From the NCBI GenBank assembly GCA_052139735.1, contig JBKQWB010000061.1:16858-80857 (forward strand): 64,000 nt of DNA, written 5' to 3'. The notes below the pieces were generated by a model. The model made no database searches, was not told where the DNA came from, and worked only from the letters and a program-made list of their open reading frames with translations. Positions 1-64,000 of the stretch are shown piece after piece. Numbering within the stretch: the stretch's first letter is position 1; every line of letters begins with the position of its first letter. The DNA comes from Smithella sp. (lineage in GTDB: Bacteria; Desulfobacterota; Syntrophia; Syntrophales; Smithellaceae). Made by a program: the position numbers and the translations under genes.

Positions 1-299
1 ATGAAGGAGTTTTTGTTGATTTCTTCGGCCGACTTGCTTGCACCGGGGTAGGGCTTGCGGTTATGGCCATGCGCTCCGGCTCACCCGTGGTCCCAGTTTT
101 TATGGCCAGACAGAAATCGGGTAAATACAAACTTATTATTAAACCTTTCATTGAGGCTGTTTGTACGGACGATTATGAGGCTGACTTACAGGTAAATACT
201 CAGCGTTTTACAAAAATTATAGAAGACATTGTTCGCGAATATCCGGAGCAGTGGTTGTGGTTCCACCAGCGCTGGAAAACGAAAAAATATCAAAAATAG
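1..299 (+). CDS. Lipid A lauroyl/lysophospholipid acyltransferase (LpxL/HtrB family), C-terminal part, 5'-truncated by the window edge
   Basis: Frame open from position 3 (EGVFVDFFGRLAC...); C-terminal motif PEQWLWFHQRWK typical of the family. Confidence 0.85.
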   Translation, partial: EGVFVDFFGRLACTGVGLAVMAMRSGSPVVPVFMARQKSGKYKLIIKPFIEAVCTDDYEADLQVNTQRFTKIIEDIVREYPEQWLWFHQRWKTKKYQK

Positions 300-365
300 A
301 AAAGCTAAACAATTTCTTTATATTTAAAAAATAAATACCATCGTTCGTTTTTTTAGCGATGGCTT

Positions 366-1421
366 TTATTCTGCCAGGGCTTTTATTCCTTTGTATTGAT
401 TAAGATCAGTATAGAGCTCGCTTGTATAAGGATTGCGCTTTGTTTGGGCAATTTTGTAAATCATATAGCCGAATACGGCAATATTCGAAAGCAATGCCAG
501 CAAACTTACAATAAACAATGCCGTGGTATCGGGTGTCGCGGACAAAACCGGATACAAGCCTTCTTTTGTCAATGAAATCCCTTTTGCCGCCGCTGCAATT
601 TCAGCGCTGGCCACAGATTGTACTGCAAAAGTACCCTTGTCGATAAATGCGGGGAACGTTTGAGCGAACATACACCACAGAGAAAGAGTCTGGGCACGAT
701 GTTGCAGCCATGCGCCCTTACCGACTGTAAATGCACAAAGGGTTGGAGCGAGCAACAATGCAAAGCCGGCGTACCATGAGTGGCCCGGGATGCAGTTGTA
801 TGTGTAGGCGAAGTTCCAAAGATCATAAGCAATAATCCAGAACCAGAGCATATCCGGCCACAACATATCCATGCTCTTGTCTGAGTTTGTCTTTTTACGT
901 ACACAGATTCCGAACCAGCCGGTGATTGTGATGATGTTGAGGATTCCGGCAATGCCGTTCATGTAGTTCCATGAACCGCCAATGTAGTATTCAATCTGAT
1001 TGTGCAAGAACTCAATTGTGGGAACGGTATAATTCATGCCTACTTGAAAGTCCCGCGTAACAGCTTCCAGAATGTTGATCGCCAGAATCAGCGGCGGAAA
1101 GCATAGAGCCCATTTCTTATCGCTCAATTTCCAAACTTTCCCGCCTTTACCTGTGCCGCGAACGTGTCTGATGCACCAGAACCCGATACATCCGGCTGTT
1201 GATGAATAAACCTTTGCCAGATGGAACCAGTCCATATAGGCTGTATCACGCAATGTTGTAAGCCACAAAATTGTAAGGACGATCGGCAGCACAACAAACA
1301 TGGCAAAACCTGCCCATTTAAATCTATGGCCCACCTCATTGGAAACAAACAAGGCGATGAATGCCGCAATCCATACAAGCCACACCAGAATTGAACTAAC
1401 ATCTGTATTGAAAGTAAACAT
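366..1421 (-). CDS. Multi-pass membrane protein, DUF5692-like
   Basis: 351 aa with many TM segments; motifs WFHLAKVYS, FPPLILAINILEAV, WIIAYDLWNFAYTYNC, GAWLQHRAQTL recalled from the DUF5692 family. Confidence 0.7.
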   Translation of the reverse strand: MFTFNTDVSSILVWLVWIAAFIALFVSNEVGHRFKWAGFAMFVVLPIVLTILWLTTLRDTAYMDWFHLAKVYSSTAGCIGFWCIRHVRGTGKGGKVWKLSDKKWALCFPPLILAINILEAVTRDFQVGMNYTVPTIEFLHNQIEYYIGGSWNYMNGIAGILNIITITGWFGICVRKKTNSDKSMDMLWPDMLWFWIIAYDLWNFAYTYNCIPGHSWYAGFALLLAPTLCAFTVGKGAWLQHRAQTLSLWCMFAQTFPAFIDKGTFAVQSVASAEIAAAAKGISLTKEGLYPVLSATPDTTALFIVSLLALLSNIAVFGYMIYKIAQTKRNPYTSELYTDLNQYKGIKALAE

Positions 1422-1813
1422 ATCATTATCTCCTGCCGATATTAAATTGTGTAATGTTTAAAAATTTTTATAAGGAAGAAATATCTTATCCGCTTGCTTG
1501 ATGTACATATTATAAGCGCATAAAGCTAAAACTCAAGAAAATATTAGAAATAAAATGTTTTCGACGTTATGTGCCACTTCTATTGAAGCTCTGATAAAAG
1601 GCGGATCAAAACCACAGAATAATACCGCTCCTTTCCTTTAGGTGAGATGACAATGTGCCAGCTAATCCTATCAGCACTGACGTAATGACAGGCTCCATAA
1701 ATATCTCTTTTAAAAGATAAAATTATTTATATGGATCAGCGCTAATTTTATAAACCACTCCAAAATAGTGGTCTAAAAGCCAACATGCTGTTAATGTTTT
1801 GCAAAAAGAGTTT

Positions 1814-2245
1814 CTAAAAATCGTACAACTTCGATCCCGGAATAACTATAAAAGAATTTTTTAAAAGCACTTCAATTGCTTTTTCCGGGTTATCGAAGCG
1901 GAAGATGATGACGGCATTCTGGCCGCTTTTTTCTACAAAGGCGTAAAGATATTCCACGTTGATGCCTTCTTTGGACACAACTTCCATAATACTGTGCAGT
2001 CCGCCCGGTTTGTCGGGAACTTCCACGGCAACAACAGGGGTTTTGCTTACACGAAAGCCGTTGTCCTTGAGCACTTTGTTTGCTTTTTCGACATCATTGA
2101 CAATCAAACGCAAAATACCAAAATCGACCGTTTCAGCCAGCGAGAGAGTCCGAATATTGATGTTGTTCTCCTTCATGACTCGCGTCGCATGCTCGAGCGA
2201 GCCGGGTTTGTTTTCTAAAAAAACAGATATTTGTTCTACTTTCAT
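1814..2245 (-). CDS. Tandem ACT-domain protein
   Basis: QISVFLENKPG ... VEVPDKPGGL, two ACT repeats; usual partner of phenylacetate-CoA ligase genes. Confidence 0.9.
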   Translation of the reverse strand: MKVEQISVFLENKPGSLEHATRVMKENNINIRTLSLAETVDFGILRLIVNDVEKANKVLKDNGFRVSKTPVVAVEVPDKPGGLHSIMEVVSKEGINVEYLYAFVEKSGQNAVIIFRFDNPEKAIEVLLKNSFIVIPGSKLYDF

Positions 2246-2266
2246 TGTAACCCCCTTATGTATTTA

Positions 2267-3565
2267 TCAATAGCGGCGTTTATCAATAATTTTTGTTCCT
2301 GCTTTTTGTAGAGTATTGGGTTCGACAAGCTTTACGCGCGCGGAGACACCCAAATAATCCTTCATGTCCTTGATAATCCTTTTTTCAATTTTCTGCAGTT
2401 CTTTGACGCTGCCGGAATCGCTGAATATATTATCGCTGACTTCTACTTGTAAATCCAGCGAGTCTAGCGCGCCCACTTTATCAATGATGATTTGATAATT
2501 GGGTTTCAATCCTTCGATACCAACTAAAATAGCTTCTATTTGTGAGGGGAAAATATTGATGCCTCGTATAATCAGCATGTCGTCGCTTCTTTTCAAAACC
2601 CTTTCCATCTTGACGTGACTGCGGCCGCAACGGCACGGTTCGGTAATCAGACGCGATATGTCGCCTGTACGGTAACGGATGAGCGGACCCGCTTCTTTGG
2701 TGAGAGTTGTAAAAACCAGTTCGCCCTCTTCTCCCTCGGGGAGAACGTCGCCTGTTTTGGGATTGATTGTTTCAACGATAAAATGGTCTTCATAAACATG
2801 CATTCCATTGCGACCTTCCATACATTCCATAGCCATGCCCGGGCCGATAACTTCCGATAAACCATACAGATCCAGCGCAGTTATACCAAAAGCTTTTTCA
2901 ATTTCATCGCACGTCGCCTTATTCCATGGTTCTGCTCCGAAAATGCCGACTCGCAGTTTTAAAGATTGCATGTCCACGCCAAGAGCCTTTCCTTCTTCAA
3001 CGAGGTGCAAAGCGTATGACGGAGTGGAGCAAATTACGGTCGGACCGAAATCCTGCAAAATCATAATCTGTCTTTTGGTGTTTTCGCCGGACATGGGAAT
3101 AACACTGGCGCCTATTTTTTCCGCGCCGTAATGCAGCCCCAAACCACCGGTGAACAATCCGTAACCAAAGGCGTTATGAATAATATCGTTTTTTGTTATA
3201 CCAGCGGCGACGAGCGAGCGAGCGATAAGATCCGACCATGTTTCAATATCGCGTTTGGTATAACCGAAAACAGCTGCCCTTCCGCTGGTTCCTGAAGAAG
3301 TGTGCAAACGGACGATATTGCTCATAGGTACGGAAAATAAGCCGAAAGGGTAATTATCGCGTAAATCCTTTCTGGTGATAAAGGGAAGTTTTTTCATGTC
3401 GGCAATGGATTTTATAGCGTCAGGCTTGATTCCAGCGGCATCAAAAGATTTTTTATAAAATCCCACCGTATGGTAGACCCGTTCGAGAACCTGCTGTAAT
3501 CTTTTGACTTGCAGGGCTTTTATAACTTCACGGGGCATGGTTTCAAATTCTTCATTGTAGATCAT
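2267..3565 (-). CDS. paaK: Phenylacetate-CoA ligase family protein
   Basis: [13 protein letters not shown] and YRTGD adenylation motifs, [11 protein letters not shown]; likely ATG at 3565 behind GGGAGA. Confidence 0.9.
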
Positions 3566-3758
3566 TGGTTTGTGTCTCCCTTTTAATATAACGGATGCCT
3601 GACTTGGCAAGAAGTCTAACAAAACTTTTTACCTCTGGCAAGAAACTTTCCGGGAGAAAAAGTTATTTAGAACAAAAAGGAGTGGGATCGGAAAGTCATT
3701 TTCATAAATTTATCCCGGCAGTTTATTTTTTAAATGAATTTTTTTGCTTGGAGGTTTT

Positions 3759-4292
3759 TCAAAAGCCGCTTTTTAGATAGTTTTCTGCCAGCATAATTCC
3801 TAAAACGGTTTTAGCGTCAATTATTTCGCCATTTTTAATTAATTCTTGAGCATGTGCAAAGCTGACAGGTATGGTTTCAATGAATTCATCGTCGTCGGGA
3901 GTCAGCGGCGCATGGATCAAATCATTGGCTAGAAAAAAATACATGTATTCGTTGCAGTATCCCGGCAGCAGGTAGCCTTCAAAGAGTTTAATAAAAGCTC
4001 CGGCTTTAAACCCGGTTTCTTCGGCCAGTTCCCTTTGGGCACAGACAACAGCAGGTTCTTCAGAGGAATCCATTGAGCCGGCGGGGATTTCCAGCAGATT
4101 CTTTTTAACAGCGTTGCGATATTGTTTTATTAAAAGCAATTCGTTTTTGCCGTTTATGGCGACAATGGCAACGGTGGGATTATGGTTAATCCAGCTTTGC
4201 CTGGTTGATCTACCGTTTGGCAAATCATATTCTTCTTCCCAAACATCAAAAATTTTACATTGGTATTTTAAAGAAGTTTTATTATTTTTCAT
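3759..4292 (-). CDS. NUDIX hydrolase (ADP-ribose pyrophosphatase-like)
   Basis: Nudix box EIPAG...AQRELAEETG; C-terminal IIDAKT. Confidence 0.9.
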   Translation of the reverse strand: MKNNKTSLKYQCKIFDVWEEEYDLPNGRSTRQSWINHNPTVAIVAINGKNELLLIKQYRNAVKKNLLEIPAGSMDSSEEPAVVCAQRELAEETGFKAGAFIKLFEGYLLPGYCNEYMYFFLANDLIHAPLTPDDDEFIETIPVSFAHAQELIKNGEIIDAKTVLGIMLAENYLKSGF

Positions 4293-4308
4293 CAGCGAAT
4301 TGCTTAAT

Positions 4309-4866
4309 TTAGTTTGTTTTGATTATGGATAACAGATGTCTTTCGATTTCTTCTTTCGGCAGTGCCCCGGTTACTCGATCTACTATCTTACCTTCCTTAA
4401 AGAAAAGCATGGTTGGAATGCTGCGAATTCCATATTGAGAAGCGGTGATCTGATTTTCATCAACATTAAGCTTAACTACTTTTACTCCATTGGCATAATC
4501 AGAGGCGAGCTCATCAATAATAGGGGATAATGTCCGGCAGGGAGCGCACCATGGCGCCCAGCAATCAACAAGCACGGACGTATCGGAAGTCAGCACTTCA
4601 CGGGCAAATGTTTGATCCGTTACATCGAAAGGCATGATTTTTTGTTGAGGCATGATCAATGGTTCATGACATTTGCCGCATAAAGGTTTTTGATTTAAGC
4701 GATCTTCAGACATTCTGTTTTTTGTGCCGCATTTAAGGCAACGAATAATTAATTCATCCAGCGACGCGCCGCACTTGCCACAGGTAGACCTGCCCTGTAG
4801 TTTTTTATGCGGTATTCTGTTTTTTGTCCCGCAATTAAGACAGCGGATTATTACATTATCAGGCAT
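4309..4866 (-). CDS. trxC: Thioredoxin 2-like protein with two tandem N-terminal zinc ribbons
   Basis: Two CxxCGTKNR...CGKC modules, then a thioredoxin fold with WAPWCAPC and SIPT. Confidence 0.85.
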
Positions 4867-4915
4867 ATTAATTAACCTTTGTTATATTATCTCTTTTTTG
4901 CCGGAAAAAGGCAAA

Positions 4916-5401
4916 TTATATAGCAACGTTCACCTCAACCGGTTTAAGTATTTTCACAATTTCAGCAACAGGTATCCGAGCCAGTAAACCGCGGCTACCC
5001 GCATTGATAAATATTTCCGGCAAATCATTTATGGTTTTTTCCATGTAAACAGGCATTGCTTTTTTTGTGCCGAAAGGTGAAGTACCGCCGACTCTATAGC
5101 CCGTGTACTTTTCCGCCACTGCCGGATTACATGGATAAACCGATTTTACGCCGATGGTCCTTGCCAGCGATTTTGTGGAAACTTCCTTATCGCCGTGCAT
5201 TAAAATAACGAACGGTTTACTGGTTTCATCCTCCATTATCAGTGTTTTGATAATGCGGTGTTCATCAACCATCAATTTGCCCGCCGCCGTTTTTGTTCCG
5301 CCTTTTTCCTCGTAGGGGTAAGTATGCAGAGTAAAATCAGCCCTTTGCGCTTTTAAGGCTAAAATAGCGGGAGTTGTCGGAATCTTCTCTTTAGTCATCA
5401 T
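4916..5401 (-). CDS. ybaK: Cys-tRNA(Pro) deacylase YbaK/EbsC
   Basis: TPAI start, IIKTL, TGYRVGGTSPFG, INAGSRG; real start probably 5398 or 5401. Confidence 0.9.
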   Translation of the reverse strand: MMTKEKIPTTPAILALKAQRADFTLHTYPYEEKGGTKTAAGKLMVDEHRIIKTLIMEDETSKPFVILMHGDKEVSTKSLARTIGVKSVYPCNPAVAEKYTGYRVGGTSPFGTKKAMPVYMEKTINDLPEIFINAGSRGLLARIPVAEIVKILKPVEVNVAI

Positions 5402-5688
5402 TGATATAATAACAACTAAAAATAAAAAAGCAATGTACACTGATTTTGACTTAAAAAATTTTAACGGTAAGGATTGTTTTTGATCATGTTCCGCGGGTGG
5501 AAAAAGAAAATTAAATACTATAAAAACAAACAAATACGCATATATACAATATTATCCTTTTAAAAGGGGTGAGTTTTTAAACGTGTTTTAATGGCATTTT
5601 GTTTGTTTATGCGGAGAAAATCTTATAGCTTGTTTCATTTTCTTGATTTTACTTTTATTTTAAGTTATTTGTGCCAAACATATTTTAG

Positions 5689-6855
5689 ATGGGGAAAATG
5701 ACATTGCAAATAAATCCAAGCACTAAACATAAGCTGATCCGTGATTCCGTGCGGCATTTTGCAGAAACGGAACTTGCGCCTATTGCTGCCGAAATAGACC
5801 GTAAAGCCACTTTTCCCTTTGCCGTCATTGAGAAAATGAAGGCGCTTAATTATTTCGGCCTGCAGGTGCCCAGAGAATTCGGCGGTGCGGCCATGGATTC
5901 TGTCAGTTCTGCAATCGTTGTGGAAGAATTATCACGTATTTGCGCCGCGGTAGGCTTATGTGTTACCGTGCACAATGGAGTCGCGGTCTATCCATTTCTA
6001 TGCTTTGCCACGCCGGAGCAAAAAAAAAATTACCTGCCTAAATTAGCCAGCGGTGAAATTATCGGCGCTTTCAGTCTGACCGAAGCCAATGCGGGTTCTG
6101 ATTCCGCCAGCGTGGAAACAACAGCGGTCAAAAAAAATAAGGAATACATATTAAACGGCACAAAAATATTTGTCACCAACGGTGGAATTTGTGATTTGGC
6201 CTTAATTTTCGCACTTACCGGTTTTGATCCAACACGTCCGCAGAGCAGTGTTTTTATTGTTGAGAGCAAGTATGCCGGATTTTTGCGCGGTGAGTTGGAA
6301 GATCTTTGCGGAATGCGCGCTAACCCGGTTTCTTCATTATTTTTGGAAGATTGCTGCGTACCGGAAAAAAATCTGCTGGGAAGAATTGGCGATGGAATGA
6401 AAATAGGCATGACCACGCTGGATAATGGCAGGATCGGGGTCGCCGCGCAAGCTTTGGGTATTGCCCAGGGAGCATTGGAAGCGGCGGTTAAATACGCCAA
6501 AGAGAGGCAGCAATTTAAAAAACCCATTGCGTCGTTGCAAACAATTCAAAATTACATCGCCGATATGGCCACCCAACAAACCGCGGCGCGTTTACTTTTG
6601 TACCACGCATGCTCATTGAAGGATAAAGGAGTTCCCTTTGGCTGTGAGGCGGCGATGGCGAAACTTTATTGCAGTCAGGTTGCTACAAAGACTACCTCCC
6701 TGGCCGTCCAAATTCACGGCGGCTATGGATACAGCAAGGAATATGATGTGGAAAGATACTTCCGTGACGCTAAAGTTACGGAAATTTATGAAGGCACAAG
6801 TGAAATTCAGCGCATGGTTATTGCGCGCTCGATATTGTCTCAATTGATATTATAG
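5689..6855 (+). CDS. Acyl-CoA dehydrogenase (short-chain/Bcd-like)
   Basis: FSLTEANAGSD, NGTKIFVTN, QIHGGYGY, IYEGTSEIQR. Confidence 0.95.
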   Translation: MGKMTLQINPSTKHKLIRDSVRHFAETELAPIAAEIDRKATFPFAVIEKMKALNYFGLQVPREFGGAAMDSVSSAIVVEELSRICAAVGLCVTVHNGVAVYPFLCFATPEQKKNYLPKLASGEIIGAFSLTEANAGSDSASVETTAVKKNKEYILNGTKIFVTNGGICDLALIFALTGFDPTRPQSSVFIVESKYAGFLRGELEDLCGMRANPVSSLFLEDCCVPEKNLLGRIGDGMKIGMTTLDNGRIGVAAQALGIAQGALEAAVKYAKERQQFKKPIASLQTIQNYIADMATQQTAARLLLYHACSLKDKGVPFGCEAAMAKLYCSQVATKTTSLAVQIHGGYGYSKEYDVERYFRDAKVTEIYEGTSEIQRMVIARSILSQLIL

Positions 6856-6905
6856 ATTCCCAAATGTTCCCGTACGAGGTCATAAGCCGGCTGTTTCGCG
6901 ACATT

Positions 6906-7295
6906 GAAGGAATCTGTTATGCAGCTCGCAAGGCGAGCGAGAGGGGGAGGCTCGCAAGGCCCCTGCCTTGTGAGAGGGCGACGTGAGCCCCTATAATAGA
7001 CATTATGTTGAATCTCGTAGTATGTTTAAAACAAGTTCCTATGAAGGAATCTGTTATACAGCTCGCAAGGCCCCTGCCTTGTGAGGGGTCGACGTGAGCC
7101 CCTATGCCCTATGATAGACATTATGTTGAATCTCGTAATATGTTTAAAACAGTTCCTATGGAGGAATCTGTTATGCAGCTCGCAAGGCGAGCGAGAGGGG
7201 GAGGCTCGCAAGGATTTGCCGTGTGAGGGGGCGACGTGAGCCCCTATAATAGACATTATGTTGAATCTGGTAGTATGTTTAAAACAAGTTCCTAT
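6906..7295 (+). repeat. Three diverged tandem units (137, 117, 136 bp), each a GC-rich hairpin element plus the first 13 codons of etfB
   Basis: Units 6906-7042, 7043-7159, 7160-7295 share gaatctgttat..gctcgcaagg..gacgtgagcccctat..gacattATGTTGAATCT.GTA.TATGTTTAAAAC. Confidence 0.95.
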
Positions 7296-8094
7296 GGTTA
7301 CAGAACTGCCGTGGGATGAGAAAACCGGCACACTTAGACGTGACCTCGCCTCCGGTATGATGAATCCGGCCTGCAAGCATGCTCTGGAGGCCGCACTGCA
7401 AATAAAAGAAAAAATTTCCGCGCATATTACTGCCATAACCATGGGTCCGCAGGCTGCCGAGGAAGTGCTGTTCGAAGCAATGGCTTTGGGTGCCGACCGG
7501 GGAATCCTTATTTGCGATAAGCTCCTGGCCGGGTCGGATACCTACGCCACGTCGTTGGTTTTAACAGCGGCAATTAAAAAGAAATGTCCTAAATTTGATC
7601 TTATCCTTTGTGGTTCCTACACTGCGGATAGTGAAACCGCGCAGGTTGGACCGCAATTAGCTGAAGAATTGGATTTACCCGCGGCGGCGTATATTGAAAA
7701 GCTGGAAATTTACGGCCGGACGTTGCTTGTTCGCCGGCTTGTGGATAATTTTCGTGAAACTCTCGAAATGGAATTCCCGGCTCTGGTGACTGTTTCCATG
7801 GAAAATTACAAACCGCGCTACACAAAGCTTGTTGGCCTGGAAAATGTTTTTTGCGGAAAAGAAATGATTGTTCTTGATGCGGCGTCTCTTGGCATAAACG
7901 CTTTATCATCTGAAAGTAAAGGCTCACGCACCAAAGTGCGCAGAGTCTTTTTGAGAAAAGCACAGAAAGAAAATGTGCTCATACATGGAACAGCTTCCGC
8001 GGTTGTTACTGAATTCTTAGATAGGTATCAAAGAAAAATCGGCACGGCAATAGGCAAATCTATTGAAGGAAACAAACTTGATGATGAAGAGTAA
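7258..8094 (+). CDS. etfB: Electron transfer flavoprotein beta subunit
   Basis: VVCLKQVP, ALEAAL, LAGSDTYATS, DSETAQVGP. Confidence 0.95.
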   Translation: MLNLVVCLKQVPMVTELPWDEKTGTLRRDLASGMMNPACKHALEAALQIKEKISAHITAITMGPQAAEEVLFEAMALGADRGILICDKLLAGSDTYATSLVLTAAIKKKCPKFDLILCGSYTADSETAQVGPQLAEELDLPAAAYIEKLEIYGRTLLVRRLVDNFRETLEMEFPALVTVSMENYKPRYTKLVGLENVFCGKEMIVLDAASLGINALSSESKGSRTKVRRVFLRKAQKENVLIHGTASAVVTEFLDRYQRKIGTAIGKSIEGNKLDDEE

Positions 8095-9085
8095 GCAAAA
8101 AAGTATCTGGGTATTTGGCGATTACCGCAATTATTATCAAAACCGTGTAACCCTTCAGTTGATTTCCAAAGCTATGGATCTTGCTAAAACTATCAATGCG
8201 GAGGTTTGCGCGTTGATTTTCGGTCATGAAATTGACGAATGGATTATGGAATATACTGCTCACGGAGCGGATAGAATTCTGGCAATTGATGATCCTGCTT
8301 TAAAGAGTTACAGCACGGAAAGATATCTGGCTATCATCGAAATTCTGGCCAAACAAAGAGATCCGGAAATTATCCTGATTGGCGCTACAGACTTTGGCCG
8401 TGAATTCGCGCCGCGGCTGGCCAAGCGTTTAAAGACAGGTTTATCCGCTGATTGTGTGGGGCTCGATATTGCACAAGACGGACTATTGTTGCAGATAGCC
8501 CCCTCGTTTGGCGGCAATATGCTGGCGGAAATCGTTACGGAACATCATAGTCCCCAGATGGCTACGATACGGCCGGGAACATTTAAGGAAATACCGCATG
8601 ATTATCAAAGAAAAGCTTTGGTTGAACGCCTGCCCTTAATGCAAAACCTGCCGAAATCCCGTGTTCGCCTTGTGGAGTATGAACGTTCTGTTGAAAAAGA
8701 ACATACTATTGAGAATGCTTCGGTTATCGTTTGCGGTGGCCGTGGTATGCGCAATCGGGAAAAATTCAAAAAACTGCAGGAGTTGGCCAAGCTTTTAGGT
8801 GGTGATGTCGGCGCCACCAGACCGGTAGTTTACGCCGGATGGGCTGACCATGGCGCGCTGGTGGGACAGGCGGGCAAGCACATAAAACCGAAAATCCTTT
8901 TTTCTTTTGGCATCAGCGGCGCTATTCAACATACAGCAGGATTGGGCGAAGCAAATTTTATTGTCGCGATTAATAAAAATCCGCAGGCAACGATGATGAA
9001 AATGTCCGATGTGGCAATAGTTGGCGATGCCGGTGACATCCTGAATAATTTAATTAAAGAACTGAAAAAGAGAATCAGAGAATAA
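8081..9085 (+). CDS. etfA: Electron transfer flavoprotein alpha subunit
   Basis: GLSADC, VCGGRG, VGATRP, GISGAIQH, AINKNP; overlaps the etfB end. Confidence 0.95.
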   Translation: MMKSKQKSIWVFGDYRNYYQNRVTLQLISKAMDLAKTINAEVCALIFGHEIDEWIMEYTAHGADRILAIDDPALKSYSTERYLAIIEILAKQRDPEIILIGATDFGREFAPRLAKRLKTGLSADCVGLDIAQDGLLLQIAPSFGGNMLAEIVTEHHSPQMATIRPGTFKEIPHDYQRKALVERLPLMQNLPKSRVRLVEYERSVEKEHTIENASVIVCGGRGMRNREKFKKLQELAKLLGGDVGATRPVVYAGWADHGALVGQAGKHIKPKILFSFGISGAIQHTAGLGEANFIVAINKNPQATMMKMSDVAIVGDAGDILNNLIKELKKRIRE

Positions 9086-9093
9086 AGATTAAT

Positions 9094-9217
9094 AGTTGCT
9101 GATGAAAAACGCTCATCTTCTGTGTTGAGATGCAAACCGTAACACTCAACGTATTTCCATGTACGTCTCGCGGTTCGGTTTTTTTGGCGCAGCATCTGAA
9201 CGTTTTGTAAAGTTACC
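9094..9217 (+). mobile_element. ~125-bp MITE/REP-like hairpin element (same family as 32288-32413)
   Basis: Shares ctgtgttg..caacgta-N-tacgtctc..gcatctg..tttt architecture with the other copies; imperfect terminal inverted repeats. Confidence 0.7.
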
Positions 9218-9314
9218 GGTAAGGAATATGATAATTATTTTATTGCGCCTCCCTTACAGGGAAGCGCTCCCGGTGAACAGCACATTAGAGAAATTTAACT
9301 AAGGAGTTTATCGT

Positions 9315-10427
9315 ATGATTAAATCAAGGCTTTGCGATCTTGTTGGGATCAAATATCCTATCATTCAGGCAGGTATGGGACCATTCAGCAACAACAACCT
9401 TGGCGTAGCCGCTGCCAATGCCGGAGTGCTGGGCTTGTTCTCCACGAGCGGGCTGTACAATAAGGATTTTCTGCCATTTGTCTACAATGATTGGATTACG
9501 AGCGCCGATGCCAATCCGGAAGACGACATTACTGTTGCGATAGAGAAATTGCTGAAGAAAGCATATCGACTGACTAAAGACAAAAATGGAGTGTTTGGCA
9601 TCAATGTGATGGTGTCGGCTGAATTGCTTTTTCAGGCACAGATAATTATTGATACGGCAATTCGGGTGCGGGCTGCAAATCCTGGCATGGAAAAACACTT
9701 CAAAGTTATCTTCACCTCCGCAGGCGATCCGGTTTCCTGGCGCGAAAAGATCAAGGGGGCTGGTTTTACATGGATGCATGTAGTGCCATCTGTCAAGGGG
9801 GCACTGCGATGCAAAAAAGCAGGTGTCGATGTTATCGTGGCTTCCGGACACGAGGGCGGATTTCACACATCATGGGAACCGGTTCACTCGTTGATTCTGC
9901 TGCCCGCTGTTGTGGAAGCTGTTTCCGATGAAAAGACCCTGGTGTGCGGAGCCGGCGGCTTTTGCGACGGTAAAACACTGGCTGCGGCCCTGGTGATGGG
10001 CGCAGACGGCGTGCAGATGGGAACACGATTCCTCGCAACGCAGGAAAGTGATTTTCCGCAGATTTGGAAACAAGGTGTTGTTGATGCAGGCGACAGGGGA
10101 ACTCTTGTGGCGCGAGGCTTTGTTGGTCCGGCGCGCTGGATAAAAAATCCCCGCAGTGAAGAGCACGCCAAAAACACGCTGCAGAAATCACCCGGTTGTT
10201 TTCTGGGAGTGCCGGATGATATGGCGACGATCGATATATCGTTGATTATGTTTGAGCTCGACTCTATGAAGGCGGCCTATGATGGTGACAAGGATAAGGC
10301 GCTTCTGGCTGCCGGTGAAGCGGCGCAGCGTATCAATGACATGCCCAGGGTCAACGATCTGGTGCAAGCCATGATGGAGGAGACGGAGGATATACTTAAA
10401 AGCGTGCAAACAAAAATGCTTGCTTGA
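9315..10427 (+). CDS. Nitronate monooxygenase / FabK-like FMN oxidoreductase
   Basis: YPIIQAGMG, GHEGGFH, AGGFCDG, GADGVQMGTRF. Confidence 0.85.
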   Translation: MIKSRLCDLVGIKYPIIQAGMGPFSNNNLGVAAANAGVLGLFSTSGLYNKDFLPFVYNDWITSADANPEDDITVAIEKLLKKAYRLTKDKNGVFGINVMVSAELLFQAQIIIDTAIRVRAANPGMEKHFKVIFTSAGDPVSWREKIKGAGFTWMHVVPSVKGALRCKKAGVDVIVASGHEGGFHTSWEPVHSLILLPAVVEAVSDEKTLVCGAGGFCDGKTLAAALVMGADGVQMGTRFLATQESDFPQIWKQGVVDAGDRGTLVARGFVGPARWIKNPRSEEHAKNTLQKSPGCFLGVPDDMATIDISLIMFELDSMKAAYDGDKDKALLAAGEAAQRINDMPRVNDLVQAMMEETEDILKSVQTKMLA

Positions 10428-10552
10428 GACCATTCCTAAATCAAAGCGCTATTTTTGTTGGCATAGTCGTCGGCTTCCTCAACGTATTGTCATATACGCC
10501 TCGTCGCCTCCTCCATGCCGCCTCAATATCATCTTTGATTTAGAAACGGTCT
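10427..10552. mobile_element. 126-bp MITE-like element with 20-bp imperfect TIRs
   Basis: agaccattcctaaatcaaag ... ctttgatttagaaacggtct; central ctcaacgta-N-tacgcctc hairpin; starts at the last base of the upstream stop codon. Confidence 0.75.
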
Positions 10553-10566
10553 AAGATTAAATAAAT

Positions 10567-10597
10567 AAAAAAAGCCGGATATGTTCCGGCTTTTTTT
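10567..10597. terminator. Bidirectional intrinsic terminator
   Basis: aaaaaaagccgga-tatgt-tccggctttttttt. Confidence 0.8.
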
Positions 10598-10667
10598 ATT
10601 CCGTTACAATTACTTTGTTCAAGATAATAAATTTAAGAGATAATTAAGTATACTGTCCCCAAAACTC

Positions 10668-10720
10668 CCTCGCGTTTCGGTTTTTGCGCGCCTTGCATCT
10701 GAACATTTTTAAACAGCTCC
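10668..10720 (+). mobile_element. 3' half of the ~125-bp MITE-like element
   Basis: cctcgcgtttcggtttttgcgcgccttgcatctgaacattttt matches the right halves of the 9094 and 32288 copies. Confidence 0.7.
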
Positions 10721-10770
10721 TAAACAGCGGTTTTTTTAATAGATCAAATCTTTAATTTGAAAGAAAAATT

Positions 10771-10801
10771 AAAAAAGCCGGAGATCAGCTCCGGCTTTTT
10801 T
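10771..10801. terminator. Bidirectional intrinsic terminator
   Basis: aaaaaagccggag-atcag-ctccggctttttt downstream of the MFS gene. Confidence 0.8.
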
Positions 10802-10927
10802 CTTTATTTCGGGGGGTGCGCTCTAAAATAATGTGGAGTGATCGCCTAAAGATTCGGAATCATAATCAGTCCGCCGCCGGTGCCCAAGATTCCACCGAAT
10901 ATGCCGGTGGTAAGTCCGATTAATAAA

Positions 10928-12325
10928 CTAATGATTGTTGTTGCTTCCATTATGCATTTTCCCCCTTGCAAGCGATGCGAAAATACCGCCGCAGCAAACA
11001 ACAGCCAGGATGGCAAAAATAAATTTGGTGCTCTTCAAAAGGAGAAAGCTGTTCGCTTCAGAAATTGGATGATCTCCTAAAAAAACGGCGAAAATGAGCA
11101 TGGTGATGCCCATGCTGGACATTTGACCGATAAGCCTCATTGTGCCCAGAGTGGCGGAAGCAACGCCGAAATATTTTTTTTGCACGGAGCTCATTGTGGC
11201 GTTGACATTGGGTGATGAGAAAAGCGCAAAACCTATGCCCAGTAAAACGAGGCAAAACAAAATGTAGTCGACACTTGTCTTGCTGCTAAGATATATCAGC
11301 GGGATAAGGCCCGTTACGGTAAGTGTCATGCCTATAGATGAAATAACCTGCGGTTCAAAACGATCGGACAATTTTCCGGCAAGAGGTGAAAGAAACGCCT
11401 GGACAACAGGAGCGGCAATAAGAATGATGCCGGTATGTGACGGAGTCAGCATTTTAATGTGCTGCAAATAGAGGCTAAGTAAAAACGTAACTGCAAATGT
11501 GGCGCAGTAATTAATTAGAGCGGCTAAATTGGAAAAAGCAAAAACCTTATTGTTTAAAAACAGATGTATATCCACTAAAGGAAATGGACTCTTCAACTGC
11601 TGAAATATAAATAGAGCCAGGAAAGTAATGCCTATGCCTATTAAAAATCCCGCGTTAAATGACGGCAATTGGGAAAAACCGTACATTAAAGCAAAAAGAG
11701 CGATTCCGTAAATCAGGGAACCGGTAAAATCAAAACCTTCGCTGTTTGTTCCCGACCAGTCTTCCTTAATAGTTGAATTAACAATTATTATAATAATCAA
11801 GCCCAAAATAGCCGTAAAAAGAAAAATATATCTCCATCCGAAATGCTCTGTAAGCAATCCGCCGATAAAAGGACCAATTGTTAATCCAATATATACGGCT
11901 GCCGTGTTGATTCCTATTATTTTACCACGTTCTTCAGGAGGATAAGCTGAAATAAGCAAGGCAGTGCCGGTGCTGAAGATCATTGCCCCGCCGATTCCCT
12001 GCAGGACGCGGGCGGAAATTAAGAAAAATTGAGATGGTGATAAAATGCAAAGCGAAGAAGCCACGGTAAAAATCAAAGCTCCATAGAGAAAAAATCTTCT
12101 TCGGCCATATATGTCAGCTAACCGGCCTAAAGGAATAAGGGTGATAGCGGCGGCCAGAATAAAGGATGTCGCCACCCAGCCCAGAGACAAAGCTGTCATG
12201 GATAATTCTTTGGCGATAGCAGGCAGGGCAACGTTGACTGCGGAGCCCATAAATGGCGTCAGAAAAGAGCTTAGGGTAGTAACCAGAAGAATATACAGTT
12301 GCTTTTTATTATCGGCTATCTTCAT
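10928..12325 (-). CDS. MFS transporter, DHA2 (14-TM) family
   Basis: GRLADIYGRRR motif A, ARVLQGIGGA, GPFIGG. Confidence 0.9.
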   Translation of the reverse strand: MKIADNKKQLYILLVTTLSSFLTPFMGSAVNVALPAIAKELSMTALSLGWVATSFILAAAITLIPLGRLADIYGRRRFFLYGALIFTVASSLCILSPSQFFLISARVLQGIGGAMIFSTGTALLISAYPPEERGKIIGINTAAVYIGLTIGPFIGGLLTEHFGWRYIFLFTAILGLIIIIIVNSTIKEDWSGTNSEGFDFTGSLIYGIALFALMYGFSQLPSFNAGFLIGIGITFLALFIFQQLKSPFPLVDIHLFLNNKVFAFSNLAALINYCATFAVTFLLSLYLQHIKMLTPSHTGIILIAAPVVQAFLSPLAGKLSDRFEPQVISSIGMTLTVTGLIPLIYLSSKTSVDYILFCLVLLGIGFALFSSPNVNATMSSVQKKYFGVASATLGTMRLIGQMSSMGITMLIFAVFLGDHPISEANSFLLLKSTKFIFAILAVVCCGGIFASLARGKMHNGSNNNH

Positions 12326-13813
12326 TTAGTAATTTTTATTGCGGTTGATCCATTCAAGGGGGAAAGTCTTTTTAACGAGGTCAGCGAATTTATCTTTACC
12401 GCAGGCCATCATGAGCGTGAGGGGCATAACTTTCTTTGCCTGTTTAAGCATTTTTTCTGTAAGGTTGCGGATATCCCACTGGGCGTGCTGATCTGAGCGC
12501 AAACGTGCCAGATGGTACATTTCGCGGGCATTGAATTTCATCAGCGCCCGTTTGCGGTGGGCGTTGGTCAAAACATAAGCGGCGGCAGTGGGCGCTTTCT
12601 TCCGAATTTGTTCGTAAGTGCTTTTTGTATGGCTCATAATGTCCATAAAAACCTTTTGCTGGCCGATGGCCTTAATGGAAGGAGGCACTGTCACTCCCAA
12701 TTGCGGACAATAATCCTGAGCTATTATTGTGGACATACGGTGCCTTTTTAATTGAGCAAAACAACTGGAACTCAATATTAGTTCAAATTGCAGATCGACA
12801 TTTTCCATTTCCCGCAATACAGCATCATGCGCCTGTAGATTCCCGAAAGCAGTTTTGAATAACAATTTTTTTTCTTGTGGAGTCATCTTTTCCGCGATGC
12901 TCAAACACGTGGAATAAGTTATGCAGGACGAAGAAAACAGCAAAGCGGCGGCAATCCTGTTATCGGCGGCAGGAGAAAAAGAAATCAATTGCACGTCAGA
13001 TAATATTTTAGAACAGGAGAGCTGTTTTTCTAATAAAACAGAGGTTTGTCCCCGAAGATTTTGTCTGGTGAATTTGTCGTAATCCGTCGCCTGAATGTAA
13101 CGGATAAGAGAGGGCGCAATGTCTTTCGTTGCTGCGTACAATTTTTCACTGTATTGCTTTGCCTCAGCCAAAGGATGGGCGGCCAGGCGCCTGAGCATTA
13201 ATTCCAGGTTGCGGGCGTTAATGGTCATTCCCAGTTGAGTTTGAGTTGCCATGGAAATCGTGTAGCGGGCGTCTTCCTTAGCCCAGCCTTCCAGTAGCGA
13301 CTTCTTGGAAGGATTTTCTGCCAGGGCTTTATTTTTATCAAAGATGTACGGCCTTAGTTTCTCGTAAAGAGCGCGATAGTATTCATTTTGAGTTTGGACG
13401 GTGGATTCGAACAATTCTGTCAGATTTGACTGCCTGATTTCTTCAGGGATAACGAAATCTTTGTTGAAGAGAACATAACGCTGCGATTTTTCCGTAAAGG
13501 AACATAAACGGAACTTTTCAATTTCTTCCACGAGCAGCCGGGATACGCCGATAACATCAATATTAAATACGGCATGTTCGGCAACGGAACTATGCCCCAT
13601 CTCAAAAACGATATTGCGGTTGGATGAGCGCGCTTTTTCCACTTCGTCGCGGGCGAGTTCACGCAATTCATTTACCGGTTTTGGGTTGCGGCTGATGCGG
13701 GCATAAGCCGCCGATATGGTTTCAGGTGTTAAATCCTGTTGCAATCCGCTTTTCTCTTTGAGCTTACGGATAAGATCGTAGTCCAGATTGTAGCCGGCAA
13801 GAAGAATATTCAT
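12326..13813 (-). CDS. thyX: FAD-dependent thymidylate synthase, tandem two-domain form
   Basis: GHSSVAEH, SFTEKSQRY, EDARY, NARNL in domain 1; RHRMS, NARE, HAQWDIR in domain 2. Confidence 0.85.
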   Translation of the reverse strand: MNILLAGYNLDYDLIRKLKEKSGLQQDLTPETISAAYARISRNPKPVNELRELARDEVEKARSSNRNIVFEMGHSSVAEHAVFNIDVIGVSRLLVEEIEKFRLCSFTEKSQRYVLFNKDFVIPEEIRQSNLTELFESTVQTQNEYYRALYEKLRPYIFDKNKALAENPSKKSLLEGWAKEDARYTISMATQTQLGMTINARNLELMLRRLAAHPLAEAKQYSEKLYAATKDIAPSLIRYIQATDYDKFTRQNLRGQTSVLLEKQLSCSKILSDVQLISFSPAADNRIAAALLFSSSCITYSTCLSIAEKMTPQEKKLLFKTAFGNLQAHDAVLREMENVDLQFELILSSSCFAQLKRHRMSTIIAQDYCPQLGVTVPPSIKAIGQQKVFMDIMSHTKSTYEQIRKKAPTAAAYVLTNAHRKRALMKFNAREMYHLARLRSDQHAQWDIRNLTEKMLKQAKKVMPLTLMMACGKDKFADLVKKTFPLEWINRNKNY

Positions 13814-13816
13814 AAT

Positions 13817-14623
13817 TTACAAACTCACAAGTTCCACGCGCCCCAGCGTGCGTCCGAGAAATCTTTCGCCGATTGTCTGAAATCGGTATGGCACATCACT
13901 TACACAAAATAGATAATCAGGCGGTGTGTCATTTTTATTGCCTATCTTTTGTTTATCAATCAAATCTGCGGTGATATCGGCCATTGCATCCGCCGAGTCA
14001 ATAAGAGTTACTCCTTTTCCCACGGTATCCTGCAACAATGGTTTTAGAAGAGGGTAATGCGTACAGCCCAGAACCAGCGTGTCAATTTGTTCGGCAATAA
14101 CCGTTTTTAAATATTCCTGCGCTATAAGTTTTGTTGCCGGATGATCGAACCATCCTTCTTCCACCAAAGGCACGAAAAGAGGGCAGGCCTGCGAAAATAC
14201 CTTCGCTTCTTTATCCAGAAGGTGGATAGCACGGGCGTAAGCGTTACTGTTGATCGTTGCCGGTGTCCCTATTACTCCGATTGATTTAGTGATGGTTTTT
14301 TTAGTAGCAATGCGGGCACTTGCATCAATAACTTCCAAGACGGGCACAGGGGATAAATCAACAATTGTCTGATGGGCGACTGCCGCCATGGTGTTGCAGG
14401 CAACAATCAGTAATTTAACATCTTTCTTAATCAGGAATTCGGTAATTTGCGCCGCGTAGCGATTTATTGTTTCCACCGATTTGATGCCATATGGCACACG
14501 CGCCGTATCGCCGAAATAAATGATATTTTCAAAAGGCAGGCGTTCCATCAAAGAACGGACGACTGTCAAGCCGCCGATGCCGGAATCGAATACGCCTATG
14601 GCACAATTTATTTTTGAATTCAT
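13817..14623 (-). CDS. murI: Glutamate racemase
   Basis: FDSGIGG, ACNT, LGCTHY. Confidence 0.97.
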   Translation of the reverse strand: MNSKINCAIGVFDSGIGGLTVVRSLMERLPFENIIYFGDTARVPYGIKSVETINRYAAQITEFLIKKDVKLLIVACNTMAAVAHQTIVDLSPVPVLEVIDASARIATKKTITKSIGVIGTPATINSNAYARAIHLLDKEAKVFSQACPLFVPLVEEGWFDHPATKLIAQEYLKTVIAEQIDTLVLGCTHYPLLKPLLQDTVGKGVTLIDSADAMADITADLIDKQKIGNKNDTPPDYLFCVSDVPYRFQTIGERFLGRTLGRVELVSL

Positions 14624-14826
14624 TGGTTGTTCTTTAAGGTTAAAATTTAAATGCTTGTTTACACAATGTTGCTACCGGGAAAATGTTTATCATAACTAAT
14701 CAAAATATAGCAAGATTTCTTATGGAGATTATTTATAAAGAAAGCGGATATTTATCGATTTACAATTTAATTACGGTTTCCTCATATAAACGCGGTGGAA
14801 TACAATGCCGTTGCGAAAAAGTAAAT

Positions 14827-15639
14827 TTACAGATATATTTTGCTACTCTGTTTTAGCATGCTCTCCCCGGTAATTTTTTCTATTTCTATCTTGAATGACC
14901 AGCTGTCAGATATATCATTTATTTTCAAAATATTTTCAGGGCAATTGTTTATACAATCAAAACATGCGATACATTTTTCTTTGTCGGCGTCACCGGATTT
15001 GGCTTTCATTGCTCCGGTGGGACATGATTCCTCGCAGATCAAACACATACTACAGTCCTCTCCGCCTCTGGTCGGGAGTTGTGTGAGCACGTTAAATCTG
15101 AACGATTCAAGCGAATCAAGCTGTTCTTCAGTATAATGGGTCGTCTCCAGTATGGCTTTGTCCTCACCGGTAAATCGCTTGTATGTTTTTATGGCATATT
15201 CTTTTGCCATTTCAAAACAGGATTCATCAGGTTGATCTTCCATAGCCCTCCGTCCGCGACGGTTGAAAGAATAGAAGCCCGTAAACTCCGCGGATGAAAC
15301 AATGATAAAATTCTGATTTCCTAACAGTTGTCCTGTGGAATAATGAATCGGGTGAATGCCAAATCCGCCATAGGTGAAGAAGGTGGAACATTTTTTACCC
15401 TGGCCATTAAGAGTTTTGATCCAATCTTTTACAACTTTTGGAGCCCGCCAGGAATGAATAGGCACTCCAAACACCACCGCGTGATAAGGCCTTAAATCAA
15501 TTATCTTTTGTCTATTTGCATGGGGAGTTATATCATACATGGTGACTTGGCCCCCCATCTTTACGAATGTTTCTCCAATGACCTTTGCTATTTTTCCGGT
15601 GATTCCTGTGGCTGAAAAATACAATATCAACAACTTCAT
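14827..15639 (-). CDS. EFR1-like flavodoxin + 2x[4Fe-4S] ferredoxin protein
   Basis: YFSATG flavodoxin start; CSMCLICEESCP and CIACFDCINNCP. Confidence 0.8.
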   Translation of the reverse strand: MKLLILYFSATGITGKIAKVIGETFVKMGGQVTMYDITPHANRQKIIDLRPYHAVVFGVPIHSWRAPKVVKDWIKTLNGQGKKCSTFFTYGGFGIHPIHYSTGQLLGNQNFIIVSSAEFTGFYSFNRRGRRAMEDQPDESCFEMAKEYAIKTYKRFTGEDKAILETTHYTEEQLDSLESFRFNVLTQLPTRGGEDCSMCLICEESCPTGAMKAKSGDADKEKCIACFDCINNCPENILKINDISDSWSFKIEIEKITGESMLKQSSKIYL

Positions 15640-15683
15640 GCTTTATCACAAAACATATGAACTTCGTTTTTTCCTTCTTTTAT

Positions 15684-16949
15684 TTATACTTTAAAGCCGG
15701 ACAATCTGTTAAAGTCTAACGTAGCCAGATAGTCTTTTACCGTTTCGGCGCGGCGGATTTGCACCACGTCACCGTTTTTTCTTAACAGCAATTCCGCCGA
15801 ACGAAGCTTGCCGTTATAATTGAAGCCCATGGCAAAACCATGCGCGCCGGCATCATGAATAACCACAATATCGCCGGATTCCAGTTTCGGCAAAGCGCGG
15901 TCAATAGCAAATTTATCATTGTTTTCACACAGAGAGCCGGTTACATCGTAGATAAACTTATGAGGTTTATTTTCTTTTCCCATAACGGTGATGTGATGAT
16001 AAGCGCCGTAAAGAGCGGGACGCATCAGATTGGCCATGCAGGCGTCCAGGCCGGCAAAATTTTTATAAGTGTCTTTTATATGCAGGACGCGGGAAACCAG
16101 GTATCCATAAGGGCCGGTGATATAGCGGCCGCATTCCGTAAAAAGTTTAATGGGGCCAAGACCGTTGGCAACGATGATTTGTTCATATTTTTTCCTGATG
16201 CCGCTGCTCATGGCTTTTAAGTCTATTCGTTTTTGTTCCGGCCGGTAAGGGATACCCACGCCGCCGCCAATATTGACAAAGTCAAATTTTATTTTAAGCT
16301 TTTGTGATATTTCCACTATCAGTTGAAACAATATTTCCGCGGTTTCCACGAAATAAGCTGCATCGAGTTCATTGGACGCGACCATGGTGTGAATGCCGAA
16401 TCGTTTAACGCCTTTTGCTTTGCAGATTTTATAACCTTTAAACATCTGTTCCCGTGTGAAGCCGTATTTTGCTTCTTCAGGATGACCGATAATATGATTT
16501 CCTTTTTTCAAACGGCCAGGATTGTAGCGGAAGCAAATCAATGAAGGAATGCCCGCGTATTTCTCCAGATAGTCAATATGGCTGATATCATCTAAATTAA
16601 TGATGGCTTTTAATTTTTTTGCCAGCAGAAAATCCTCCACGGGCGTGTCATTGGATGAAAACATGATTTCTTCACCGGTTATGCCTGTTTTTTGCGCCAT
16701 GATCAATTCCGAAAGCGAACTGCAATCCGCACCATAACCTTCCTTATGAAGAATTTTCATCAGGTAGGGATTGGGGGCCGCCTTGACAGCGTAAAATTCT
16801 TTAAAGCCTTCATTCCAGGAAAATGCTTGTTTGAAAGCACGCGCATTTTCGCGAATCGCTTTTTCATCATAAATGTGAAAAGGTGTAGGATATTGTTTTA
16901 TTATTTTTTCAATTTGATTTTTTGTAAAAGGCACCAGCTTTTTTGGCAT
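15684..16949 (-). CDS. lysA: Diaminopimelate decarboxylase
   Basis: FYAVKA (PLP Lys), NIGGG, ECGRY, GSLCENND, GFNYNG; ATG at 16949 behind AGGAGAG. Confidence 0.9.
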   Translation of the reverse strand: MPKKLVPFTKNQIEKIIKQYPTPFHIYDEKAIRENARAFKQAFSWNEGFKEFYAVKAAPNPYLMKILHKEGYGADCSSLSELIMAQKTGITGEEIMFSSNDTPVEDFLLAKKLKAIINLDDISHIDYLEKYAGIPSLICFRYNPGRLKKGNHIIGHPEEAKYGFTREQMFKGYKICKAKGVKRFGIHTMVASNELDAAYFVETAEILFQLIVEISQKLKIKFDFVNIGGGVGIPYRPEQKRIDLKAMSSGIRKKYEQIIVANGLGPIKLFTECGRYITGPYGYLVSRVLHIKDTYKNFAGLDACMANLMRPALYGAYHHITVMGKENKPHKFIYDVTGSLCENNDKFAIDRALPKLESGDIVVIHDAGAHGFAMGFNYNGKLRSAELLLRKNGDVVQIRRAETVKDYLATLDFNRLSGFKV

Positions 16950-17063
16950 CAAGCTCTCCTTGGTTAAATAAATTAATTTTATGTGCAATATATAACTTAA
17001 ATAAATTTACGGTAAAACAGGAAAATTATCAATATTATTTTGAGGAATTGAAAGATATTTCTA

Positions 17064-18065
17064 TTAACAGACAAAGAATTTTATGGAAAAATAGATAGCG
17101 GCAGAAATGGTAGCGGAAACAGGTATTGTTAAAATCCATGCCCAGATGATGTTGCTTGCAACGCCCCAGCGCACAGCGGAAAGTCTTCTTGTTGAACCGA
17201 CACCGACAATTGCACCGGTGATCGTATGGGTAGTGCTCACCGGTATTCCGGCTACGGACGCTCCGATAATAGAACACGCAGCAGCGGCTTCGGCGCTGAA
17301 ACCACCCATCGGACGAAGTTTAGTTATCTTTGTTCCCATCGTTTTGACAATTCGCCAGCCGCCAAACATCGTTCCCAGAGAAATCATCGTATAGCAGGCG
17401 ATAATCACCCAAATGGGAATATGAAAGGTCTTGCCCAGCAATCCTTTGCTGAAAAGAGCCATAGCAATAATGCCCATCGTTTTTTGCGCATCGTTCATGC
17501 CATGCGCTAATGAATAGACTGCTGCGGAAAAAAGCTGGAGTTTACGAAAGAGTTTATCAGATTTAGCCATATTGGAATGATGGCTAAGATTCATAACAAG
17601 AACCATGAAAACAAATCCTAACACCATGCCTATAGCAGGAGAAAGGACGATAAAAATAGTAGTTTTGGTAATGCCAGTCCAAATCAGAGTGCTTGTCCCT
17701 GCTTTGGAAACAGCTGCGCCGATCAGACCGCCTATCAGAGCATGAGATGAACTACTGGGCAACCCGTAATACCAGGTTGCGATATCCCAGATGATCGCAC
17801 CACCCAGGGCAGACAGAATCACAAGGTTATCGACAATATCAATATGGACGATTCCTTTGCCGATAGTATTTGCTACCGCTGTACCCACAAAAAATACGGC
17901 GGCAAAATTAAAAAAAGCCGCCCAAATGACAGCATATTGAGGCGAGAGAACGCGGGTGGAAACAACAGTGGAGATAGAATTGGCGGAATCATGAAAACCA
18001 TTAAGAAAGTCAAAAATAAGCGCAGCAATGATGAGGAAAACGACAAATGCCATCGAATCAAGCAT
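17064..18065 (-). CDS. pit: Inorganic phosphate transporter (PiT family)
   Basis: NGFHDSANS, GLPSSSSH, HGMNDAQK, PVSTTH. Confidence 0.95.
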   Translation of the reverse strand: MLDSMAFVVFLIIAALIFDFLNGFHDSANSISTVVSTRVLSPQYAVIWAAFFNFAAVFFVGTAVANTIGKGIVHIDIVDNLVILSALGGAIIWDIATWYYGLPSSSSHALIGGLIGAAVSKAGTSTLIWTGITKTTIFIVLSPAIGMVLGFVFMVLVMNLSHHSNMAKSDKLFRKLQLFSAAVYSLAHGMNDAQKTMGIIAMALFSKGLLGKTFHIPIWVIIACYTMISLGTMFGGWRIVKTMGTKITKLRPMGGFSAEAAAACSIIGASVAGIPVSTTHTITGAIVGVGSTRRLSAVRWGVASNIIWAWILTIPVSATISAAIYFSIKFFVC

Positions 18066-18678
18066 GTTTCAGGACAATCCCTTCCACGATGTTGGATACA
18101 TCTTCACAAACGTCAATTGCCTCTTCCAGGAGCTGAAAAATATCTTTCAATTTTATAAGTTCGATGGCGTCTTTCTCGTTTTCAAAAAGATTGGCCATAA
18201 TAGTTCTCAAAACAATATCACCGGCATTTTCCAGAGTGTTAATTTCCACGCAGCCCGCCAGAATCATTTCGGAATTTTTCATATTGCGCATTGCATGGAT
18301 GATGCTTTTCAATTTTTTTATAGATTCATTTAAAATTTCAGCTTGTTTAATGATTTCATCAGCCGGCTTTTTAACCTTATAAAGATGAACACGGACAGCT
18401 GTTGCTTCAATGACATCGATAATACTGTCCATTTTGTTTACAAGCGCGTAGATATCTTCACGATCTATCGGTGTGAGGAAAGTCTTGTGCATTTTTTCAT
18501 AAGTTTTATGGGTAATGCCGTCCGCTTCGTGTTCAATTTCTTTGAGCTTGGCAACGCTCGCTTCGGAATAATTACGGGTTTTAGCCATTTCCAGAAAAAG
18601 TTTGCCGCCTTCTTCAATTTTGTCGGCCAACTCTTCAAAAAGTTCAAAAAAATCTTCTGTTTTAGGAAAAAGACGCAT
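18058..18678 (-). CDS. DUF47 phosphate transport regulator
   Basis: EHEAD...TFLTPIDREDI; directly upstream of pit. Confidence 0.9.
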   Translation of the reverse strand: MRLFPKTEDFFELFEELADKIEEGGKLFLEMAKTRNYSEASVAKLKEIEHEADGITHKTYEKMHKTFLTPIDREDIYALVNKMDSIIDVIEATAVRVHLYKVKKPADEIIKQAEILNESIKKLKSIIHAMRNMKNSEMILAGCVEINTLENAGDIVLRTIMANLFENEKDAIELIKLKDIFQLLEEAIDVCEDVSNIVEGIVLKHA

Positions 18679-18729
18679 AAGGAAATTCTCCTTGATTGAA
18701 AGAAAAAGAATAAAAATTCTGGGAGTGCT

Positions 18730-19284
18730 CTAGCGAATTATTGGAAAAAATGCAAGTATTAAAACTACAAGAAAAACGCAAAAAGGCATTAATACCTTTT
18801 GTTTAAAGGTCTTAGAGTAAATAATTTTACTATCACCTTCGGTATAAAAATTCTTTAAAAAAGCTTCCTGATGATAGCCGCAGCTTTCATAGAACTTGTG
18901 AGTTGGTTTATATTGGTCCCGTGATGAAGTTTCCACATATATTTGTCTGCCGCCGCCGGCCGCAATGAGATTTTCCGTTTCGGCCATAAGCAGCTTTCCC
19001 AATCCGTGACCTCGCATATCTTTTAATACGGCGATCCAATAGATATCATAACTGGAATGCGTTGCGGGAATAAGACCGTAGCAGGTATATCCGACAACGC
19101 GGTTTTCTTTTTCGGCAAATAAAAACTGATAGGAGCTGTCATGCGGCTGTGTAAGTTTTTCTTCCGCCAGTTCAAGTGCAATATCTATTTCCTCGGCGGA
19201 AAAAAAGCCGCTGGATTTCACGATATCGGTAATAGCGCCTATATCGGAATGTTTTATTTGCTGGCGATAAAAAAAATCATTCAT
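18730..19284 (-). CDS. GNAT N-acetyltransferase
   Basis: YWIAV...RGHGLGK acetyl-CoA motif; ETSS..Y.PT..FYE. Confidence 0.85.
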   Translation of the reverse strand: MNDFFYRQQIKHSDIGAITDIVKSSGFFSAEEIDIALELAEEKLTQPHDSSYQFLFAEKENRVVGYTCYGLIPATHSSYDIYWIAVLKDMRGHGLGKLLMAETENLIAAGGGRQIYVETSSRDQYKPTHKFYESCGYHQEAFLKNFYTEGDSKIIYSKTFKQKVLMPFCVFLVVLILAFFPIIR

Positions 19285-19403
19285 AAAAATCAGTTTTGCG
19301 GCAAGCCGTTACGAAACATGAAATAAGCAGCTCCAACCAGACAAAGACCGGCACATTGGAAAAAAATACAATGGTTTTTAACATAAAATCTAAAGCTCCT
19401 AAA

Positions 19404-20387
19404 TTACTTCAAAGCGTTCTCAATGATCAAACCGATGGCTTCATGATATTTCATATTCGTATGTTGAAGCGCGGCGGCAAAACCGGCATCAGGCGATAAA
19501 CAGGGATTGGAATTAATCTCCAGTACCCACGGTTTGCTGTTTTTATCAACACGAAAATCAACGCGTGCGTATCCGCGAAGAGAAAAAAGATGCCAGCAGC
19601 GTAAAGCGATTTCACGCAAATCCGATATTAGGTCGATATCACTTTCCGGAAAATCATATTTTCGTATAGTGTTATTATATTCAAAGGAATCTGCTATCCA
19701 TTTCGCTTTGTAGCCTACAATTTTTGGCTTGTCTGGGGCATAGTCCTGAAATATCATTTCCGCTATGGGCAATACCTCGATCCCTTCCCTGCCGGATATG
19801 AGTGCGACGTTGAATTCCCGTCCGTCAATATACGCTTCGGCATAACAGGAGCCGCCAAGTATTTCTTTGCGAAGATTCATTTCCTGTAAAAGATTTTCGT
19901 TATTTATATAAGGGATCAGAGAATCTTCATCGAGACCGATGGAGGCGTGCTCCCATGAAGATTTGATCAAATATGTGTCGGCGGTATCTGTCCGGGAACC
20001 GAATCCCTCCTGATCCATCCAGGATGGAGTGGCAATGCCGGCATAATACATGATTTTCTTGGACAGGGGTTTATTTGATGTCTGAAATACCGCTTCTGTC
20101 GGGCAGCCGGTATAAGGAATTTGCAATATGTCGAGGATAGCAGGCGCAAAATAAATTAAACTGCCGCGGGAGTCCAGAGTTTCCACGATATTGAACACCG
20201 CATAAGGCTTCAAAGATTTCAACATTGTTATGGTGTTATTCAGGTTGAGTTCGAACGGCAAAAGTACGGCTTCGTAATTAAGAGTGCGGAGCGCCCCTGC
20301 GATGGATTGGGCCTGCTGGAGGCAATCCAATTCGTCTTCACTGGCATCCGGCGAAATATCACTGTGCAGAATAACGATCTTTTTCAT
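19404..20387 (-). CDS. ATP-grasp ligase, D-Ala-D-Ala-ligase-like (non-canonical N-terminus)
   Basis: PYTGC, EHASIG, YIDGREF, YARVDFR, LEINSNP; lacks the Ddl GGxSxE motif. Confidence 0.85.
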   Translation of the reverse strand: MKKIVILHSDISPDASEDELDCLQQAQSIAGALRTLNYEAVLLPFELNLNNTITMLKSLKPYAVFNIVETLDSRGSLIYFAPAILDILQIPYTGCPTEAVFQTSNKPLSKKIMYYAGIATPSWMDQEGFGSRTDTADTYLIKSSWEHASIGLDEDSLIPYINNENLLQEMNLRKEILGGSCYAEAYIDGREFNVALISGREGIEVLPIAEMIFQDYAPDKPKIVGYKAKWIADSFEYNNTIRKYDFPESDIDLISDLREIALRCWHLFSLRGYARVDFRVDKNSKPWVLEINSNPCLSPDAGFAAALQHTNMKYHEAIGLIIENALK

Positions 20388-20411
20388 GAATAAACTCTGC
20401 CTTATTGAAGA

Positions 20412-21434
20412 TTATTTCCTGTGGCGCTTTAACGCCGATTCAATTATGGCGCTGATTAAGTCATGATAGCTCATTCCTATTTTAGAGCACAAAATAGACA
20501 AATCCGAACGAATGGGATTTAAGCCGGCAAGAGAATTGACTTCCATAAAATGGGGATTTCCATTGGAGTCCGAGCGTAAATCAATACGTCCTGCGTCTTT
20601 TAAATCCAAGCCGCGCCAGGCCATAAGCGAAATTTCCATCGCCTGCCTGGCTTCATCATCATTGACCAGGACATACTGAACCAGTTTTTCATAATGCTCT
20701 TTATTTTCGTAGGAATAGGCGTTCTTTTCCGCATCTGGCCGGAGAATTATTTCCATTGCTCCGAGAGCGCGGGCATCCTGCCCTGTTCCCAAAATACCCA
20801 CGGTAAATTCGCGACCGGGTAGATATGTTTCAATCAGTACAGGTTGCTTAAAGGTCTGCAGGAGGTATTTACAGACCTTTTGAAGATTTTTACGATTGGT
20901 TATCTTTGATGTCGCCGTTATGCCCTTGCCCGTTCCTTCGGCTATCGGTTTGGCAAAAAGAGGAAACGGAAGATCAACCTTGTTCATGTCATCTTCAAAA
21001 TGAACTACGGCAAAATCAGGTGTAGGTATTTTCAAGTCGCGGAGAACATGCTTGGTCATACCCTTCTGGAGAGAGATGGCGTGACCAAGTGGATCCGAGA
21101 AAGTATAGGGGATGCTATAGGCTTCCAACAAGGCGGGAACTTGCGCTTCGCGGCCGAAGCCATACATGCCTTCGGCAATATTAAAAACAAGATCCCATTT
21201 GTCTCCGGCTACCAGACGGCGAGTTAATGCTTTTATATTGCCAATTCTATCAGCTTGAAAACCATTGTCTAAAATTATTTTTTCAATGGCTTCTATGGTA
21301 TCGGGAAGATCGAATTCCGCTGTTTCTTCCAGACCATATCCTTCTTTTAAATAGTCATCGCGTAAATCATAGGTTATGCCAATTTTCAGTTTTTTACCCA
21401 CGCGACCCAATGTTAAATTACCTGCACTCTGCAA
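20412..21434 (-). CDS. ATP-grasp ligase, D-Ala-D-Ala-ligase-like (second paralog)
   Basis: PYTFSD, KPIAEGTGKG, LPGREF, GRIDLR, MEVNSL; start may be GTG at 21401. Confidence 0.85.
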   Translation of the reverse strand: MQSAGNLTLGRVGKKLKIGITYDLRDDYLKEGYGLEETAEFDLPDTIEAIEKIILDNGFQADRIGNIKALTRRLVAGDKWDLVFNIAEGMYGFGREAQVPALLEAYSIPYTFSDPLGHAISLQKGMTKHVLRDLKIPTPDFAVVHFEDDMNKVDLPFPLFAKPIAEGTGKGITATSKITNRKNLQKVCKYLLQTFKQPVLIETYLPGREFTVGILGTGQDARALGAMEIILRPDAEKNAYSYENKEHYEKLVQYVLVNDDEARQAMEISLMAWRGLDLKDAGRIDLRSDSNGNPHFMEVNSLAGLNPIRSDLSILCSKIGMSYHDLISAIIESALKRHRK

Positions 21435-21449
21435 TAAATTTCTGCCGAT

Positions 21450-22760
21450 TTAATGTATATCCTTCAATTTTGCATGATTGTCGGGGTAACGGAAAATATT
21501 GCCTTCGTAATTGCGCAGAAGCAAAGCGCCATTTTCCCATCCGATAGCATATTGGGGAAGCAAAGGAATTTTACCGCCGCCGCCAGGCGCATCGACAACA
21601 TAAGTGGGCACGGCATAACCGGTGGTGTGTCCGCGCAGACCTTGAATAATGTCCAGTCCCTTGCTGATCGGTGTTCGGAAATGAGAAGATCCGGGGATTG
21701 GATCGCACTGATATAGATAATAAGGACGAACTCTGATTTGCAACTGCCCCTGCACCAGTCTCGTCATGGTAACGATGTCATCATTGATGTCGGAAAGAAG
21801 CACAGTCTGGCTTCCTAAAGGAATGCCGGCGTCAGCCAGTCTAATACAGGCAGCGCTCATTTCCGGAGTCAATTCTTTTGGATGAGTTATATGAATGCTT
21901 ATCCATAAAGGATGATATTTTTTAAGCATAGCCGTCAGAGCCGGTGTTATTCTCTGGGGCAAAACCACAGGCACTTTAGTGCCGATTCGTAAAAGCTCAA
22001 TGTGAGGAATTTTGTGCAACCGCTTTAACAGCCAGTCCAGCTTTTCGTCGGATAGGGTTAAAGGATCGCCGCCGGAGAGTAGTACGTCCCGGATATTTTT
22101 ATTGCCGGCAATGTATTCTATAGCCCTTTCCCATTTTTCGAAGTTGACCAGATGCTGGTTACTTCGTTCGATAATCCGGGAACGTGTGCAATAGCGGCAA
22201 TATGTAGAACAAGCATCGGTCACCAGAAACAGCGCGCGATCAGGATATCGGTGAATAATACCCGGCACCGGAGAATCCACATCCTCACAGAGCGGATCTT
22301 CCTCTTCGCCTTCAGTATGCAAGCATTCATCAACAACAGGAACAACACAGCGCCGCAAAGGATCTGAAGGATTATCAGGATCAAGAAGGCTGGCATAATA
22401 GGGAGTTATGGAAACGGGCAAAGCTCCTGAATGATGCATCATTGCCTGACGTTCATTGTCCGAAAGATTAAGTATCTGAGATAAGGTGTTCACGTCTCGG
22501 ATGGCGTTACGAAGCTGCCAATGCCAATCAAACCATTCCAGACGGGTAATGTCGGGATAATGTCGTGTCCGGAAAAGACGGGAACGGACTGAGTCTTTAA
22601 AAGGAAATAGAACTCTATCTGACTTTTGTTTAGTCGCGTATGACGAAGAGAGTTCCGTGTTGAATAAAAAAAAGTCACTTACTTTATTTTCAACATTAAC
22701 AAGACCGGTCAATGGACCAGGAGGTTCCTCCTCCTCTTTAAATAGGGTCTCGCTTTCCAT
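21450..22760 (-). CDS. kamA: KamA-family radical SAM/PLP lysine 2,3-aminomutase-like protein
   Basis: HRYPDR, CSTYCRYC, LSGGDPL, PYYLYQCD, VVDAPGGGGKIP. Confidence 0.9.
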   Translation of the reverse strand: MESETLFKEEEEPPGPLTGLVNVENKVSDFFLFNTELSSSYATKQKSDRVLFPFKDSVRSRLFRTRHYPDITRLEWFDWHWQLRNAIRDVNTLSQILNLSDNERQAMMHHSGALPVSITPYYASLLDPDNPSDPLRRCVVPVVDECLHTEGEEEDPLCEDVDSPVPGIIHRYPDRALFLVTDACSTYCRYCTRSRIIERSNQHLVNFEKWERAIEYIAGNKNIRDVLLSGGDPLTLSDEKLDWLLKRLHKIPHIELLRIGTKVPVVLPQRITPALTAMLKKYHPLWISIHITHPKELTPEMSAACIRLADAGIPLGSQTVLLSDINDDIVTMTRLVQGQLQIRVRPYYLYQCDPIPGSSHFRTPISKGLDIIQGLRGHTTGYAVPTYVVDAPGGGGKIPLLPQYAIGWENGALLLRNYEGNIFRYPDNHAKLKDIH

Positions 22761-22834
22761 TTTGTTCCTCCTTTTGAAGGTTCCCCTCCCGTGAAATTAT
22801 TTTGTAATAAAGAATTACAAAGTCTTAATTATGG

Positions 22835-22862
22835 AATGTACTCATACAAAAACATTTGTCAA
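22835..22862 (-). promoter_or_regulatory. Candidate sigma70 promoter of the kamA cluster
   Basis: Minus strand TTGACA-16 nt-TACATT, about 75 nt upstream of the kamA ATG. Confidence 0.45.
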
Positions 22863-23284
22863 CACTTTTTTGCATTTTTGGCATAAAAAAATAAAAATAT
22901 TTTCATCAGAGGTATCACCGAAATAAAATATTTATGATTCTCCGGAAAATTTATGATGACTTAATGTTTAAGAAATATTCTTTGTCACGCATAATCTGAA
23001 AATTGTCATTCTGCGCTAACGCCCGTGGAATCTACGTCAGCGAAGAATGGAAACATTTTCAGGAGAAATCTGAAAAATTTTAATGAGACGAAAATCGTTT
23101 TAAAAAAATGGATTGGAATGTCTGTAATGCCCGATCACGATCATATTTGATTTATCAATCGGCCGGAACGGATTTTATTTAAGAACGGATCAATTTTTGT
23201 TAACAGAAAAAAGAAATAGGCCAAGAGAAGATTTTTTAGTTATATGGAACGTCGTTTGGGACGAAATCTTTATGGAGAACGTCC

Positions 23285-24074
23285 ATGCCCGAATTGCCTG
23301 AAGTAGAGACTTTGAGTCGTCAACTGCGAAATATAATATCTGGACGCAAAATATTATCATCAAAAGTATACGATCATAAGTTAGTTAATATAAAAATTGT
23401 CAGGGTAAGAAGAGTGATGACGGTGGAATGTAACAGCAAGATGATAAAATTCTTCTCGATGATGGTAATTCCATATCAGTACCTTTGCGCACGACGGAAA
23501 GGTTTCTCTGGCTGGAGAATGCGACAGAGCCGAAACATAGCCATTGGAGAATGACTTTCGATGATGGCAATCTATTTTTAATTGATCCACGCCGTTTTGC
23601 AACAGTCAAAATATTAAAGAGATTGGAAGGCAATTCCGGCAAAGACATTATAAAAAATTTAATTTAAAATGTTTTGTAAAAAATTATGGAAGCCGGAACA
23701 GAAAAGTTGAATCACTCATTATGGATCAAAGAGCTTTATCAGGGATAGGCAACATTTATGCTTGCGAGATTTTATACACAGTGGGGATTAATCCTGAACG
23801 GGTCGCGGCAACTTTAGTCGCGGCAACTTTAACGGAAGATGACTGGAAAAAAGTATTTTGTCATGCCAGAAAATTATTAAAGGCAGCAATTAAGATAAGC
23901 GGCACAGCAATTTCCGATTGGCGCGATCTTTATGGCTATAAAAGTGAAAATTAGTATGAATTAAAAGTTTACAGGCGGGAAGGGGAAAACTGTTACTTAT
24001 GCGGAAATGTTGTAACCCGGATAAAACAGGGTGGACGCAGCACGTTCTATTGTTCCGGTTGTCAAAAGACATGA
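23285..24074 (+). pseudogene. mutM: Formamidopyrimidine-DNA glycosylase pseudogene
   Basis: MPELPEVET start, [25 protein letters not shown] zinc finger split across frames; in-frame TAG at 23952; 15-bp tandem duplication gtcgcggcaacttta. Confidence 0.9.
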
Positions 24075-24345
24075 ATCCGATAACGCTATGAATTCGTAAG
24101 CGAGCAAAAACTTTGTTTGTTACTGGAGTGAGCGGGTAAATACTGAAAGATATGACTCTTCAAGAATCGAAGAATCTACACTGCTTGCTGCGGAGAGCTT
24201 CACTATTCGAAAATATTTGTTTATCGAATTATAAGATTCTATGAGATATGGACGGATTTTGCTTTTCGGAGGGACTTCGCCTATCGATGAAACCTTATTG
24301 TTTAACTATTAAATTGCGCTGTTTATTCTTTATTTTTGTCCATTA

Positions 24346-24396
24346 TTGAAACAATGTTTTAATTTATGCTTGACATTTGAAACAATGTTTTATAAT
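24346..24396 (+). promoter_or_regulatory. Promoter of the TetR gene with two identical 16-bp near-palindromic operators
   Basis: ttgaaacaatgtttta at 24346-24361 and 24377-24392 flanking TTGACA (24370) and overlapping TATAAT (24391). Confidence 0.75.
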
Positions 24397-24429
24397 TTAC
24401 ATATAAATTAGTAGAGGTTTAAAGGTACT

Positions 24430-25035
24430 ATGACTACAGATAAACCAATAATTCCAGAAAAATTAAAAGAACGACTGTATCCCGTGGTGTTGCGACAATT
24501 TTCCATGAAAGATTTTCATGCGGTAAATATACGCGATATATCAAAAGAAAGTGGGATCAGCTCGGGCACTATATATAAATATTATTTCTCAAAAGAAGAC
24601 ATTCTTTTTTCCATCATTGACGAAAAATTGCGCGATCTGGCGTCATTATTAAGAATGCATATTGCGGGAACCGAGGATATTCGTGAAATGTTCAGAAAGC
24701 TGTTCTGGGTTACAATGAATTTCTTTGATAACAACCCCGATCTTGCGATTACAGCTTTTATAACGGTTCCCTTGAAAAGTTTTATGGCGAGCAAATCATA
24801 TAAAAGGGAATCTGAAATAGATATATTAAACGAGATAATTGAGAAAGCAAAGAAAAAAGGCGCGGTTATGTCAGATATTGAAAACAATTATTTTGTCGAT
24901 CTTTACATAATGATAACCCACAGGCATATACAAAACTGGTATGTCCATGGAATGAAATGGAAACTTGCCGATACAATAAATAATTTTTTCGATTTTTTCT
25001 GGAAAGTGGTAGCTCCTTTGAGCGTAAAAGAATAA
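24430..25035 (+). CDS. TetR/AcrR family transcriptional regulator
   Basis: N-terminal HTH IRDISKESGISSGTIYKYYFSKEDI. Confidence 0.9.
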   Translation: MTTDKPIIPEKLKERLYPVVLRQFSMKDFHAVNIRDISKESGISSGTIYKYYFSKEDILFSIIDEKLRDLASLLRMHIAGTEDIREMFRKLFWVTMNFFDNNPDLAITAFITVPLKSFMASKSYKRESEIDILNEIIEKAKKKGAVMSDIENNYFVDLYIMITHRHIQNWYVHGMKWKLADTINNFFDFFWKVVAPLSVKE

Positions 25036-25147
25036 CTGTAATATTGATTTGTAAAAATACGAAATTTAAATATATCTAATAAATACAATAATATACATAA
25101 GATTTATTCTGTGATTATAATAAATTACGATTTCATGGAGATGCGCA

Positions 25148-27340
25148 ATGGAAAAAATCGATATCCTGGAAAAAGTAAAATCTCAAAAGCGAACAACATT
25201 AACGGAGGCGGAGGCAAAAGAAGTTTTAAAAAAATATGGCATTCCGGTAGTAGAAGAAAAAGCCGTTAATACAATAGAAGAAACAGAAATAGAAGCTCAA
25301 AGGGTAGGTTACCCTGTTGTTGTAAAAGGATTGGGATCCCGTCTAACACATAAAACAGAAAAAGGTTTGGTTAAGCTGAATTTAAGAAATAAGGAAGATG
25401 TTCGTTCTGCGGCGCTATATATAAAGGAAGCGGCCGGAAATGATTTAGAGGGTTTTTTAATTCAGCCGATGTTGGTAGGCAAAAGAGAGTTTGTCGCCGG
25501 GCTTTTCCGTGATGAACAGTTTGGCGCGACGGTAATGTTTGGATTAGGCGGGATTTTTACAGAAGCAATCGGAGATGTTGTCTTTCGTCTGGCTCCTCTT
25601 GATGAGAAAGAAGCGCGAAAAATGATTGACGAACTCCATGCCCGGAAATTGCTCGGTGCGTTTCGTGGGGAGAATGCCCCGGACAAAGATGCGTTGATTA
25701 AAACGCTTGTTGGTTTGTCCAGGATAGGCATGGAAATACCGGATATAAAAGAAATAGATATTAATCCATTGTTGGTGACTGCCCAGGGCAAGGTTACGGC
25801 GGTTGATGCCTTGATAGTTATAGGAAAAATAACAAATCAAAAAGTACCACCTTTGCCGATAAATCCCAAAAGTATCGGGAATTTATTATATCCGAAATCA
25901 ATTGCCTTTGTTGGCGCATCTGCAAATATTAGCAAATGGGGACATTTAATGTTTTCTAATGTTATTGCGGGAAAATACCAGGGGAAAATTTATCTGGTTA
26001 ATCCTCAAGGCAAAGATATTGCCGGCAGAAAGGTTTTTAAATCCGTAGCAGACATTCCTGATACGGTAGACCTTGCCGTTGTTACGGTTCCAGCAGACAA
26101 GGTTCTGTGTTTAATACCTGAATTTGAGAAAAAGGCGATAAAAAATGTATTGCTTATATCCTCCGGTTTCGGAGAAACCGGAGTGGAAGGGAAGATTTTA
26201 GAAGATGAGTTGGTAGAAAAAGCACGGGGAGCAGGAATTTTAATTCTAGGTCCCAATACAATGGGAGTATGTAATCCTTATATATCGTTTTATTGTACCG
26301 GACCTCATGTTCGACCGGTTGCCGGAGGTACAGTTTTGATTACGCAGTCCGGCAATTTGGGTACGCAGATATTAGCTTTTGCCGTAAAAGAAGATATCGG
26401 AATACGCGCTTTTTGCGGGTCAGGCAATGAAGCGATGATTACAATTGAAGATTTCATGGATGGATTTGAAATTGATGAAATGACAAAAACAGTGGTTTTG
26501 TACGTTGAAAGTATAAAAAATGGCCGTAGATTTTTTGAGTCAGCAAAACGGGTTGGTAAAAGAAAACCGGTTATTGTCTTAAAGGGAGGCCGGACATCTG
26601 CAGGCGCAAATGCTGCTGCCAGCCATACCGGAGCAATGGCTTCTGATGTAAAGGTATTTATGGCGGCTTGCCGCCAGGCAGGTATTGTGCAAGCAGAAAT
26701 CCCTATGGACTTGCTGGATTTTTCGGCGGCATTTTCTTCATTGCCGCTACCCAAAGGCAATAGAGTCGGTCTTTTGACTTTAGGGGGAGGATGGGGTGTT
26801 GTGGCGTCAGATTTATGCGAGGAAAACGGTTTGAAAGTGCCAAGATTATCTGAAGAAGTAATATCAAGCATTAATAAATTATTACCGCCTTTCTGGAGTC
26901 ATGCTAATCCAATAGATGTTGTAGGTGATATGAATGCAGAAACATATATGAAAATTCTTGAAGAACTGATTCGGTCTCCTGAATGTGATGCCATAATACA
27001 TATGGGCATCATAGGAAGGAAACTTATGGTAAGATCGACAATGGAATCGGCTGTTGCAGTAGATAAGAAATATGATTCTAAATTTGCAGAAGATTCTGTG
27101 CGTTATCTGGAAGCTTTTGAAAAACAGACAATCGATCTAACTGTACAATTAATGGAAAAATATAATAAACCGATAATCGGAGTTTATTTGCTAAATGATG
27201 ACACAACGCAAATGATTACTAACGTAAATAACTACAAATACAAGGGCGTGAACTTTATTACTCCGGAACGAGCGGTTAAATCATTAGCCAAAATGTATCA
27301 ATATTCAAAATGGTTGAGTGGTTTAAATAATCAAGATTAG
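25148..27340 (+). CDS. ADP-forming acetate/acyl-CoA synthetase, fused beta-alpha order
   Basis: N-terminal ATP-grasp (HKTE, DINPL, VDAL); then CoA-binding (PKSIAFVGAS, GPNTMG), QSGN, phospho-His SHTGA, NPID. Confidence 0.9.
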   Translation: MEKIDILEKVKSQKRTTLTEAEAKEVLKKYGIPVVEEKAVNTIEETEIEAQRVGYPVVVKGLGSRLTHKTEKGLVKLNLRNKEDVRSAALYIKEAAGNDLEGFLIQPMLVGKREFVAGLFRDEQFGATVMFGLGGIFTEAIGDVVFRLAPLDEKEARKMIDELHARKLLGAFRGENAPDKDALIKTLVGLSRIGMEIPDIKEIDINPLLVTAQGKVTAVDALIVIGKITNQKVPPLPINPKSIGNLLYPKSIAFVGASANISKWGHLMFSNVIAGKYQGKIYLVNPQGKDIAGRKVFKSVADIPDTVDLAVVTVPADKVLCLIPEFEKKAIKNVLLISSGFGETGVEGKILEDELVEKARGAGILILGPNTMGVCNPYISFYCTGPHVRPVAGGTVLITQSGNLGTQILAFAVKEDIGIRAFCGSGNEAMITIEDFMDGFEIDEMTKTVVLYVESIKNGRRFFESAKRVGKRKPVIVLKGGRTSAGANAAASHTGAMASDVKVFMAACRQAGIVQAEIPMDLLDFSAAFSSLPLPKGNRVGLLTLGGGWGVVASDLCEENGLKVPRLSEEVISSINKLLPPFWSHANPIDVVGDMNAETYMKILEELIRSPECDAIIHMGIIGRKLMVRSTMESAVAVDKKYDSKFAEDSVRYLEAFEKQTIDLTVQLMEKYNKPIIGVYLLNDDTTQMITNVNNYKYKGVNFITPERAVKSLAKMYQYSKWLSGLNNQD

Positions 27341-27348
27341 AAGATGAA

Positions 27349-27364
27349 TGTTTCACGTGAAACA
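27349..27364. other. parS: parS centromere-like site
   Basis: Perfect palindrome TGTTTCACGTGAAACA, the consensus ParB-binding site. Confidence 0.9.
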
Positions 27365-27393
27365 TTTTATCCGTTTATCCGTAGAAGAATCAC

Positions 27394-27427
27394 AAAATAG
27401 GCAGACTTTTCAAAGTCTGCCTATTTT
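27394..27427. terminator. Bidirectional intrinsic terminator
   Basis: aaaataggcagacttt-tc-aaagtctgcctatttt between convergent genes. Confidence 0.85.
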
Positions 27428-27451
27428 ATAACTAATTATAGATTAATCTTT

Positions 27452-28912
27452 TTATTCGAGGTGCAATGGGACAAAGAAATTAGAATTACCGCGCTTGATT
27501 AAAAGTATTACACTTTTCCTTTCGGCAGCCTTGCTCATTTCCGTGGAGAATTGTTTCAAGGATGTTATTTTTACTTTATTGACCTGAACAATTACATCAT
27601 TTTGTTGAATGCCGGCATCATCAGCAGGACTACCCTCTTGCACATCTGTGACAATTACGCCGGTATCATGGGGAATTCCTAATTGTTTGGCAAGTTCTTT
27701 ATTGATTTCCTGAACATTAATACCGAAATATCCACCCGATTTTTTTGTCAGCGCTATTTCCGGCTTATCTTTGCGTTCCGTTACAACAACTAGAAATGAT
27801 ATTTCTTTGCCGTCGCGCAATGCTTTAATGGTTGCCTTTTCACCAACATGCAAAGAAGCCGTTGTTAGAAGCAAATCATGAGTGTCTTTTATAGATTTTC
27901 CTTTTATTTCTGTAATTATATCACCTACTTTAATTCCTGCTTTATCTGCCGGATCATCCTTAAAGACATCGGATACTAAAGCTCCATTTTTGCCTTTATA
28001 ATTCATATTTTTTGCTATATCGTCTGAAATATCCTGTATGGAGATGCCTAACCATCCGCGAGTTACTTTCCCTTTTGTTTTCAGGTCTTCCAAAATGCTT
28101 TTTGCCATGTTAATCGGTATGGCAAAGCCTATTCCCTGACCTTGGGAAACAATTGCCGTGTTAATGGCGATAACTTTTCCCTGCATATTAAACAAAGGTC
28201 CGCCGCTGTTGCCCGGATTAATGGATGCATCTGTTTGAATGAAATTATCATAAGCGCCTGCTCCAATAACACGTCCTTTAGCGCTAACTATGCCGGCGGT
28301 AACAGTTTGTTCCAGGCCAAATGGATTTCCTATAGCAATAACCCACTCACCCACTCTTACTACATCAGAGTCGCCAAGAGCCACTGTCGGCAGACCATTG
28401 TCCGGCTTAATTTTGATTAATGCGATATCTGTTTTGGCATCTGCGCCTATGATTTTTGCTTCATATTCCTTGCCATCAGAGATTTTTACCAGAATTTTAT
28501 CCGTATTTTCTACCACATGGTTGTTGGTTAAAATATATCCGTCATTGCTGATAATAAAGCCAGAACCAAGACTTCTTTGTTTAAAATCGCGCTGAGGCAT
28601 ATCGCCAAAAAAGCGGTTAAAGAAATCATCTCCGAAATATTCATTAAAAGGCGACCGGCCAAAATTATTACCCTGACTTCTTCCCTTAAATATTTTTGTT
28701 GTGCTTATATTGACAACTGCCGGTTTAACACGTTCAGCCAGATCGGAAAAAGAACCGGGAACGGTTCCTTCTATTGCTGCCGCTGCCGGAATTTCCGGCG
28801 CTCCCGAAGGGATAAGAGAAGATCTCAGAACTTCCACAAGAGAAACAATAAAAAAGGCGACCAAAAACGCCATTAAGAACATAAAAAAAGTTTTACGATT
28901 TTTATTTTCCAT
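27452..28912 (-). CDS. degQ: DegP/DegQ serine protease with two PDZ domains
   Basis: GSGFII, TNNHV, DIAL, INPGNSGGPL; N-terminal TM; ATG behind GGAGG. Confidence 0.93.
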   Translation of the reverse strand: MENKNRKTFFMFLMAFLVAFFIVSLVEVLRSSLIPSGAPEIPAAAAIEGTVPGSFSDLAERVKPAVVNISTTKIFKGRSQGNNFGRSPFNEYFGDDFFNRFFGDMPQRDFKQRSLGSGFIISNDGYILTNNHVVENTDKILVKISDGKEYEAKIIGADAKTDIALIKIKPDNGLPTVALGDSDVVRVGEWVIAIGNPFGLEQTVTAGIVSAKGRVIGAGAYDNFIQTDASINPGNSGGPLFNMQGKVIAINTAIVSQGQGIGFAIPINMAKSILEDLKTKGKVTRGWLGISIQDISDDIAKNMNYKGKNGALVSDVFKDDPADKAGIKVGDIITEIKGKSIKDTHDLLLTTASLHVGEKATIKALRDGKEISFLVVVTERKDKPEIALTKKSGGYFGINVQEINKELAKQLGIPHDTGVIVTDVQEGSPADDAGIQQNDVIVQVNKVKITSLKQFSTEMSKAAERKSVILLIKRGNSNFFVPLHLE

Positions 28913-29094
28913 AAGATCCTCCACCACATTAATAAAAAATTATTGTTATAAATTACTTAACAATTTCAAATACTATAATAATGGATTTGTTTTTGTCAAT
29001 AAAATATTGTTTGATTTTGGCCATTTAAAGATTTGTTGTTAAAAAGTTAATATTCTTTATCCGTATGGTAAGGAAAATGCGTTGACTTCGGAAT

Positions 29095-29868
29095 TCAAAG
29101 TTTATAAATTTCCGCATGGCAGTATTCTTTGAAGCCGGCTCGCAAGTAAACCTTTGCCCCTTTAGGTGTTGCTTGTAAAATGACATCTTTAAAACCAGAT
29201 TCTTTAGCGGATTGCATCGCGGCCTGCGTGATTCTCATGCCGCATCCTTTATTTCTGCTGGCGGAAAGAGTTGATACGTAATAAATTCCTGCTGACTTTT
29301 TATAAGTGAAAAGTAGCGAGGTAGCTGCCGGTATTCCATTGAGATAGGCAATAAAAAGTTTTTGCGGAGATTGCTCACCAAGTTTAAATGAAGAAACAAA
29401 AGCGCCATACTGCTCTCTGGCGTGAGGGGGCATTTCAAAGCCATGGAAGGAAATAAATTCCCATGTATGTAAATCGTTATTGTTTTTTACTTCCGAGATT
29501 TTTATATTGTCCGGGAAATTCCTGCCTGACAATGAATCGTTCAAATCTGCCGCCATACAAGGGACTTTTTCAATTAAACGCAATCCCTCATTCTGTAACA
29601 TACTTCGGGTTTCAGGCGATTGTCCGCTGGGATATACCCACCACCAGAAACGCAGATTCGATTTTTTGTAATATTCTTTGATTGCTGCGATGGACTTTGC
29701 ATCATCGTTGTTTAAAGGCTTTTCATTCCATGCCCAGTTAATATCGGAAATAGTTACGCCGGTGTTCATTGCGCAGATTGATTCAATCTGCGTCAAAGAA
29801 CAATTTAAATTTCCCCAATAACGGCTGACGGCAAAAAAATTTTCTTCAATATGTTTTATAAAATCCAT
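29095..29868 (-). CDS. GNAT N-acetyltransferase
   Basis: AGIYYVST..RNKGCG, LQAT..G..VY..AGF. Confidence 0.8.
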   Translation of the reverse strand: MDFIKHIEENFFAVSRYWGNLNCSLTQIESICAMNTGVTISDINWAWNEKPLNNDDAKSIAAIKEYYKKSNLRFWWWVYPSGQSPETRSMLQNEGLRLIEKVPCMAADLNDSLSGRNFPDNIKISEVKNNNDLHTWEFISFHGFEMPPHAREQYGAFVSSFKLGEQSPQKLFIAYLNGIPAATSLLFTYKKSAGIYYVSTLSASRNKGCGMRITQAAMQSAKESGFKDVILQATPKGAKVYLRAGFKEYCHAEIYKL

Positions 29869-30543
29869 TTAACCAATGCCGGCATGTTTTGTCCAACTCG
29901 AACTTTTCCAAAGCGGATCAATATCCTCATGACTATTAATTGCCGGATTCACACCGCATTTTATAGCGAAGTAACGATGCAGGGCAAGGCAACCGGTTAA
30001 TTCCGGATGAAATACCGTAACTAATATGGATTCGCTTTCCGCCGCCGCTATGTAATCATCAATTTTTAGAAGTATATTAACATCAGAGCCCACATCAATA
30101 ATTTTAGGTGCACGGATAAAAGTCAATGGCATAGGTTCTGCCGCGACAGCAGGAATCAGAGCTTTGCTTACAAAACTATCGAGTTGACTGCCAAAGCTGT
30201 TGCGTTCAATGGTTATGTTGATCAGGCCAAGGCAAGGAGCTTCACCAACCACCTTCTGTGCCAGCAAAATTGCTCCCGCGCAAGTACCCCATATTTTCAT
30301 TCCACGCCTATAAGCTCCGAGCAATACATCCTTGATTTCAAAAATATTAAGCAACCTGGAAATGCAGGAACTTTCACCGCCGGGAATAATCAACCCGGCC
30401 AGATCCGCAAAGTCATTTGCTTGCTTCACTTTTTTATAAGCGATACCTAACCGCTCCAGATGTTCCACATGCTCATGCACTCCGCCTTGCAGATCCAGAA
30501 CGCCGATGAAAGAGGGTCTGTCGCTTACTAAACGCAAAGTCAT
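29869..30543 (-). CDS. pdxT: PLP synthase glutaminase subunit
   Basis: GVLDLQG, PGGES, GTCAG, FIRAP, FHPEL. Confidence 0.95.
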   Translation of the reverse strand: MTLRLVSDRPSFIGVLDLQGGVHEHVEHLERLGIAYKKVKQANDFADLAGLIIPGGESSCISRLLNIFEIKDVLLGAYRRGMKIWGTCAGAILLAQKVVGEAPCLGLINITIERNSFGSQLDSFVSKALIPAVAAEPMPLTFIRAPKIIDVGSDVNILLKIDDYIAAAESESILVTVFHPELTGCLALHRYFAIKCGVNPAINSHEDIDPLWKSSSWTKHAGIG

Positions 30544-30550
30544 ATGAAAT

Positions 30551-31432
30551 TTACCAGCCGCGTCCGGCTAAGATTTGATCAGGTGGTATTTGAGAGATTT
30601 CCAGACCGGGCATAGCTTCTCCCAGATCCATCGAAGCTTCCAGAACTTTTTGGGGATCATTAAAATAAGCTGTCGCTTTGACGATAGCCCGTGCGCGTTT
30701 AGCCGGATCGGCTGACTTGAAAATGCCGGAGCCGACAAAAACACCATCGCAGCCTAACTGCATCATCAACGCGGCATCCGCCGGAGTGGCAATACCGCCC
30801 GCAGCAAAATTCACCACAGGTAAACGCCCTAACTCTTTAACTTTTATGGCTAATTCATAGGGAATGCCGTTAGTTTTGGCAAAACCGGTGACTTCCTCTA
30901 CCGGCATTTGAGCCAACTGACGGATTTCACGATTCATTGTTCTCATGTGGCGGACAGCCTCGACAACATTTCCCGTTCCCGCCTCCCCTTTCGTGCGGAT
31001 CATGGCCGCACCTTCGGCAATGCGGCGCAGAGCTTCGCCTAAATTACGCGCGCCGCAAACAAAAGGAATCGAGAATTTTGTCTTATCAATATGGCATTCT
31101 TCATCCGCCGGAGTCAAAACTTCACTTTCATCTATATAATCAATACGTAAGGCTTCCAGAATTTGCGCTTCCACAAAATGACCGATACGCGCTTTAGCCA
31201 TAACCGGAATAGTCACGGCTTTTTTAATTGCGGAAATCATCGCAGGGTCGGACATTCTGGCTACGCCGCCATCTTTGCGAATATCAGCGGGTACGCGCTC
31301 AAGAGCCATTACTGCCACAGCTCCTGCTTCTTCCGCTATTTTTGCCTGCTTATCATTTGTTACATCCATAATGACGCCGCCTTTGAGCATTTGCGCCAAC
31401 TGGACATTTAGTTCATACCTTTTAGCATCCAC
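30551..31432 (-). CDS. pdxS: PLP synthase lyase subunit
   Basis: [30 protein letters not shown]. Confidence 0.97.
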
Positions 31433-31507
31433 TTTAATTAGCCTCCTGACTTAATTTGTCTATTATAATACTTCACAAATGCGTTGCATAGCAAAAAAAT
31501 GATTAAA

Positions 31508-32287
31508 CTACCAAAGCATTCTCGTTTTGATTTGTTTATTGTTTAAATATTGTTTGATTTCGGTAATTGTATAGGTTCGGTAATGCACCATGGAAGCGAT
31601 CAGAGCTGCGTCTGCATTGCCTTTTGTCAATACTTCCGCCAGATGTTGGGGTACTCCGGCGCCTCCGGAAGCGATAACCGGAATCTGTACATTTTCGGAA
31701 ATAAGTGATGTTAAATTCAACTCATAGCCTGCTTGTGTGCCGTCCGCGTCGATGGAATTGAGGCAAATTTCACCAGCTCCAAGCCGCTGTGCTTCCTTTG
31801 CCCACCACAGGGCGTCAATGCCGGTAAATTTTCTGCCGCCATGTATTACTATTTCGTAGCCTGAAGGAATTTTATAGGATACTTCAACTTTTTTTACATC
31901 CATACCCAGTACAACACACTGGCTGCCGAATGTTTTGGCTCCCTCGGTTATAATTTTCGGATCATCCACTGCGGCTGAATTAACGCTGATTTTTTCCGCT
32001 CCGGCCAGAATCACGCGGCGCATGTCTTCCACGTTGCGGATGCCGCCGCCTACGGAAAAGGGAATAAAAATCGTTTCCGCCACGCGCCGCACTACATCAA
32101 TCATAATGTCGCGCTCGTCGGATGAAGCCGTAATATCGTAAAAAACAATTTCATCCGCGCCCTGTTCATAATATTCCCGCGCGGCTTCCACCGGATCGCC
32201 GATATCTACATTGCCTTTAAATTTTATGCCCTTGGTGAGCAAGCCCGCGCGCACGTCCAGGCAGGGAATTATCCTTTTACTAAGCAT
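31508..32287 (-). CDS. hisF: Imidazole glycerol phosphate synthase cyclase subunit
   Basis: [12 protein letters not shown] at 32287, VGGGI, IASGGAG; the ORF-track extension to 32365 lies inside the repeat element. Confidence 0.95.
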
Positions 32288-32456
32288 GACGGCCTCGCAA
32301 AAAGTCCATATGCTGTGTTGCGCTTCGTCCCTCGTTGTTGCAGCGTACACAAAAGTACGCCTCACTCCTCGGGTCTTGCGCGCCTTGCATCTGGCGCTTT
32401 TTGCAAGGTCGTCTAAAATTATATGGACTTTGATTATTCATAAATTTGCTAAGCAT
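32280..32456 (-). other. 58-codon bridging ORF through the inserted element, linking the hisH stop to the hisF start
   Basis: [58 protein letters not shown]; GGAGG SD upstream; both ends use the overlap ATGCTTAG. Confidence 0.55.
32288..32413 (+). mobile_element. 126-bp MITE-like hairpin element
   Basis: TIRs gacggcctcgcaaaaag / ctttttgcaaggtcgtc; central gcgtac-N-gtacgc hairpin. Confidence 0.85.
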
Positions 32457-33078
32457 TGCCCCTCCACGTACAAAAATTTCGCAGAATCTGCAGGCCGGGC
32501 CGCCCGCTTTTTTCCGGGTGGAACTGCATGGCTACCAGATTCTTTACGGCCAGAACTGAGCAAAAATTTATTCCGTAATCAGTTGTGCCTAAAACCGCAG
32601 ACTCATCAGACGGCGCCGGATAATAGGAGTGCACAAAATAAAATTCGGCCTCAGGCGAAACATTCGCAAAAACCGGATGGCTATGGCGAAAAGTAATGCT
32701 GTTCCAGCCCATGTGTGGAATCTTTAATGGCAGGCCTTCAGCAATTAATTTGTCAGGAAAGCGTTTTGTTGAACCGGCAACAAGTCCGATGCAACTGGTA
32801 TCATTTTCCTCGGAATAATCCAAAATAATCTGAGTGCCCAGACAAATGCCCAGAAGGGGCAAACCTGTTTTAATGTATTGTTTTAGCCAGACATCAATCT
32901 TTTTTTTACGCAGATAAGCCATTGCTTCACCCGCCGCACCGACACCCGGAAAAATGATATGCGACGCAGTTTCAAGCTTTTGAGGGTCATCCGTGATGAC
33001 AAAATCCTGCCCGATTTTCTGCAGCGCACGCGCCACACTCGTGATGTTTCCGGCATTATAGTTTATTATTGTAATCAT
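32449..33078 (-). CDS. hisH: Imidazole glycerol phosphate synthase glutaminase subunit
   Basis: PGVG, GICLG, PHMGWN, YFVHSY, QFHPEKS. Confidence 0.97.
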   Translation of the reverse strand: MITIINYNAGNITSVARALQKIGQDFVITDDPQKLETASHIIFPGVGAAGEAMAYLRKKKIDVWLKQYIKTGLPLLGICLGTQIILDYSEENDTSCIGLVAGSTKRFPDKLIAEGLPLKIPHMGWNSITFRHSHPVFANVSPEAEFYFVHSYYPAPSDESAVLGTTDYGINFCSVLAVKNLVAMQFHPEKSGRPGLQILRNFCTWRGNA

Positions 33079-33172
33079 CTATTCTCTCATCAAACAATTC
33101 TTTATCGACATGCATTTAGCAATTTTTATGCAAATATCATAGATTTTTTTATCATACTAGAACGCATATTTT

Positions 33173-33297
33173 TATAATTTTGCAAAATGTCCAGAGCAAT
33201 GCTCGCGAATATTTATGAACGAGGCCTGCTTTTTCGTAGGTCGCAGTGATTAAAATATAAAGTGCAACGCAGTATAAGGGTTTTTTATGGAGTTATC
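33173..33297 (-). mobile_element. Degenerate inverted copy of the ~125-bp element; supplies the last codons and stop of the TIGR01212-type gene
   Basis: Colinear with the reverse complement of 32288-32413 (ttgcaaaa..ccaga.gcaa..gaggc..gcaac.cag.at..tttt). Confidence 0.65.
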
Positions 33298-34223
33298 CCA
33301 TAATATTCCCCCTGATATGAGTCCCGCCGCTCCAATTCCTTATCAATTGAATTCAGTACATCTAATTTATTCATTGCCCAATCAGGCGCAAGAAAAATAT
33401 CGCGGTAACCATCGGCAGTCAGACGCTGAATTACCATTTCGGGCGGCAATATTTCCAGAAAATCGGCCACTAAAGAAACATATTTTTCTTTAGTTATCAT
33501 GCGTATAGTTCCTTTTTTATACATTTCGCCCAGAGCAGTTCCTTCCAAAGCCAGCAGGGAATGAATTTTGATGCCGTTTACAGGCATTGCCGCAATTGTC
33601 CGGGCTGAAGTTAAGACATCTTCGTCGTTTTCTTCCGGCAAACCTATAATAAAGTGAACACAAATGTTCAGACTGCTTCCGGTAAGACTATTCACCACAT
33701 CTGAGAATTGTTGAAAATTATGCCCTCGGTTGATGAATTGCAAAGTCTTGTCGTTTGAGGATTGCAGGCCTATTTCTACCCAGATATGATTTTTTTTCGC
33801 ATATCCGCTTAATAACCCGATAACGTCTGAACCCAGGCAATCCGGCCTTGTGCCGATGGAAAGACCGATGACATCTTCCTGTGCAAGGGCTTCATCGTAG
33901 ATCGCCCGTAATTTTTCCACGGGAGCGTAAGTATTTGTAAATGTTTGGAAATAAGCTATATATTTTGAAGCATGCGGTTTGTAATATTTTTTACCGGAGG
34001 CAATCTGTTCGGTAACTGAGGGCAGTTCTCCCTTTTGGCGCAATTTCGATCCCCGTCCGTCGCAGTAAATACATCCACCCGTGGCTACAAATCCATCGCG
34101 GTTGGGACAGGTAAATCCCGCGTCAATTGCTAATTTATGGACATTACAGCCAAATAAATTACGCCAGTAGCTTTTTAAATCATAATATCTTTTATTGTTT
34201 TTCCAAAAATCCGGTTTGATCAA
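33285..34223 (-). CDS. TIGR01212/YhcC-type radical SAM protein
   Basis: DAGFTCPNRDG...GGCIYC, YFQTFTNTY, GTRPDC, RLT.D. Confidence 0.9.
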   Translation of the reverse strand: MIKPDFWKNNKRYYDLKSYWRNLFGCNVHKLAIDAGFTCPNRDGFVATGGCIYCDGRGSKLRQKGELPSVTEQIASGKKYYKPHASKYIAYFQTFTNTYAPVEKLRAIYDEALAQEDVIGLSIGTRPDCLGSDVIGLLSGYAKKNHIWVEIGLQSSNDKTLQFINRGHNFQQFSDVVNSLTGSSLNICVHFIIGLPEENDEDVLTSARTIAAMPVNGIKIHSLLALEGTALGEMYKKGTIRMITKEKYVSLVADFLEILPPEMVIQRLTADGYRDIFLAPDWAMNKLDVLNSIDKELERRDSYQGEYYGITP

Positions 34224-34418
34224 GGCCGCCTCTTTTTTATGTTGTGTTTTTGCGGTCTATGCCGTAAAAACTTGTAATTCTCGCTCTCCCTGCGCAAGGG
34301 AAAACTGTAGCGGGAATCCATTAATATTTTTATTTGCGAAACTTTACTATTGATTTAATACAAGCGCAAGGATTTGATTTCAGTGATTTCAGGAGCGGAT
34401 AATTTGCCCAATAACTTA

Positions 34419-36287
34419 ATGGACAACTATGATGTTGCGGTAATCGGCGGCGGACATGCCGGCTGTGAAGCGGCCCTGGCTTGTGCGCGCATGGGTGGTC
34501 GTACAATTCTATTTAATATTAATTTGGATTCGATAGCGCTGATGTCATGCAATCCGGCAATCGGGGGCTTAGCCAAAGGACAACTGGTTAAGGAAATTGA
34601 TGCTCTTGGCGGCGAGATGGGCAAGGTTACAGATAAAACTGCCGTGCATTTTCGCATGCTCAATGTTTCCAAAGGGCCTGCCGTTCATTCTTCCCGGATG
34701 CAGTGCGATAAACAACTCTACCGCCTGACGATGAAAGCGGTAGTCGAAAATCAGCAAAATCTCCATATCCGGCAAGCTATGGTTGAGAGCCTCGTGATTG
34801 AAAACGGCATGATAAAAGGCGTACTGGATCAAAGCGGTCATTTTTACGGCGCGAAAAAAGTTATCATTACCACCGGCACTTTTCTAAACGGCTTGGTGCA
34901 TGTCGGCGCTTCGCAAACTCCTTCAGGCCGTGCTGGAGAACTTGCTTCTATAGGGCTTGCACAAAATCTCAAACAACTGGGTTTTGATATAGGCCGAATG
35001 AAAACAGGCACCCCTCCCCGCCTGCGCGCATCCTCCATTGATTTTTCCCGCTTAGAACGACAGGATAGCGATCCCGAACCGCAGCCTTTTTCCTTTACCA
35101 CCAGAACTCTGAGGCCGGAGCGTCTGCCTTCCTATTTTTCCGCCACGTCCGCTGAAACACATCGCGTAATTCGTGAGAACATTCAGTTCTCACCGCTTTA
35201 TTCAGGAGTTATTAAAGGAGTGAGCGCGCGATACTGTCCTTCGCTGGAAGATAAAGTTATGCGGTTTAGCGAGCGCGAAAGTCATCCGGTAGTGCTGGAG
35301 CATGAAGGACTGGACACGCAGGAAGTATATGCCAAAGGCTTGGGCAACTGCCTGCCGCTGGAATTGCAGTATCAAATTGTGCGCAGCGTGAAAGGGCTGG
35401 AACATGCCCAAATCATGCGCCCCGCTTACGCTATTGAATATGATTTTGTTCAGCCCACACAACTCAAACCTACTCTGGAGACAAAATTAGTTGCCGGTTT
35501 GTATCTGGCAGGTCAGATAAACGGCACATCCGGTTATGAAGAAGCGGCGGCGCAGGGTCTTTGGGCTGGCATCAATGCCTCCCTGGCCGTGCAGGGCGCG
35601 CCGGCGTTTATTCTGGATCGTTCTGAAGCCTATATGGCGGTGATGATCGATGACCTTGTTACGCGCGGCGTGGATGAGCCCTATCGCATGTTTACCTCGC
35701 GCGCCGAATATCGCCTCATTCTGCGGGAAGATAATGCCGTCATTCGCTTAATGGGCAAGGGCTGTGAACTGGGTCTGGTTGACCAGGCGCAATATCTTGC
35801 GCTGCAGGACAAAATAAAAAAGATAGAGCAGGGCATTGAGCATCTCAAAGCATCGCCCATAAAACCGACAGCTGCAACAAACAAGCAATTGGCAAAGCTC
35901 AATACTCCGCCTTTAAATAATCACACCACGCTTTACGGACTTTTGAAACGTTATGAATTATCTTATGATAATCTGGTCGGATTCCCCGGATGGGAGCCGC
36001 AAACCGATACCTTTGTCAAACAGCAGATTGAAATTGAAACCAAGTATGAAGGCTACATCAAGCGGCAGTTCGATGCCGTGAAAAAATTAAAGGAACAGGA
36101 AAAAAAGAAAATTCCGCCGGACTTTGATTACTCGACAGTTCCCGGCCTCTCCAACGAGCTTCAGGTCAAGCTTATCCGTATCGCTCCCGCCACTATCGGC
36201 CAGATGGAGCGCATTCCCGGCATGACCGAAGGCGCAATTTCAGCTGTGTTGATAATGATGAAGAAACAGGAACTGAGTGGCTGTTGA
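34419..36287 (+). CDS. mnmG: tRNA uridine-5-carboxymethylaminomethyl(34) synthesis enzyme
   Basis: [57 protein letters not shown]. Confidence 0.97.
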
Positions 36288-36342
36288 CCGGGGGGCTCTT
36301 CCGTAAGGGAGACGCAATCATGATTAAAAATATTCCTTACCA

Positions 36343-36364
36343 GTAAAAGCCCAATGGCTTTTAC
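36343..36364. terminator. Hairpin between convergent genes, possible terminator
   Basis: gtaaaagcc-caat-ggcttttac. Confidence 0.5.
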
Positions 36365-36381
36365 AAAACGCTCATCTTTGA

Positions 36382-37368
36382 TTACCAGACTGTTAAAAAG
36401 TAGTGCCTGATTAATTTAATAAGTCTGTTTGCTCTAAATAAAGAACTCCATATAATCTTAAACAAGTCAAAAACATATTCTTTACCGTCAATGACTTCGA
36501 AGTCATCATTAAAATTATAGGTATGCGTGCAGAAATTGCCAGGATACCAATCATGATCAATTGTCCGGATTATCTCTTCATGATATTCATGTTCGTTTAA
36601 TACCAATACATTATTCAACGCTATAGAATGTCCGTATCTTTCTTCACAGTTTTGACCGGGACGGATTAATTTATCCTCTAGATAAAACAAATTGCCTGCC
36701 GGTCGGGCAGAGCGTCGGTCTGTAACAACAGGATTCTTAGGATGACTGTGCCAGGGACCATGGATGGTGTCCGCAAAGAAAAGGAATAATTCTTTATTTC
36801 CCTTTTGAGGGGACCCAATAATATTTGTGAACATCCACAGCTTCTCATTGTTCATAAAAATAGTAGTATCTACTGCACTAATGTTATCCATTATTGTTGC
36901 GTCCAATACCCATTTATCAGGGAAAGTTTCTGACCTGTAAAGTTCTATGCTTTTGTTTTGACGTGTTTCGGGGATCATATATATATTGCCGTCGCTTTCA
37001 TAAAGAAAGGGATAGGAGAGATGATAATCCTTTACTAATGCTCTTCTTGGTTTGCCGTAAGTATTGTCGTCAAATATTTCTATATAACTGATAAGCGCCT
37101 TATTGTGATACAGACTGAAATCTTCAAAAAAGACATAGTTCTTTTTATCCCTCTTAATTATAAAAGGATCCGCATAAAAATGATTTCGTGGAGACATAAT
37201 CTTAATACAATCATTAAAGACAAAACTGCCAATATAGTCTTTCCTTTTGAAAGCTATAAACCACAGCTCATAGAAAAAAAGCTTCTTGCAAGCCTTTTTA
37301 TAAAGCTTTTTCGATTTTTCTTTACCGATTTTTATTTTATTCTTAGCATCAATAAACATTAAGCTCAT
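36382..37368 (-). CDS. Five-bladed beta-propeller glycosidase-like protein (GH43/GINT1 N-terminal-like)
   Basis: FYADPF, HLSYPF, YMIPET, FPDKW, HPKNPV, ARPAG, RPGQNC; AT-rich. Confidence 0.7.
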   Translation of the reverse strand: MSLMFIDAKNKIKIGKEKSKKLYKKACKKLFFYELWFIAFKRKDYIGSFVFNDCIKIMSPRNHFYADPFIIKRDKKNYVFFEDFSLYHNKALISYIEIFDDNTYGKPRRALVKDYHLSYPFLYESDGNIYMIPETRQNKSIELYRSETFPDKWVLDATIMDNISAVDTTIFMNNEKLWMFTNIIGSPQKGNKELFLFFADTIHGPWHSHPKNPVVTDRRSARPAGNLFYLEDKLIRPGQNCEERYGHSIALNNVLVLNEHEYHEEIIRTIDHDWYPGNFCTHTYNFNDDFEVIDGKEYVFDLFKIIWSSLFRANRLIKLIRHYFLTVW

Positions 37369-37526
37369 TTCCTTAGTGTTTATTTATGCTAATATATAAA
37401 CCCGCCGGGCTAATCAAGTATCTTTTCTTATTGACATACAAAAATTCTGATCTTATACGCTTTGCGTAGGTCGTAAAAAGCAATTTATTAAATAAAAAAA
37501 GGTTGTGTCACCACTGCATTTTAATT

Positions 37527-38525
37527 ATGTTCCCAAAACTATTTTCAGCTTGCAGGTCCTTTTTGAAGCCTTTGGTAACCAAAGGCCCGAATGATTGGCG
37601 TTGCTTCAATGTTGTTGACGGCAAAATTGTCCCGCCATACAGTTGTGAAATAAATACGGTCGATCACTGCAATCTTAGATGTACTTATTGCAATCACGCA
37701 TCGCCGGCGGCAGCCCCCAGGATTGCTGATCCGGATATTGTTTTTCGGGATCTTTCGCTTTTATTCAAATCATACAAAGCAGAGACGTTAAAAATTATAG
37801 GCGGTGAACCGCTGCTGCATCCTGATTTGCTTTCTCTTGTCCGTGCTGTGCGCGAAAGCGGCATATGTAATAATATTGTTCTTGTCACGAATGGGACGCT
37901 TTTGCATCAAATGGATGGTGATATTTGGGATGCGCTTGATGAGGCTGAGCTTTCCGTCTATCCGGAAACAAAAAAGATGCTGGATATGCATATGCCAATC
38001 ATTTTGCAAAATGCGGAAAAGCACAAGGTAAGACTATCCGTATATCTTTATGAATATTTCCGGATTCCATTTTCTCTGATTGGAACGAGTGATATGTCGC
38101 TGATACGGCGTATATACAGGACGTGTCTAAGAGCACGTATTTTGGGATGTCAATCCATCCATAAGGGATACTTTTTTAAGTGTCCTCAGTGCATATATAT
38201 TCCGGGAATTCTTGATCAATCTGTTGCCTACGATTATAAAAAAGATGGAATAAGGATTACAAGCGAGTCCAATTTTCAGGATACACTTAAAAATTACCTC
38301 ATGTCTAAAGAACCGCTAAACTCATGCCGTTATTGTCTTGGCGGTGTGGGCAAATTACGTGCCAATACAATGCTGAAAACTTCCGCGTGGATATCTACGT
38401 ATGATGTTCCTACAGAACAATTAGTTGATTTTGATAAACTCCATTTTTTGGAAAATAGTGAAACTGTATATGATATGAGCAAAATACGTGTACAATATGA
38501 AGAAAAAGGAAGAAGTTATCGTTAA
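37527..38525 (+). CDS. Radical SAM protein with C-terminal Cys-rich (SPASM/Twitch-like) region
   Basis: CNLRCTYC, GGEPLLHP, VTNG; later C..C..CP.C and CRYC. Confidence 0.85.
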   Translation: MFPKLFSACRSFLKPLVTKGPNDWRCFNVVDGKIVPPYSCEINTVDHCNLRCTYCNHASPAAAPRIADPDIVFRDLSLLFKSYKAETLKIIGGEPLLHPDLLSLVRAVRESGICNNIVLVTNGTLLHQMDGDIWDALDEAELSVYPETKKMLDMHMPIILQNAEKHKVRLSVYLYEYFRIPFSLIGTSDMSLIRRIYRTCLRARILGCQSIHKGYFFKCPQCIYIPGILDQSVAYDYKKDGIRITSESNFQDTLKNYLMSKEPLNSCRYCLGGVGKLRANTMLKTSAWISTYDVPTEQLVDFDKLHFLENSETVYDMSKIRVQYEEKGRSYR

Positions 38526-38591
38526 ATCGCAGCGGCATCGTCTTGTATCATGCCGGTTTTTTAAAGAAAGAATGTGCAGGCAAATCAAAGC

Positions 38592-39539
38592 ATGAATTAT
38601 GAGAAAACAATATTTTCGTTCTGGGAACCCAGGGGAAGCATGATTCCGTATTTGGAACTCTGCCGAAGGACATGGCAACGAAACCTCCCTGATTACGAAA
38701 TCATTTTTCTGGATTATTCGAATTTGGATTCCTATCTGCCGGAAGGAACCTATGACATGACTATACTCCGGAAGCTCACTCTCATGATGCAGAAAGATGC
38801 AGTTATGGTTGCTGTGCTGAAGGTACATGGCGGAATCTTCATGGATGCCGATACGCTGGTTACGGGAGACATCGCTCCGCTCGTGGATATGTTAACGGAT
38901 ACAGAAGTCGTCATGTTCAGTACTCATTGCGGATTTATGGCGGCAAAGCCGGGCTCCCATCTCCTTACTTTATGGTACAACGATATACAGGAAAAACTGA
39001 ATTTCCTGTCAGAGGTGAGGGACAAAGCGCTGCAACTCCCATGGGATTTTTTCGCGAACAGCGCGATGGCTGACGTGATGGATAAGATGATAGGGAGCCG
39101 GGGTTCATTTCATATGATGCAAAAACATGTTGAGGATAAATTTGTTCTAGCTCATTTGAAGATCACCGGAGACCAAAAATTGCCGGCGCGCCGGTTGAAA
39201 GTGCTGATGAGTCGGATCGGTAATGCTTTGATGCGAAGAAAGAGAGAATTGTATTTCCGGACAGTCTTAAGACGTTATCTTGCTATGCTGGATCGGTTGA
39301 AGTACGGATTTGTTTCCGAAGCTCTTTATTTTACTTCAAGAAGAATGACGCCTGAAGAAAAATATTGGAAGTTCTGGTTTGATAATCATATCGACATAAA
39401 CAAAGTATTCAGGTCGAATCAGATGGTCATAGGACTGCACAATTCCTGGACTCATCAATGGTACAAAGAATTATCACAGAAAGATGTGCTTGAAAACGAG
39501 GCCCTTCTTTCGAGAACATTGAAACACCTTTTGACCTGA
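38592..39539 (+). CDS. Capsular-polysaccharide-synthesis / DXD glycosyltransferase (GT32-like)
   Basis: IFSFW, LCRRTW, D..MVAVLKVHGGIFMDAD. Confidence 0.75.
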   Translation: MNYEKTIFSFWEPRGSMIPYLELCRRTWQRNLPDYEIIFLDYSNLDSYLPEGTYDMTILRKLTLMMQKDAVMVAVLKVHGGIFMDADTLVTGDIAPLVDMLTDTEVVMFSTHCGFMAAKPGSHLLTLWYNDIQEKLNFLSEVRDKALQLPWDFFANSAMADVMDKMIGSRGSFHMMQKHVEDKFVLAHLKITGDQKLPARRLKVLMSRIGNALMRRKRELYFRTVLRRYLAMLDRLKYGFVSEALYFTSRRMTPEEKYWKFWFDNHIDINKVFRSNQMVIGLHNSWTHQWYKELSQKDVLENEALLSRTLKHLLT

Positions 39540-39588
39540 ACGACTGCCGTCATCGCCTAGTGATTGACGTAGAAACAGGAAAAATCAC

Positions 39589-39936
39589 TCACTTTATTTT
39601 TTCAGAACCCATCCCAGCTTTCATTTGAGTATGTTTTTCTTTGTCCAGATAATATTTACCGTTATTCGTTTTAATTACCAGGCCGTCGGCTATCAGAAGG
39701 TATAGCGCTTTGGGACGAATATTCCCCGTGCCCACACGAAAGAAATTTTTCCGCTCATCCTGCAGCTTAACAGCTCTGGATTCTTTGAATGCCCGGGCTT
39801 CTTCCATTTCGGCAACAATCTTGAAACACATGCGCCGCACGCCCAACCCACCCATGTAAATTATCACCATGACAAAGATAATAAAGGCGGCAATCCACAG
39901 AAGTATTTGTAAATAGATAGGCATAAATTTTTCCAC
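39589..39936 (-). CDS. Hypothetical single-TM protein
   Basis: N-terminal hydrophobic helix followed by a small basic domain (GKYYL). Confidence 0.65.
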   Translation of the reverse strand: MEKFMPIYLQILLWIAAFIIFVMVIIYMGGLGVRRMCFKIVAEMEEARAFKESRAVKLQDERKNFFRVGTGNIRPKALYLLIADGLVIKTNNGKYYLDKEKHTQMKAGMGSEKIK

Positions 39937-40005
39937 GACAGCGATTTTTTCGGCGTCAGTTCATACAACTGATGAACCGGTTTGTCAATGTACCCGACGG
40001 GATTT

Positions 40006-40647
40006 TCATTTTTTAATTAATTTCGCCAGTTCCATAGCCCGCCGCAGAATCAGCTGCGCGGACTGGATGCCGTGTTCGTCATTTTCCATTCCCAAAGAAA
40101 CTGCCGGATCAAAGTTTCCAGAACCATTGATACTCGTCAAAACCGACGCGCCCAAGGGACTGACACCTTGATGGATACTGACGGGAATCATCTCCATGCC
40201 CAGAAACATTAATATATGCGTCAGATGCGTTGTTTCGAGGCCGCCGTGCCGAAGCCACGCTGCCGCCATGCTCGCGCCGATTTTGTTTTTCATGCGGCCC
40301 GCCGTCAGGTTGCCGAAAACAAACACACGGAACCGGTCAAGCAGCGCCGCCATCCGCGCGGAAGTGCGCATAAAATACACGGGGCTTGCCAAAACAATAA
40401 TATCCGCTGTTTCTGCTTTTTCAAAGACGGCCTGTGCGTCATCCTTGATTGAACAGTATTTGCCCGGCATCTGTCTGGCCAGACAGAAATTGCAGTGGAT
40501 GCAGTCGCGAATTTTCAAGCCGGAAAGTTTGACGATGTGATGTTCAATATTTTTTACGGGTAAACTTTCAAACGCGCGATTCAGCAGTGTTTCAACATTG
40601 CCTTTTTTTACCGGACTGCCGGAAATACCTAAAATTTTGTATGTCAT
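40006..40647 (-). CDS. Iron-sulfur flavoprotein / NADPH-dependent FMN reductase family
   Basis: ISGSP..GN, CIHCNFC..C.IKDD, ASPVYF. Confidence 0.88.
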   Translation of the reverse strand: MTYKILGISGSPVKKGNVETLLNRAFESLPVKNIEHHIVKLSGLKIRDCIHCNFCLARQMPGKYCSIKDDAQAVFEKAETADIIVLASPVYFMRTSARMAALLDRFRVFVFGNLTAGRMKNKIGASMAAAWLRHGGLETTHLTHILMFLGMEMIPVSIHQGVSPLGASVLTSINGSGNFDPAVSLGMENDEHGIQSAQLILRRAMELAKLIKK

Positions 40648-40798
40648 AAAGTTTCCTTAAAGATTTAAATCCACAGTGATGAAAGAAGATTGGTTTACCT
40701 GTGTCAAATCCCAACACGGCGGATTTTCAATCAGCCGGAAGGTAACGTCAATTTAATTATAGCGTAACTCTAAAAAAAGGAAATGACAAATTTGTTTT

Positions 40799-40891
40799 TT
40801 AATCTCTTCGTGTCCAATTCCCCGCCGCGTTCGACGAAGAAGAGAGTGATGGTCCATCATGATACTCTGCTGCTTGCGGCGGGGAGATTAA
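40799..40891. repeat. Short palindromic element resembling IS200/IS605-type ends
   Basis: ttaatctc/gagattaa and tccccgccgc/gcggcgggga inverted repeats; right end resembles 24170-24203. Confidence 0.5.
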
Positions 40892-40945
40892 TTTATAATG
40901 GGCTTGACTAATGAATCGTCTTGCCCTATTTATTTCAAAAAAGGT

Positions 40946-41377
40946 ATGAATATGGAAGATATAATTAAAATGATTCAAGAAGCACACAGTAATTTGTTGC
41001 CAGGATATTTAGGTATGCAGGTTACTAAAGCGACTACCGAAGAAGTCGTCGGCACTTTAGAAATCAAAGAAAATCTTTGCACAATAGGTGAGATTGCACA
41101 TGGAGGAACCATTATGGCTTTGGCGGATACGATGGGTGCCATCTGCGCGTTTTTAAATCTACCACCAAACTCCAGAACGAGTACCATAGAATCCAAAACC
41201 AATCTGATTCGTCCCTGCAAATTAGGTGAGACATTAACGGCAAGAAGCAAGTTACTTAATAAAGGACACACTCTGATGTTGTTATATACGGAAATTCAAG
41301 ACTCACAGGAAAAACTTGTTGCCGTAGTTATTCAGAATCAAATTGTTATAAGATCACCTCAGGCAAAAGATGCTTGA
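40946..41377 (+). CDS. PaaI family thioesterase
   Basis: AHGGTIMALADT, TIESKTNLIRP. Confidence 0.9.
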   Translation: MNMEDIIKMIQEAHSNLLPGYLGMQVTKATTEEVVGTLEIKENLCTIGEIAHGGTIMALADTMGAICAFLNLPPNSRTSTIESKTNLIRPCKLGETLTARSKLLNKGHTLMLLYTEIQDSQEKLVAVVIQNQIVIRSPQAKDA

Positions 41378-41440
41378 CGTGGGATTGCAAACTCGGTCAA
41401 GTATAGCTGCTGGTTCTGCATTCATCACAAAAGAGGAAGC

Positions 41441-42244
41441 ATGAAAAAATCATACGTTCACGGTTACGATCATCATGAAAATGTACGGTTACAGGATCAA
41501 GCCTCTACACTGGTAGAATTACTTCACTCGGATACTTCGTATCCGGAAGGGAGCCTTGTTCTGGAAGCCGGTTGCGGCGTTGGCGCGCAAACAGTCACCC
41601 TCGCGAAAAACAGCCCCAATGCTTTTATTACTTCAATTGATATATCCGGGACCTCGCTTGTTGAAGCCGGAAGAAAAGCTGCAGAGGCAGGTTTGACCAA
41701 TGTTAAATTCGAACAAGCCGACATTTTCAATTTGCATTATAAGACAGAGTTCTTCGACCACGTTTTTGTCTGTTTTGTCCTGGAACATCTCTCGCATCCA
41801 GTCGAGGCGCTGCAAATGCTGAAAAAATACTTGAAGCGAGGAGGCACCATCACGGTAATCGAGGGCGATCATGGTTCTGCCTATTTTTATCCTGACAGCG
41901 AGGCGGCCCATAAGGCTATTGCGTGTCAGGTTGAACTGCAACGACAGGCTGGCGGCAACGCCATGATCGGCAGAGAGCTTTATCCGCTATTGCACAAAGC
42001 AGGCTTTAACTCAATTCGAGTATCTCCCCGAATGGTCTATGTTGATTCCAGTAAACCGGAATTTGTAGAAGGTTTCACGAAGAAGACATTCACAGCTATG
42101 ATTGAGGGTGTCCGTGAACCGGCAATCAAATCGGGAATAATCCGACAAAATATTTTTGAAAAAGGAATCAGCGATTTATACCGGACAGCGGAGCCGAATG
42201 GAGTATTTTGCTATACTTTTTTTAAGGCAATTGGAACCAAATGA
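41441..42244 (+). CDS. Class I SAM-dependent methyltransferase
   Basis: VLEAGCGVG, FDHVFVCFVLEHL, LKRGG. Confidence 0.9.
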   Translation: MKKSYVHGYDHHENVRLQDQASTLVELLHSDTSYPEGSLVLEAGCGVGAQTVTLAKNSPNAFITSIDISGTSLVEAGRKAAEAGLTNVKFEQADIFNLHYKTEFFDHVFVCFVLEHLSHPVEALQMLKKYLKRGGTITVIEGDHGSAYFYPDSEAAHKAIACQVELQRQAGGNAMIGRELYPLLHKAGFNSIRVSPRMVYVDSSKPEFVEGFTKKTFTAMIEGVREPAIKSGIIRQNIFEKGISDLYRTAEPNGVFCYTFFKAIGTK

Positions 42245-42284
42245 TTACCGGATCATCTGATGTGACAGTTGGAGAAAATGAAGA

Positions 42285-42737
42285 ATGCGTAAAAAAGAAG
42301 GGGAAATAAAAGACAGGAAAGATATTGACGGTATCATCAAGCGTTGCCGGGTTTGCCGTTTGGCAATGTGTGACGATGGTCAACCTTATGTTGTTCCCCT
42401 AAATTTCGGTTATGATGGCAGCTTTCTCTATTTTCATGCCGCGCCTGAAGGAAGAAAAATCGATATTCTCAGAAAGAATAACAAAGTATGTTTCGAGTTT
42501 GACATCCTCCAAAATATTACTGAATCGGAAAAAGCCTGTAAATGGGGAGCGAAATATGAGAGCGTCATTGGATCGGGCACAGCCGAGATATTAGAGGATT
42601 TAGAGGCTAAAAAAGATGCGCTTGAATGGATTATGCGTCAGTATGGAAGCGGCACACGGGATTTTACAGAAGAAATACTGAAAAAGACCCTGATTTTTTG
42701 TGTGCAAGTACTTGAAATAACAGGTAAAGCCCGATAA
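42285..42737 (+). CDS. Pyridoxamine 5'-phosphate oxidase-like flavin-binding protein (NimA-like)
   Basis: PYVVPLNF, YFH...GRK, VCFE, YESVIG. Confidence 0.88.
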   Translation: MRKKEGEIKDRKDIDGIIKRCRVCRLAMCDDGQPYVVPLNFGYDGSFLYFHAAPEGRKIDILRKNNKVCFEFDILQNITESEKACKWGAKYESVIGSGTAEILEDLEAKKDALEWIMRQYGSGTRDFTEEILKKTLIFCVQVLEITGKAR

Positions 42738-43080
42738 TGAATCTTTATCCCCAACTAAAAAAATAAACATTCTTACAGTTATACACAAATTGTCAATCTC
42801 TATGAAAATATAATGTTTTAATCCGCAATGAAGATAATTAATGGCAGATGGCGAACATTACTGTCCTGTCAAACATTCCTTTAAAAAGATATTGACTTTG
42901 TGATTTTTGATCTTATACTTTAAACATAGGTAAGATACAGTATTTGTTATAACTTCTCATTATGTCCGATTAACATGATAGAAGCTTAAAGTTAAAGCTA
43001 TTCATTTATCAGTTCGTTGCCGGCGGCGCTTCTGTAAATATCAGTCCAACCCTTAACTAGCCTAAAAGGGATATTGCGCT

Positions 43081-46000
43081 ATGAAAAACAAGATCGAAGC
43101 AATGTCTAAAAACAAAAAGCAGGTTAAAGCTGCAAAGAAGGGAATCCCATTCCTCGAAAAATCTTTGTTATCAAATAAAAAAGAAAACGAAAAAAAGAAA
43201 AATAAAGAAACAGGCAAAAAAAAATCCGCGTTAAGAGATACTGTGTCTTTGAAAAAGCCTGCGGCTAAGGCACTAAATAACAAAGATGCTGGAAGATACA
43301 GGGATTTTCTGGAAAATATTCATGATGGATGTTTTGAATTAGACCTTGCCGGTAACGTAACTTATTTTAACAATTCGATATCCCGTATTCTCGGATACTC
43401 CGGTGAAGAATTGATGGGAATGAATTACCGGCGCTATACGGATAAAGAAACCGCGAAAAAAGCTTTTAAAGCTTATAACAAAGTCTATAAAACGGGCAAA
43501 CCCATTAAAAAATTTAGTTGGCAGATCACGAGAAAAGATAATGCGAAAATATATATTGAAGGTTCTATATCATTACGAAAAGATTCATCAGGCAAACCAA
43601 TAGGATTTATAGGAATTTTAAACGACATTACCGAGCGTAAGCGTGCCGAGGAATCACTGCGGCAGAGCGAAGAACTGTACACGAAACTGGTAAATGCCAT
43701 TCCTGATATTATTGTCCGCACCGATCTCGAGGGTAATATCCTTTTTGCGAATGATTATACCATCCCAATAAGCGGTTACAACCGGGGTGAAATAGAAGGC
43801 AGGAACATGTTAATGTTCATTTCTCCTGAAGACCGCGAGAGAGTAATGCAAGATGTCCAACTCATGATGGAACGCTACCGGGGTCCCAAAGAATACAATC
43901 TAGTCAAAAAAGACGGTAGTAAAATTCCCATCGAGGTGAATGGAGATGTCCTTCGGAATGAAGACGGAACACCTTTTGGTCTTGTTAATGCGTGTCGGGA
44001 TATCAGTGAACGAAAGCGTACGGAAATGATTCTGCGGGAAAACGAAGAACGTTTGCGCGGCATTACTCAGAATATGCCGGGACTTATTTATCGGTTCTAT
44101 GCAAAAGACAACGGCGAATACGGATTGAGCTACGCCAGTGGACATTTGTCGGAGTTTTTTGGTGGAACGACAAATTTGGATGAAATGTTTCCATTCTTCC
44201 TTTCTCATGTCCATGAGGAAGACAAAAACAGATTTATTACATCTATTAAAACAGCCGTGGAAACAAAAACTTCCTGGAATTTTGAAGGTCGAATCTACAC
44301 ACAGTCGGGCGAAATAATATGGTTTCAGGGATTGTCCACGCCAACTCGCCATGAAGATCAAATGATGGTCTTTGACGGTATTTTATTGAACATCACGGAG
44401 CGCAAGCAGGCAGAAGAAAAATTCCGTAAAGTTTTCATGATAGCGCCGGATTGTATAGTCATCAGCCGACTGAAGGATGGCCTCATTATTGACGTAAACA
44501 AGGGATATGAAGATATAGTAGGATGGAAAAGAGAGAAGATCATTGGAACAAGGTCTACTGAACCGCCATACAAATTCTGGGTTGATCTATCCGAGCGGGA
44601 TGTCATGGTGGCAGACTTGAGATCAGGCAGGGATGTCATGCGTCGTGAAGCTGATTTTTTGCGAAGTGACGGCTCCATGCGAACAGGCATCTATTCTGCC
44701 CGCCTCATCAATATAGCCGGCGAAGAATGTTTGATTTTTGTTTTACAGGATATCACCGAGCAAAAAAATATGGAAGAAGAACTGCGTCAAAGCGAGGAAA
44801 AATACAGAAGCATTCTGGAAAATATTCAGGAATCCTATTTTGAAGTCGATCTAACCGGCAACTTTACCTTTTTCAACGATTCCTTATCCAGACTGACAGG
44901 GTGCTCAAGACAAGAATTGGCCGGTACGAATTTTAGTGATTTTTCGGATGCGGAAACTTCAAAAAATGTTTTCCAGGCGTTTAATAAAATTTACAAAACA
45001 AAAGAACCCAACGAAGGAATTGATTGGCTTATTATAAGAAAGGATGGAACAAAAAGATACATTGAAGCCTCCGTATCGCTAAAGGAAGATTCATCAGGCA
45101 ATCCAACCGGATTTAAGGGAGTCATTCGCGATATCACGGAACGCAAACATATAGAGCAAGAACTGGAAAATATGGCAACCCACGACATCCTGACTGGACT
45201 GCCCAACCGTTTAATGTTCAGCCAGTTGCTCAATCACGCCATCCAGGCCGCAAGGCGTTATCAGCGGCAGTTTGGCGTCCTCTTCATCGATTTGGATCGC
45301 TTCAAAATAATCAATGATACCATGGGGCACGAGGCAGGGGATCAGCTGCTTCGGGAAATTGCTAATCGGTTTAGACAGTCACTGCGTGCCGTCGATGTTG
45401 TCAGTCGTCTGGGCGGAGATGAATTCATTATCCTGATTGAGGAAGTGAACGAATTGAATCAAATCGCAACTCTGGCCAAGAAGATACTTGCCTCCACTAT
45501 GAAACCGGCGGTGATTCTGGATAAAGAGTGCCGCGTAACGGCCAGTATTGGCATCAGTATATTTCCCAGAGATGGGGAAGACGATCAAACACTAATGAAA
45601 AACGCGGATATTGCCATGTATTTTGCCAAGGAAGAAGGTAAGAACAATTACCAGTTTTATTCCAAAGACATTAAAACACAATCAACCGAGCGCATGTCTA
45701 TCGAAACAAATCTTCGTTTTGCACTGGATAGAAAAGAATTCTTTCTGGACTATCAGGCAAGATTGGATTTTAAAACCGGTATGATAACCGGAGTTGAGGC
45801 ACTGCTTCGCTGGGAAAACCCTTTCCTCGGTTCAGTAACCCCTACGCGATTTATTCCAGTGGCCGAAGAAACAGGACTGATAGTGCCTATCGGCAGATGG
45901 GTGCTGAAAACAGCCTGTGCCCAGAATATGGTCTGGCAAGGCCAGCATCTGCCTCCTGTCCGCATATCGGTAAATTTGTCGCTTCGTCAATTAATGGATG

Positions 46001-46473
46001 ATAATTTAATAGAAGATATCAAAGCCATATTGAAAGAATCCGGTATGATGCCAAATCTTTTGGAACTGGAAATCAGTGAAAGTATGTTAATGCATAATCC
46101 TGTTCACATGATTACGGTGCTGACCAAAATCAAAAAAATGGGGGTCCGTCTTGCCGTTGATAATTTCGGCACGGGTTATTCTTCTCTCACTCAGATCTCG
46201 CACTTTCCTATCGACACGCTCAAGGTGGACAGATCCTTCATTCGAAATATTACGCAAGATTCTGAAGACAAAGAAATCATCGAATCGATCATTAATATGG
46301 GCAAGCATCTAAGTCTTACTGTCGTCGCTGAAGGTGTGGAAACACAGTTACAGGATGATTTTTTGAGAAAACACATCTGTGACGAGATGCAGGGTTTTTA
46401 TTTCAGTAAACCTGTTGCGCCTGATCAATTTGCCGAGCTATTGCGTACAAACAACACCACTTCACAAAAATGA
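43081..46473 (+). CDS. Multi-PAS GGDEF-EAL c-di-GMP signalling protein
   Basis: About five PAS/PAC repeats (DITERK), HDILTGLPNR, GGDEF, EALLRW, VAEGVE. Confidence 0.95.
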   Translation: MKNKIEAMSKNKKQVKAAKKGIPFLEKSLLSNKKENEKKKNKETGKKKSALRDTVSLKKPAAKALNNKDAGRYRDFLENIHDGCFELDLAGNVTYFNNSISRILGYSGEELMGMNYRRYTDKETAKKAFKAYNKVYKTGKPIKKFSWQITRKDNAKIYIEGSISLRKDSSGKPIGFIGILNDITERKRAEESLRQSEELYTKLVNAIPDIIVRTDLEGNILFANDYTIPISGYNRGEIEGRNMLMFISPEDRERVMQDVQLMMERYRGPKEYNLVKKDGSKIPIEVNGDVLRNEDGTPFGLVNACRDISERKRTEMILRENEERLRGITQNMPGLIYRFYAKDNGEYGLSYASGHLSEFFGGTTNLDEMFPFFLSHVHEEDKNRFITSIKTAVETKTSWNFEGRIYTQSGEIIWFQGLSTPTRHEDQMMVFDGILLNITERKQAEEKFRKVFMIAPDCIVISRLKDGLIIDVNKGYEDIVGWKREKIIGTRSTEPPYKFWVDLSERDVMVADLRSGRDVMRREADFLRSDGSMRTGIYSARLINIAGEECLIFVLQDITEQKNMEEELRQSEEKYRSILENIQESYFEVDLTGNFTFFNDSLSRLTGCSRQELAGTNFSDFSDAETSKNVFQAFNKIYKTKEPNEGIDWLIIRKDGTKRYIEASVSLKEDSSGNPTGFKGVIRDITERKHIEQELENMATHDILTGLPNRLMFSQLLNHAIQAARRYQRQFGVLFIDLDRFKIINDTMGHEAGDQLLREIANRFRQSLRAVDVVSRLGGDEFIILIEEVNELNQIATLAKKILASTMKPAVILDKECRVTASIGISIFPRDGEDDQTLMKNADIAMYFAKEEGKNNYQFYSKDIKTQSTERMSIETNLRFALDRKEFFLDYQARLDFKTGMITGVEALLRWENPFLGSVTPTRFIPVAEETGLIVPIGRWVLKTACAQNMVWQGQHLPPVRISVNLSLRQLMDDNLIEDIKAILKESGMMPNLLELEISESMLMHNPVHMITVLTKIKKMGVRLAVDNFGTGYSSLTQISHFPIDTLKVDRSFIRNITQDSEDKEIIESIINMGKHLSLTVVAEGVETQLQDDFLRKHICDEMQGFYFSKPVAPDQFAELLRTNNTTSQK

Positions 46474-46560
46474 ATACAAAAAAGAGTGCGTTTCTTTTAG
46501 CTTTGGCCGCATATGAATTCCGAAGGAAAGGCACGGTAACCAAAGAACAGCTTTTTTTGC

Positions 46561-47838
46561 TTAATGCGCCCACTGGCTGCGGTTTGAAGCATCAAAAGAA
46601 CGCTGTTTTGGCCTGCTGTTGGTTCGCTGTTTGGGAGAAAAAAGCTTTCTTCCATTATGGGGTTTCATCCTTCTTTCGTTGCTATTGCGGCGTGCGAGAG
46701 CTTCGTTGTCAACAGGCATGCCGGTGGTTAATCCGGCAACGCTGTGGTATTCGAGTTTTTCGCCAAGTACTCTTTTCAGGGAATGGGCAAGGCCCGCATC
46801 TTCTCCTGTCACGAAAGTAAAGGCGTCGCCTGTTTTTGCGGCGCGTCCCGTCCGACCGATGCGATGAGTGTAGGCATCAGTAGTTGAGGGCATATCATAA
46901 TTGATAACATGGGAAATTCTTGTCACATCGATGCCGCGGGCGGCGATATCGGTTGCAACCATTATTTCGTAACGTCCGTCACGAAAACCATCGAGGGCAT
47001 GCTGTCGTTTCTGCTGTGTTAGGTTGCCGTGCAGCGAAGTAACTTTGTATCCTGATTTGTCCAGTTGCAGAGCCACGCTTTTGGCGCGTGATTTTGTCCG
47101 CGTAAAAACGAGAACGGATTCCATCTCCGTTTTATCAAGAATATCTTTCAGCAGCGCTGTTTTGGTGGCCATTTGAACCGGATAAAAATGATGGGTAACG
47201 GTGTCAACCGGCGCTGTGTGACCGATTTTAACATTCACCGGATTGATCAATAGATCATTGGCGAGCGAGCGGATGTCTTCGGGCATGGTCGCGGAAAATA
47301 GCAATGTCTGACGTTTTGCGGGAAGATGTTTCACGATTTTTCGAACATCCGGCAAAAAGCCCATATCAAACATGTGGTCGGCCTCGTCAATGACCAGCAC
47401 TTCTACATGAGATAAGTCAATAGTGTTGCGCTGGATATGGTCAAGCAGTCGGCCGGGACACGCGGAGACGATATCAATTTTATCACGGAGCCTTGTTATC
47501 TGTCCATTAATGTTCACGCCGCCGTAAATGGAGGCGCTGTGTACTTGTGCCCTGCGACCCAATTGTCCTATTGCTTTGTGGGTTTGCTCGCTCAATTCAC
47601 GCGTCGGCGCAATAATCAGCGCACGGATATGACCCCGTGGACCCTGCATCAGCCGCTGCAAAATAGGCAGCACAAAAGCTGCTGTTTTCCCCGTTCCTGT
47701 CTGGGCAAGCCCCATGACATCGCGGCCTTCCATAATCGGCGGGATTGATTGTAATTGGATTGGTGTTGGTACTTTATAGCCAAGCGCTTGCACGGAGGCC
47801 ATTATTTTCACATCTAACTCAAACTTCTCAAAACTCAT
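46561..47838 (-). CDS. DEAD-box RNA helicase (RhlE-like)
   Basis: AQTGTGKT, PTREL, DEAD, SAT, HRIGRTGR. Confidence 0.95.
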   Translation of the reverse strand: MSFEKFELDVKIMASVQALGYKVPTPIQLQSIPPIMEGRDVMGLAQTGTGKTAAFVLPILQRLMQGPRGHIRALIIAPTRELSEQTHKAIGQLGRRAQVHSASIYGGVNINGQITRLRDKIDIVSACPGRLLDHIQRNTIDLSHVEVLVIDEADHMFDMGFLPDVRKIVKHLPAKRQTLLFSATMPEDIRSLANDLLINPVNVKIGHTAPVDTVTHHFYPVQMATKTALLKDILDKTEMESVLVFTRTKSRAKSVALQLDKSGYKVTSLHGNLTQQKRQHALDGFRDGRYEIMVATDIAARGIDVTRISHVINYDMPSTTDAYTHRIGRTGRAAKTGDAFTFVTGEDAGLAHSLKRVLGEKLEYHSVAGLTTGMPVDNEALARRNSNERRMKPHNGRKLFSPKQRTNSRPKQRSFDASNRSQWAH

Positions 47839-48178
47839 TTCTTATTTTTCCTTCTTTTTTCAGTATTTGTGACATTTGAACCCAGGTCTATTCGTTGCAG
47901 TTGATGAAAACACACCGCCATATGCCATGACTGGAGCCTGAAAACAGGCCGCAAACATTGCGCTAAAGTTGGATTCGGTTACGATTAGCCGGATTTTCCT
48001 GCCGAAATTTCTGAATTAGAAAGGATGGGAGGCAAATAACTATCGCGATCACTGTGGAGACTTCTACAGATATTATTGATAAATAGCAAGGATTATCTTT
48101 GAAGGTATCATAAATAAGCCAATGTGTCGGTTTATGTCTTTAATCTGGATAATTGCTTAAGCTGAATAAAAAAATTAG

Positions 48179-49324
48179 TCAGGCATATTTATTAAGATAT
48201 CTCTCCAGGCGATTTAAGCCTTCCTTTATGTTTGCCAGAGAATTGGCGTAAGAAAAACGCAAGAATCCTTCGCCGCCGCTGCCGAAATCAATACCGGGGG
48301 TGACGCCCACTTTTACATCTTCAATAATACGAAACGCTTCTTTGTAAGAATCTGTGCAAAAGCGCCGCGCGTCGGCAAACACATAAAACGCGCCTGTTGG
48401 CTCGACATGGATGACAAAACCCATGTCCTTTAAACGAGCCAGCATATATTGACGACGTTCATTATAAATGCTTATCATTTCCGCCACATCATTTTGCGCT
48501 CTCGTAAGAGCGGCAATACCCGCCCACTGAATAAAGCCATTGGCGGAAATCATGAAATTCTGATGAATGCGCTGCATGACGGCAGTGAACTCTTTTGGAA
48601 AAATGCAGTAGCCCAGACGCCAACCTGTCATTGCGTACAATTTGGAAAAGCCATTAATGACAAACGCTTTGTTCGTAAATTCCAGAATGGAATGAGCGCG
48701 GTTTTTATAGATTAAACCGTGATAAATCTCGTCGGAAATTATATACTGTTTGTTGAATTGAGCGATGTTTTGCAATTGCTCACCATTCATTACAATTCCG
48801 GTGGGATTGGAAGGCGAATTGATCAGAATCGCCTTTGATCGCGCGGAAAGTTTCTTTTTTATGTCTTTAGGGCGATACTGAAATCCATCTTCCGGGTAAG
48901 TTTTAACCTCTTTAATCTTGCCACCTGCAGCGAGAATAAAGTTTTGATAGCAGGGATAGCGCGGATTGGAAATGATTACTTCATCACCATGGTCTAAAAT
49001 AGCCAGCATCGCGAAAAGCAAAGCCGGAGAAGTGCCTGTGGATACCATAACCTGATCGGGCGTTATATTAACTCCGTATTCTTTAAAATAGAAGTTGCAT
49101 ATGGCTTGCCGCAGTTCCAGCAGGCCCAGGGCGTGGGTATAGCGGGTTTTGTTGAGGGATAAAGCCTCTTTTGCCGCCTGTGTGATAACTTTCGGCGTGG
49201 GAAAATCAGGTTCACCCACTTCCAGATGAATGACGTGTTCGCCCTTACGTTCAAAATCCTCGGCTTTTGCCATGACATCCATGACAATAAAAGATGTAAA
49301 TTTAGACGCTCTTTTCGAAATCAT
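48179..49324 (-). CDS. Class I PLP-dependent aminotransferase
   Basis: GEPDF, NSPSNPTG, SDEIY, FSKLYAMTGWRLG. Confidence 0.93.
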   Translation of the reverse strand: MISKRASKFTSFIVMDVMAKAEDFERKGEHVIHLEVGEPDFPTPKVITQAAKEALSLNKTRYTHALGLLELRQAICNFYFKEYGVNITPDQVMVSTGTSPALLFAMLAILDHGDEVIISNPRYPCYQNFILAAGGKIKEVKTYPEDGFQYRPKDIKKKLSARSKAILINSPSNPTGIVMNGEQLQNIAQFNKQYIISDEIYHGLIYKNRAHSILEFTNKAFVINGFSKLYAMTGWRLGYCIFPKEFTAVMQRIHQNFMISANGFIQWAGIAALTRAQNDVAEMISIYNERRQYMLARLKDMGFVIHVEPTGAFYVFADARRFCTDSYKEAFRIIEDVKVGVTPGIDFGSGGEGFLRFSYANSLANIKEGLNRLERYLNKYA

Positions 49325-49563
49325 AAAGACCCCCGATATTTTAGCAAACTACCTCTATTATGGTGATTATCTGAATTTTTCAACAATTTTATTAGTTTTA
49401 TGATTCCATTTTTGGTTTGTATGCGTTATAGGCGTTTTTGGTTTAATTATTCAAAAAGATGAGAATTGGTTCAGAACTTGCAATTCATCGAAAGAATATG
49501 AAAAAACATATTGCTATTGGTACATTTTTGTAACAAAATACTTTATGGTCAGTTGAGCTATCT

Positions 49564-51147
49564 ATGAGCAAGACTACAAAAAAATCTTTTTCTGAGAAAG
49601 AACGTAAATTGAGTATACATACTTATGAAGAGTTAGCCGCCCTGCACGCCATCGCCAAGATTCTGGCGCAGCCGGGGGATTTGCGTGATCAACTGGAACT
49701 GGCCATGAAGGAAATGAGCTCACGCCTTGGCATGCAGCGTGGGATGATATCCCTGATGGATCGCGAAAAAAAAGAAGCCTGGCTGGATATCGCCCATGAT
49801 GTCAATATTGATGGTTTGGAAGTTTCCTATAAACCGGGGGAAGGTATTACCGGTAAAGTAGCGGAAACCGGCCGTCCGATGGCAGTGGCGAATCTGGGCA
49901 AAGAGACACATTTCCTGGATCGCACCGGCGCGCGGCGTCATCTTAACCGCGCTGAGCTTTCATTTTTGTGTGTTCCTATTATGTATGACGCGAACGTTGT
50001 AGGCGTTTTATCCACCGATAAGATTGCTCAGCAGGTCGAAGATCTGGACAAAGAGTTGGCTATACTATCTTCTGTTGCCGAGTTGATGGCCAAGGCCGTT
50101 CATATTCGTGCGCTGGAAGAAGAAAACGAGCGGTTACGCAAAATAGTCGGCAGTACCCATGCTCCTTCTCTGGATATTATCGGCCATTCCAAATCAATGC
50201 AGGAAGTATTCGGCCTTGTGGCGCAGGTTGCTGATTCCAATACTACGGTCCTGATCAATGGTGAAACCGGCACTGGAAAAGAATTAATCGCCAGCGCTAT
50301 TCATAAAAACTCTTCACGTAAAAACGGCCCGCTGGTGCAGGTTAATTGTGCCGCTATTCCAGACACGCTGATTGAAAGCGAATTGTTTGGTCATGAAAAA
50401 GGCGCGTTTACAGGAGCCTTGCATCAACGCAGAGGACGTTTTGAAGAAGCTAATGGCGGCACAATTTTTCTGGATGAAGTAGGAGAGCTTTCCGCTGCCG
50501 CACAGGTAAAGCTATTACGAGTATTACAGGAAAAGAGATTTCAACCACTGGGTTCTTCCCGTATTATTAATGTTAATGTACGCATCATCGCGGCTACCAA
50601 CAGAAATCTGGAACAGGATATTACATCCGACCGTTTCCGCGCTGATTTGTTTTACCGTTTGAACGTATTTCCTATCTATTTGCCGCCGTTGCGCGAAAGA
50701 GGGAGTGATATAATTCTTTTAGCTGACCATTTTATCTTGAAGTACAGCAAGGAAATGGGGAAGAGCGTTAAAAAGATTTCAACAGCGGCGATCGAAGAAT
50801 TTTTATCTCACAAATGGCCGGGTAATGTGCGTGAACTGGAAAATTGCATTGAAAGAGCGGTATTGCTGACTAAAACAGATATGATCGAGTGTATTCATTT
50901 GCCACCGTCATTACATGTTAGAGAAAAAAAAGCAGAAAAAGTTGAACACAGCAAATTATCTTCTGTCGTTGAAGCACAGGAACGATCATTAATTATTGAT
51001 ACTCTGGAAGCAACAAGCGGCAATCAGACCAAGGCCGCAAATATTTTAGGGACAACAAAACGCATTATTCAATACAAAATCGGCAAGCTGGGAATTGATC
51101 CTAAACTCTTCCGCAAAAGTAATAAAGCCATCCAAAAGCATGATTAA
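49564..51147 (+). CDS. NifA-like GAF-AAA+-HTH sigma54 enhancer-binding protein
   Basis: [47 protein letters not shown]-terminal HTH. Confidence 0.93.
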
Positions 51148-51219
51148 AATAATATTTAAGGATTTTTGAAGAAACAGTATAAGGTTTTATTACATAGATA
51201 ATTGTTTTGATTCCTAAAT

Positions 51220-51293
51220 TGAGGGATCGTCTAAAGGTAGGACAACAGGTTCTGGCCCTGTGAATCGAGGTTCGAGTCCTTGTCCCTCAGCCA
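51220..51293 (+). tRNA. tRNA-Gln(CTG)
   Basis: Acceptor TGAGGGA/TCCCTCA, anticodon loop ttCTGgc, GTTCGAG T-loop, encoded CCA. Confidence 0.95.
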
Positions 51294-52001
51294 TACAATT
51301 CATTAACTGTTAAATGTTCTTCTGAAGGAAATTGGATGATTTCCAATCAATGGGATTTCACCAAACGACAGGTCATTTTTTTGTTTTCCGTGTAAGTTAA
51401 AGTATTCCATTGGCATGGTGGCCATTTGATTTGCCATCAATGGCAACCCGCCTCGCGAAAATTGAAGGATGTGAAAACCAGGCATTTCAGCTATGCAAAT
51501 AGTTTATTTGATTGTAGTTTTTCCTGAAAACAACGCCAAAAACGGCACGAGAAATTATGTCCAATTGCAACTATGAATTGGTCCTATCTTATTTACGCTA
51601 AAATATATTCTTGCTGAATCATCTTTAGTTAATATATTAATAAAACATAAATAGTTAAGGGAGCACAAAAAAAAATATTCTTTGGGCAACTTTTTATACA
51701 GTTGTTAAAATAATACCCGAAACATAAAAATTGCGCTGAGCGAGGCGCTTTATGATCAAAAACAGACACTGTAGCCTGTCAGCATCCCCTCTCCTTTTTT
51801 TATTGCAAATAAAAGAAAAAGGAATTGAGAAGAAAGATAAAAGTATGCTATGTCTGCATTCCTGTGTGCAGGAAAGAGTTTTTTTGTTGAGGCTATTGAA
51901 GTGAAGAAACCGGCGGCAGCCGTACAGAAACCGCTCAAAAATAAGGACAAATGTAATTAAATAGTTCAAATATGTTCCATAATTTTTTAAAGAAACAAAT
52001 A

Positions 52002-52107
52002 TGTGCTTTTTAAAACAGAGACAATCTTTTTTAAACAGTGAAAAGATTTAAAAATAAATGATATACAACAATGTAATTTATTTTATAAAATTGGCACGAC
52101 TTTGGCA
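52002..52107 (+). promoter_or_regulatory. sigma54 (-24/-12) promoter with upstream NifA-type activator site
   Basis: TTGGCACGACTTTGGCA at 52091-52107 (GG-N10-GC); TGT-N10-ACA at 52002-52017. Confidence 0.7.
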
Positions 52108-52281
52108 TTTAACCTGTGGTGCTTTGTGATGTTGAGTGTCAGTAGAGTCATTTGCGTTACGAGAAACAAAAAACGAGGAGTAAAAACAGGTTAAAATATA
52201 TATGTACGGATACGTAAACTACAGGAATGTTTTACATATCTCATTATAGATTGCCGGAATAATCCGGTACAAATAAAAAAG

Positions 52282-52713
52282 GTGCTGGCGTTGAATAATA
52301 AAATTCCTAAAATATATCTCTTCCATTGTGCAATAAGCTACGATCAAGAAGAATTGCTGCGAAATTATTCCCCGCAGAATGGTGAAATTAAAATAATTTC
52401 ATTACCCTGTTCAGGAAAACTGGACATTCTGTACCTTACTAAAGCATTTGATACCGGCGCGGATGGTGCTGCCATTATGATATGTAAAGAAGGCGAGTGC
52501 CGTTACATGGAAGGTAATATGCGCGCCAGAAAGCGGGCACAGGCCATCGATGAATTGCTGCAAGAAGCCGGACTCGGAAAAGGTCGAACTAAAATAATTC
52601 AGATGGGCGACGGGGGCATAACAGCGGCTGTTCATGAGTTAGAAGAATTCTTATTTCAAATAAAGACCATAATTGAGAAATCTCCGGCTTTGCAAATATC
52701 GCATACGGAATAG
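52282..52713 (+). CDS. mvhD: MvhD/FlxD-type [2Fe-2S] protein
   Basis: FHC, LPCSGK, GADG..IC.EGEC.Y..GN..A.KR. Confidence 0.85.
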   Translation: MLALNNKIPKIYLFHCAISYDQEELLRNYSPQNGEIKIISLPCSGKLDILYLTKAFDTGADGAAIMICKEGECRYMEGNMRARKRAQAIDELLQEAGLGKGRTKIIQMGDGGITAAVHELEEFLFQIKTIIEKSPALQISHTE

Positions 52714-52749
52714 TTTTTCTTCAGTCCATAACGGTAAGGAGTACAAGGT

Positions 52750-53640
52750 ATGAAAAATGATAGCAAATTAGCAGTAAAAACCAGCGGAAAAGAGTTTATT
52801 TTCACTGCCGAGTATTTGCCGCTTGCCGGTACCGAGGTAAAGATCGATCCTAAAATATTCGGTAACAACGTGACAGCAGTAAACGTCGCTGATAATCACT
52901 ATGGTGTATCAATTTCCAGTCTGGCAGCCTCTTTTGCATTGAGCCAGGCCGGCATTGAACCGGTATTGCAAATCGTAACCAGAGACCGCAATCGTATAGC
53001 GCTTCAATCCGATCTTCTGGGAGCCGCTTATCTTGGTATTAAAAACGTGTTGTGTCTTTCCGGTTATCACCAAACGCTTATAGGGTGCAATGAATCAGCC
53101 AATGTTTTTGATGTTGATTCCATTCAACTCATTGATATAGTTAAAAAAATGAATAACGGTCAGTTGTTGGACGGCAAAAAAATCCAGGGGAGCTTTTGCA
53201 TGTTGATCGGTGCTGCCGCTAATCCGAATTTGAAGCCGCTCGAATTGAATATTTTAAGATTAAGTAAAAAAATAGCTGCAGGCGCCGATTTTATTCAAAC
53301 ACAGTCCGTATTTGATGTCGATGCATTTAAAGTCTGGTTGGAAGCCGTCTGCAATGTAGGACTTGCCGATAAGACAGCAATTCTTGCCGGTGTCCTGCCG
53401 CTCAAAAGCGCTGCCCAGGCTAAAGAATTAGCCGAGACTCATACCGACTTCGTGATTCCTGAAGCGATCATTGACCGGCTAACGGCTGCCGGTGGTTCCG
53501 AGGCTCAAGAAAAAGAGGGCGTTAAAATAGCCGCTGAAATAATAAAAAAACTCAAGGGCCTTCCGGGACTGAAAGGCGTCCATATTTTATCCGGTGGCAA
53601 CGAGTCAACTATTAACGAATTATTATCGTCCATATCGTAA
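52750..53640 (+). CDS. metF: Methylenetetrahydrofolate reductase family protein
   Basis: TAE..P, VNVADN, RDRNRIALQSDLLGA, GADFIQTQ, GVHI. Confidence 0.85.
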   Translation: MKNDSKLAVKTSGKEFIFTAEYLPLAGTEVKIDPKIFGNNVTAVNVADNHYGVSISSLAASFALSQAGIEPVLQIVTRDRNRIALQSDLLGAAYLGIKNVLCLSGYHQTLIGCNESANVFDVDSIQLIDIVKKMNNGQLLDGKKIQGSFCMLIGAAANPNLKPLELNILRLSKKIAAGADFIQTQSVFDVDAFKVWLEAVCNVGLADKTAILAGVLPLKSAAQAKELAETHTDFVIPEAIIDRLTAAGGSEAQEKEGVKIAAEIIKKLKGLPGLKGVHILSGGNESTINELLSSIS

Positions 53641-53658
53641 TAATTGAGACTGAATAAA

Positions 53659-55068
53659 ATGCCGAAGAAATATCATATCGAAACAAAAAAGATTGCGCCG
53701 AGATTGCCGAAAATAGGTAAGTTCGGAGTTGTTGACTGGCGTGAAGATTGCGCCAGGTGTCACAATTGCGTGAAAAAAGCCTGTGTATACGACCGTTACC
53801 GACAGGAAATGCAGTATATCAAAGATCTGGATGAATTTAATGCAATGTTCTTTGAATGTATGGGATGTTTCTCCTGCGTACAGAAATGCACGAAAGGCTT
53901 GCTTGCTTTAACAGTAAATCCAAAATACGAACAAATGGGTAATGGTTATTTTACACCTGATATTATTCTAACAACTTGGAATCAGGCGGAAACTGCCGGC
54001 ATTCCCGTTTCAGGCGCCGGCTATCGAGGTAAGTTTACAGGCACCGGGTTTGACTCCATGTGGACGGATATGTCTGAAATCGTTCGTCCGACTCGTGATG
54101 GAATTCATGGTCGGGAATATATCAGCACCACTGTTGATATCGGAAGAAAACCCAAACACCTTTCGTTTGAAGACAACAAACTGAAGACATCATTATTACC
54201 GCTGGTAGACCTGCCGGTTCCGATTATCATTGATATGTTCCCTGATAAATATCATTTTCCCAACCTACAGCCAATGTTACTGGCTGTTGCTGTTAAAACC
54301 GGTACGATGGTTATCTTTGACTGGGAACAGCATCATCTACTGGGAAAGTATGAAGAAAAATATTTATCGAACATAATTTTCTATCTTGGCAAAGAGACGT
54401 CTATGCCAACGGCGGATATACTTAAACAGTTGCGTCTTATTGAAATTGCCGATAGCGATAAAACCGAGCAGCGGATAAAAGAGATTAAAGCTGTCAATTC
54501 GGAACTTGTTGTTTCGGTCAGAGTTGAACTGGATGCACGCGGCGAGGAGAGGTGTATCGCGCTGGCTAATAACCCCATCGTTGAAGCCATACATATTGTG
54601 TCCGATATAAACGGTAATCAAACAGGAGTAGAAAAACCTAAATTTATAAAGGATATGACGCGGACCATCCACACGTCTCTTGTAAAAGGAGGCATCCGGG
54701 ATGAAGTCACCCTCATCGCCAGTGGCGGCATTGCTCTGGCGGAACATATGGCAAAAGAAATTATTTGCGGTGCGGACGCCATCACGATTAATATGCCGCT
54801 TTTAATCGGTCTTGAATGCCGATTTTGTACAAATTGCCGTGATGGTTTTGTCTGTCCGGCGAAGATTGAGACTATCACCACCCAATATGGGGTCGGACGT
54901 ATGACGAATTTAATTGCCGTTTGGCATGACCAGTTGATTGAGGTGATGGGAGCCATGGGGATGCGGGAAGCCCGCCGTCTGCGTGGTGAAACCGGCCGTG
55001 CATTATTTTTTGAAGATCTCGAGGAGGATACTTTTGGAAGGCTTTTTGGCAAAAGAGTCGGGGCTTAA
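53659..55068 (+). CDS. Ferredoxin + glutamate-synthase FMN-barrel-like subunit, degenerate paralog
   Basis: CARCHNC/CMGCFSC, LIASGGI, K.IICGADA, C..C..C....CP; lacks the QGAKPG motif. Confidence 0.8.
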   Translation: MPKKYHIETKKIAPRLPKIGKFGVVDWREDCARCHNCVKKACVYDRYRQEMQYIKDLDEFNAMFFECMGCFSCVQKCTKGLLALTVNPKYEQMGNGYFTPDIILTTWNQAETAGIPVSGAGYRGKFTGTGFDSMWTDMSEIVRPTRDGIHGREYISTTVDIGRKPKHLSFEDNKLKTSLLPLVDLPVPIIIDMFPDKYHFPNLQPMLLAVAVKTGTMVIFDWEQHHLLGKYEEKYLSNIIFYLGKETSMPTADILKQLRLIEIADSDKTEQRIKEIKAVNSELVVSVRVELDARGEERCIALANNPIVEAIHIVSDINGNQTGVEKPKFIKDMTRTIHTSLVKGGIRDEVTLIASGGIALAEHMAKEIICGADAITINMPLLIGLECRFCTNCRDGFVCPAKIETITTQYGVGRMTNLIAVWHDQLIEVMGAMGMREARRLRGETGRALFFEDLEEDTFGRLFGKRVGA

Positions 55069-56620
55069 AGAAGTCCTGCCTGAAAATACAATTAAAACAC
55101 TGGTGCCGGAAGTTGAGGTATCGAGTGAAGTCAAGCCGGCGCCCTCACGCTATCGTAATGAGATAGCCAAATATATCATCCGCCGAAGCAGTGATTGTAA
55201 ACTCTGTGGTAAATGTGCTCAGGTTTGTCCGCACGGCGTGCATGTATTGAAACCAGGTTATAAATTATTTTCTGCCCCGCATTTGAGCGTATGCATAGGT
55301 CCTTCCTGCCAGAAGACTGACCATTATTGTATAGACCTGTGTCCAAATAAAGCGCTTCAAATGGTTGAAAATCCCATGTTGAAGGCGATGGGTGACTATC
55401 GCTGGACACCGGATATGCTCATAGCGACCTGGAAAATGGCGGAAACAGGGAAATCCCCGTCACCTGAATACGGGTACGATTATGAAACCGGAGCTTCCGG
55501 AGGCGGGTTTGATCGGTTGCGATTCAAATTTCCTAAAAAACCACCCGTTGAATTACGAGACGATGAAATCGACACCAGTATTGTGCTCAACAAGCGGAAC
55601 GACGGCAGGCCACAGGTGAAAATCGATGTTCCCTGGTATGGCGGCGGTATGTCTTTCGGTTCCGTTAGTAACGTGATCCAGCTTTCCAAGGCACGTGCGG
55701 CCACGGCGTTTAATACCTTTACCTGTACCGGTGAAGGTGGATACATGGAACGCATGAAGCCATATGATAACCATGTCATCACACAAATTGCCACCGGTCT
55801 TTTCGGTGTTCGTGAAGAGACAATCCAGCGTGTCCGCATTGTTGAATTCAAATACGCGCAAGGGGCCAAGCCAGGTCTGGGTGGCCATCTGTTGGCCGAT
55901 AAAGTAACTCCGGATGTTGCCAGGATGCGTGAAACCGTTCTGGGTATTTCACTTTTTTCACCCTTTCCGTTTCATAGCGTTTACTCCATCGAGGATCATC
56001 AAAAACACATGGACTGGATCAAGCATGTTAACAGGCGGACCCTGATTGCCACCAAGGTCTCTACACCTAACGATGTGGATATGGTTGCTGTGGGAAGCTA
56101 TTCCGCCGGTACCCATATCGTGCATCTGGACGGCGGATACGGTGGAACCGGAGCAGCACCTGACATCGCCAAGAAAAATATCGCCATGCCGATTGAGTAT
56201 AGTATCGTCAAAGTCCATCGCTTCCTGGATCAGGAGGGTATTCGTGATAAGGTTACGCTGATCGTTAGCGGTGGATTGCGGACGCCTCATGACATTGCCA
56301 AAGCGATTGCGTTGGGGGCCGATGGTGTTGTTGTGGGCACTTCCGAACTGGTTGCACTGGGTTGCATAAGATGTTCACGCTGTGAAAGCGGTCGCGGTTG
56401 CCCGCGTGGTATTGCCACGACCGACCCAGAACTAGCCAAAGATGTTGATCTTGAATGGGGCACACAACGGATTATCAATCTATATGCCGCCTGGCGAAAG
56501 GAACTTGTAGAAATATTGAAACGATTCGGATTGCGGAGTGTGAGTGAGTTACGGGGACGCACAGACCTTCTGATGCACCTTGATTATACCAATGATAATG
56601 ATGTGGAGATTCATAGATGA
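55046..56620 (+). CDS. Ferredoxin + glutamate synthase FMN-binding subunit (archaeal GltB2/GlxD type)
   Basis: CKLCGKCAQVCP, GGMSFGS, TGEGG, KYAQGAKPGLGGHL, SGGLR, CIRCSRCESGRCPRGIAT; probable TTG start at 55046. Confidence 0.9.
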   Translation: MAKESGLKEVLPENTIKTLVPEVEVSSEVKPAPSRYRNEIAKYIIRRSSDCKLCGKCAQVCPHGVHVLKPGYKLFSAPHLSVCIGPSCQKTDHYCIDLCPNKALQMVENPMLKAMGDYRWTPDMLIATWKMAETGKSPSPEYGYDYETGASGGGFDRLRFKFPKKPPVELRDDEIDTSIVLNKRNDGRPQVKIDVPWYGGGMSFGSVSNVIQLSKARAATAFNTFTCTGEGGYMERMKPYDNHVITQIATGLFGVREETIQRVRIVEFKYAQGAKPGLGGHLLADKVTPDVARMRETVLGISLFSPFPFHSVYSIEDHQKHMDWIKHVNRRTLIATKVSTPNDVDMVAVGSYSAGTHIVHLDGGYGGTGAAPDIAKKNIAMPIEYSIVKVHRFLDQEGIRDKVTLIVSGGLRTPHDIAKAIALGADGVVVGTSELVALGCIRCSRCESGRGCPRGIATTDPELAKDVDLEWGTQRIINLYAAWRKELVEILKRFGLRSVSELRGRTDLLMHLDYTNDNDVEIHR

Positions 56621-59232
56621 ATAACGGGATGATCGAAAAACTTTTAGATTCCCGACAAAAACTGATTGAGGAATTAAACATTCCTTCACCTACTTACAAA
56701 GGGGAGGAAGAAGGTGGTTGCGGTGTCGTCGGCTTTTGTGCCACCGAGCCGGTTGCCGCCCGGCATATTCACGAGCCGTCCAAACAGATGCATAACCGTG
56801 GGAACGGTAAGGGCGGCGGAATTGCGGCGTTAGGTTTTATACCGGAGCAACTTGGAGTCACCCGCGATGTTTTGGATAACTATTATATGGTGCATATTGC
56901 GTTTCTGGATAATGAGATCAGGCCGGAACTGGAAAGCAAATACATCACTCCTTATTTCGAAATTAAAACTTCTCATCTGATGGATACCGTTGCTGACTGG
57001 ACAACAATTCCTTCTTTGGAAGCCAAGCCCCCGGATGTCATGCGCTATTTTGTTCGCGTTAAACCGGAAACGCTGGATGCCTTTATTTCGAAAAATGAAT
57101 TAGCTGGATTAAGCCGTGAAGATGCTGAAGGCGAATTCTTAAGCCAGCAAAGCGTTAAGCTGAATCAGGAATATTACGCTTCACTCGGTGATAAAAAAGC
57201 CTTCGTGATGTCTTACGGTAAGAATATCATGATCCTGAAAGTCGTTGGGTATGCGGAATCAATTACAGATTATTATAAGATCGACGATTTGAAGGCGCAT
57301 GTCTGGATTGCCCATCAACGGTTCCCAACCAAAGGAAGGGTCTGGCATCCTGGAGGCGCGCATCCCTTCGGAGCGATAAATACCGCGTTGGTCCATAACG
57401 GCGACTTTGCCAACTACAGTTCCGTCAGTGAATATCTTGCGCAACGTCATATTTATCCGCAATTCCTGACCGATACAGAAGTATCAGTTCAGATATTTGA
57501 TTTGCTGGATAGGACTTATCACTATCCGTTAGAATATATTATCGAGGCTTTGGCGCCTACGACAGAAATAGATTTCGACAGACTTGCCAAAGAGAAGCAG
57601 TCCATTTATCGTGCAATTCAGGCAACTCATATTCATTCTTCCCCGGATGGCCCCTGGTTCTTTATCATTGCCCGCACCTTGGCGAAGGCTGACAAATTTC
57701 AACTCATGGGTATTACCGATACATCCATGCTCCGTCCGCAGGTCTTCGCTTTTGCCGATGGTGAAGTACAAGTCGGCTTGATTTGTTCTGAAAAGCAGGC
57801 GATTGACGCAACATTACTAAGTATGTCTAAAGATGACAGCCGTATCTGCCCGGTTGCCGACAAGTACTGGAACGCCCGGGGCGGCAGTTCAACGGATGGC
57901 GGGTCGTTCATTTTTACTCTTGAAAAAGAGAAAGCCGGTAACTATCGGCTAAATTGTACTGATAAATTCGGTGTTCCTGTAAGGTTACCGTCAGGAATGG
58001 AAGTCGCTGATTTAACTAAAGAAATAAAAAAACCCGCTACTCATACTGATAAGATTGAGAAAGATATTCGTGAACGATTTGATGCCGACAGCCAGATAGT
58101 CTTCCATTATTTTACGGAAAGTCTTGTTAACTGGTCCTTTGCCGATATTGGCTTTGCCTGTGATACGGTTATTAAACTGGCTAAAGATTCGAATCAATTC
58201 GCAAAAGCCATTGAAATATTAACGCTGCTTAACGACCGGCGATATTGCACCGGTACGAAGAAGCGTAAGCACATCCTGCAAACCGTTCGTGCTGCTTTGC
58301 GCAAATTGTTTGCCCTTATCCCTTTAATAGGGGAAACATCGGCAAGTGAGTTCCGGTTGATCAATTGTAAAACCAGAAAACAATTAAGAGGACCTAATGT
58401 CGAAGAGAAGACTCTGGTAATCGATACGCTTGGTTTTCCGCCGGAAGGAAACGAATCGAATGCCTCGCTTTTATTAGACGGATACATGAAGGGTTGGAAA
58501 CACTTCATCGTTTATAACTGTGCCGGACAGCGTTTTACCGGTTGCGGCCTTGGACCTCACACTGAGGATGTTACGATCGATGTTTATGATAATGACGGCG
58601 ATTATCTCGGTTCCGGCATTGATGGTTTGACCATTACCGTCCACGGTAATGGTCAGGATCAATTGGGTCAGATCATTAAAGCCGGTAAGCTGGTGATTCA
58701 CGGAGACACGGGACAAACATTCTTGTATGGCGCCAAAGGCGGATCCATTTTTATTCTGGGTAATGCTGCCGGCCGGCCATTGATTAATTCCGTTGGTAAA
58801 CCAAGGGTCGTGATTAACGGCACCTGCCTGGATTTCCTTGCTGAATCCTTCATGGCGGGAGATGTCTTTAGCGGCGGCGGTTTTGTTATTCTGAACGGTA
58901 TAACATTTGATGATCAAGGCAACATAGTTACTTTGAAAGAACCCTATCCCGGCGGCAACCTGTTTTCGCTTGCTTCCGGAGGTGCCATATACGTACGCGA
59001 TCCTCATAAGTATCTTATCCGCGAGCAGTTGAACGGCGGAAATTTCTTCAAGATGACAGATCAAGATTGGGAGACGATCTTGCCTTATCTTCAGGAGAAT
59101 GAGCGTTTGTTCGGGATTAGAGTGGATGACCTGCTGACGGTTGACGGCAAACATAAGCAGCCCGGTCAAGTCTATCGAAAAGTTGCTCCGGATAAGCTGT
59201 CGGCTGACTTCCAAATCGAGTCAGACGAATAG
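56617..59232 (+). CDS. Class II glutamine amidotransferase + GXGXG domain (GltB1-GltB3 fusion)
   Basis: CGVVG after a short propeptide, HQRFPT, AHPF, HNGD, DTE; C-terminal GQRFTGCG, GDYLGSG, YGAKGG beta-helix. Confidence 0.88.
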   Translation: MNNGMIEKLLDSRQKLIEELNIPSPTYKGEEEGGCGVVGFCATEPVAARHIHEPSKQMHNRGNGKGGGIAALGFIPEQLGVTRDVLDNYYMVHIAFLDNEIRPELESKYITPYFEIKTSHLMDTVADWTTIPSLEAKPPDVMRYFVRVKPETLDAFISKNELAGLSREDAEGEFLSQQSVKLNQEYYASLGDKKAFVMSYGKNIMILKVVGYAESITDYYKIDDLKAHVWIAHQRFPTKGRVWHPGGAHPFGAINTALVHNGDFANYSSVSEYLAQRHIYPQFLTDTEVSVQIFDLLDRTYHYPLEYIIEALAPTTEIDFDRLAKEKQSIYRAIQATHIHSSPDGPWFFIIARTLAKADKFQLMGITDTSMLRPQVFAFADGEVQVGLICSEKQAIDATLLSMSKDDSRICPVADKYWNARGGSSTDGGSFIFTLEKEKAGNYRLNCTDKFGVPVRLPSGMEVADLTKEIKKPATHTDKIEKDIRERFDADSQIVFHYFTESLVNWSFADIGFACDTVIKLAKDSNQFAKAIEILTLLNDRRYCTGTKKRKHILQTVRAALRKLFALIPLIGETSASEFRLINCKTRKQLRGPNVEEKTLVIDTLGFPPEGNESNASLLLDGYMKGWKHFIVYNCAGQRFTGCGLGPHTEDVTIDVYDNDGDYLGSGIDGLTITVHGNGQDQLGQIIKAGKLVIHGDTGQTFLYGAKGGSIFILGNAAGRPLINSVGKPRVVINGTCLDFLAESFMAGDVFSGGGFVILNGITFDDQGNIVTLKEPYPGGNLFSLASGGAIYVRDPHKYLIREQLNGGNFFKMTDQDWETILPYLQENERLFGIRVDDLLTVDGKHKQPGQVYRKVAPDKLSADFQIESDE

Positions 59233-59262
59233 TTATTTTTTTCAAATGAGAGAGTATCGAAA

Positions 59263-59832
59263 ATGACAACAAGAATTACAAAACAGAAAGCCACTGGAGA
59301 TCTTTTCAAGGCCGTCCAGGAAAAAGCAGATGTTAATTTAAGTGTCTGCTACCAGTGTAAGAAGTGTTCTATCGGCTGTCCTGTAGCCGACCAGACCGAA
59401 TCGCCGCCTTCTGAAATCATACGAAGACTGCAACTCGGCGCCGGCGACGAACTATTACAGACTGACCTCATTTGGACATGTCTATGCTGTGAAACATGTT
59501 ACGCCAGGTGTCCTAATCAGATAAACTTTCCCGCTGTGATTGATGCCTTAAAGTCCATCGCTTTGGAAAAAGGTGTTGCCAGACCGGAGGGTGATGCGCC
59601 GTTATTTAACCATTTGTTTCTGAACACGGTCAAGTCTTACGGTCGCGTTTACGACCTGCAGGCTATTGCCCTGTATAAACTTAGAACCGGTAACTTGAAA
59701 CAGGATACGGATAAATTCCCCACGATGCTTAAAAAAGGCAAGATAGCAATACTGCCGCCGTCGGGTGGCGACAAAGGTAAAGTGAAGCGTATCTTCAAAA
59801 AGACAGCGCAAAACAGAGGAACAGGAAAATGA
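59263..59832 (+). CDS. hdrC: Heterodisulfide reductase subunit C-like
   Basis: CYQCKKCSIGCP and CLCCETCYARCP. Confidence 0.9.
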   Translation: MTTRITKQKATGDLFKAVQEKADVNLSVCYQCKKCSIGCPVADQTESPPSEIIRRLQLGAGDELLQTDLIWTCLCCETCYARCPNQINFPAVIDALKSIALEKGVARPEGDAPLFNHLFLNTVKSYGRVYDLQAIALYKLRTGNLKQDTDKFPTMLKKGKIAILPPSGGDKGKVKRIFKKTAQNRGTGK

Positions 59833-60704
59833 AATACGCATATTATCCAGGGTGCTCTGCTCATTCCACTGCTCGCGACATGCATGAATCATGTCTGGCG
59901 GTAGCGAAAGCACTTGATATTGAACTGAATGAAATCAAGGGTTGGACCTGTTGCGGGGCCAGTGCCGCTCACCAGACCGACCGGAATTTGGCTGTCTCGT
60001 TGGCCTCTGCCAACCTCCTCTTGGCCAAAGAGATGGGCATGGACATGGTGGTCAATTGCGCCGCCTGTTATAACCGCTCGAAGGTTGCCAACTATGAAAT
60101 TAAAAGTTCCGAAGAGGTGAAACGATCCGTTGCTGATAGTCTCGGAGAAATTTATGACGGATCGGTTCCGGTACGACACTTTGTTGAGATTCTTTTAAAA
60201 GATGTTGGACCGGCTAAGTTGCTTAAGAAGATTATTAATCCGTTGAAGGATCTCAAAGTGGCTGCTTATTACGGCTGTTACCTGGTCCGTCCGCCGGAAG
60301 CGACCAACTTTGACGATCCGGAAAATCCCACGATTCTTGAAAGCCTGATCGATGTGACAGGCGGTACGAGTGTTGAGTGGTCGGGCAAAGTAGATTGCTG
60401 CGGCGGTATGCAAAACCTTACACGAACAGAAATTACTATCCGGCGTTCGGCTGCAGTCATAGAGATGGCAAAAGCTGCGGGCGCCGAGTGCATCGTCGTT
60501 GCCTGCCCGATGTGTCAAATCAGCCTTGATGTCAGGCAGGCCGATATGGAAAAGCTTCTCGGCAAGAAATATGATATGCCGATTATTTATCTTACACAAT
60601 TACTCGGTCTTGCTCTTGGTCTTTCACCTAAAGAACTCGGGTTGAACAAACTAATGGTAAGTCCGGCAGCCATATTAAAGAAAGCAAAAGCAGCAATCTC
60701 GTAA
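59829..60704 (+). CDS. hdrB: Heterodisulfide reductase subunit B-like (two CCG domains)
   Basis: YYPGC, WTCCG, CAAC, YYGC, DCCGG, ACPMC. Confidence 0.92.
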   Translation: MKYAYYPGCSAHSTARDMHESCLAVAKALDIELNEIKGWTCCGASAAHQTDRNLAVSLASANLLLAKEMGMDMVVNCAACYNRSKVANYEIKSSEEVKRSVADSLGEIYDGSVPVRHFVEILLKDVGPAKLLKKIINPLKDLKVAAYYGCYLVRPPEATNFDDPENPTILESLIDVTGGTSVEWSGKVDCCGGMQNLTRTEITIRRSAAVIEMAKAAGAECIVVACPMCQISLDVRQADMEKLLGKKYDMPIIYLTQLLGLALGLSPKELGLNKLMVSPAAILKKAKAAIS

Positions 60705-60752
60705 AAACTGCTTATTGATGATAGACGATTAAAGACTATTTAAGGTTACGAT

Positions 60753-63700
60753 ATGCATAAAAGTGAAAAAAAATTAACAGGTGCTGTTCTGGTTCAGGGC
60801 GGCGGCATCGCCGGTATTCAGGCAGCCCTCGACCTCGCTGATTCCGGATTTAAAGTCTATCTTGTTGAGCGTGATGCGGCCATTGGCGGCATGATGGCTC
60901 AACTTGACAAGACATTCCCGACCGGCGATTGCGCTACCTGTATTGTATCCCCCAAACTGGTCGAATGTGCCCGCAATATCAATATTGAGATACTCACCCT
61001 TTCCGAACTCGTTGGTTTGGAGGGGGAACCGGGTAATTTTAGGGCTAAAATCAAGGTCTCTCCAAGATATGTCGATGAAGCGAAATGCAATGCCTGCGGT
61101 CAGTGTACCGATGCCTGTCCGGTTAACGTGCCCAATCCGTTTGACTGTGAAATGGGTACCCGAAAAGCGATCGCCAAGCTCTATGCTCAAGCAACGCCTA
61201 ATAAATTTGGTATTCTGAAGCTCGGTCATTCTCCCTGCAGAGTTGAATGTCCGGCGAACATCAACATCCAGGGCTACATTCAATTAATAAAGAAAAAGGA
61301 ATACCTCAAGGCCGTTAATCTCATTCGGGAGCGAAATCCGCTCTCCGCCATTTGCGGACGGGTTTGTACTCACCCCTGCGAATTAAAATGCACGCGCAAT
61401 GATGTAGATTCATCTGTTTCCATCAGATTATTAAAGCGTTTCGCTTCGGACCAGGAAATGGACATGGTCAAATCCGGTAAACTGGCTCTTCCGGAAGAGA
61501 AGATTTCATCCGCAGACGCCAAAAAAGTTGCCGTCATAGGCGCCGGACCTGCCGGTCTTACAGCATCTGCCGACTTGGCGGACAGGGGATATTCAGTGAC
61601 CGTTTATGAATCGACGTCAGCAGCAGGCGGTATGTTGCGATGGGGAATTCCCGTTTACCGCTTGCCGAAAGATGTACTGGATTATGAAATAGAGCTTATC
61701 CGTCGCAAGGGCATTAAATTTGTTTATAATACCCGCATCGGGATCGATATTTCCATGGATAAACTGCGCCAGGAAAATGCGGCCGTATTTATCAGCATCG
61801 GCACCCAGAGCAGCAGGAGTCTGGGTGTTGAAGGTGAAGACAAACCAGGGATCTCTTATGGTCTGGAGTTCCTGCGTCAAGCCGGAGATAAGGATAACCG
61901 TCCTAAACTGAACGGCAAAGTCGTGGTTATCGGCGGCGGCAACGTTGCTGTCGATGTAGCCCGATCTGCTTTACGCCTTGGCGCCGACGCAGTCGAGATG
62001 GTGAGCTTGGAACAGCGCTATGAGATGCCGGCTTTACCCGAAGAGGTTGCCGCCGCACTCGAAGAGAATATAAAAATTCACAACGGATGGGGTCCGAAAC
62101 GTGTTCTCGGAAACGATAAAGTCAATGCCATCGAGCTGAAACGCTGCACCAGAGTTTTTGATGAAACAGGGCGATTCAGCCCCGCCTATAATGATAATGA
62201 GACAACGACATTAAATGCCGACCAAATTATCGTTGCCATCGGTCAGGCGGTCGATAAAGACTCCCTTGGTAACATGGGAGCGGCAACAGAACGTAATTTT
62301 TACAAGGTCGATAAAATCACTCTGGAAACATCCGTAAAAGGCGTATTTGCCGGTGGTGATGACATTCCAGGCAGTGCTTCCGTTATCGGCGCTGTCGGCG
62401 CGGGCAAGCGGGCGGCGGAATCGATTGATCGTTATCTCAAAGGCGAGGATATGTTGTCCGCAAGATTTGAGTCTACGGTAAAACAAATTGCTCCGGAATT
62501 TCTGCCTGAAACCAAGGGCATGGAAAAGAAGCCGTGTGCCGAACAGGCAATCCTGCCGGTTGCTCAACGTGCTAATAATTTTAACGAAGTTGAAGAAGGT
62601 CTTACGGAAGAAGCTGCCCTGGCAGAAGCCGAGCGTTGTCTCAATTGTGCTCTGTGTTCCGAGTGCCAGCAATGCGTTGTTGCCTGCGAACAGCATGCTA
62701 TTGACCATTCGATGACGGAAAAGATCATCGAGCTTAATGTCGGTTCTGTTATCCTGACACCCGGTTTTGAAGAATTTGATGCTGCGAAAAAAGGCGAATA
62801 TGGCTATAACCGGTATCCTAATGTGATTACCAGTGTACAGTTCGAGCGTATGCTCTCGGCTTCCGGGCCGTTCGATGGCCATGTCATCCGGCGATCCGAT
62901 GGTCAACCTGCCAAACGTGTCGCCTGGATCCAGTGCGTCGGCTCAAGGGATACACGCTGCGGCAATGAATACTGCTCTTCAGTTTGCTGTATGGTTTCCA
63001 CCAAGCAATCGATGATAGCGGCCGACCACTTACCCGGACTGGAAGCATCCATTTTTTATATGGATATCCGGGCTCATGGCAAGGACTTTGACCAGTATTA
63101 CGAGCGGGCAAAGAAACAGGGTGTAAATTACATCAAAGGTATACCGTCCCGCATTATCCAAATGCCCGATACAAGGGACCTGCGGGCGACATTCTATAAC
63201 GAAGCCAATCAATTACAGGAAAAGGATTTTGACCTGGTTATTTTATCTGTCGGCATGGAACCCGGCTTATCTGCCGTGGATACTGCCAAACGTTTGGGTA
63301 TTGATCTGAATGAATATGATTTCTGTTCCACCGATCGATTTACGCCGTTGAATACCTCCCGTCCGGGAGTTTTTGTCGGCGGCGCCTTCCAGGAACCGAA
63401 GGATATCCCGGAAACAGTCACTCAGGCCAGCGCAGCGGCTTCAATGGCTATGGAATTGTTATCATCCGCCCGCAACACACTGATTACCAAAGCAGTCTAC
63501 CCGGATGAGCACGATGTCACCGACGAGCAGCCACGGATAGGCGTTTTCATCTGCCACTGCGGCCGCAACATTGCTTCCGTGATCGATGTGGAAAAAGTGG
63601 TTCACGCCGTGGCTCAGGATCCGAATGTTATCTTTGCCACTCATACGTTATTCACCTGTTCAGATACCAGTCTGGTCAATATCCGTGACGCCATCCGCGA

Positions 63701-64000
63701 TAACCGGCTCAACCGTATTGTTGTAGCTTCCTGCACACCGCGTACGCACGAACCGATCTTCCGGGATACACTCCGTGAAGCGGGATTAAACCAGTATTTA
63801 TTCGAAATGGCTAACATCCGTGACCAATGTTCCTGGGTACACTCGACGATACCGGAGCAGGCCACTCAGAAAGCTGTCGAACTGGTGAAGATGTCTATTG
63901 CCCGGGCCCGTAGATTAGTTCCATTACAGGGTTCTTATTCCAACGTCATTCAGAATGGTCTGGTTATCGGCGGCGGCCTCAGCGGTATGACAGCAGCTCT
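60753..64000 (+). CDS. hdrA: Giant HdrA/HdrL-type flavoprotein with inserted GltD-like NAD(P)H module, 3'-truncated by the window edge (absent from the ORF track)
   Basis: ATG 60753: GGGIAG, LDKTFPTGDC, CPANI..CGRVC.HPCE, VAVIGAGPAG, VIGGGNVA, QCVGSRD, YCSSVCC, second HdrA repeat IGVFICHCG; same frame at the edge (LVIGGGLSGM). Confidence 0.92.
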   Translation, partial: MHKSEKKLTGAVLVQGGGIAGIQAALDLADSGFKVYLVERDAAIGGMMAQLDKTFPTGDCATCIVSPKLVECARNINIEILTLSELVGLEGEPGNFRAKIKVSPRYVDEAKCNACGQCTDACPVNVPNPFDCEMGTRKAIAKLYAQATPNKFGILKLGHSPCRVECPANINIQGYIQLIKKKEYLKAVNLIRERNPLSAICGRVCTHPCELKCTRNDVDSSVSIRLLKRFASDQEMDMVKSGKLALPEEKISSADAKKVAVIGAGPAGLTASADLADRGYSVTVYESTSAAGGMLRWGIPVYRLPKDVLDYEIELIRRKGIKFVYNTRIGIDISMDKLRQENAAVFISIGTQSSRSLGVEGEDKPGISYGLEFLRQAGDKDNRPKLNGKVVVIGGGNVAVDVARSALRLGADAVEMVSLEQRYEMPALPEEVAAALEENIKIHNGWGPKRVLGNDKVNAIELKRCTRVFDETGRFSPAYNDNETTTLNADQIIVAIGQAVDKDSLGNMGAATERNFYKVDKITLETSVKGVFAGGDDIPGSASVIGAVGAGKRAAESIDRYLKGEDMLSARFESTVKQIAPEFLPETKGMEKKPCAEQAILPVAQRANNFNEVEEGLTEEAALAEAERCLNCALCSECQQCVVACEQHAIDHSMTEKIIELNVGSVILTPGFEEFDAAKKGEYGYNRYPNVITSVQFERMLSASGPFDGHVIRRSDGQPAKRVAWIQCVGSRDTRCGNEYCSSVCCMVSTKQSMIAADHLPGLEASIFYMDIRAHGKDFDQYYERAKKQGVNYIKGIPSRIIQMPDTRDLRATFYNEANQLQEKDFDLVILSVGMEPGLSAVDTAKRLGIDLNEYDFCSTDRFTPLNTSRPGVFVGGAFQEPKDIPETVTQASAAASMAMELLSSARNTLITKAVYPDEHDVTDEQPRIGVFICHCGRNIASVIDVEKVVHAVAQDPNVIFATHTLFTCSDTSLVNIRDAIRDNRLNRIVVASCTPRTHEPIFRDTLREAGLNQYLFEMANIRDQCSWVHSTIPEQATQKAVELVKMSIARARRLVPLQGSYSNVIQNGLVIGGGLSGMTAA

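What the first reader, a model, noticed from the sequence alone, without database searches (positions are those of the whole stretch)
52002..64000. sigma54 operon joining a split glutamate synthase with MetF, MvhD and HdrCBA: candidate Hdr-coupled GOGAT or C1-nitrogen complex
Seen in sequence: eight co-directional, mostly abutting or overlapping genes, mvhD-metF-gltB2'(degenerate)-gltB2-gltB1/B3-hdrC-hdrB-hdrA(L), behind one -24/-12 promoter. No gltD gene precedes hdrA, but a GltD-like NAD(P)H/FAD module is embedded in the HdrA. Established: HdrA-MvhD modules do flavin-based electron bifurcation, and HdrABC-MvhD-MetFV complexes occur in acetogens. Canonical GOGAT needs GltD or ferredoxin, and N-methylglutamate synthase is built from GlxBCD-type split GOGAT subunits. 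Inference: this is either a glutamate synthase/oxidase wired to an Hdr electron hub, which would suit an energy-limited syntroph, or an anaerobic methylamine/N-methylglutamate-type route feeding methylene-THF via MetF. I know of no characterised complex with this composition.
Basis: partly seen in the sequence, partly recalled or inferred. Interest (0 to 1): 0.85.

Follow-up and report, generated by a model that had tools for sequence, protein, structure and literature searches.

The report
Hdr- and MetF-linked glutamate synthase operon
This Smithella-like bacterium encodes its only glutamate synthase in one ten-gene operon with heterodisulfide-reductase-type and MetF-type electron-transfer proteins, a gene set kept together in at least eight bacterial phyla, which points to an undescribed way of powering nitrogen assimilation in anaerobes.

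Summary
It has ten genes: mvhD'-metF-gltB2'-gltB2-gltB1/B3 fusion-hdrC-hdrB-hdrL, then mvhD and metV beyond the window end. A glnA start follows. A NifA-like sigma-54 activator and a -24/-12-like site lie upstream.

- **Conservation:** Of the 80 best related loci in a species-level genome collection, 32 hold all ten genes in this order and 14 are contig-truncated but consistent. Six are permuted or variant forms with Hdr. Sixteen keep MvhD and MetFV without Hdr.
- **Nitrogen context:** The commonest neighbours are amtB, PII and glnA. This genome has no other Glu_synthase-family gene and no ELFV glutamate dehydrogenase hit.
- **Catalytic state:** GltB2 and the glutaminase domain keep the canonical glutamate synthase (GOGAT) residues.
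- **MetF:** In this clade the cluster's MetF has lost the pterin-binding Asp (0 of 33 sequences). A separate, canonical MetF-MetV fusion sits elsewhere in the genome.

Best reading: this is the cell's GOGAT, fed by an HdrL/HdrBC/MvhD/MetFV-derived module from NAD(P)H, possibly by electron bifurcation to ferredoxin. The methylamine/N-methylglutamate reading is not supported. Six full-text searches found no description of such a cluster. Physical coupling and bifurcation remain inferences.

The parts
49564..51147 (+). sigma-54 enhancer-binding activator (GAF, AAA+ and HTH_8 domains), NifA-like
   Evidence: Pfam Sigma54_activat 246.8 bits, GAF and HTH_8. Best NCBIfam model is NifA TIGR01817, 490.4 bits against a cut-off of 528.85. 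Homologues at 84-92% identity flank the related three-gene GOGAT loci of 5 congeners.
52092..52107 (+). -24/-12 (sigma-54)-like promoter element TGGCACGACTTTGGCA
   Evidence: One mismatch to TGGCAC-N5-TTGCW. Sites matching at least 9 of 11 specified positions occur upstream of mvhD' in 9 of 41 related loci, against 16 of 820 random 400-nt pieces of the same loci. Several of the 9 are close kin.
52282..52713 (+). mvhD' (divergent MvhD/FlpD, 143 aa; predicted [2Fe-2S] carrier)
   Evidence: PF02662, 79.6 bits. Four Cys (C16, C43, C68, C73) are invariant in 44 sequences. An mvhD-like gene heads the cluster in nearly all related loci.
52750..53640 (+). metF* (MTHFR-family TIM-barrel flavoprotein, 296 aa, lacking the pterin-binding Asp)
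   Evidence: PF02219, 103.7 bits. The Glu28 equivalent (E21) and Gln183 equivalent (Q185) are kept. The Asp of the RGD motif is Tyr106.
53644..55068 (+). gltB2' (474 aa): two-[4Fe-4S] ferredoxin-like N-terminus plus a degenerate FMN-type TIM barrel; proposed electron-entry and adaptor subunit
   Evidence: Glu_synthase 44.9 bits plus Fer4. Twelve Cys are invariant, and block 121-160 is conserved in 44 sequences. The QGAKPG substrate loop is missing (read by eye). The AF2 model has pLDDT 75.6 and a TIM barrel like FMN oxidases and IMPDH. In other organisms it is fused to GltB2, to a GlcD-like FAD/Fe-S protein, or to both plus GXGXG.
54983..56620 (+). gltB2 (545 aa by the first GTG): ferredoxin-like N-terminus plus the catalytic FMN/synthase domain of glutamate synthase
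   Evidence: Glu_synthase 307.8 bits. It aligns to Azospirillum GltS alpha 813-1171 at 183.7 bits with the GEGG, QGAKPG, YSIED, GGTGA and C..C..CP.G motifs kept. A fourth Cys in C461-x2-C464-x2-C467-x5-C473 is the only motif-level difference.
56617..59232 (+). gltB1/gltB3 fusion (871 aa): Ntn (PurF-type) glutaminase domain, linker, GXGXG beta-helix domain
   Evidence: GATase_6 and GXGXG. Cys35 in EEGGCGVVGF is invariant in 8 of 8 aligned homologues down to 58% identity. 7656 relatives at E<=1e-10 among 8000 scored.
59263..59832 (+). hdrC (189 aa, 2x[4Fe-4S])
   Evidence: TIGR03290, 66 bits; Fer4_17 and Fer4_8.
59829..60704 (+). hdrB (291 aa, two CCG domains)
   Evidence: TIGR03288, 221.9 bits; PF02754 with 2 stretches.
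60753..64000 (+). hdrL (1489 aa in all, continuing to L003 14080): HdrA N-terminus, inserted NfnB/GltD-like NAD(P)H-FAD-2x[4Fe-4S] module (about 158-664), rest of HdrA, then a second HdrA module. It is followed outside the window by mvhD (L003 14046-14540) and metV (L003 14537-15205).
   Evidence: HdrA2 model 978.9 bits in 5 stretches; NF009410 553 bits at 158-664. PDB: HdrA 5odc_A 586 bits in 4 stretches; the insertion is most like NfnA/Stn-type and NfnI large subunits, with GltD at 168 bits. mvhD FlpD 174.3 bits and metV DUF5981 127.7 bits.

Best explanation
The operon encodes this organism's only glutamate synthase, of a split, Fe-S-rich type: GltB2', catalytic GltB2 and a fused GltB1-GltB3. 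In place of a GltD subunit it encodes an electron-input machinery related to the Moorella-type MetFV-HdrABC-MvhD complex.

**Proposed mechanism**
1. NAD(P)H is oxidised at the NfnB/GltD-like module inserted in HdrL.
2. An HdrA flavin splits the electron pair.
3. The high-potential electrons pass through HdrC/HdrB, MetV, the MetF-like flavoprotein and MvhD' into the Fe-S clusters of GltB2'.
4. From there they reach the [4Fe-4S]/FMN site of GltB2.
5. At that site, 2-iminoglutarate is reduced to glutamate. It forms from 2-oxoglutarate and ammonia tunnelled from the glutaminase domain.
6. The low-potential electrons would reduce ferredoxin.

Expression is probably under a NifA-like sigma-54 activator, together with glnA.

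**Shown:** gene content, conservation, nitrogen context, the residue states, and that this is the sole GOGAT locus.

**Inferred:** that the proteins form one complex, the direction and path of electron flow, and bifurcation. In this clade MetF is read as a flavin-carrying electron-transfer subunit, not as the cell's methylene-THF reductase.
For: 1. **Sole GOGAT.** In the 98.3%-complete genome, PF01645 hits only gltB2 and gltB2' of this cluster. No ELFV glutamate dehydrogenase was found. In 4 of 5 congeners tested, the cluster also holds the only strong Glu_synthase genes.
2. **Catalytic residues kept.** The GltB2 signature matches Azospirillum GltS alpha. The glutaminase Cys35 is invariant in 8 of 8 homologues.
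3. **Nitrogen context.** A glnA start follows metV here, and a full glnA (80% identity) follows metV in congener G020. Across 86 loci the commonest neighbours are AmtB (14 loci), GlnA (12), PII (12), EBP (8), GS-III (5) and CarB/CarA (5/4). The activator is NifA-like.
4. **One unit.** Of the 80 best loci out of 571 confirmed relatives, 32 hold all ten genes in the same order. They come from eight phyla by record title. Fourteen are contig-truncated but consistent, and 6 are permuted or variant forms that still hold Hdr. In two of these, L057 and L058, nine of the ten genes lie in a rotated order up to the end of the fetched stretch. metF and metV bracket the GOGAT and hdr genes, so the two gene sets are interleaved.
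5. **A clade that is always Hdr-linked.** In a FastTree tree of the fusion protein, a clade of 45 rows (support 100) is Hdr-linked wherever the contig allows a call (44 of 45).
6. **MetF is a dedicated extra copy.** Congeners with the cluster carry two MTHFR-family genes, and those without it carry only the 520-605-aa MetF-MetV fusion. In this clade 0 of 33 MetFs keep the Asp that binds the pterin (26 Tyr, 6 Phe, 1 His), against 20 of 22 outside it. In E. coli, D120N raises Km more than 40-fold and lowers kcat to 0.3% (PMC11094777, passages read).
7. **GltB2' is where donor modules attach.** In other organisms it is fused to GltB2, to a GlcD-like FAD/Fe-S dehydrogenase, and in one 3016-aa protein to GlcD-like plus GltB2 plus GXGXG.
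8. **Transcript evidence.** Metatranscriptome contigs 95-99% alike bridge five sets of gene junctions: mvhD'/metF, gltB2'/gltB2, gltB2/fusion, fusion/hdrC/hdrB and hdrL/mvhD/metV.
9. **Thermodynamics (recalled values, my inference).** 2-oxoglutarate + Gln -> 2 Glu with NAD(P)H releases about 50 kJ/mol. That is enough to co-reduce ferredoxin.
Against: - No experiment or structure shows that these proteins bind one another. Conserved synteny can also reflect co-regulation.
- Sixteen related loci keep MvhD and MetFV with the GOGAT genes without any Hdr. Four have only MvhD plus the core. Five congeners have a GlcD-like gene instead. Hdr is therefore not essential to this GOGAT family.
- The role of MetFV is unexplained. 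Outside this clade MetF keeps all three catalytic residues, so it may be a true substrate site there.
- HdrB keeps both CCG domains. That could mean an unknown disulfide substrate, and not merely electron relay.
- The 80 loci examined are those most similar to this window's protein, so the frequencies are biased toward its own type.
- The sigma-54 site is one mismatch from consensus, and similar sites are not enriched window-wide.
- RNA-library contigs can contain DNA and do not prove a single transcript.
- One congener (G020) also has a canonical 1554-aa GltB.
Confidence: 0.55

Rival explanations
1. Two independent enzymes share an operon only for co-regulation. One is a ferredoxin-dependent split GOGAT (MvhD'-GltB2'-GltB2-GltB1/3). 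The other is a Moorella-type methylene-THF reductase (MetFV-HdrCB-HdrL-MvhD).
For: - All six gene types of the Moorella hexamer are present. The complex is described in passages read.
- The GOGAT core occurs without Hdr or MetFV in some loci (type B).
Against: - metF and metV are separated by about 11.5 kb of GOGAT and hdr genes, and this interleaved order is kept across phyla.
- MetF here lacks the pterin-binding Asp, as do all 33 MetFs of the clade.
- A canonical MetF-MetV fusion exists elsewhere in the genome, and it is the only MTHFR in congeners that lack the cluster.
- Hdr-less relatives still keep MetFV beside the GOGAT genes (16 loci).
Confidence: 0.2
2. MetFV is a real C1 site. Either methyl-THF (E0' about -200 mV) is oxidised to supply electrons to GOGAT, or the complex is a two-headed reductase that makes both methyl-THF and glutamate from one electron hub.
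For: - Outside this clade 20 of 22 cluster MetFs keep Glu, Asp and Gln, and they sit directly upstream of gltB2'.
- The analogous position in type B loci is held by a GlcD-like 2-hydroxyacid-type FAD/Fe-S dehydrogenase, which is fused to GltB2' in some proteins. This suggests that substrate dehydrogenases act as donors.
- Both methyl-THF and D-lactate couples lie near -200 mV, too positive for NAD+ but suitable for GOGAT (recalled values, inference).
Against: - In this window's clade the pterin-binding Asp is gone in 33 of 33 MetFs, and the Gln183 equivalent is replaced in 21 of 33.
- Catabolic C1 flux and nitrogen-assimilation flux do not match (inference).
Confidence: 0.15
3. The GOGAT-like core runs backwards as a glutamate-oxidising module that feeds electrons into Hdr for amino-acid catabolism.
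For: Smithella-type organisms are energy-limited syntrophs, and Hdr complexes can run in the confurcating direction (general knowledge; passages on HdrA/NfnB fusions read).
Against: - The glutaminase Cys is conserved.
- The amtB/PII/glnA neighbourhood points to assimilation.
- With no other GOGAT and no GDH found, this locus is needed for glutamate synthesis.
Confidence: 0.05
4. An anaerobic N-methylglutamate/methylamine pathway built from MgsABC-like subunits, which delivers C1 units to THF through MetF.
For: MgsABC are homologues of GltB1, GltB3 and GltB2 (recalled). MetF is present.
Against: - No sarcosine-oxidase-like (Mgd) genes lie in or beside the operon.
- The only complete GS-family gene found in the genome is an ordinary type I glnA (454.8 bits).
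- The neighbours are amtB and PII.
- GltB2 keeps the full GOGAT signature.
- MetF lacks the pterin-binding Asp.
Confidence: 0.03

Closest known systems
MetFV-HdrABC-MvhD methylene-THF reductase of Moorella thermoacetica (Mock et al. 2014; paper not held, known to me from passages in PMC5861303, PMC9012536 and PMC5736913)
   Same: - The same six protein families are encoded in one cluster.
- HdrA carries two fused HdrA modules.
- NADH is the proposed donor.
- The low-potential acceptor is unidentified.
   Different: - Three GOGAT genes and a second MvhD are set between metF and hdrC.
- metF and metV are not adjacent.
- HdrA carries an NfnB/GltD-like insertion.
- MetF lacks the Asp120 equivalent.
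- The context is nitrogen assimilation, not the Wood-Ljungdahl pathway.
Bacterial NADPH-GOGAT (GltB/GltD) and Fd-GOGAT (passages of PMC8097209)
   Same: - PurF-type glutaminase domain.
- FMN/synthase domain with conserved motifs and a cluster next to the FMN.
- GXGXG beta-helix domain.
- A GltD-like NAD(P)H-FAD-2x[4Fe-4S] module is present in the operon.
   Different: - The large subunit is split into three genes, and the central domain is replaced by a GltB2' paralogue with extra Fe-S clusters.
- A 4-Cys motif replaces the 3-Cys motif of the [3Fe-4S] cluster.
- The GltD-like module is embedded in HdrA.
- MvhD, MetFV and HdrBC are additional.
Archaeal-type split GOGAT (separate GltB1, GltB2, GltB3) and F420-dependent GltS fusions (mentioned in PMC9012536)
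   Same: - Domains are encoded as separate genes.
- GltB2 has a ferredoxin-like N-terminus.
- The electron-input module is variable.
- Split forms next to a sigma-54 EBP occur in the same order (L022, L023).
   Different: - GltB1 and GltB3 are fused here.
- An extra GltB2' subunit is present.
- The donor module is Hdr/MetFV/MvhD, not FrhB-like.
HdrL of Desulfobacterium autotrophicum and the HdrA-NfnB fusions (HdrA9-11) of ANME-1 (passages of PMC2702500 and PMC9012536)
   Same: A large HdrA with a GltD/NfnB-like NAD(P)H module, followed by mvhD.
   Different: Those HdrL loci are described beside dsr or fdh genes. None is described beside GOGAT and MetFV genes.

Membership tests
Glutamate synthase (GOGAT, GltB type) | PurF/Ntn-type glutaminase domain with the catalytic Cys | tested here: met
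   GATase_6 hit. Cys35 in EEGGCGVVGF is invariant in 8 of 8 homologues. It lies behind a 34-residue leader, which implies propeptide removal (inference).
Glutamate synthase (GOGAT, GltB type) | FMN/synthase domain with the conserved substrate and FMN motifs | tested here: met
   PF01645, 307.8 bits. The alignment to Azospirillum GltS alpha 813-1171 keeps GEGG, QGAKPG, ARxR, YSIED, GGTGA, GGL.T and GA(D/E). Which residues bind 2-oxoglutarate is recalled, not tested.
Glutamate synthase (GOGAT, GltB type) | Fe-S cluster Cys motif beside the FMN | tested here: met
   The three Cys of the GltS motif align, and a fourth Cys (C464) is added. Reading this as a [4Fe-4S] cluster instead of [3Fe-4S] is inference.
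Glutamate synthase (GOGAT, GltB type) | GXGXG beta-helix domain | tested here: met
   PF01493, 46.8 bits at residues 637-805.
Glutamate synthase (GOGAT, GltB type) | Separate GltD subunit, or free ferredoxin, as the reductant | tested here: not met
   No gltD gene lies in the operon or downstream. A GltD-like module exists only inside HdrL. Five other GltD-like modules lie elsewhere in the genome, none beside GOGAT genes.
Glutamate synthase (GOGAT, GltB type) | Glutamine- and 2-oxoglutarate-dependent glutamate formation | not testable with these tools
   This needs an enzyme assay.
MetFV-HdrABC-MvhD methylene-THF reductase (Moorella type) | metF, metV, hdrA, hdrB, hdrC and mvhD in one cluster | tested here: met
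MetFV-HdrABC-MvhD methylene-THF reductase (Moorella type) | MetF with the catalytic and pterin-binding residues (E. coli Glu28, Asp120, Gln183) | tested here: not met
   Glu and Gln are kept, but Asp is replaced by Tyr106. In the clade 0 of 33 MetFs have Asp. That the RGD Asp of human MTHFR equals E. coli Asp120 is recalled. The Gln183 equivalence was counted directly.
MetFV-HdrABC-MvhD methylene-THF reductase (Moorella type) | Contiguous hdrCBA-mvhD-metVF order in a Wood-Ljungdahl context | tested here: not met
   metF lies at the 5' end and metV at the 3' end of the operon. The neighbours are nitrogen-assimilation genes.
HdrABC-type flavin-based electron-bifurcating complexes | HdrA flavin/Fe-S protein, HdrB with two CCG domains, HdrC and MvhD | tested here: met
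   HdrA 5odc_A at 586 bits. PF02754 with 2 stretches. HdrC TIGR03290. MvhD FlpD at 174 bits.
HdrABC-type flavin-based electron-bifurcating complexes | Coupled reduction of a high-potential acceptor and ferredoxin | not testable with these tools
   This needs an enzyme assay.
N-methylglutamate synthase pathway (MgsABC, GmaS, MgdABCD) | Linked gmaS and sarcosine-oxidase-like mgd genes, in a methylamine context | tested here: not met
   No such domains occur in the operon or its flanks. The neighbours across loci are AmtB, PII and GlnA. The rest of the genome was not searched for mgd genes.
sigma-54-dependent operon | GG/GC -24/-12 element plus a cognate enhancer-binding protein | tested here: inconclusive
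   The element matches 10 of 11 specified positions, about 190 nt upstream of mvhD', and a NifA-like EBP lies upstream. No transcription start site was mapped.

The most novel reading that the evidence does not exclude
This is a new class of flavin-based electron-bifurcating enzyme, found in anaerobes of at least eight phyla. It would be an NAD(P)H-dependent, ferredoxin-reducing glutamate synthase. The strongly exergonic GOGAT reaction serves as the high-potential arm of an HdrA flavin, so nitrogen assimilation pays back part of its cost as reduced ferredoxin. A MetF-derived flavoprotein that no longer binds folate, with MetV and MvhD, forms the wire between HdrBC and the GOGAT core. More widely, GltB2' would be a universal docking subunit. 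Through it this GOGAT family could take electrons from interchangeable modules: Hdr, MetFV, or GlcD-like 2-hydroxyacid dehydrogenases.
Probability: 0.35. Interest if true: 0.9.

Novelty: new variant of a known kind. Interest (0 to 1): 0.78.

Why it matters
- **Energy cost of nitrogen assimilation.** GS-GOGAT is the main route of ammonium assimilation, and its known reductants are NAD(P)H via GltD, ferredoxin, or F420H2 in some archaea. A GOGAT wired to an Hdr-type bifurcating module would be a new electron-input solution. It would also show how energy-starved anaerobes recover energy from a biosynthetic step that otherwise wastes about 50 kJ/mol (recalled value).
- **A concrete high-potential partner.** The acceptor side of the Moorella-type MetFV-HdrABC-MvhD complex has stayed open since 2014. 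This relative has a high-potential partner encoded in the same operon.
- **Recruitment of a C1 enzyme.** The cluster's MetF would be a case of a C1 enzyme recruited as an electron-transfer subunit.
- **Annotation and ecology.** The cluster is present in MAGs labelled as peat and bog isolates, and matching contigs occur in peat and bioreactor RNA libraries. Annotation pipelines currently split it into 'glutamate synthase', 'MTHFR' and 'heterodisulfide reductase', which can mislead metabolic reconstructions, for example by scoring metF/hdr as Wood-Ljungdahl genes.

Tried and rejected
- **Complex prediction.** GltB2' + MvhD' + MetF, each as a 44-row alignment, with MetF as the scored partner, gave no verdict (score 0.02, mark 0.32). 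It counts neither for nor against binding.
- **Fold of GltB2'.** The AF2 model has mean pLDDT 75.6. Foldseek against the PDB returned only generic FMN-oxidase/IMPDH TIM barrels (TM 0.3-0.5). This confirms a barrel but gives no specific function.
- **Promoter and terminator scan of the 15.8-kb locus.** Counts were no higher than in shuffles, and no clear terminator follows metV.
- **RNA contigs.** No contig of the four runs covered L003 15313-15823, and X1 had none in 1-528. This is not usable as evidence of transcript ends. Depths cannot rank genes.
- **Mock et al. 2014 (PMC4135698).** The paper is not held, so the Moorella complex is cited from passages in other papers.
- **Literature searches for a GOGAT+MetFV+Hdr cluster.** None of the listed papers whose passages I read describes it (PMC2702500, PMC9012536, PMC5736913, PMC7325909, PMC6046458, PMC12054007, 10.1101/2024.09.26.615249, PMC5947623). 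Subscription journals are not covered. Gene tables there could list such clusters without comment.
- **MetF-GltB2' fusion proteins.** I looked for these as Rosetta-stone evidence among the best 150 of 824 GltB2' relatives, and scanned 12 unusually long ones with Pfam. I found GlcD-like and GltB2 fusions but no MetF fusion.
- **N-methylglutamate reading.** Considered and rejected; see the rival explanations.
- **L027 as a Chloroflexi record.** L027 is a 4.7-kb contig labelled Dehalococcoidales that is 97% identical to this window's fusion protein. I did not count it as independent Chloroflexi evidence, because mis-binning is likely.

Full report
**What is in the sequence**

The region 52.0-64.0 kb holds eight co-directional genes with gaps of -86 to +48 nt. 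Pfam and NCBIfam identify them as follows:

| Gene | Window coordinates | Size | Main hits |
|---|---|---|---|
| mvhD' (divergent MvhD) | 52282-52713 | 143 aa | FlpD 79.6 bits |
| metF (MTHFR family) | 52750-53640 | 296 aa | MTHFR 103.7 bits |
| gltB2' | 53644-55068 | 474 aa | ferredoxin-like N-terminus; weak Glu_synthase 44.9 bits |
| gltB2 | 54983-56620 | 545 aa | Glu_synthase 307.8 bits; ferredoxin-like N-terminus |
| gltB1/gltB3 fusion | 56617-59232 | 871 aa | GATase_6 and GXGXG |
| hdrC | 59263-59832 | 189 aa | TIGR03290, Fer4 |
| hdrB | 59829-60704 | 291 aa | two CCG stretches |
| hdrL | from 60753 | 1489 aa | large HdrA, runs off the window |

The window is C61:16858-80857 of a 125-contig, 98.3%-complete genome. 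Reading on along the contig gives the rest of the operon.
- HdrL has an HdrA N-terminus, an NfnB/GltD-like module at about 158-664, the rest of HdrA, and a second HdrA module.
- It is followed by a strong mvhD (164 aa) and metV (222 aa, DUF5981).
- After about 520 bp of AT-rich spacer comes the first 33 codons of glnA, and then the contig ends.

Upstream lie a GAF-AAA+-HTH sigma-54 activator whose best model is NifA, a tRNA-Gln gene, and a -24/-12-like element at 52092-52107. The unit has ten genes, and it contains every gene type of the Moorella MetFV-HdrABC-MvhD cluster, with three GOGAT genes and a second mvhD set into it.

**Organism and relatives**

Homologues of the fusion protein at 90-92% identity are named 'Smithella sp.' by their sources.
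- Among 24 other genomes of the same genus, 6 carry a fusion protein at 83-96% identity. The full cluster was confirmed in G020.
- Five others carry a 57-59% identical paralogue, and 13 gave no strong match.
- The 57-59% type ('type B') has only gltB2'-gltB2-fusion, next to the same activator (84-92% identity). In 5 of 5 loci it is preceded by a 616-aa GlcD-like FAD_binding_4/FAD-oxidase_C/Fer4 gene.
- A genome of another family in the same order (G036) has fusion-hdrC-hdrB-hdrL-mvhD-metV at 51-77% identity.

**Conservation across bacteria**

A scan of one genome per species found at least 571 loci encoding relatives of the fusion protein, and the 80 most similar were kept. I mapped the ten proteins on these by tblastn.

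| Architecture | Loci (of 80) |
|---|---|
| All ten genes in this window's order | 32 |
| Cut by contig ends but consistent with that order | 14 |
| Permuted or variant forms that include Hdr | 6 |
| MvhD + MetFV + the three GOGAT genes, no Hdr (two gene orders) | 16 |
| MvhD + the GOGAT core only | 4 |
| Too short to call | 8 |

- By record title, the 32 full clusters come from eight phyla: Thermodesulfobacteriota, Chloroflexota, Planctomycetota, Verrucomicrobiota, Spirochaetota, Armatimonadota, Acidobacteriota and Myxococcota.
- In two permuted loci, L057 and L058, the order is fusion-hdrCB-hdrL-mvhD-metV-mvhD'-metF-gltB2'. Nine of the ten genes are thus kept in a rotated order, up to the end of the fetched stretch.
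- In a FastTree tree of 87 fusion proteins, a clade of 45 rows (support 100) contains this window. It is Hdr-linked wherever the contig allows a call (44 of 45). The other side of the tree is mixed.
- The sample is biased toward relatives of this window's protein, and kin are not independent.

Even so, conserved interleaving of 'C1', 'GOGAT' and 'Hdr' genes over such distances is hard to explain without a common function.

**It is a glutamate synthase for nitrogen assimilation**
- GltB2 aligns to the FMN/synthase domain of Azospirillum GltS alpha (residues 813-1171, 183.7 bits) with the signature motifs intact. Its cluster motif carries a fourth Cys.
- The glutaminase Cys (C35) is invariant in 8 of 8 homologues down to 58% identity.
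- In this genome PF01645 hits only the two cluster genes. No ELFV glutamate dehydrogenase was found, and one complete glnA was found.
- In 4 of 5 congeners tested, the cluster also holds the only strong Glu_synthase genes. G020 has a canonical GltB as well.
- The last 117 nt of the contig are identical to the start of the glnA on contig C64, so the contig probably breaks in a second glnA copy. In congener G020 a complete glnA (80% identity) follows metV.
- I clustered 517 flanking ORFs of 86 loci. The most recurrent neighbours are AmtB (14 loci), GlnA (12), PII (12), a class I GATase (9), the EBP (8), GS type III (5), and CarB (5) and CarA (4).

This context, with the NifA-like activator, points clearly to the GS-GOGAT pathway. 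It argues against the N-methylglutamate/methylamine idea.

**The MetF is not an ordinary MTHFR**

The cluster MetF keeps the Glu28 equivalent (E21) and the Gln183 equivalent (Q185; the count places E. coli Q183 on this column). The Asp of the conserved RGD motif is Tyr106. I recall that this Asp is E. coli Asp120.
- In the Hdr-linked clade, 0 of 33 MetFs have Asp (26 Tyr, 6 Phe, 1 His), and 21 of 33 have also replaced the Gln. Outside the clade 20 of 22 keep Asp and 21 of 22 keep Gln.
- Asp120 makes a bidentate hydrogen bond to the pterin. D120N raises Km more than 40-fold and lowers kcat to 0.3% (PMC11094777, passages read; see also PMC11868366).
- The genome has a second MTHFR, a 519-aa MetF-MetV fusion with Glu, Asp and Gln intact.
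- Congeners with the cluster have both genes. Congeners without it have only the fusion.

The cluster MetF is therefore an extra copy that travels with the cluster, and in this clade it has probably lost folate chemistry.

**GltB2' as adaptor**

GltB2' has 12 invariant Cys (two ferredoxin-type motifs plus the C-x2-C-x2-C-x5-C motif shared with GltB2) and a strongly conserved block at 121-160. It lacks the QGAKPG substrate loop, which I read by eye from the sequence.
- Its relatives form a small family: 243 representatives at E<=1e-30 among 1.84 billion.
- Some are fused to GltB2.
- Some are fused to a GlcD-like FAD/Fe-S dehydrogenase.
- One 3016-aa protein joins GlcD-like, GltB2', GltB2 and GXGXG.

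These fusions show that the gene upstream of gltB2' can encode a physically attached electron-donor module. No MetF fusion was seen among the 12 long proteins I scanned.

**Expression**

Contigs from four metatranscriptomic libraries (bioreactor and peat, 95-99% alike) lie on the cluster. They bridge the junctions mvhD'/metF, gltB2'/gltB2, gltB2/fusion, fusion/hdrC/hdrB and hdrL/mvhD/metV. This is compatible with co-transcription but does not prove a single transcript, and DNA carry-over cannot be excluded.

Sigma-54-like sites (at least 9 of 11 positions) occur upstream of mvhD' in 9 of 41 related loci, against 16 of 820 background pieces.

**Mechanism proposed**

I read the operon as a GOGAT whose GltD has been replaced by an Hdr-type module.
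1. NAD(P)H enters at the GltD-like insertion of HdrL.
2. An HdrA flavin may bifurcate the electron pair.
3. The high-potential branch runs through HdrCB, MetV, MetF* and MvhD' to GltB2' and then to GltB2.
4. The low-potential branch goes to ferredoxin.

From recalled values the GOGAT reaction with NAD(P)H releases about 50 kJ/mol: E0' of about -130 mV for 2-oxoglutarate+NH4+/glutamate, about -14 kJ/mol for glutamine hydrolysis, and -320 mV for NADH. That would allow co-reduction of ferredoxin.

This is inference. Complex formation, electron path and bifurcation are untested. The Hdr-less and GlcD-type relatives show that Hdr is one of several interchangeable inputs. Where MetF is intact it may be a true substrate site: methyl-THF as donor, or a second reductive head.

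**Comparison with what is known**

The nearest described systems are these:
- the Moorella MetFV-HdrABC-MvhD complex
- canonical NADPH- and Fd-GOGAT
- archaeal split and F420-dependent GOGATs
- the HdrL and HdrA-NfnB fusions of Desulfobacterium and ANME-1

None combines GOGAT with MetFV and Hdr. Six full-text searches found no description of such a cluster. Subscription journals and supplementary tables were not searchable.

**Verdict**

The Hdr-coupled GOGAT reading is the best supported, and the C1/methylamine reading is not. I rate this a new variant of a known kind, with high interest because it makes a possible new class of electron-bifurcating enzyme directly testable.

Noticed in passing
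L016-L020 (congeners G017, G002, G007, G013, G003); proteins P0144, P0161, P0270: A 'type B' GOGAT locus has a GlcD-like FAD_binding_4/FAD-oxidase_C/Fer4 gene directly upstream of gltB2'-gltB2-fusion. In other organisms the same module is fused to GltB2', and one 3016-aa protein joins GlcD-like, GltB2', GltB2 and GXGXG. This suggests a GOGAT driven by a 2-hydroxyacid-type dehydrogenase.
   Followed up: partly
window 51220-51293: A tRNA-Gln (anticodon CTG) gene lies between the NifA-like activator and the operon's promoter region.
   Followed up: no
L003 15707-15823 (end of contig C61) and contig C64: The last 117 nt of the contig (the start of glnA) are identical to an internal glnA on contig C64, while the sequence upstream of that point is unrelated. 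The assembly probably broke in a second glnA copy next to the operon.
   Followed up: partly
L027 (JBKQML010000263.1, 4.7 kb): A short contig binned as Dehalococcoidales is 97-99% identical at protein level to this Smithella-like cluster. This is more likely mis-binning than recent transfer. The tree nevertheless places the Smithella/Syntrophorhabdus clusters next to Chloroflexota ones, which hints at older horizontal transfer.
   Followed up: partly
G000 contig C95, about 15-28 kb: A second Hdr locus lies in the same genome. It has an HdrL-like gene whose GltD-like module is 44% identical to the one here, two mvhD, and hdrB and hdrC at 39-41% identity. Four further GltD-like modules lie on C96, C38, C11 and C71.
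   Followed up: no
L029, L032, L033 about 21.2 kb; six loci in all (e.g. L046 1160-2794): A third, distant GltB2-like paralogue recurs near the cluster in six loci. It is about 544 aa, with Glu_synthase at 57.9 bits and 25-27% identity to GltB2.
   Followed up: no
G006:C7:1873410-1876023 and G016:C103: In congener G006 the fusion gene matches in two overlapping pieces (residues 1-527 and 512-871), which suggests a frameshift or split gene. In G016 the match starts at residue 83, at a contig end.
   Followed up: no
L003 5449 (window 56591): RNA-library contigs from three of the four runs laid (X1, X2, X3) lack 6 nt near the gltB2/fusion junction relative to this genome. This looks like a strain-level in-frame indel.
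   Followed up: no
window 48179-49324 (- strand): A 381-aa ORF sits beside the activator. Its homologue in congener locus L017 is a class I/II aminotransferase (228.7 bits), and homologues sit beside the activator in 5 related loci. This is another nitrogen-metabolism neighbour.
   Followed up: partly
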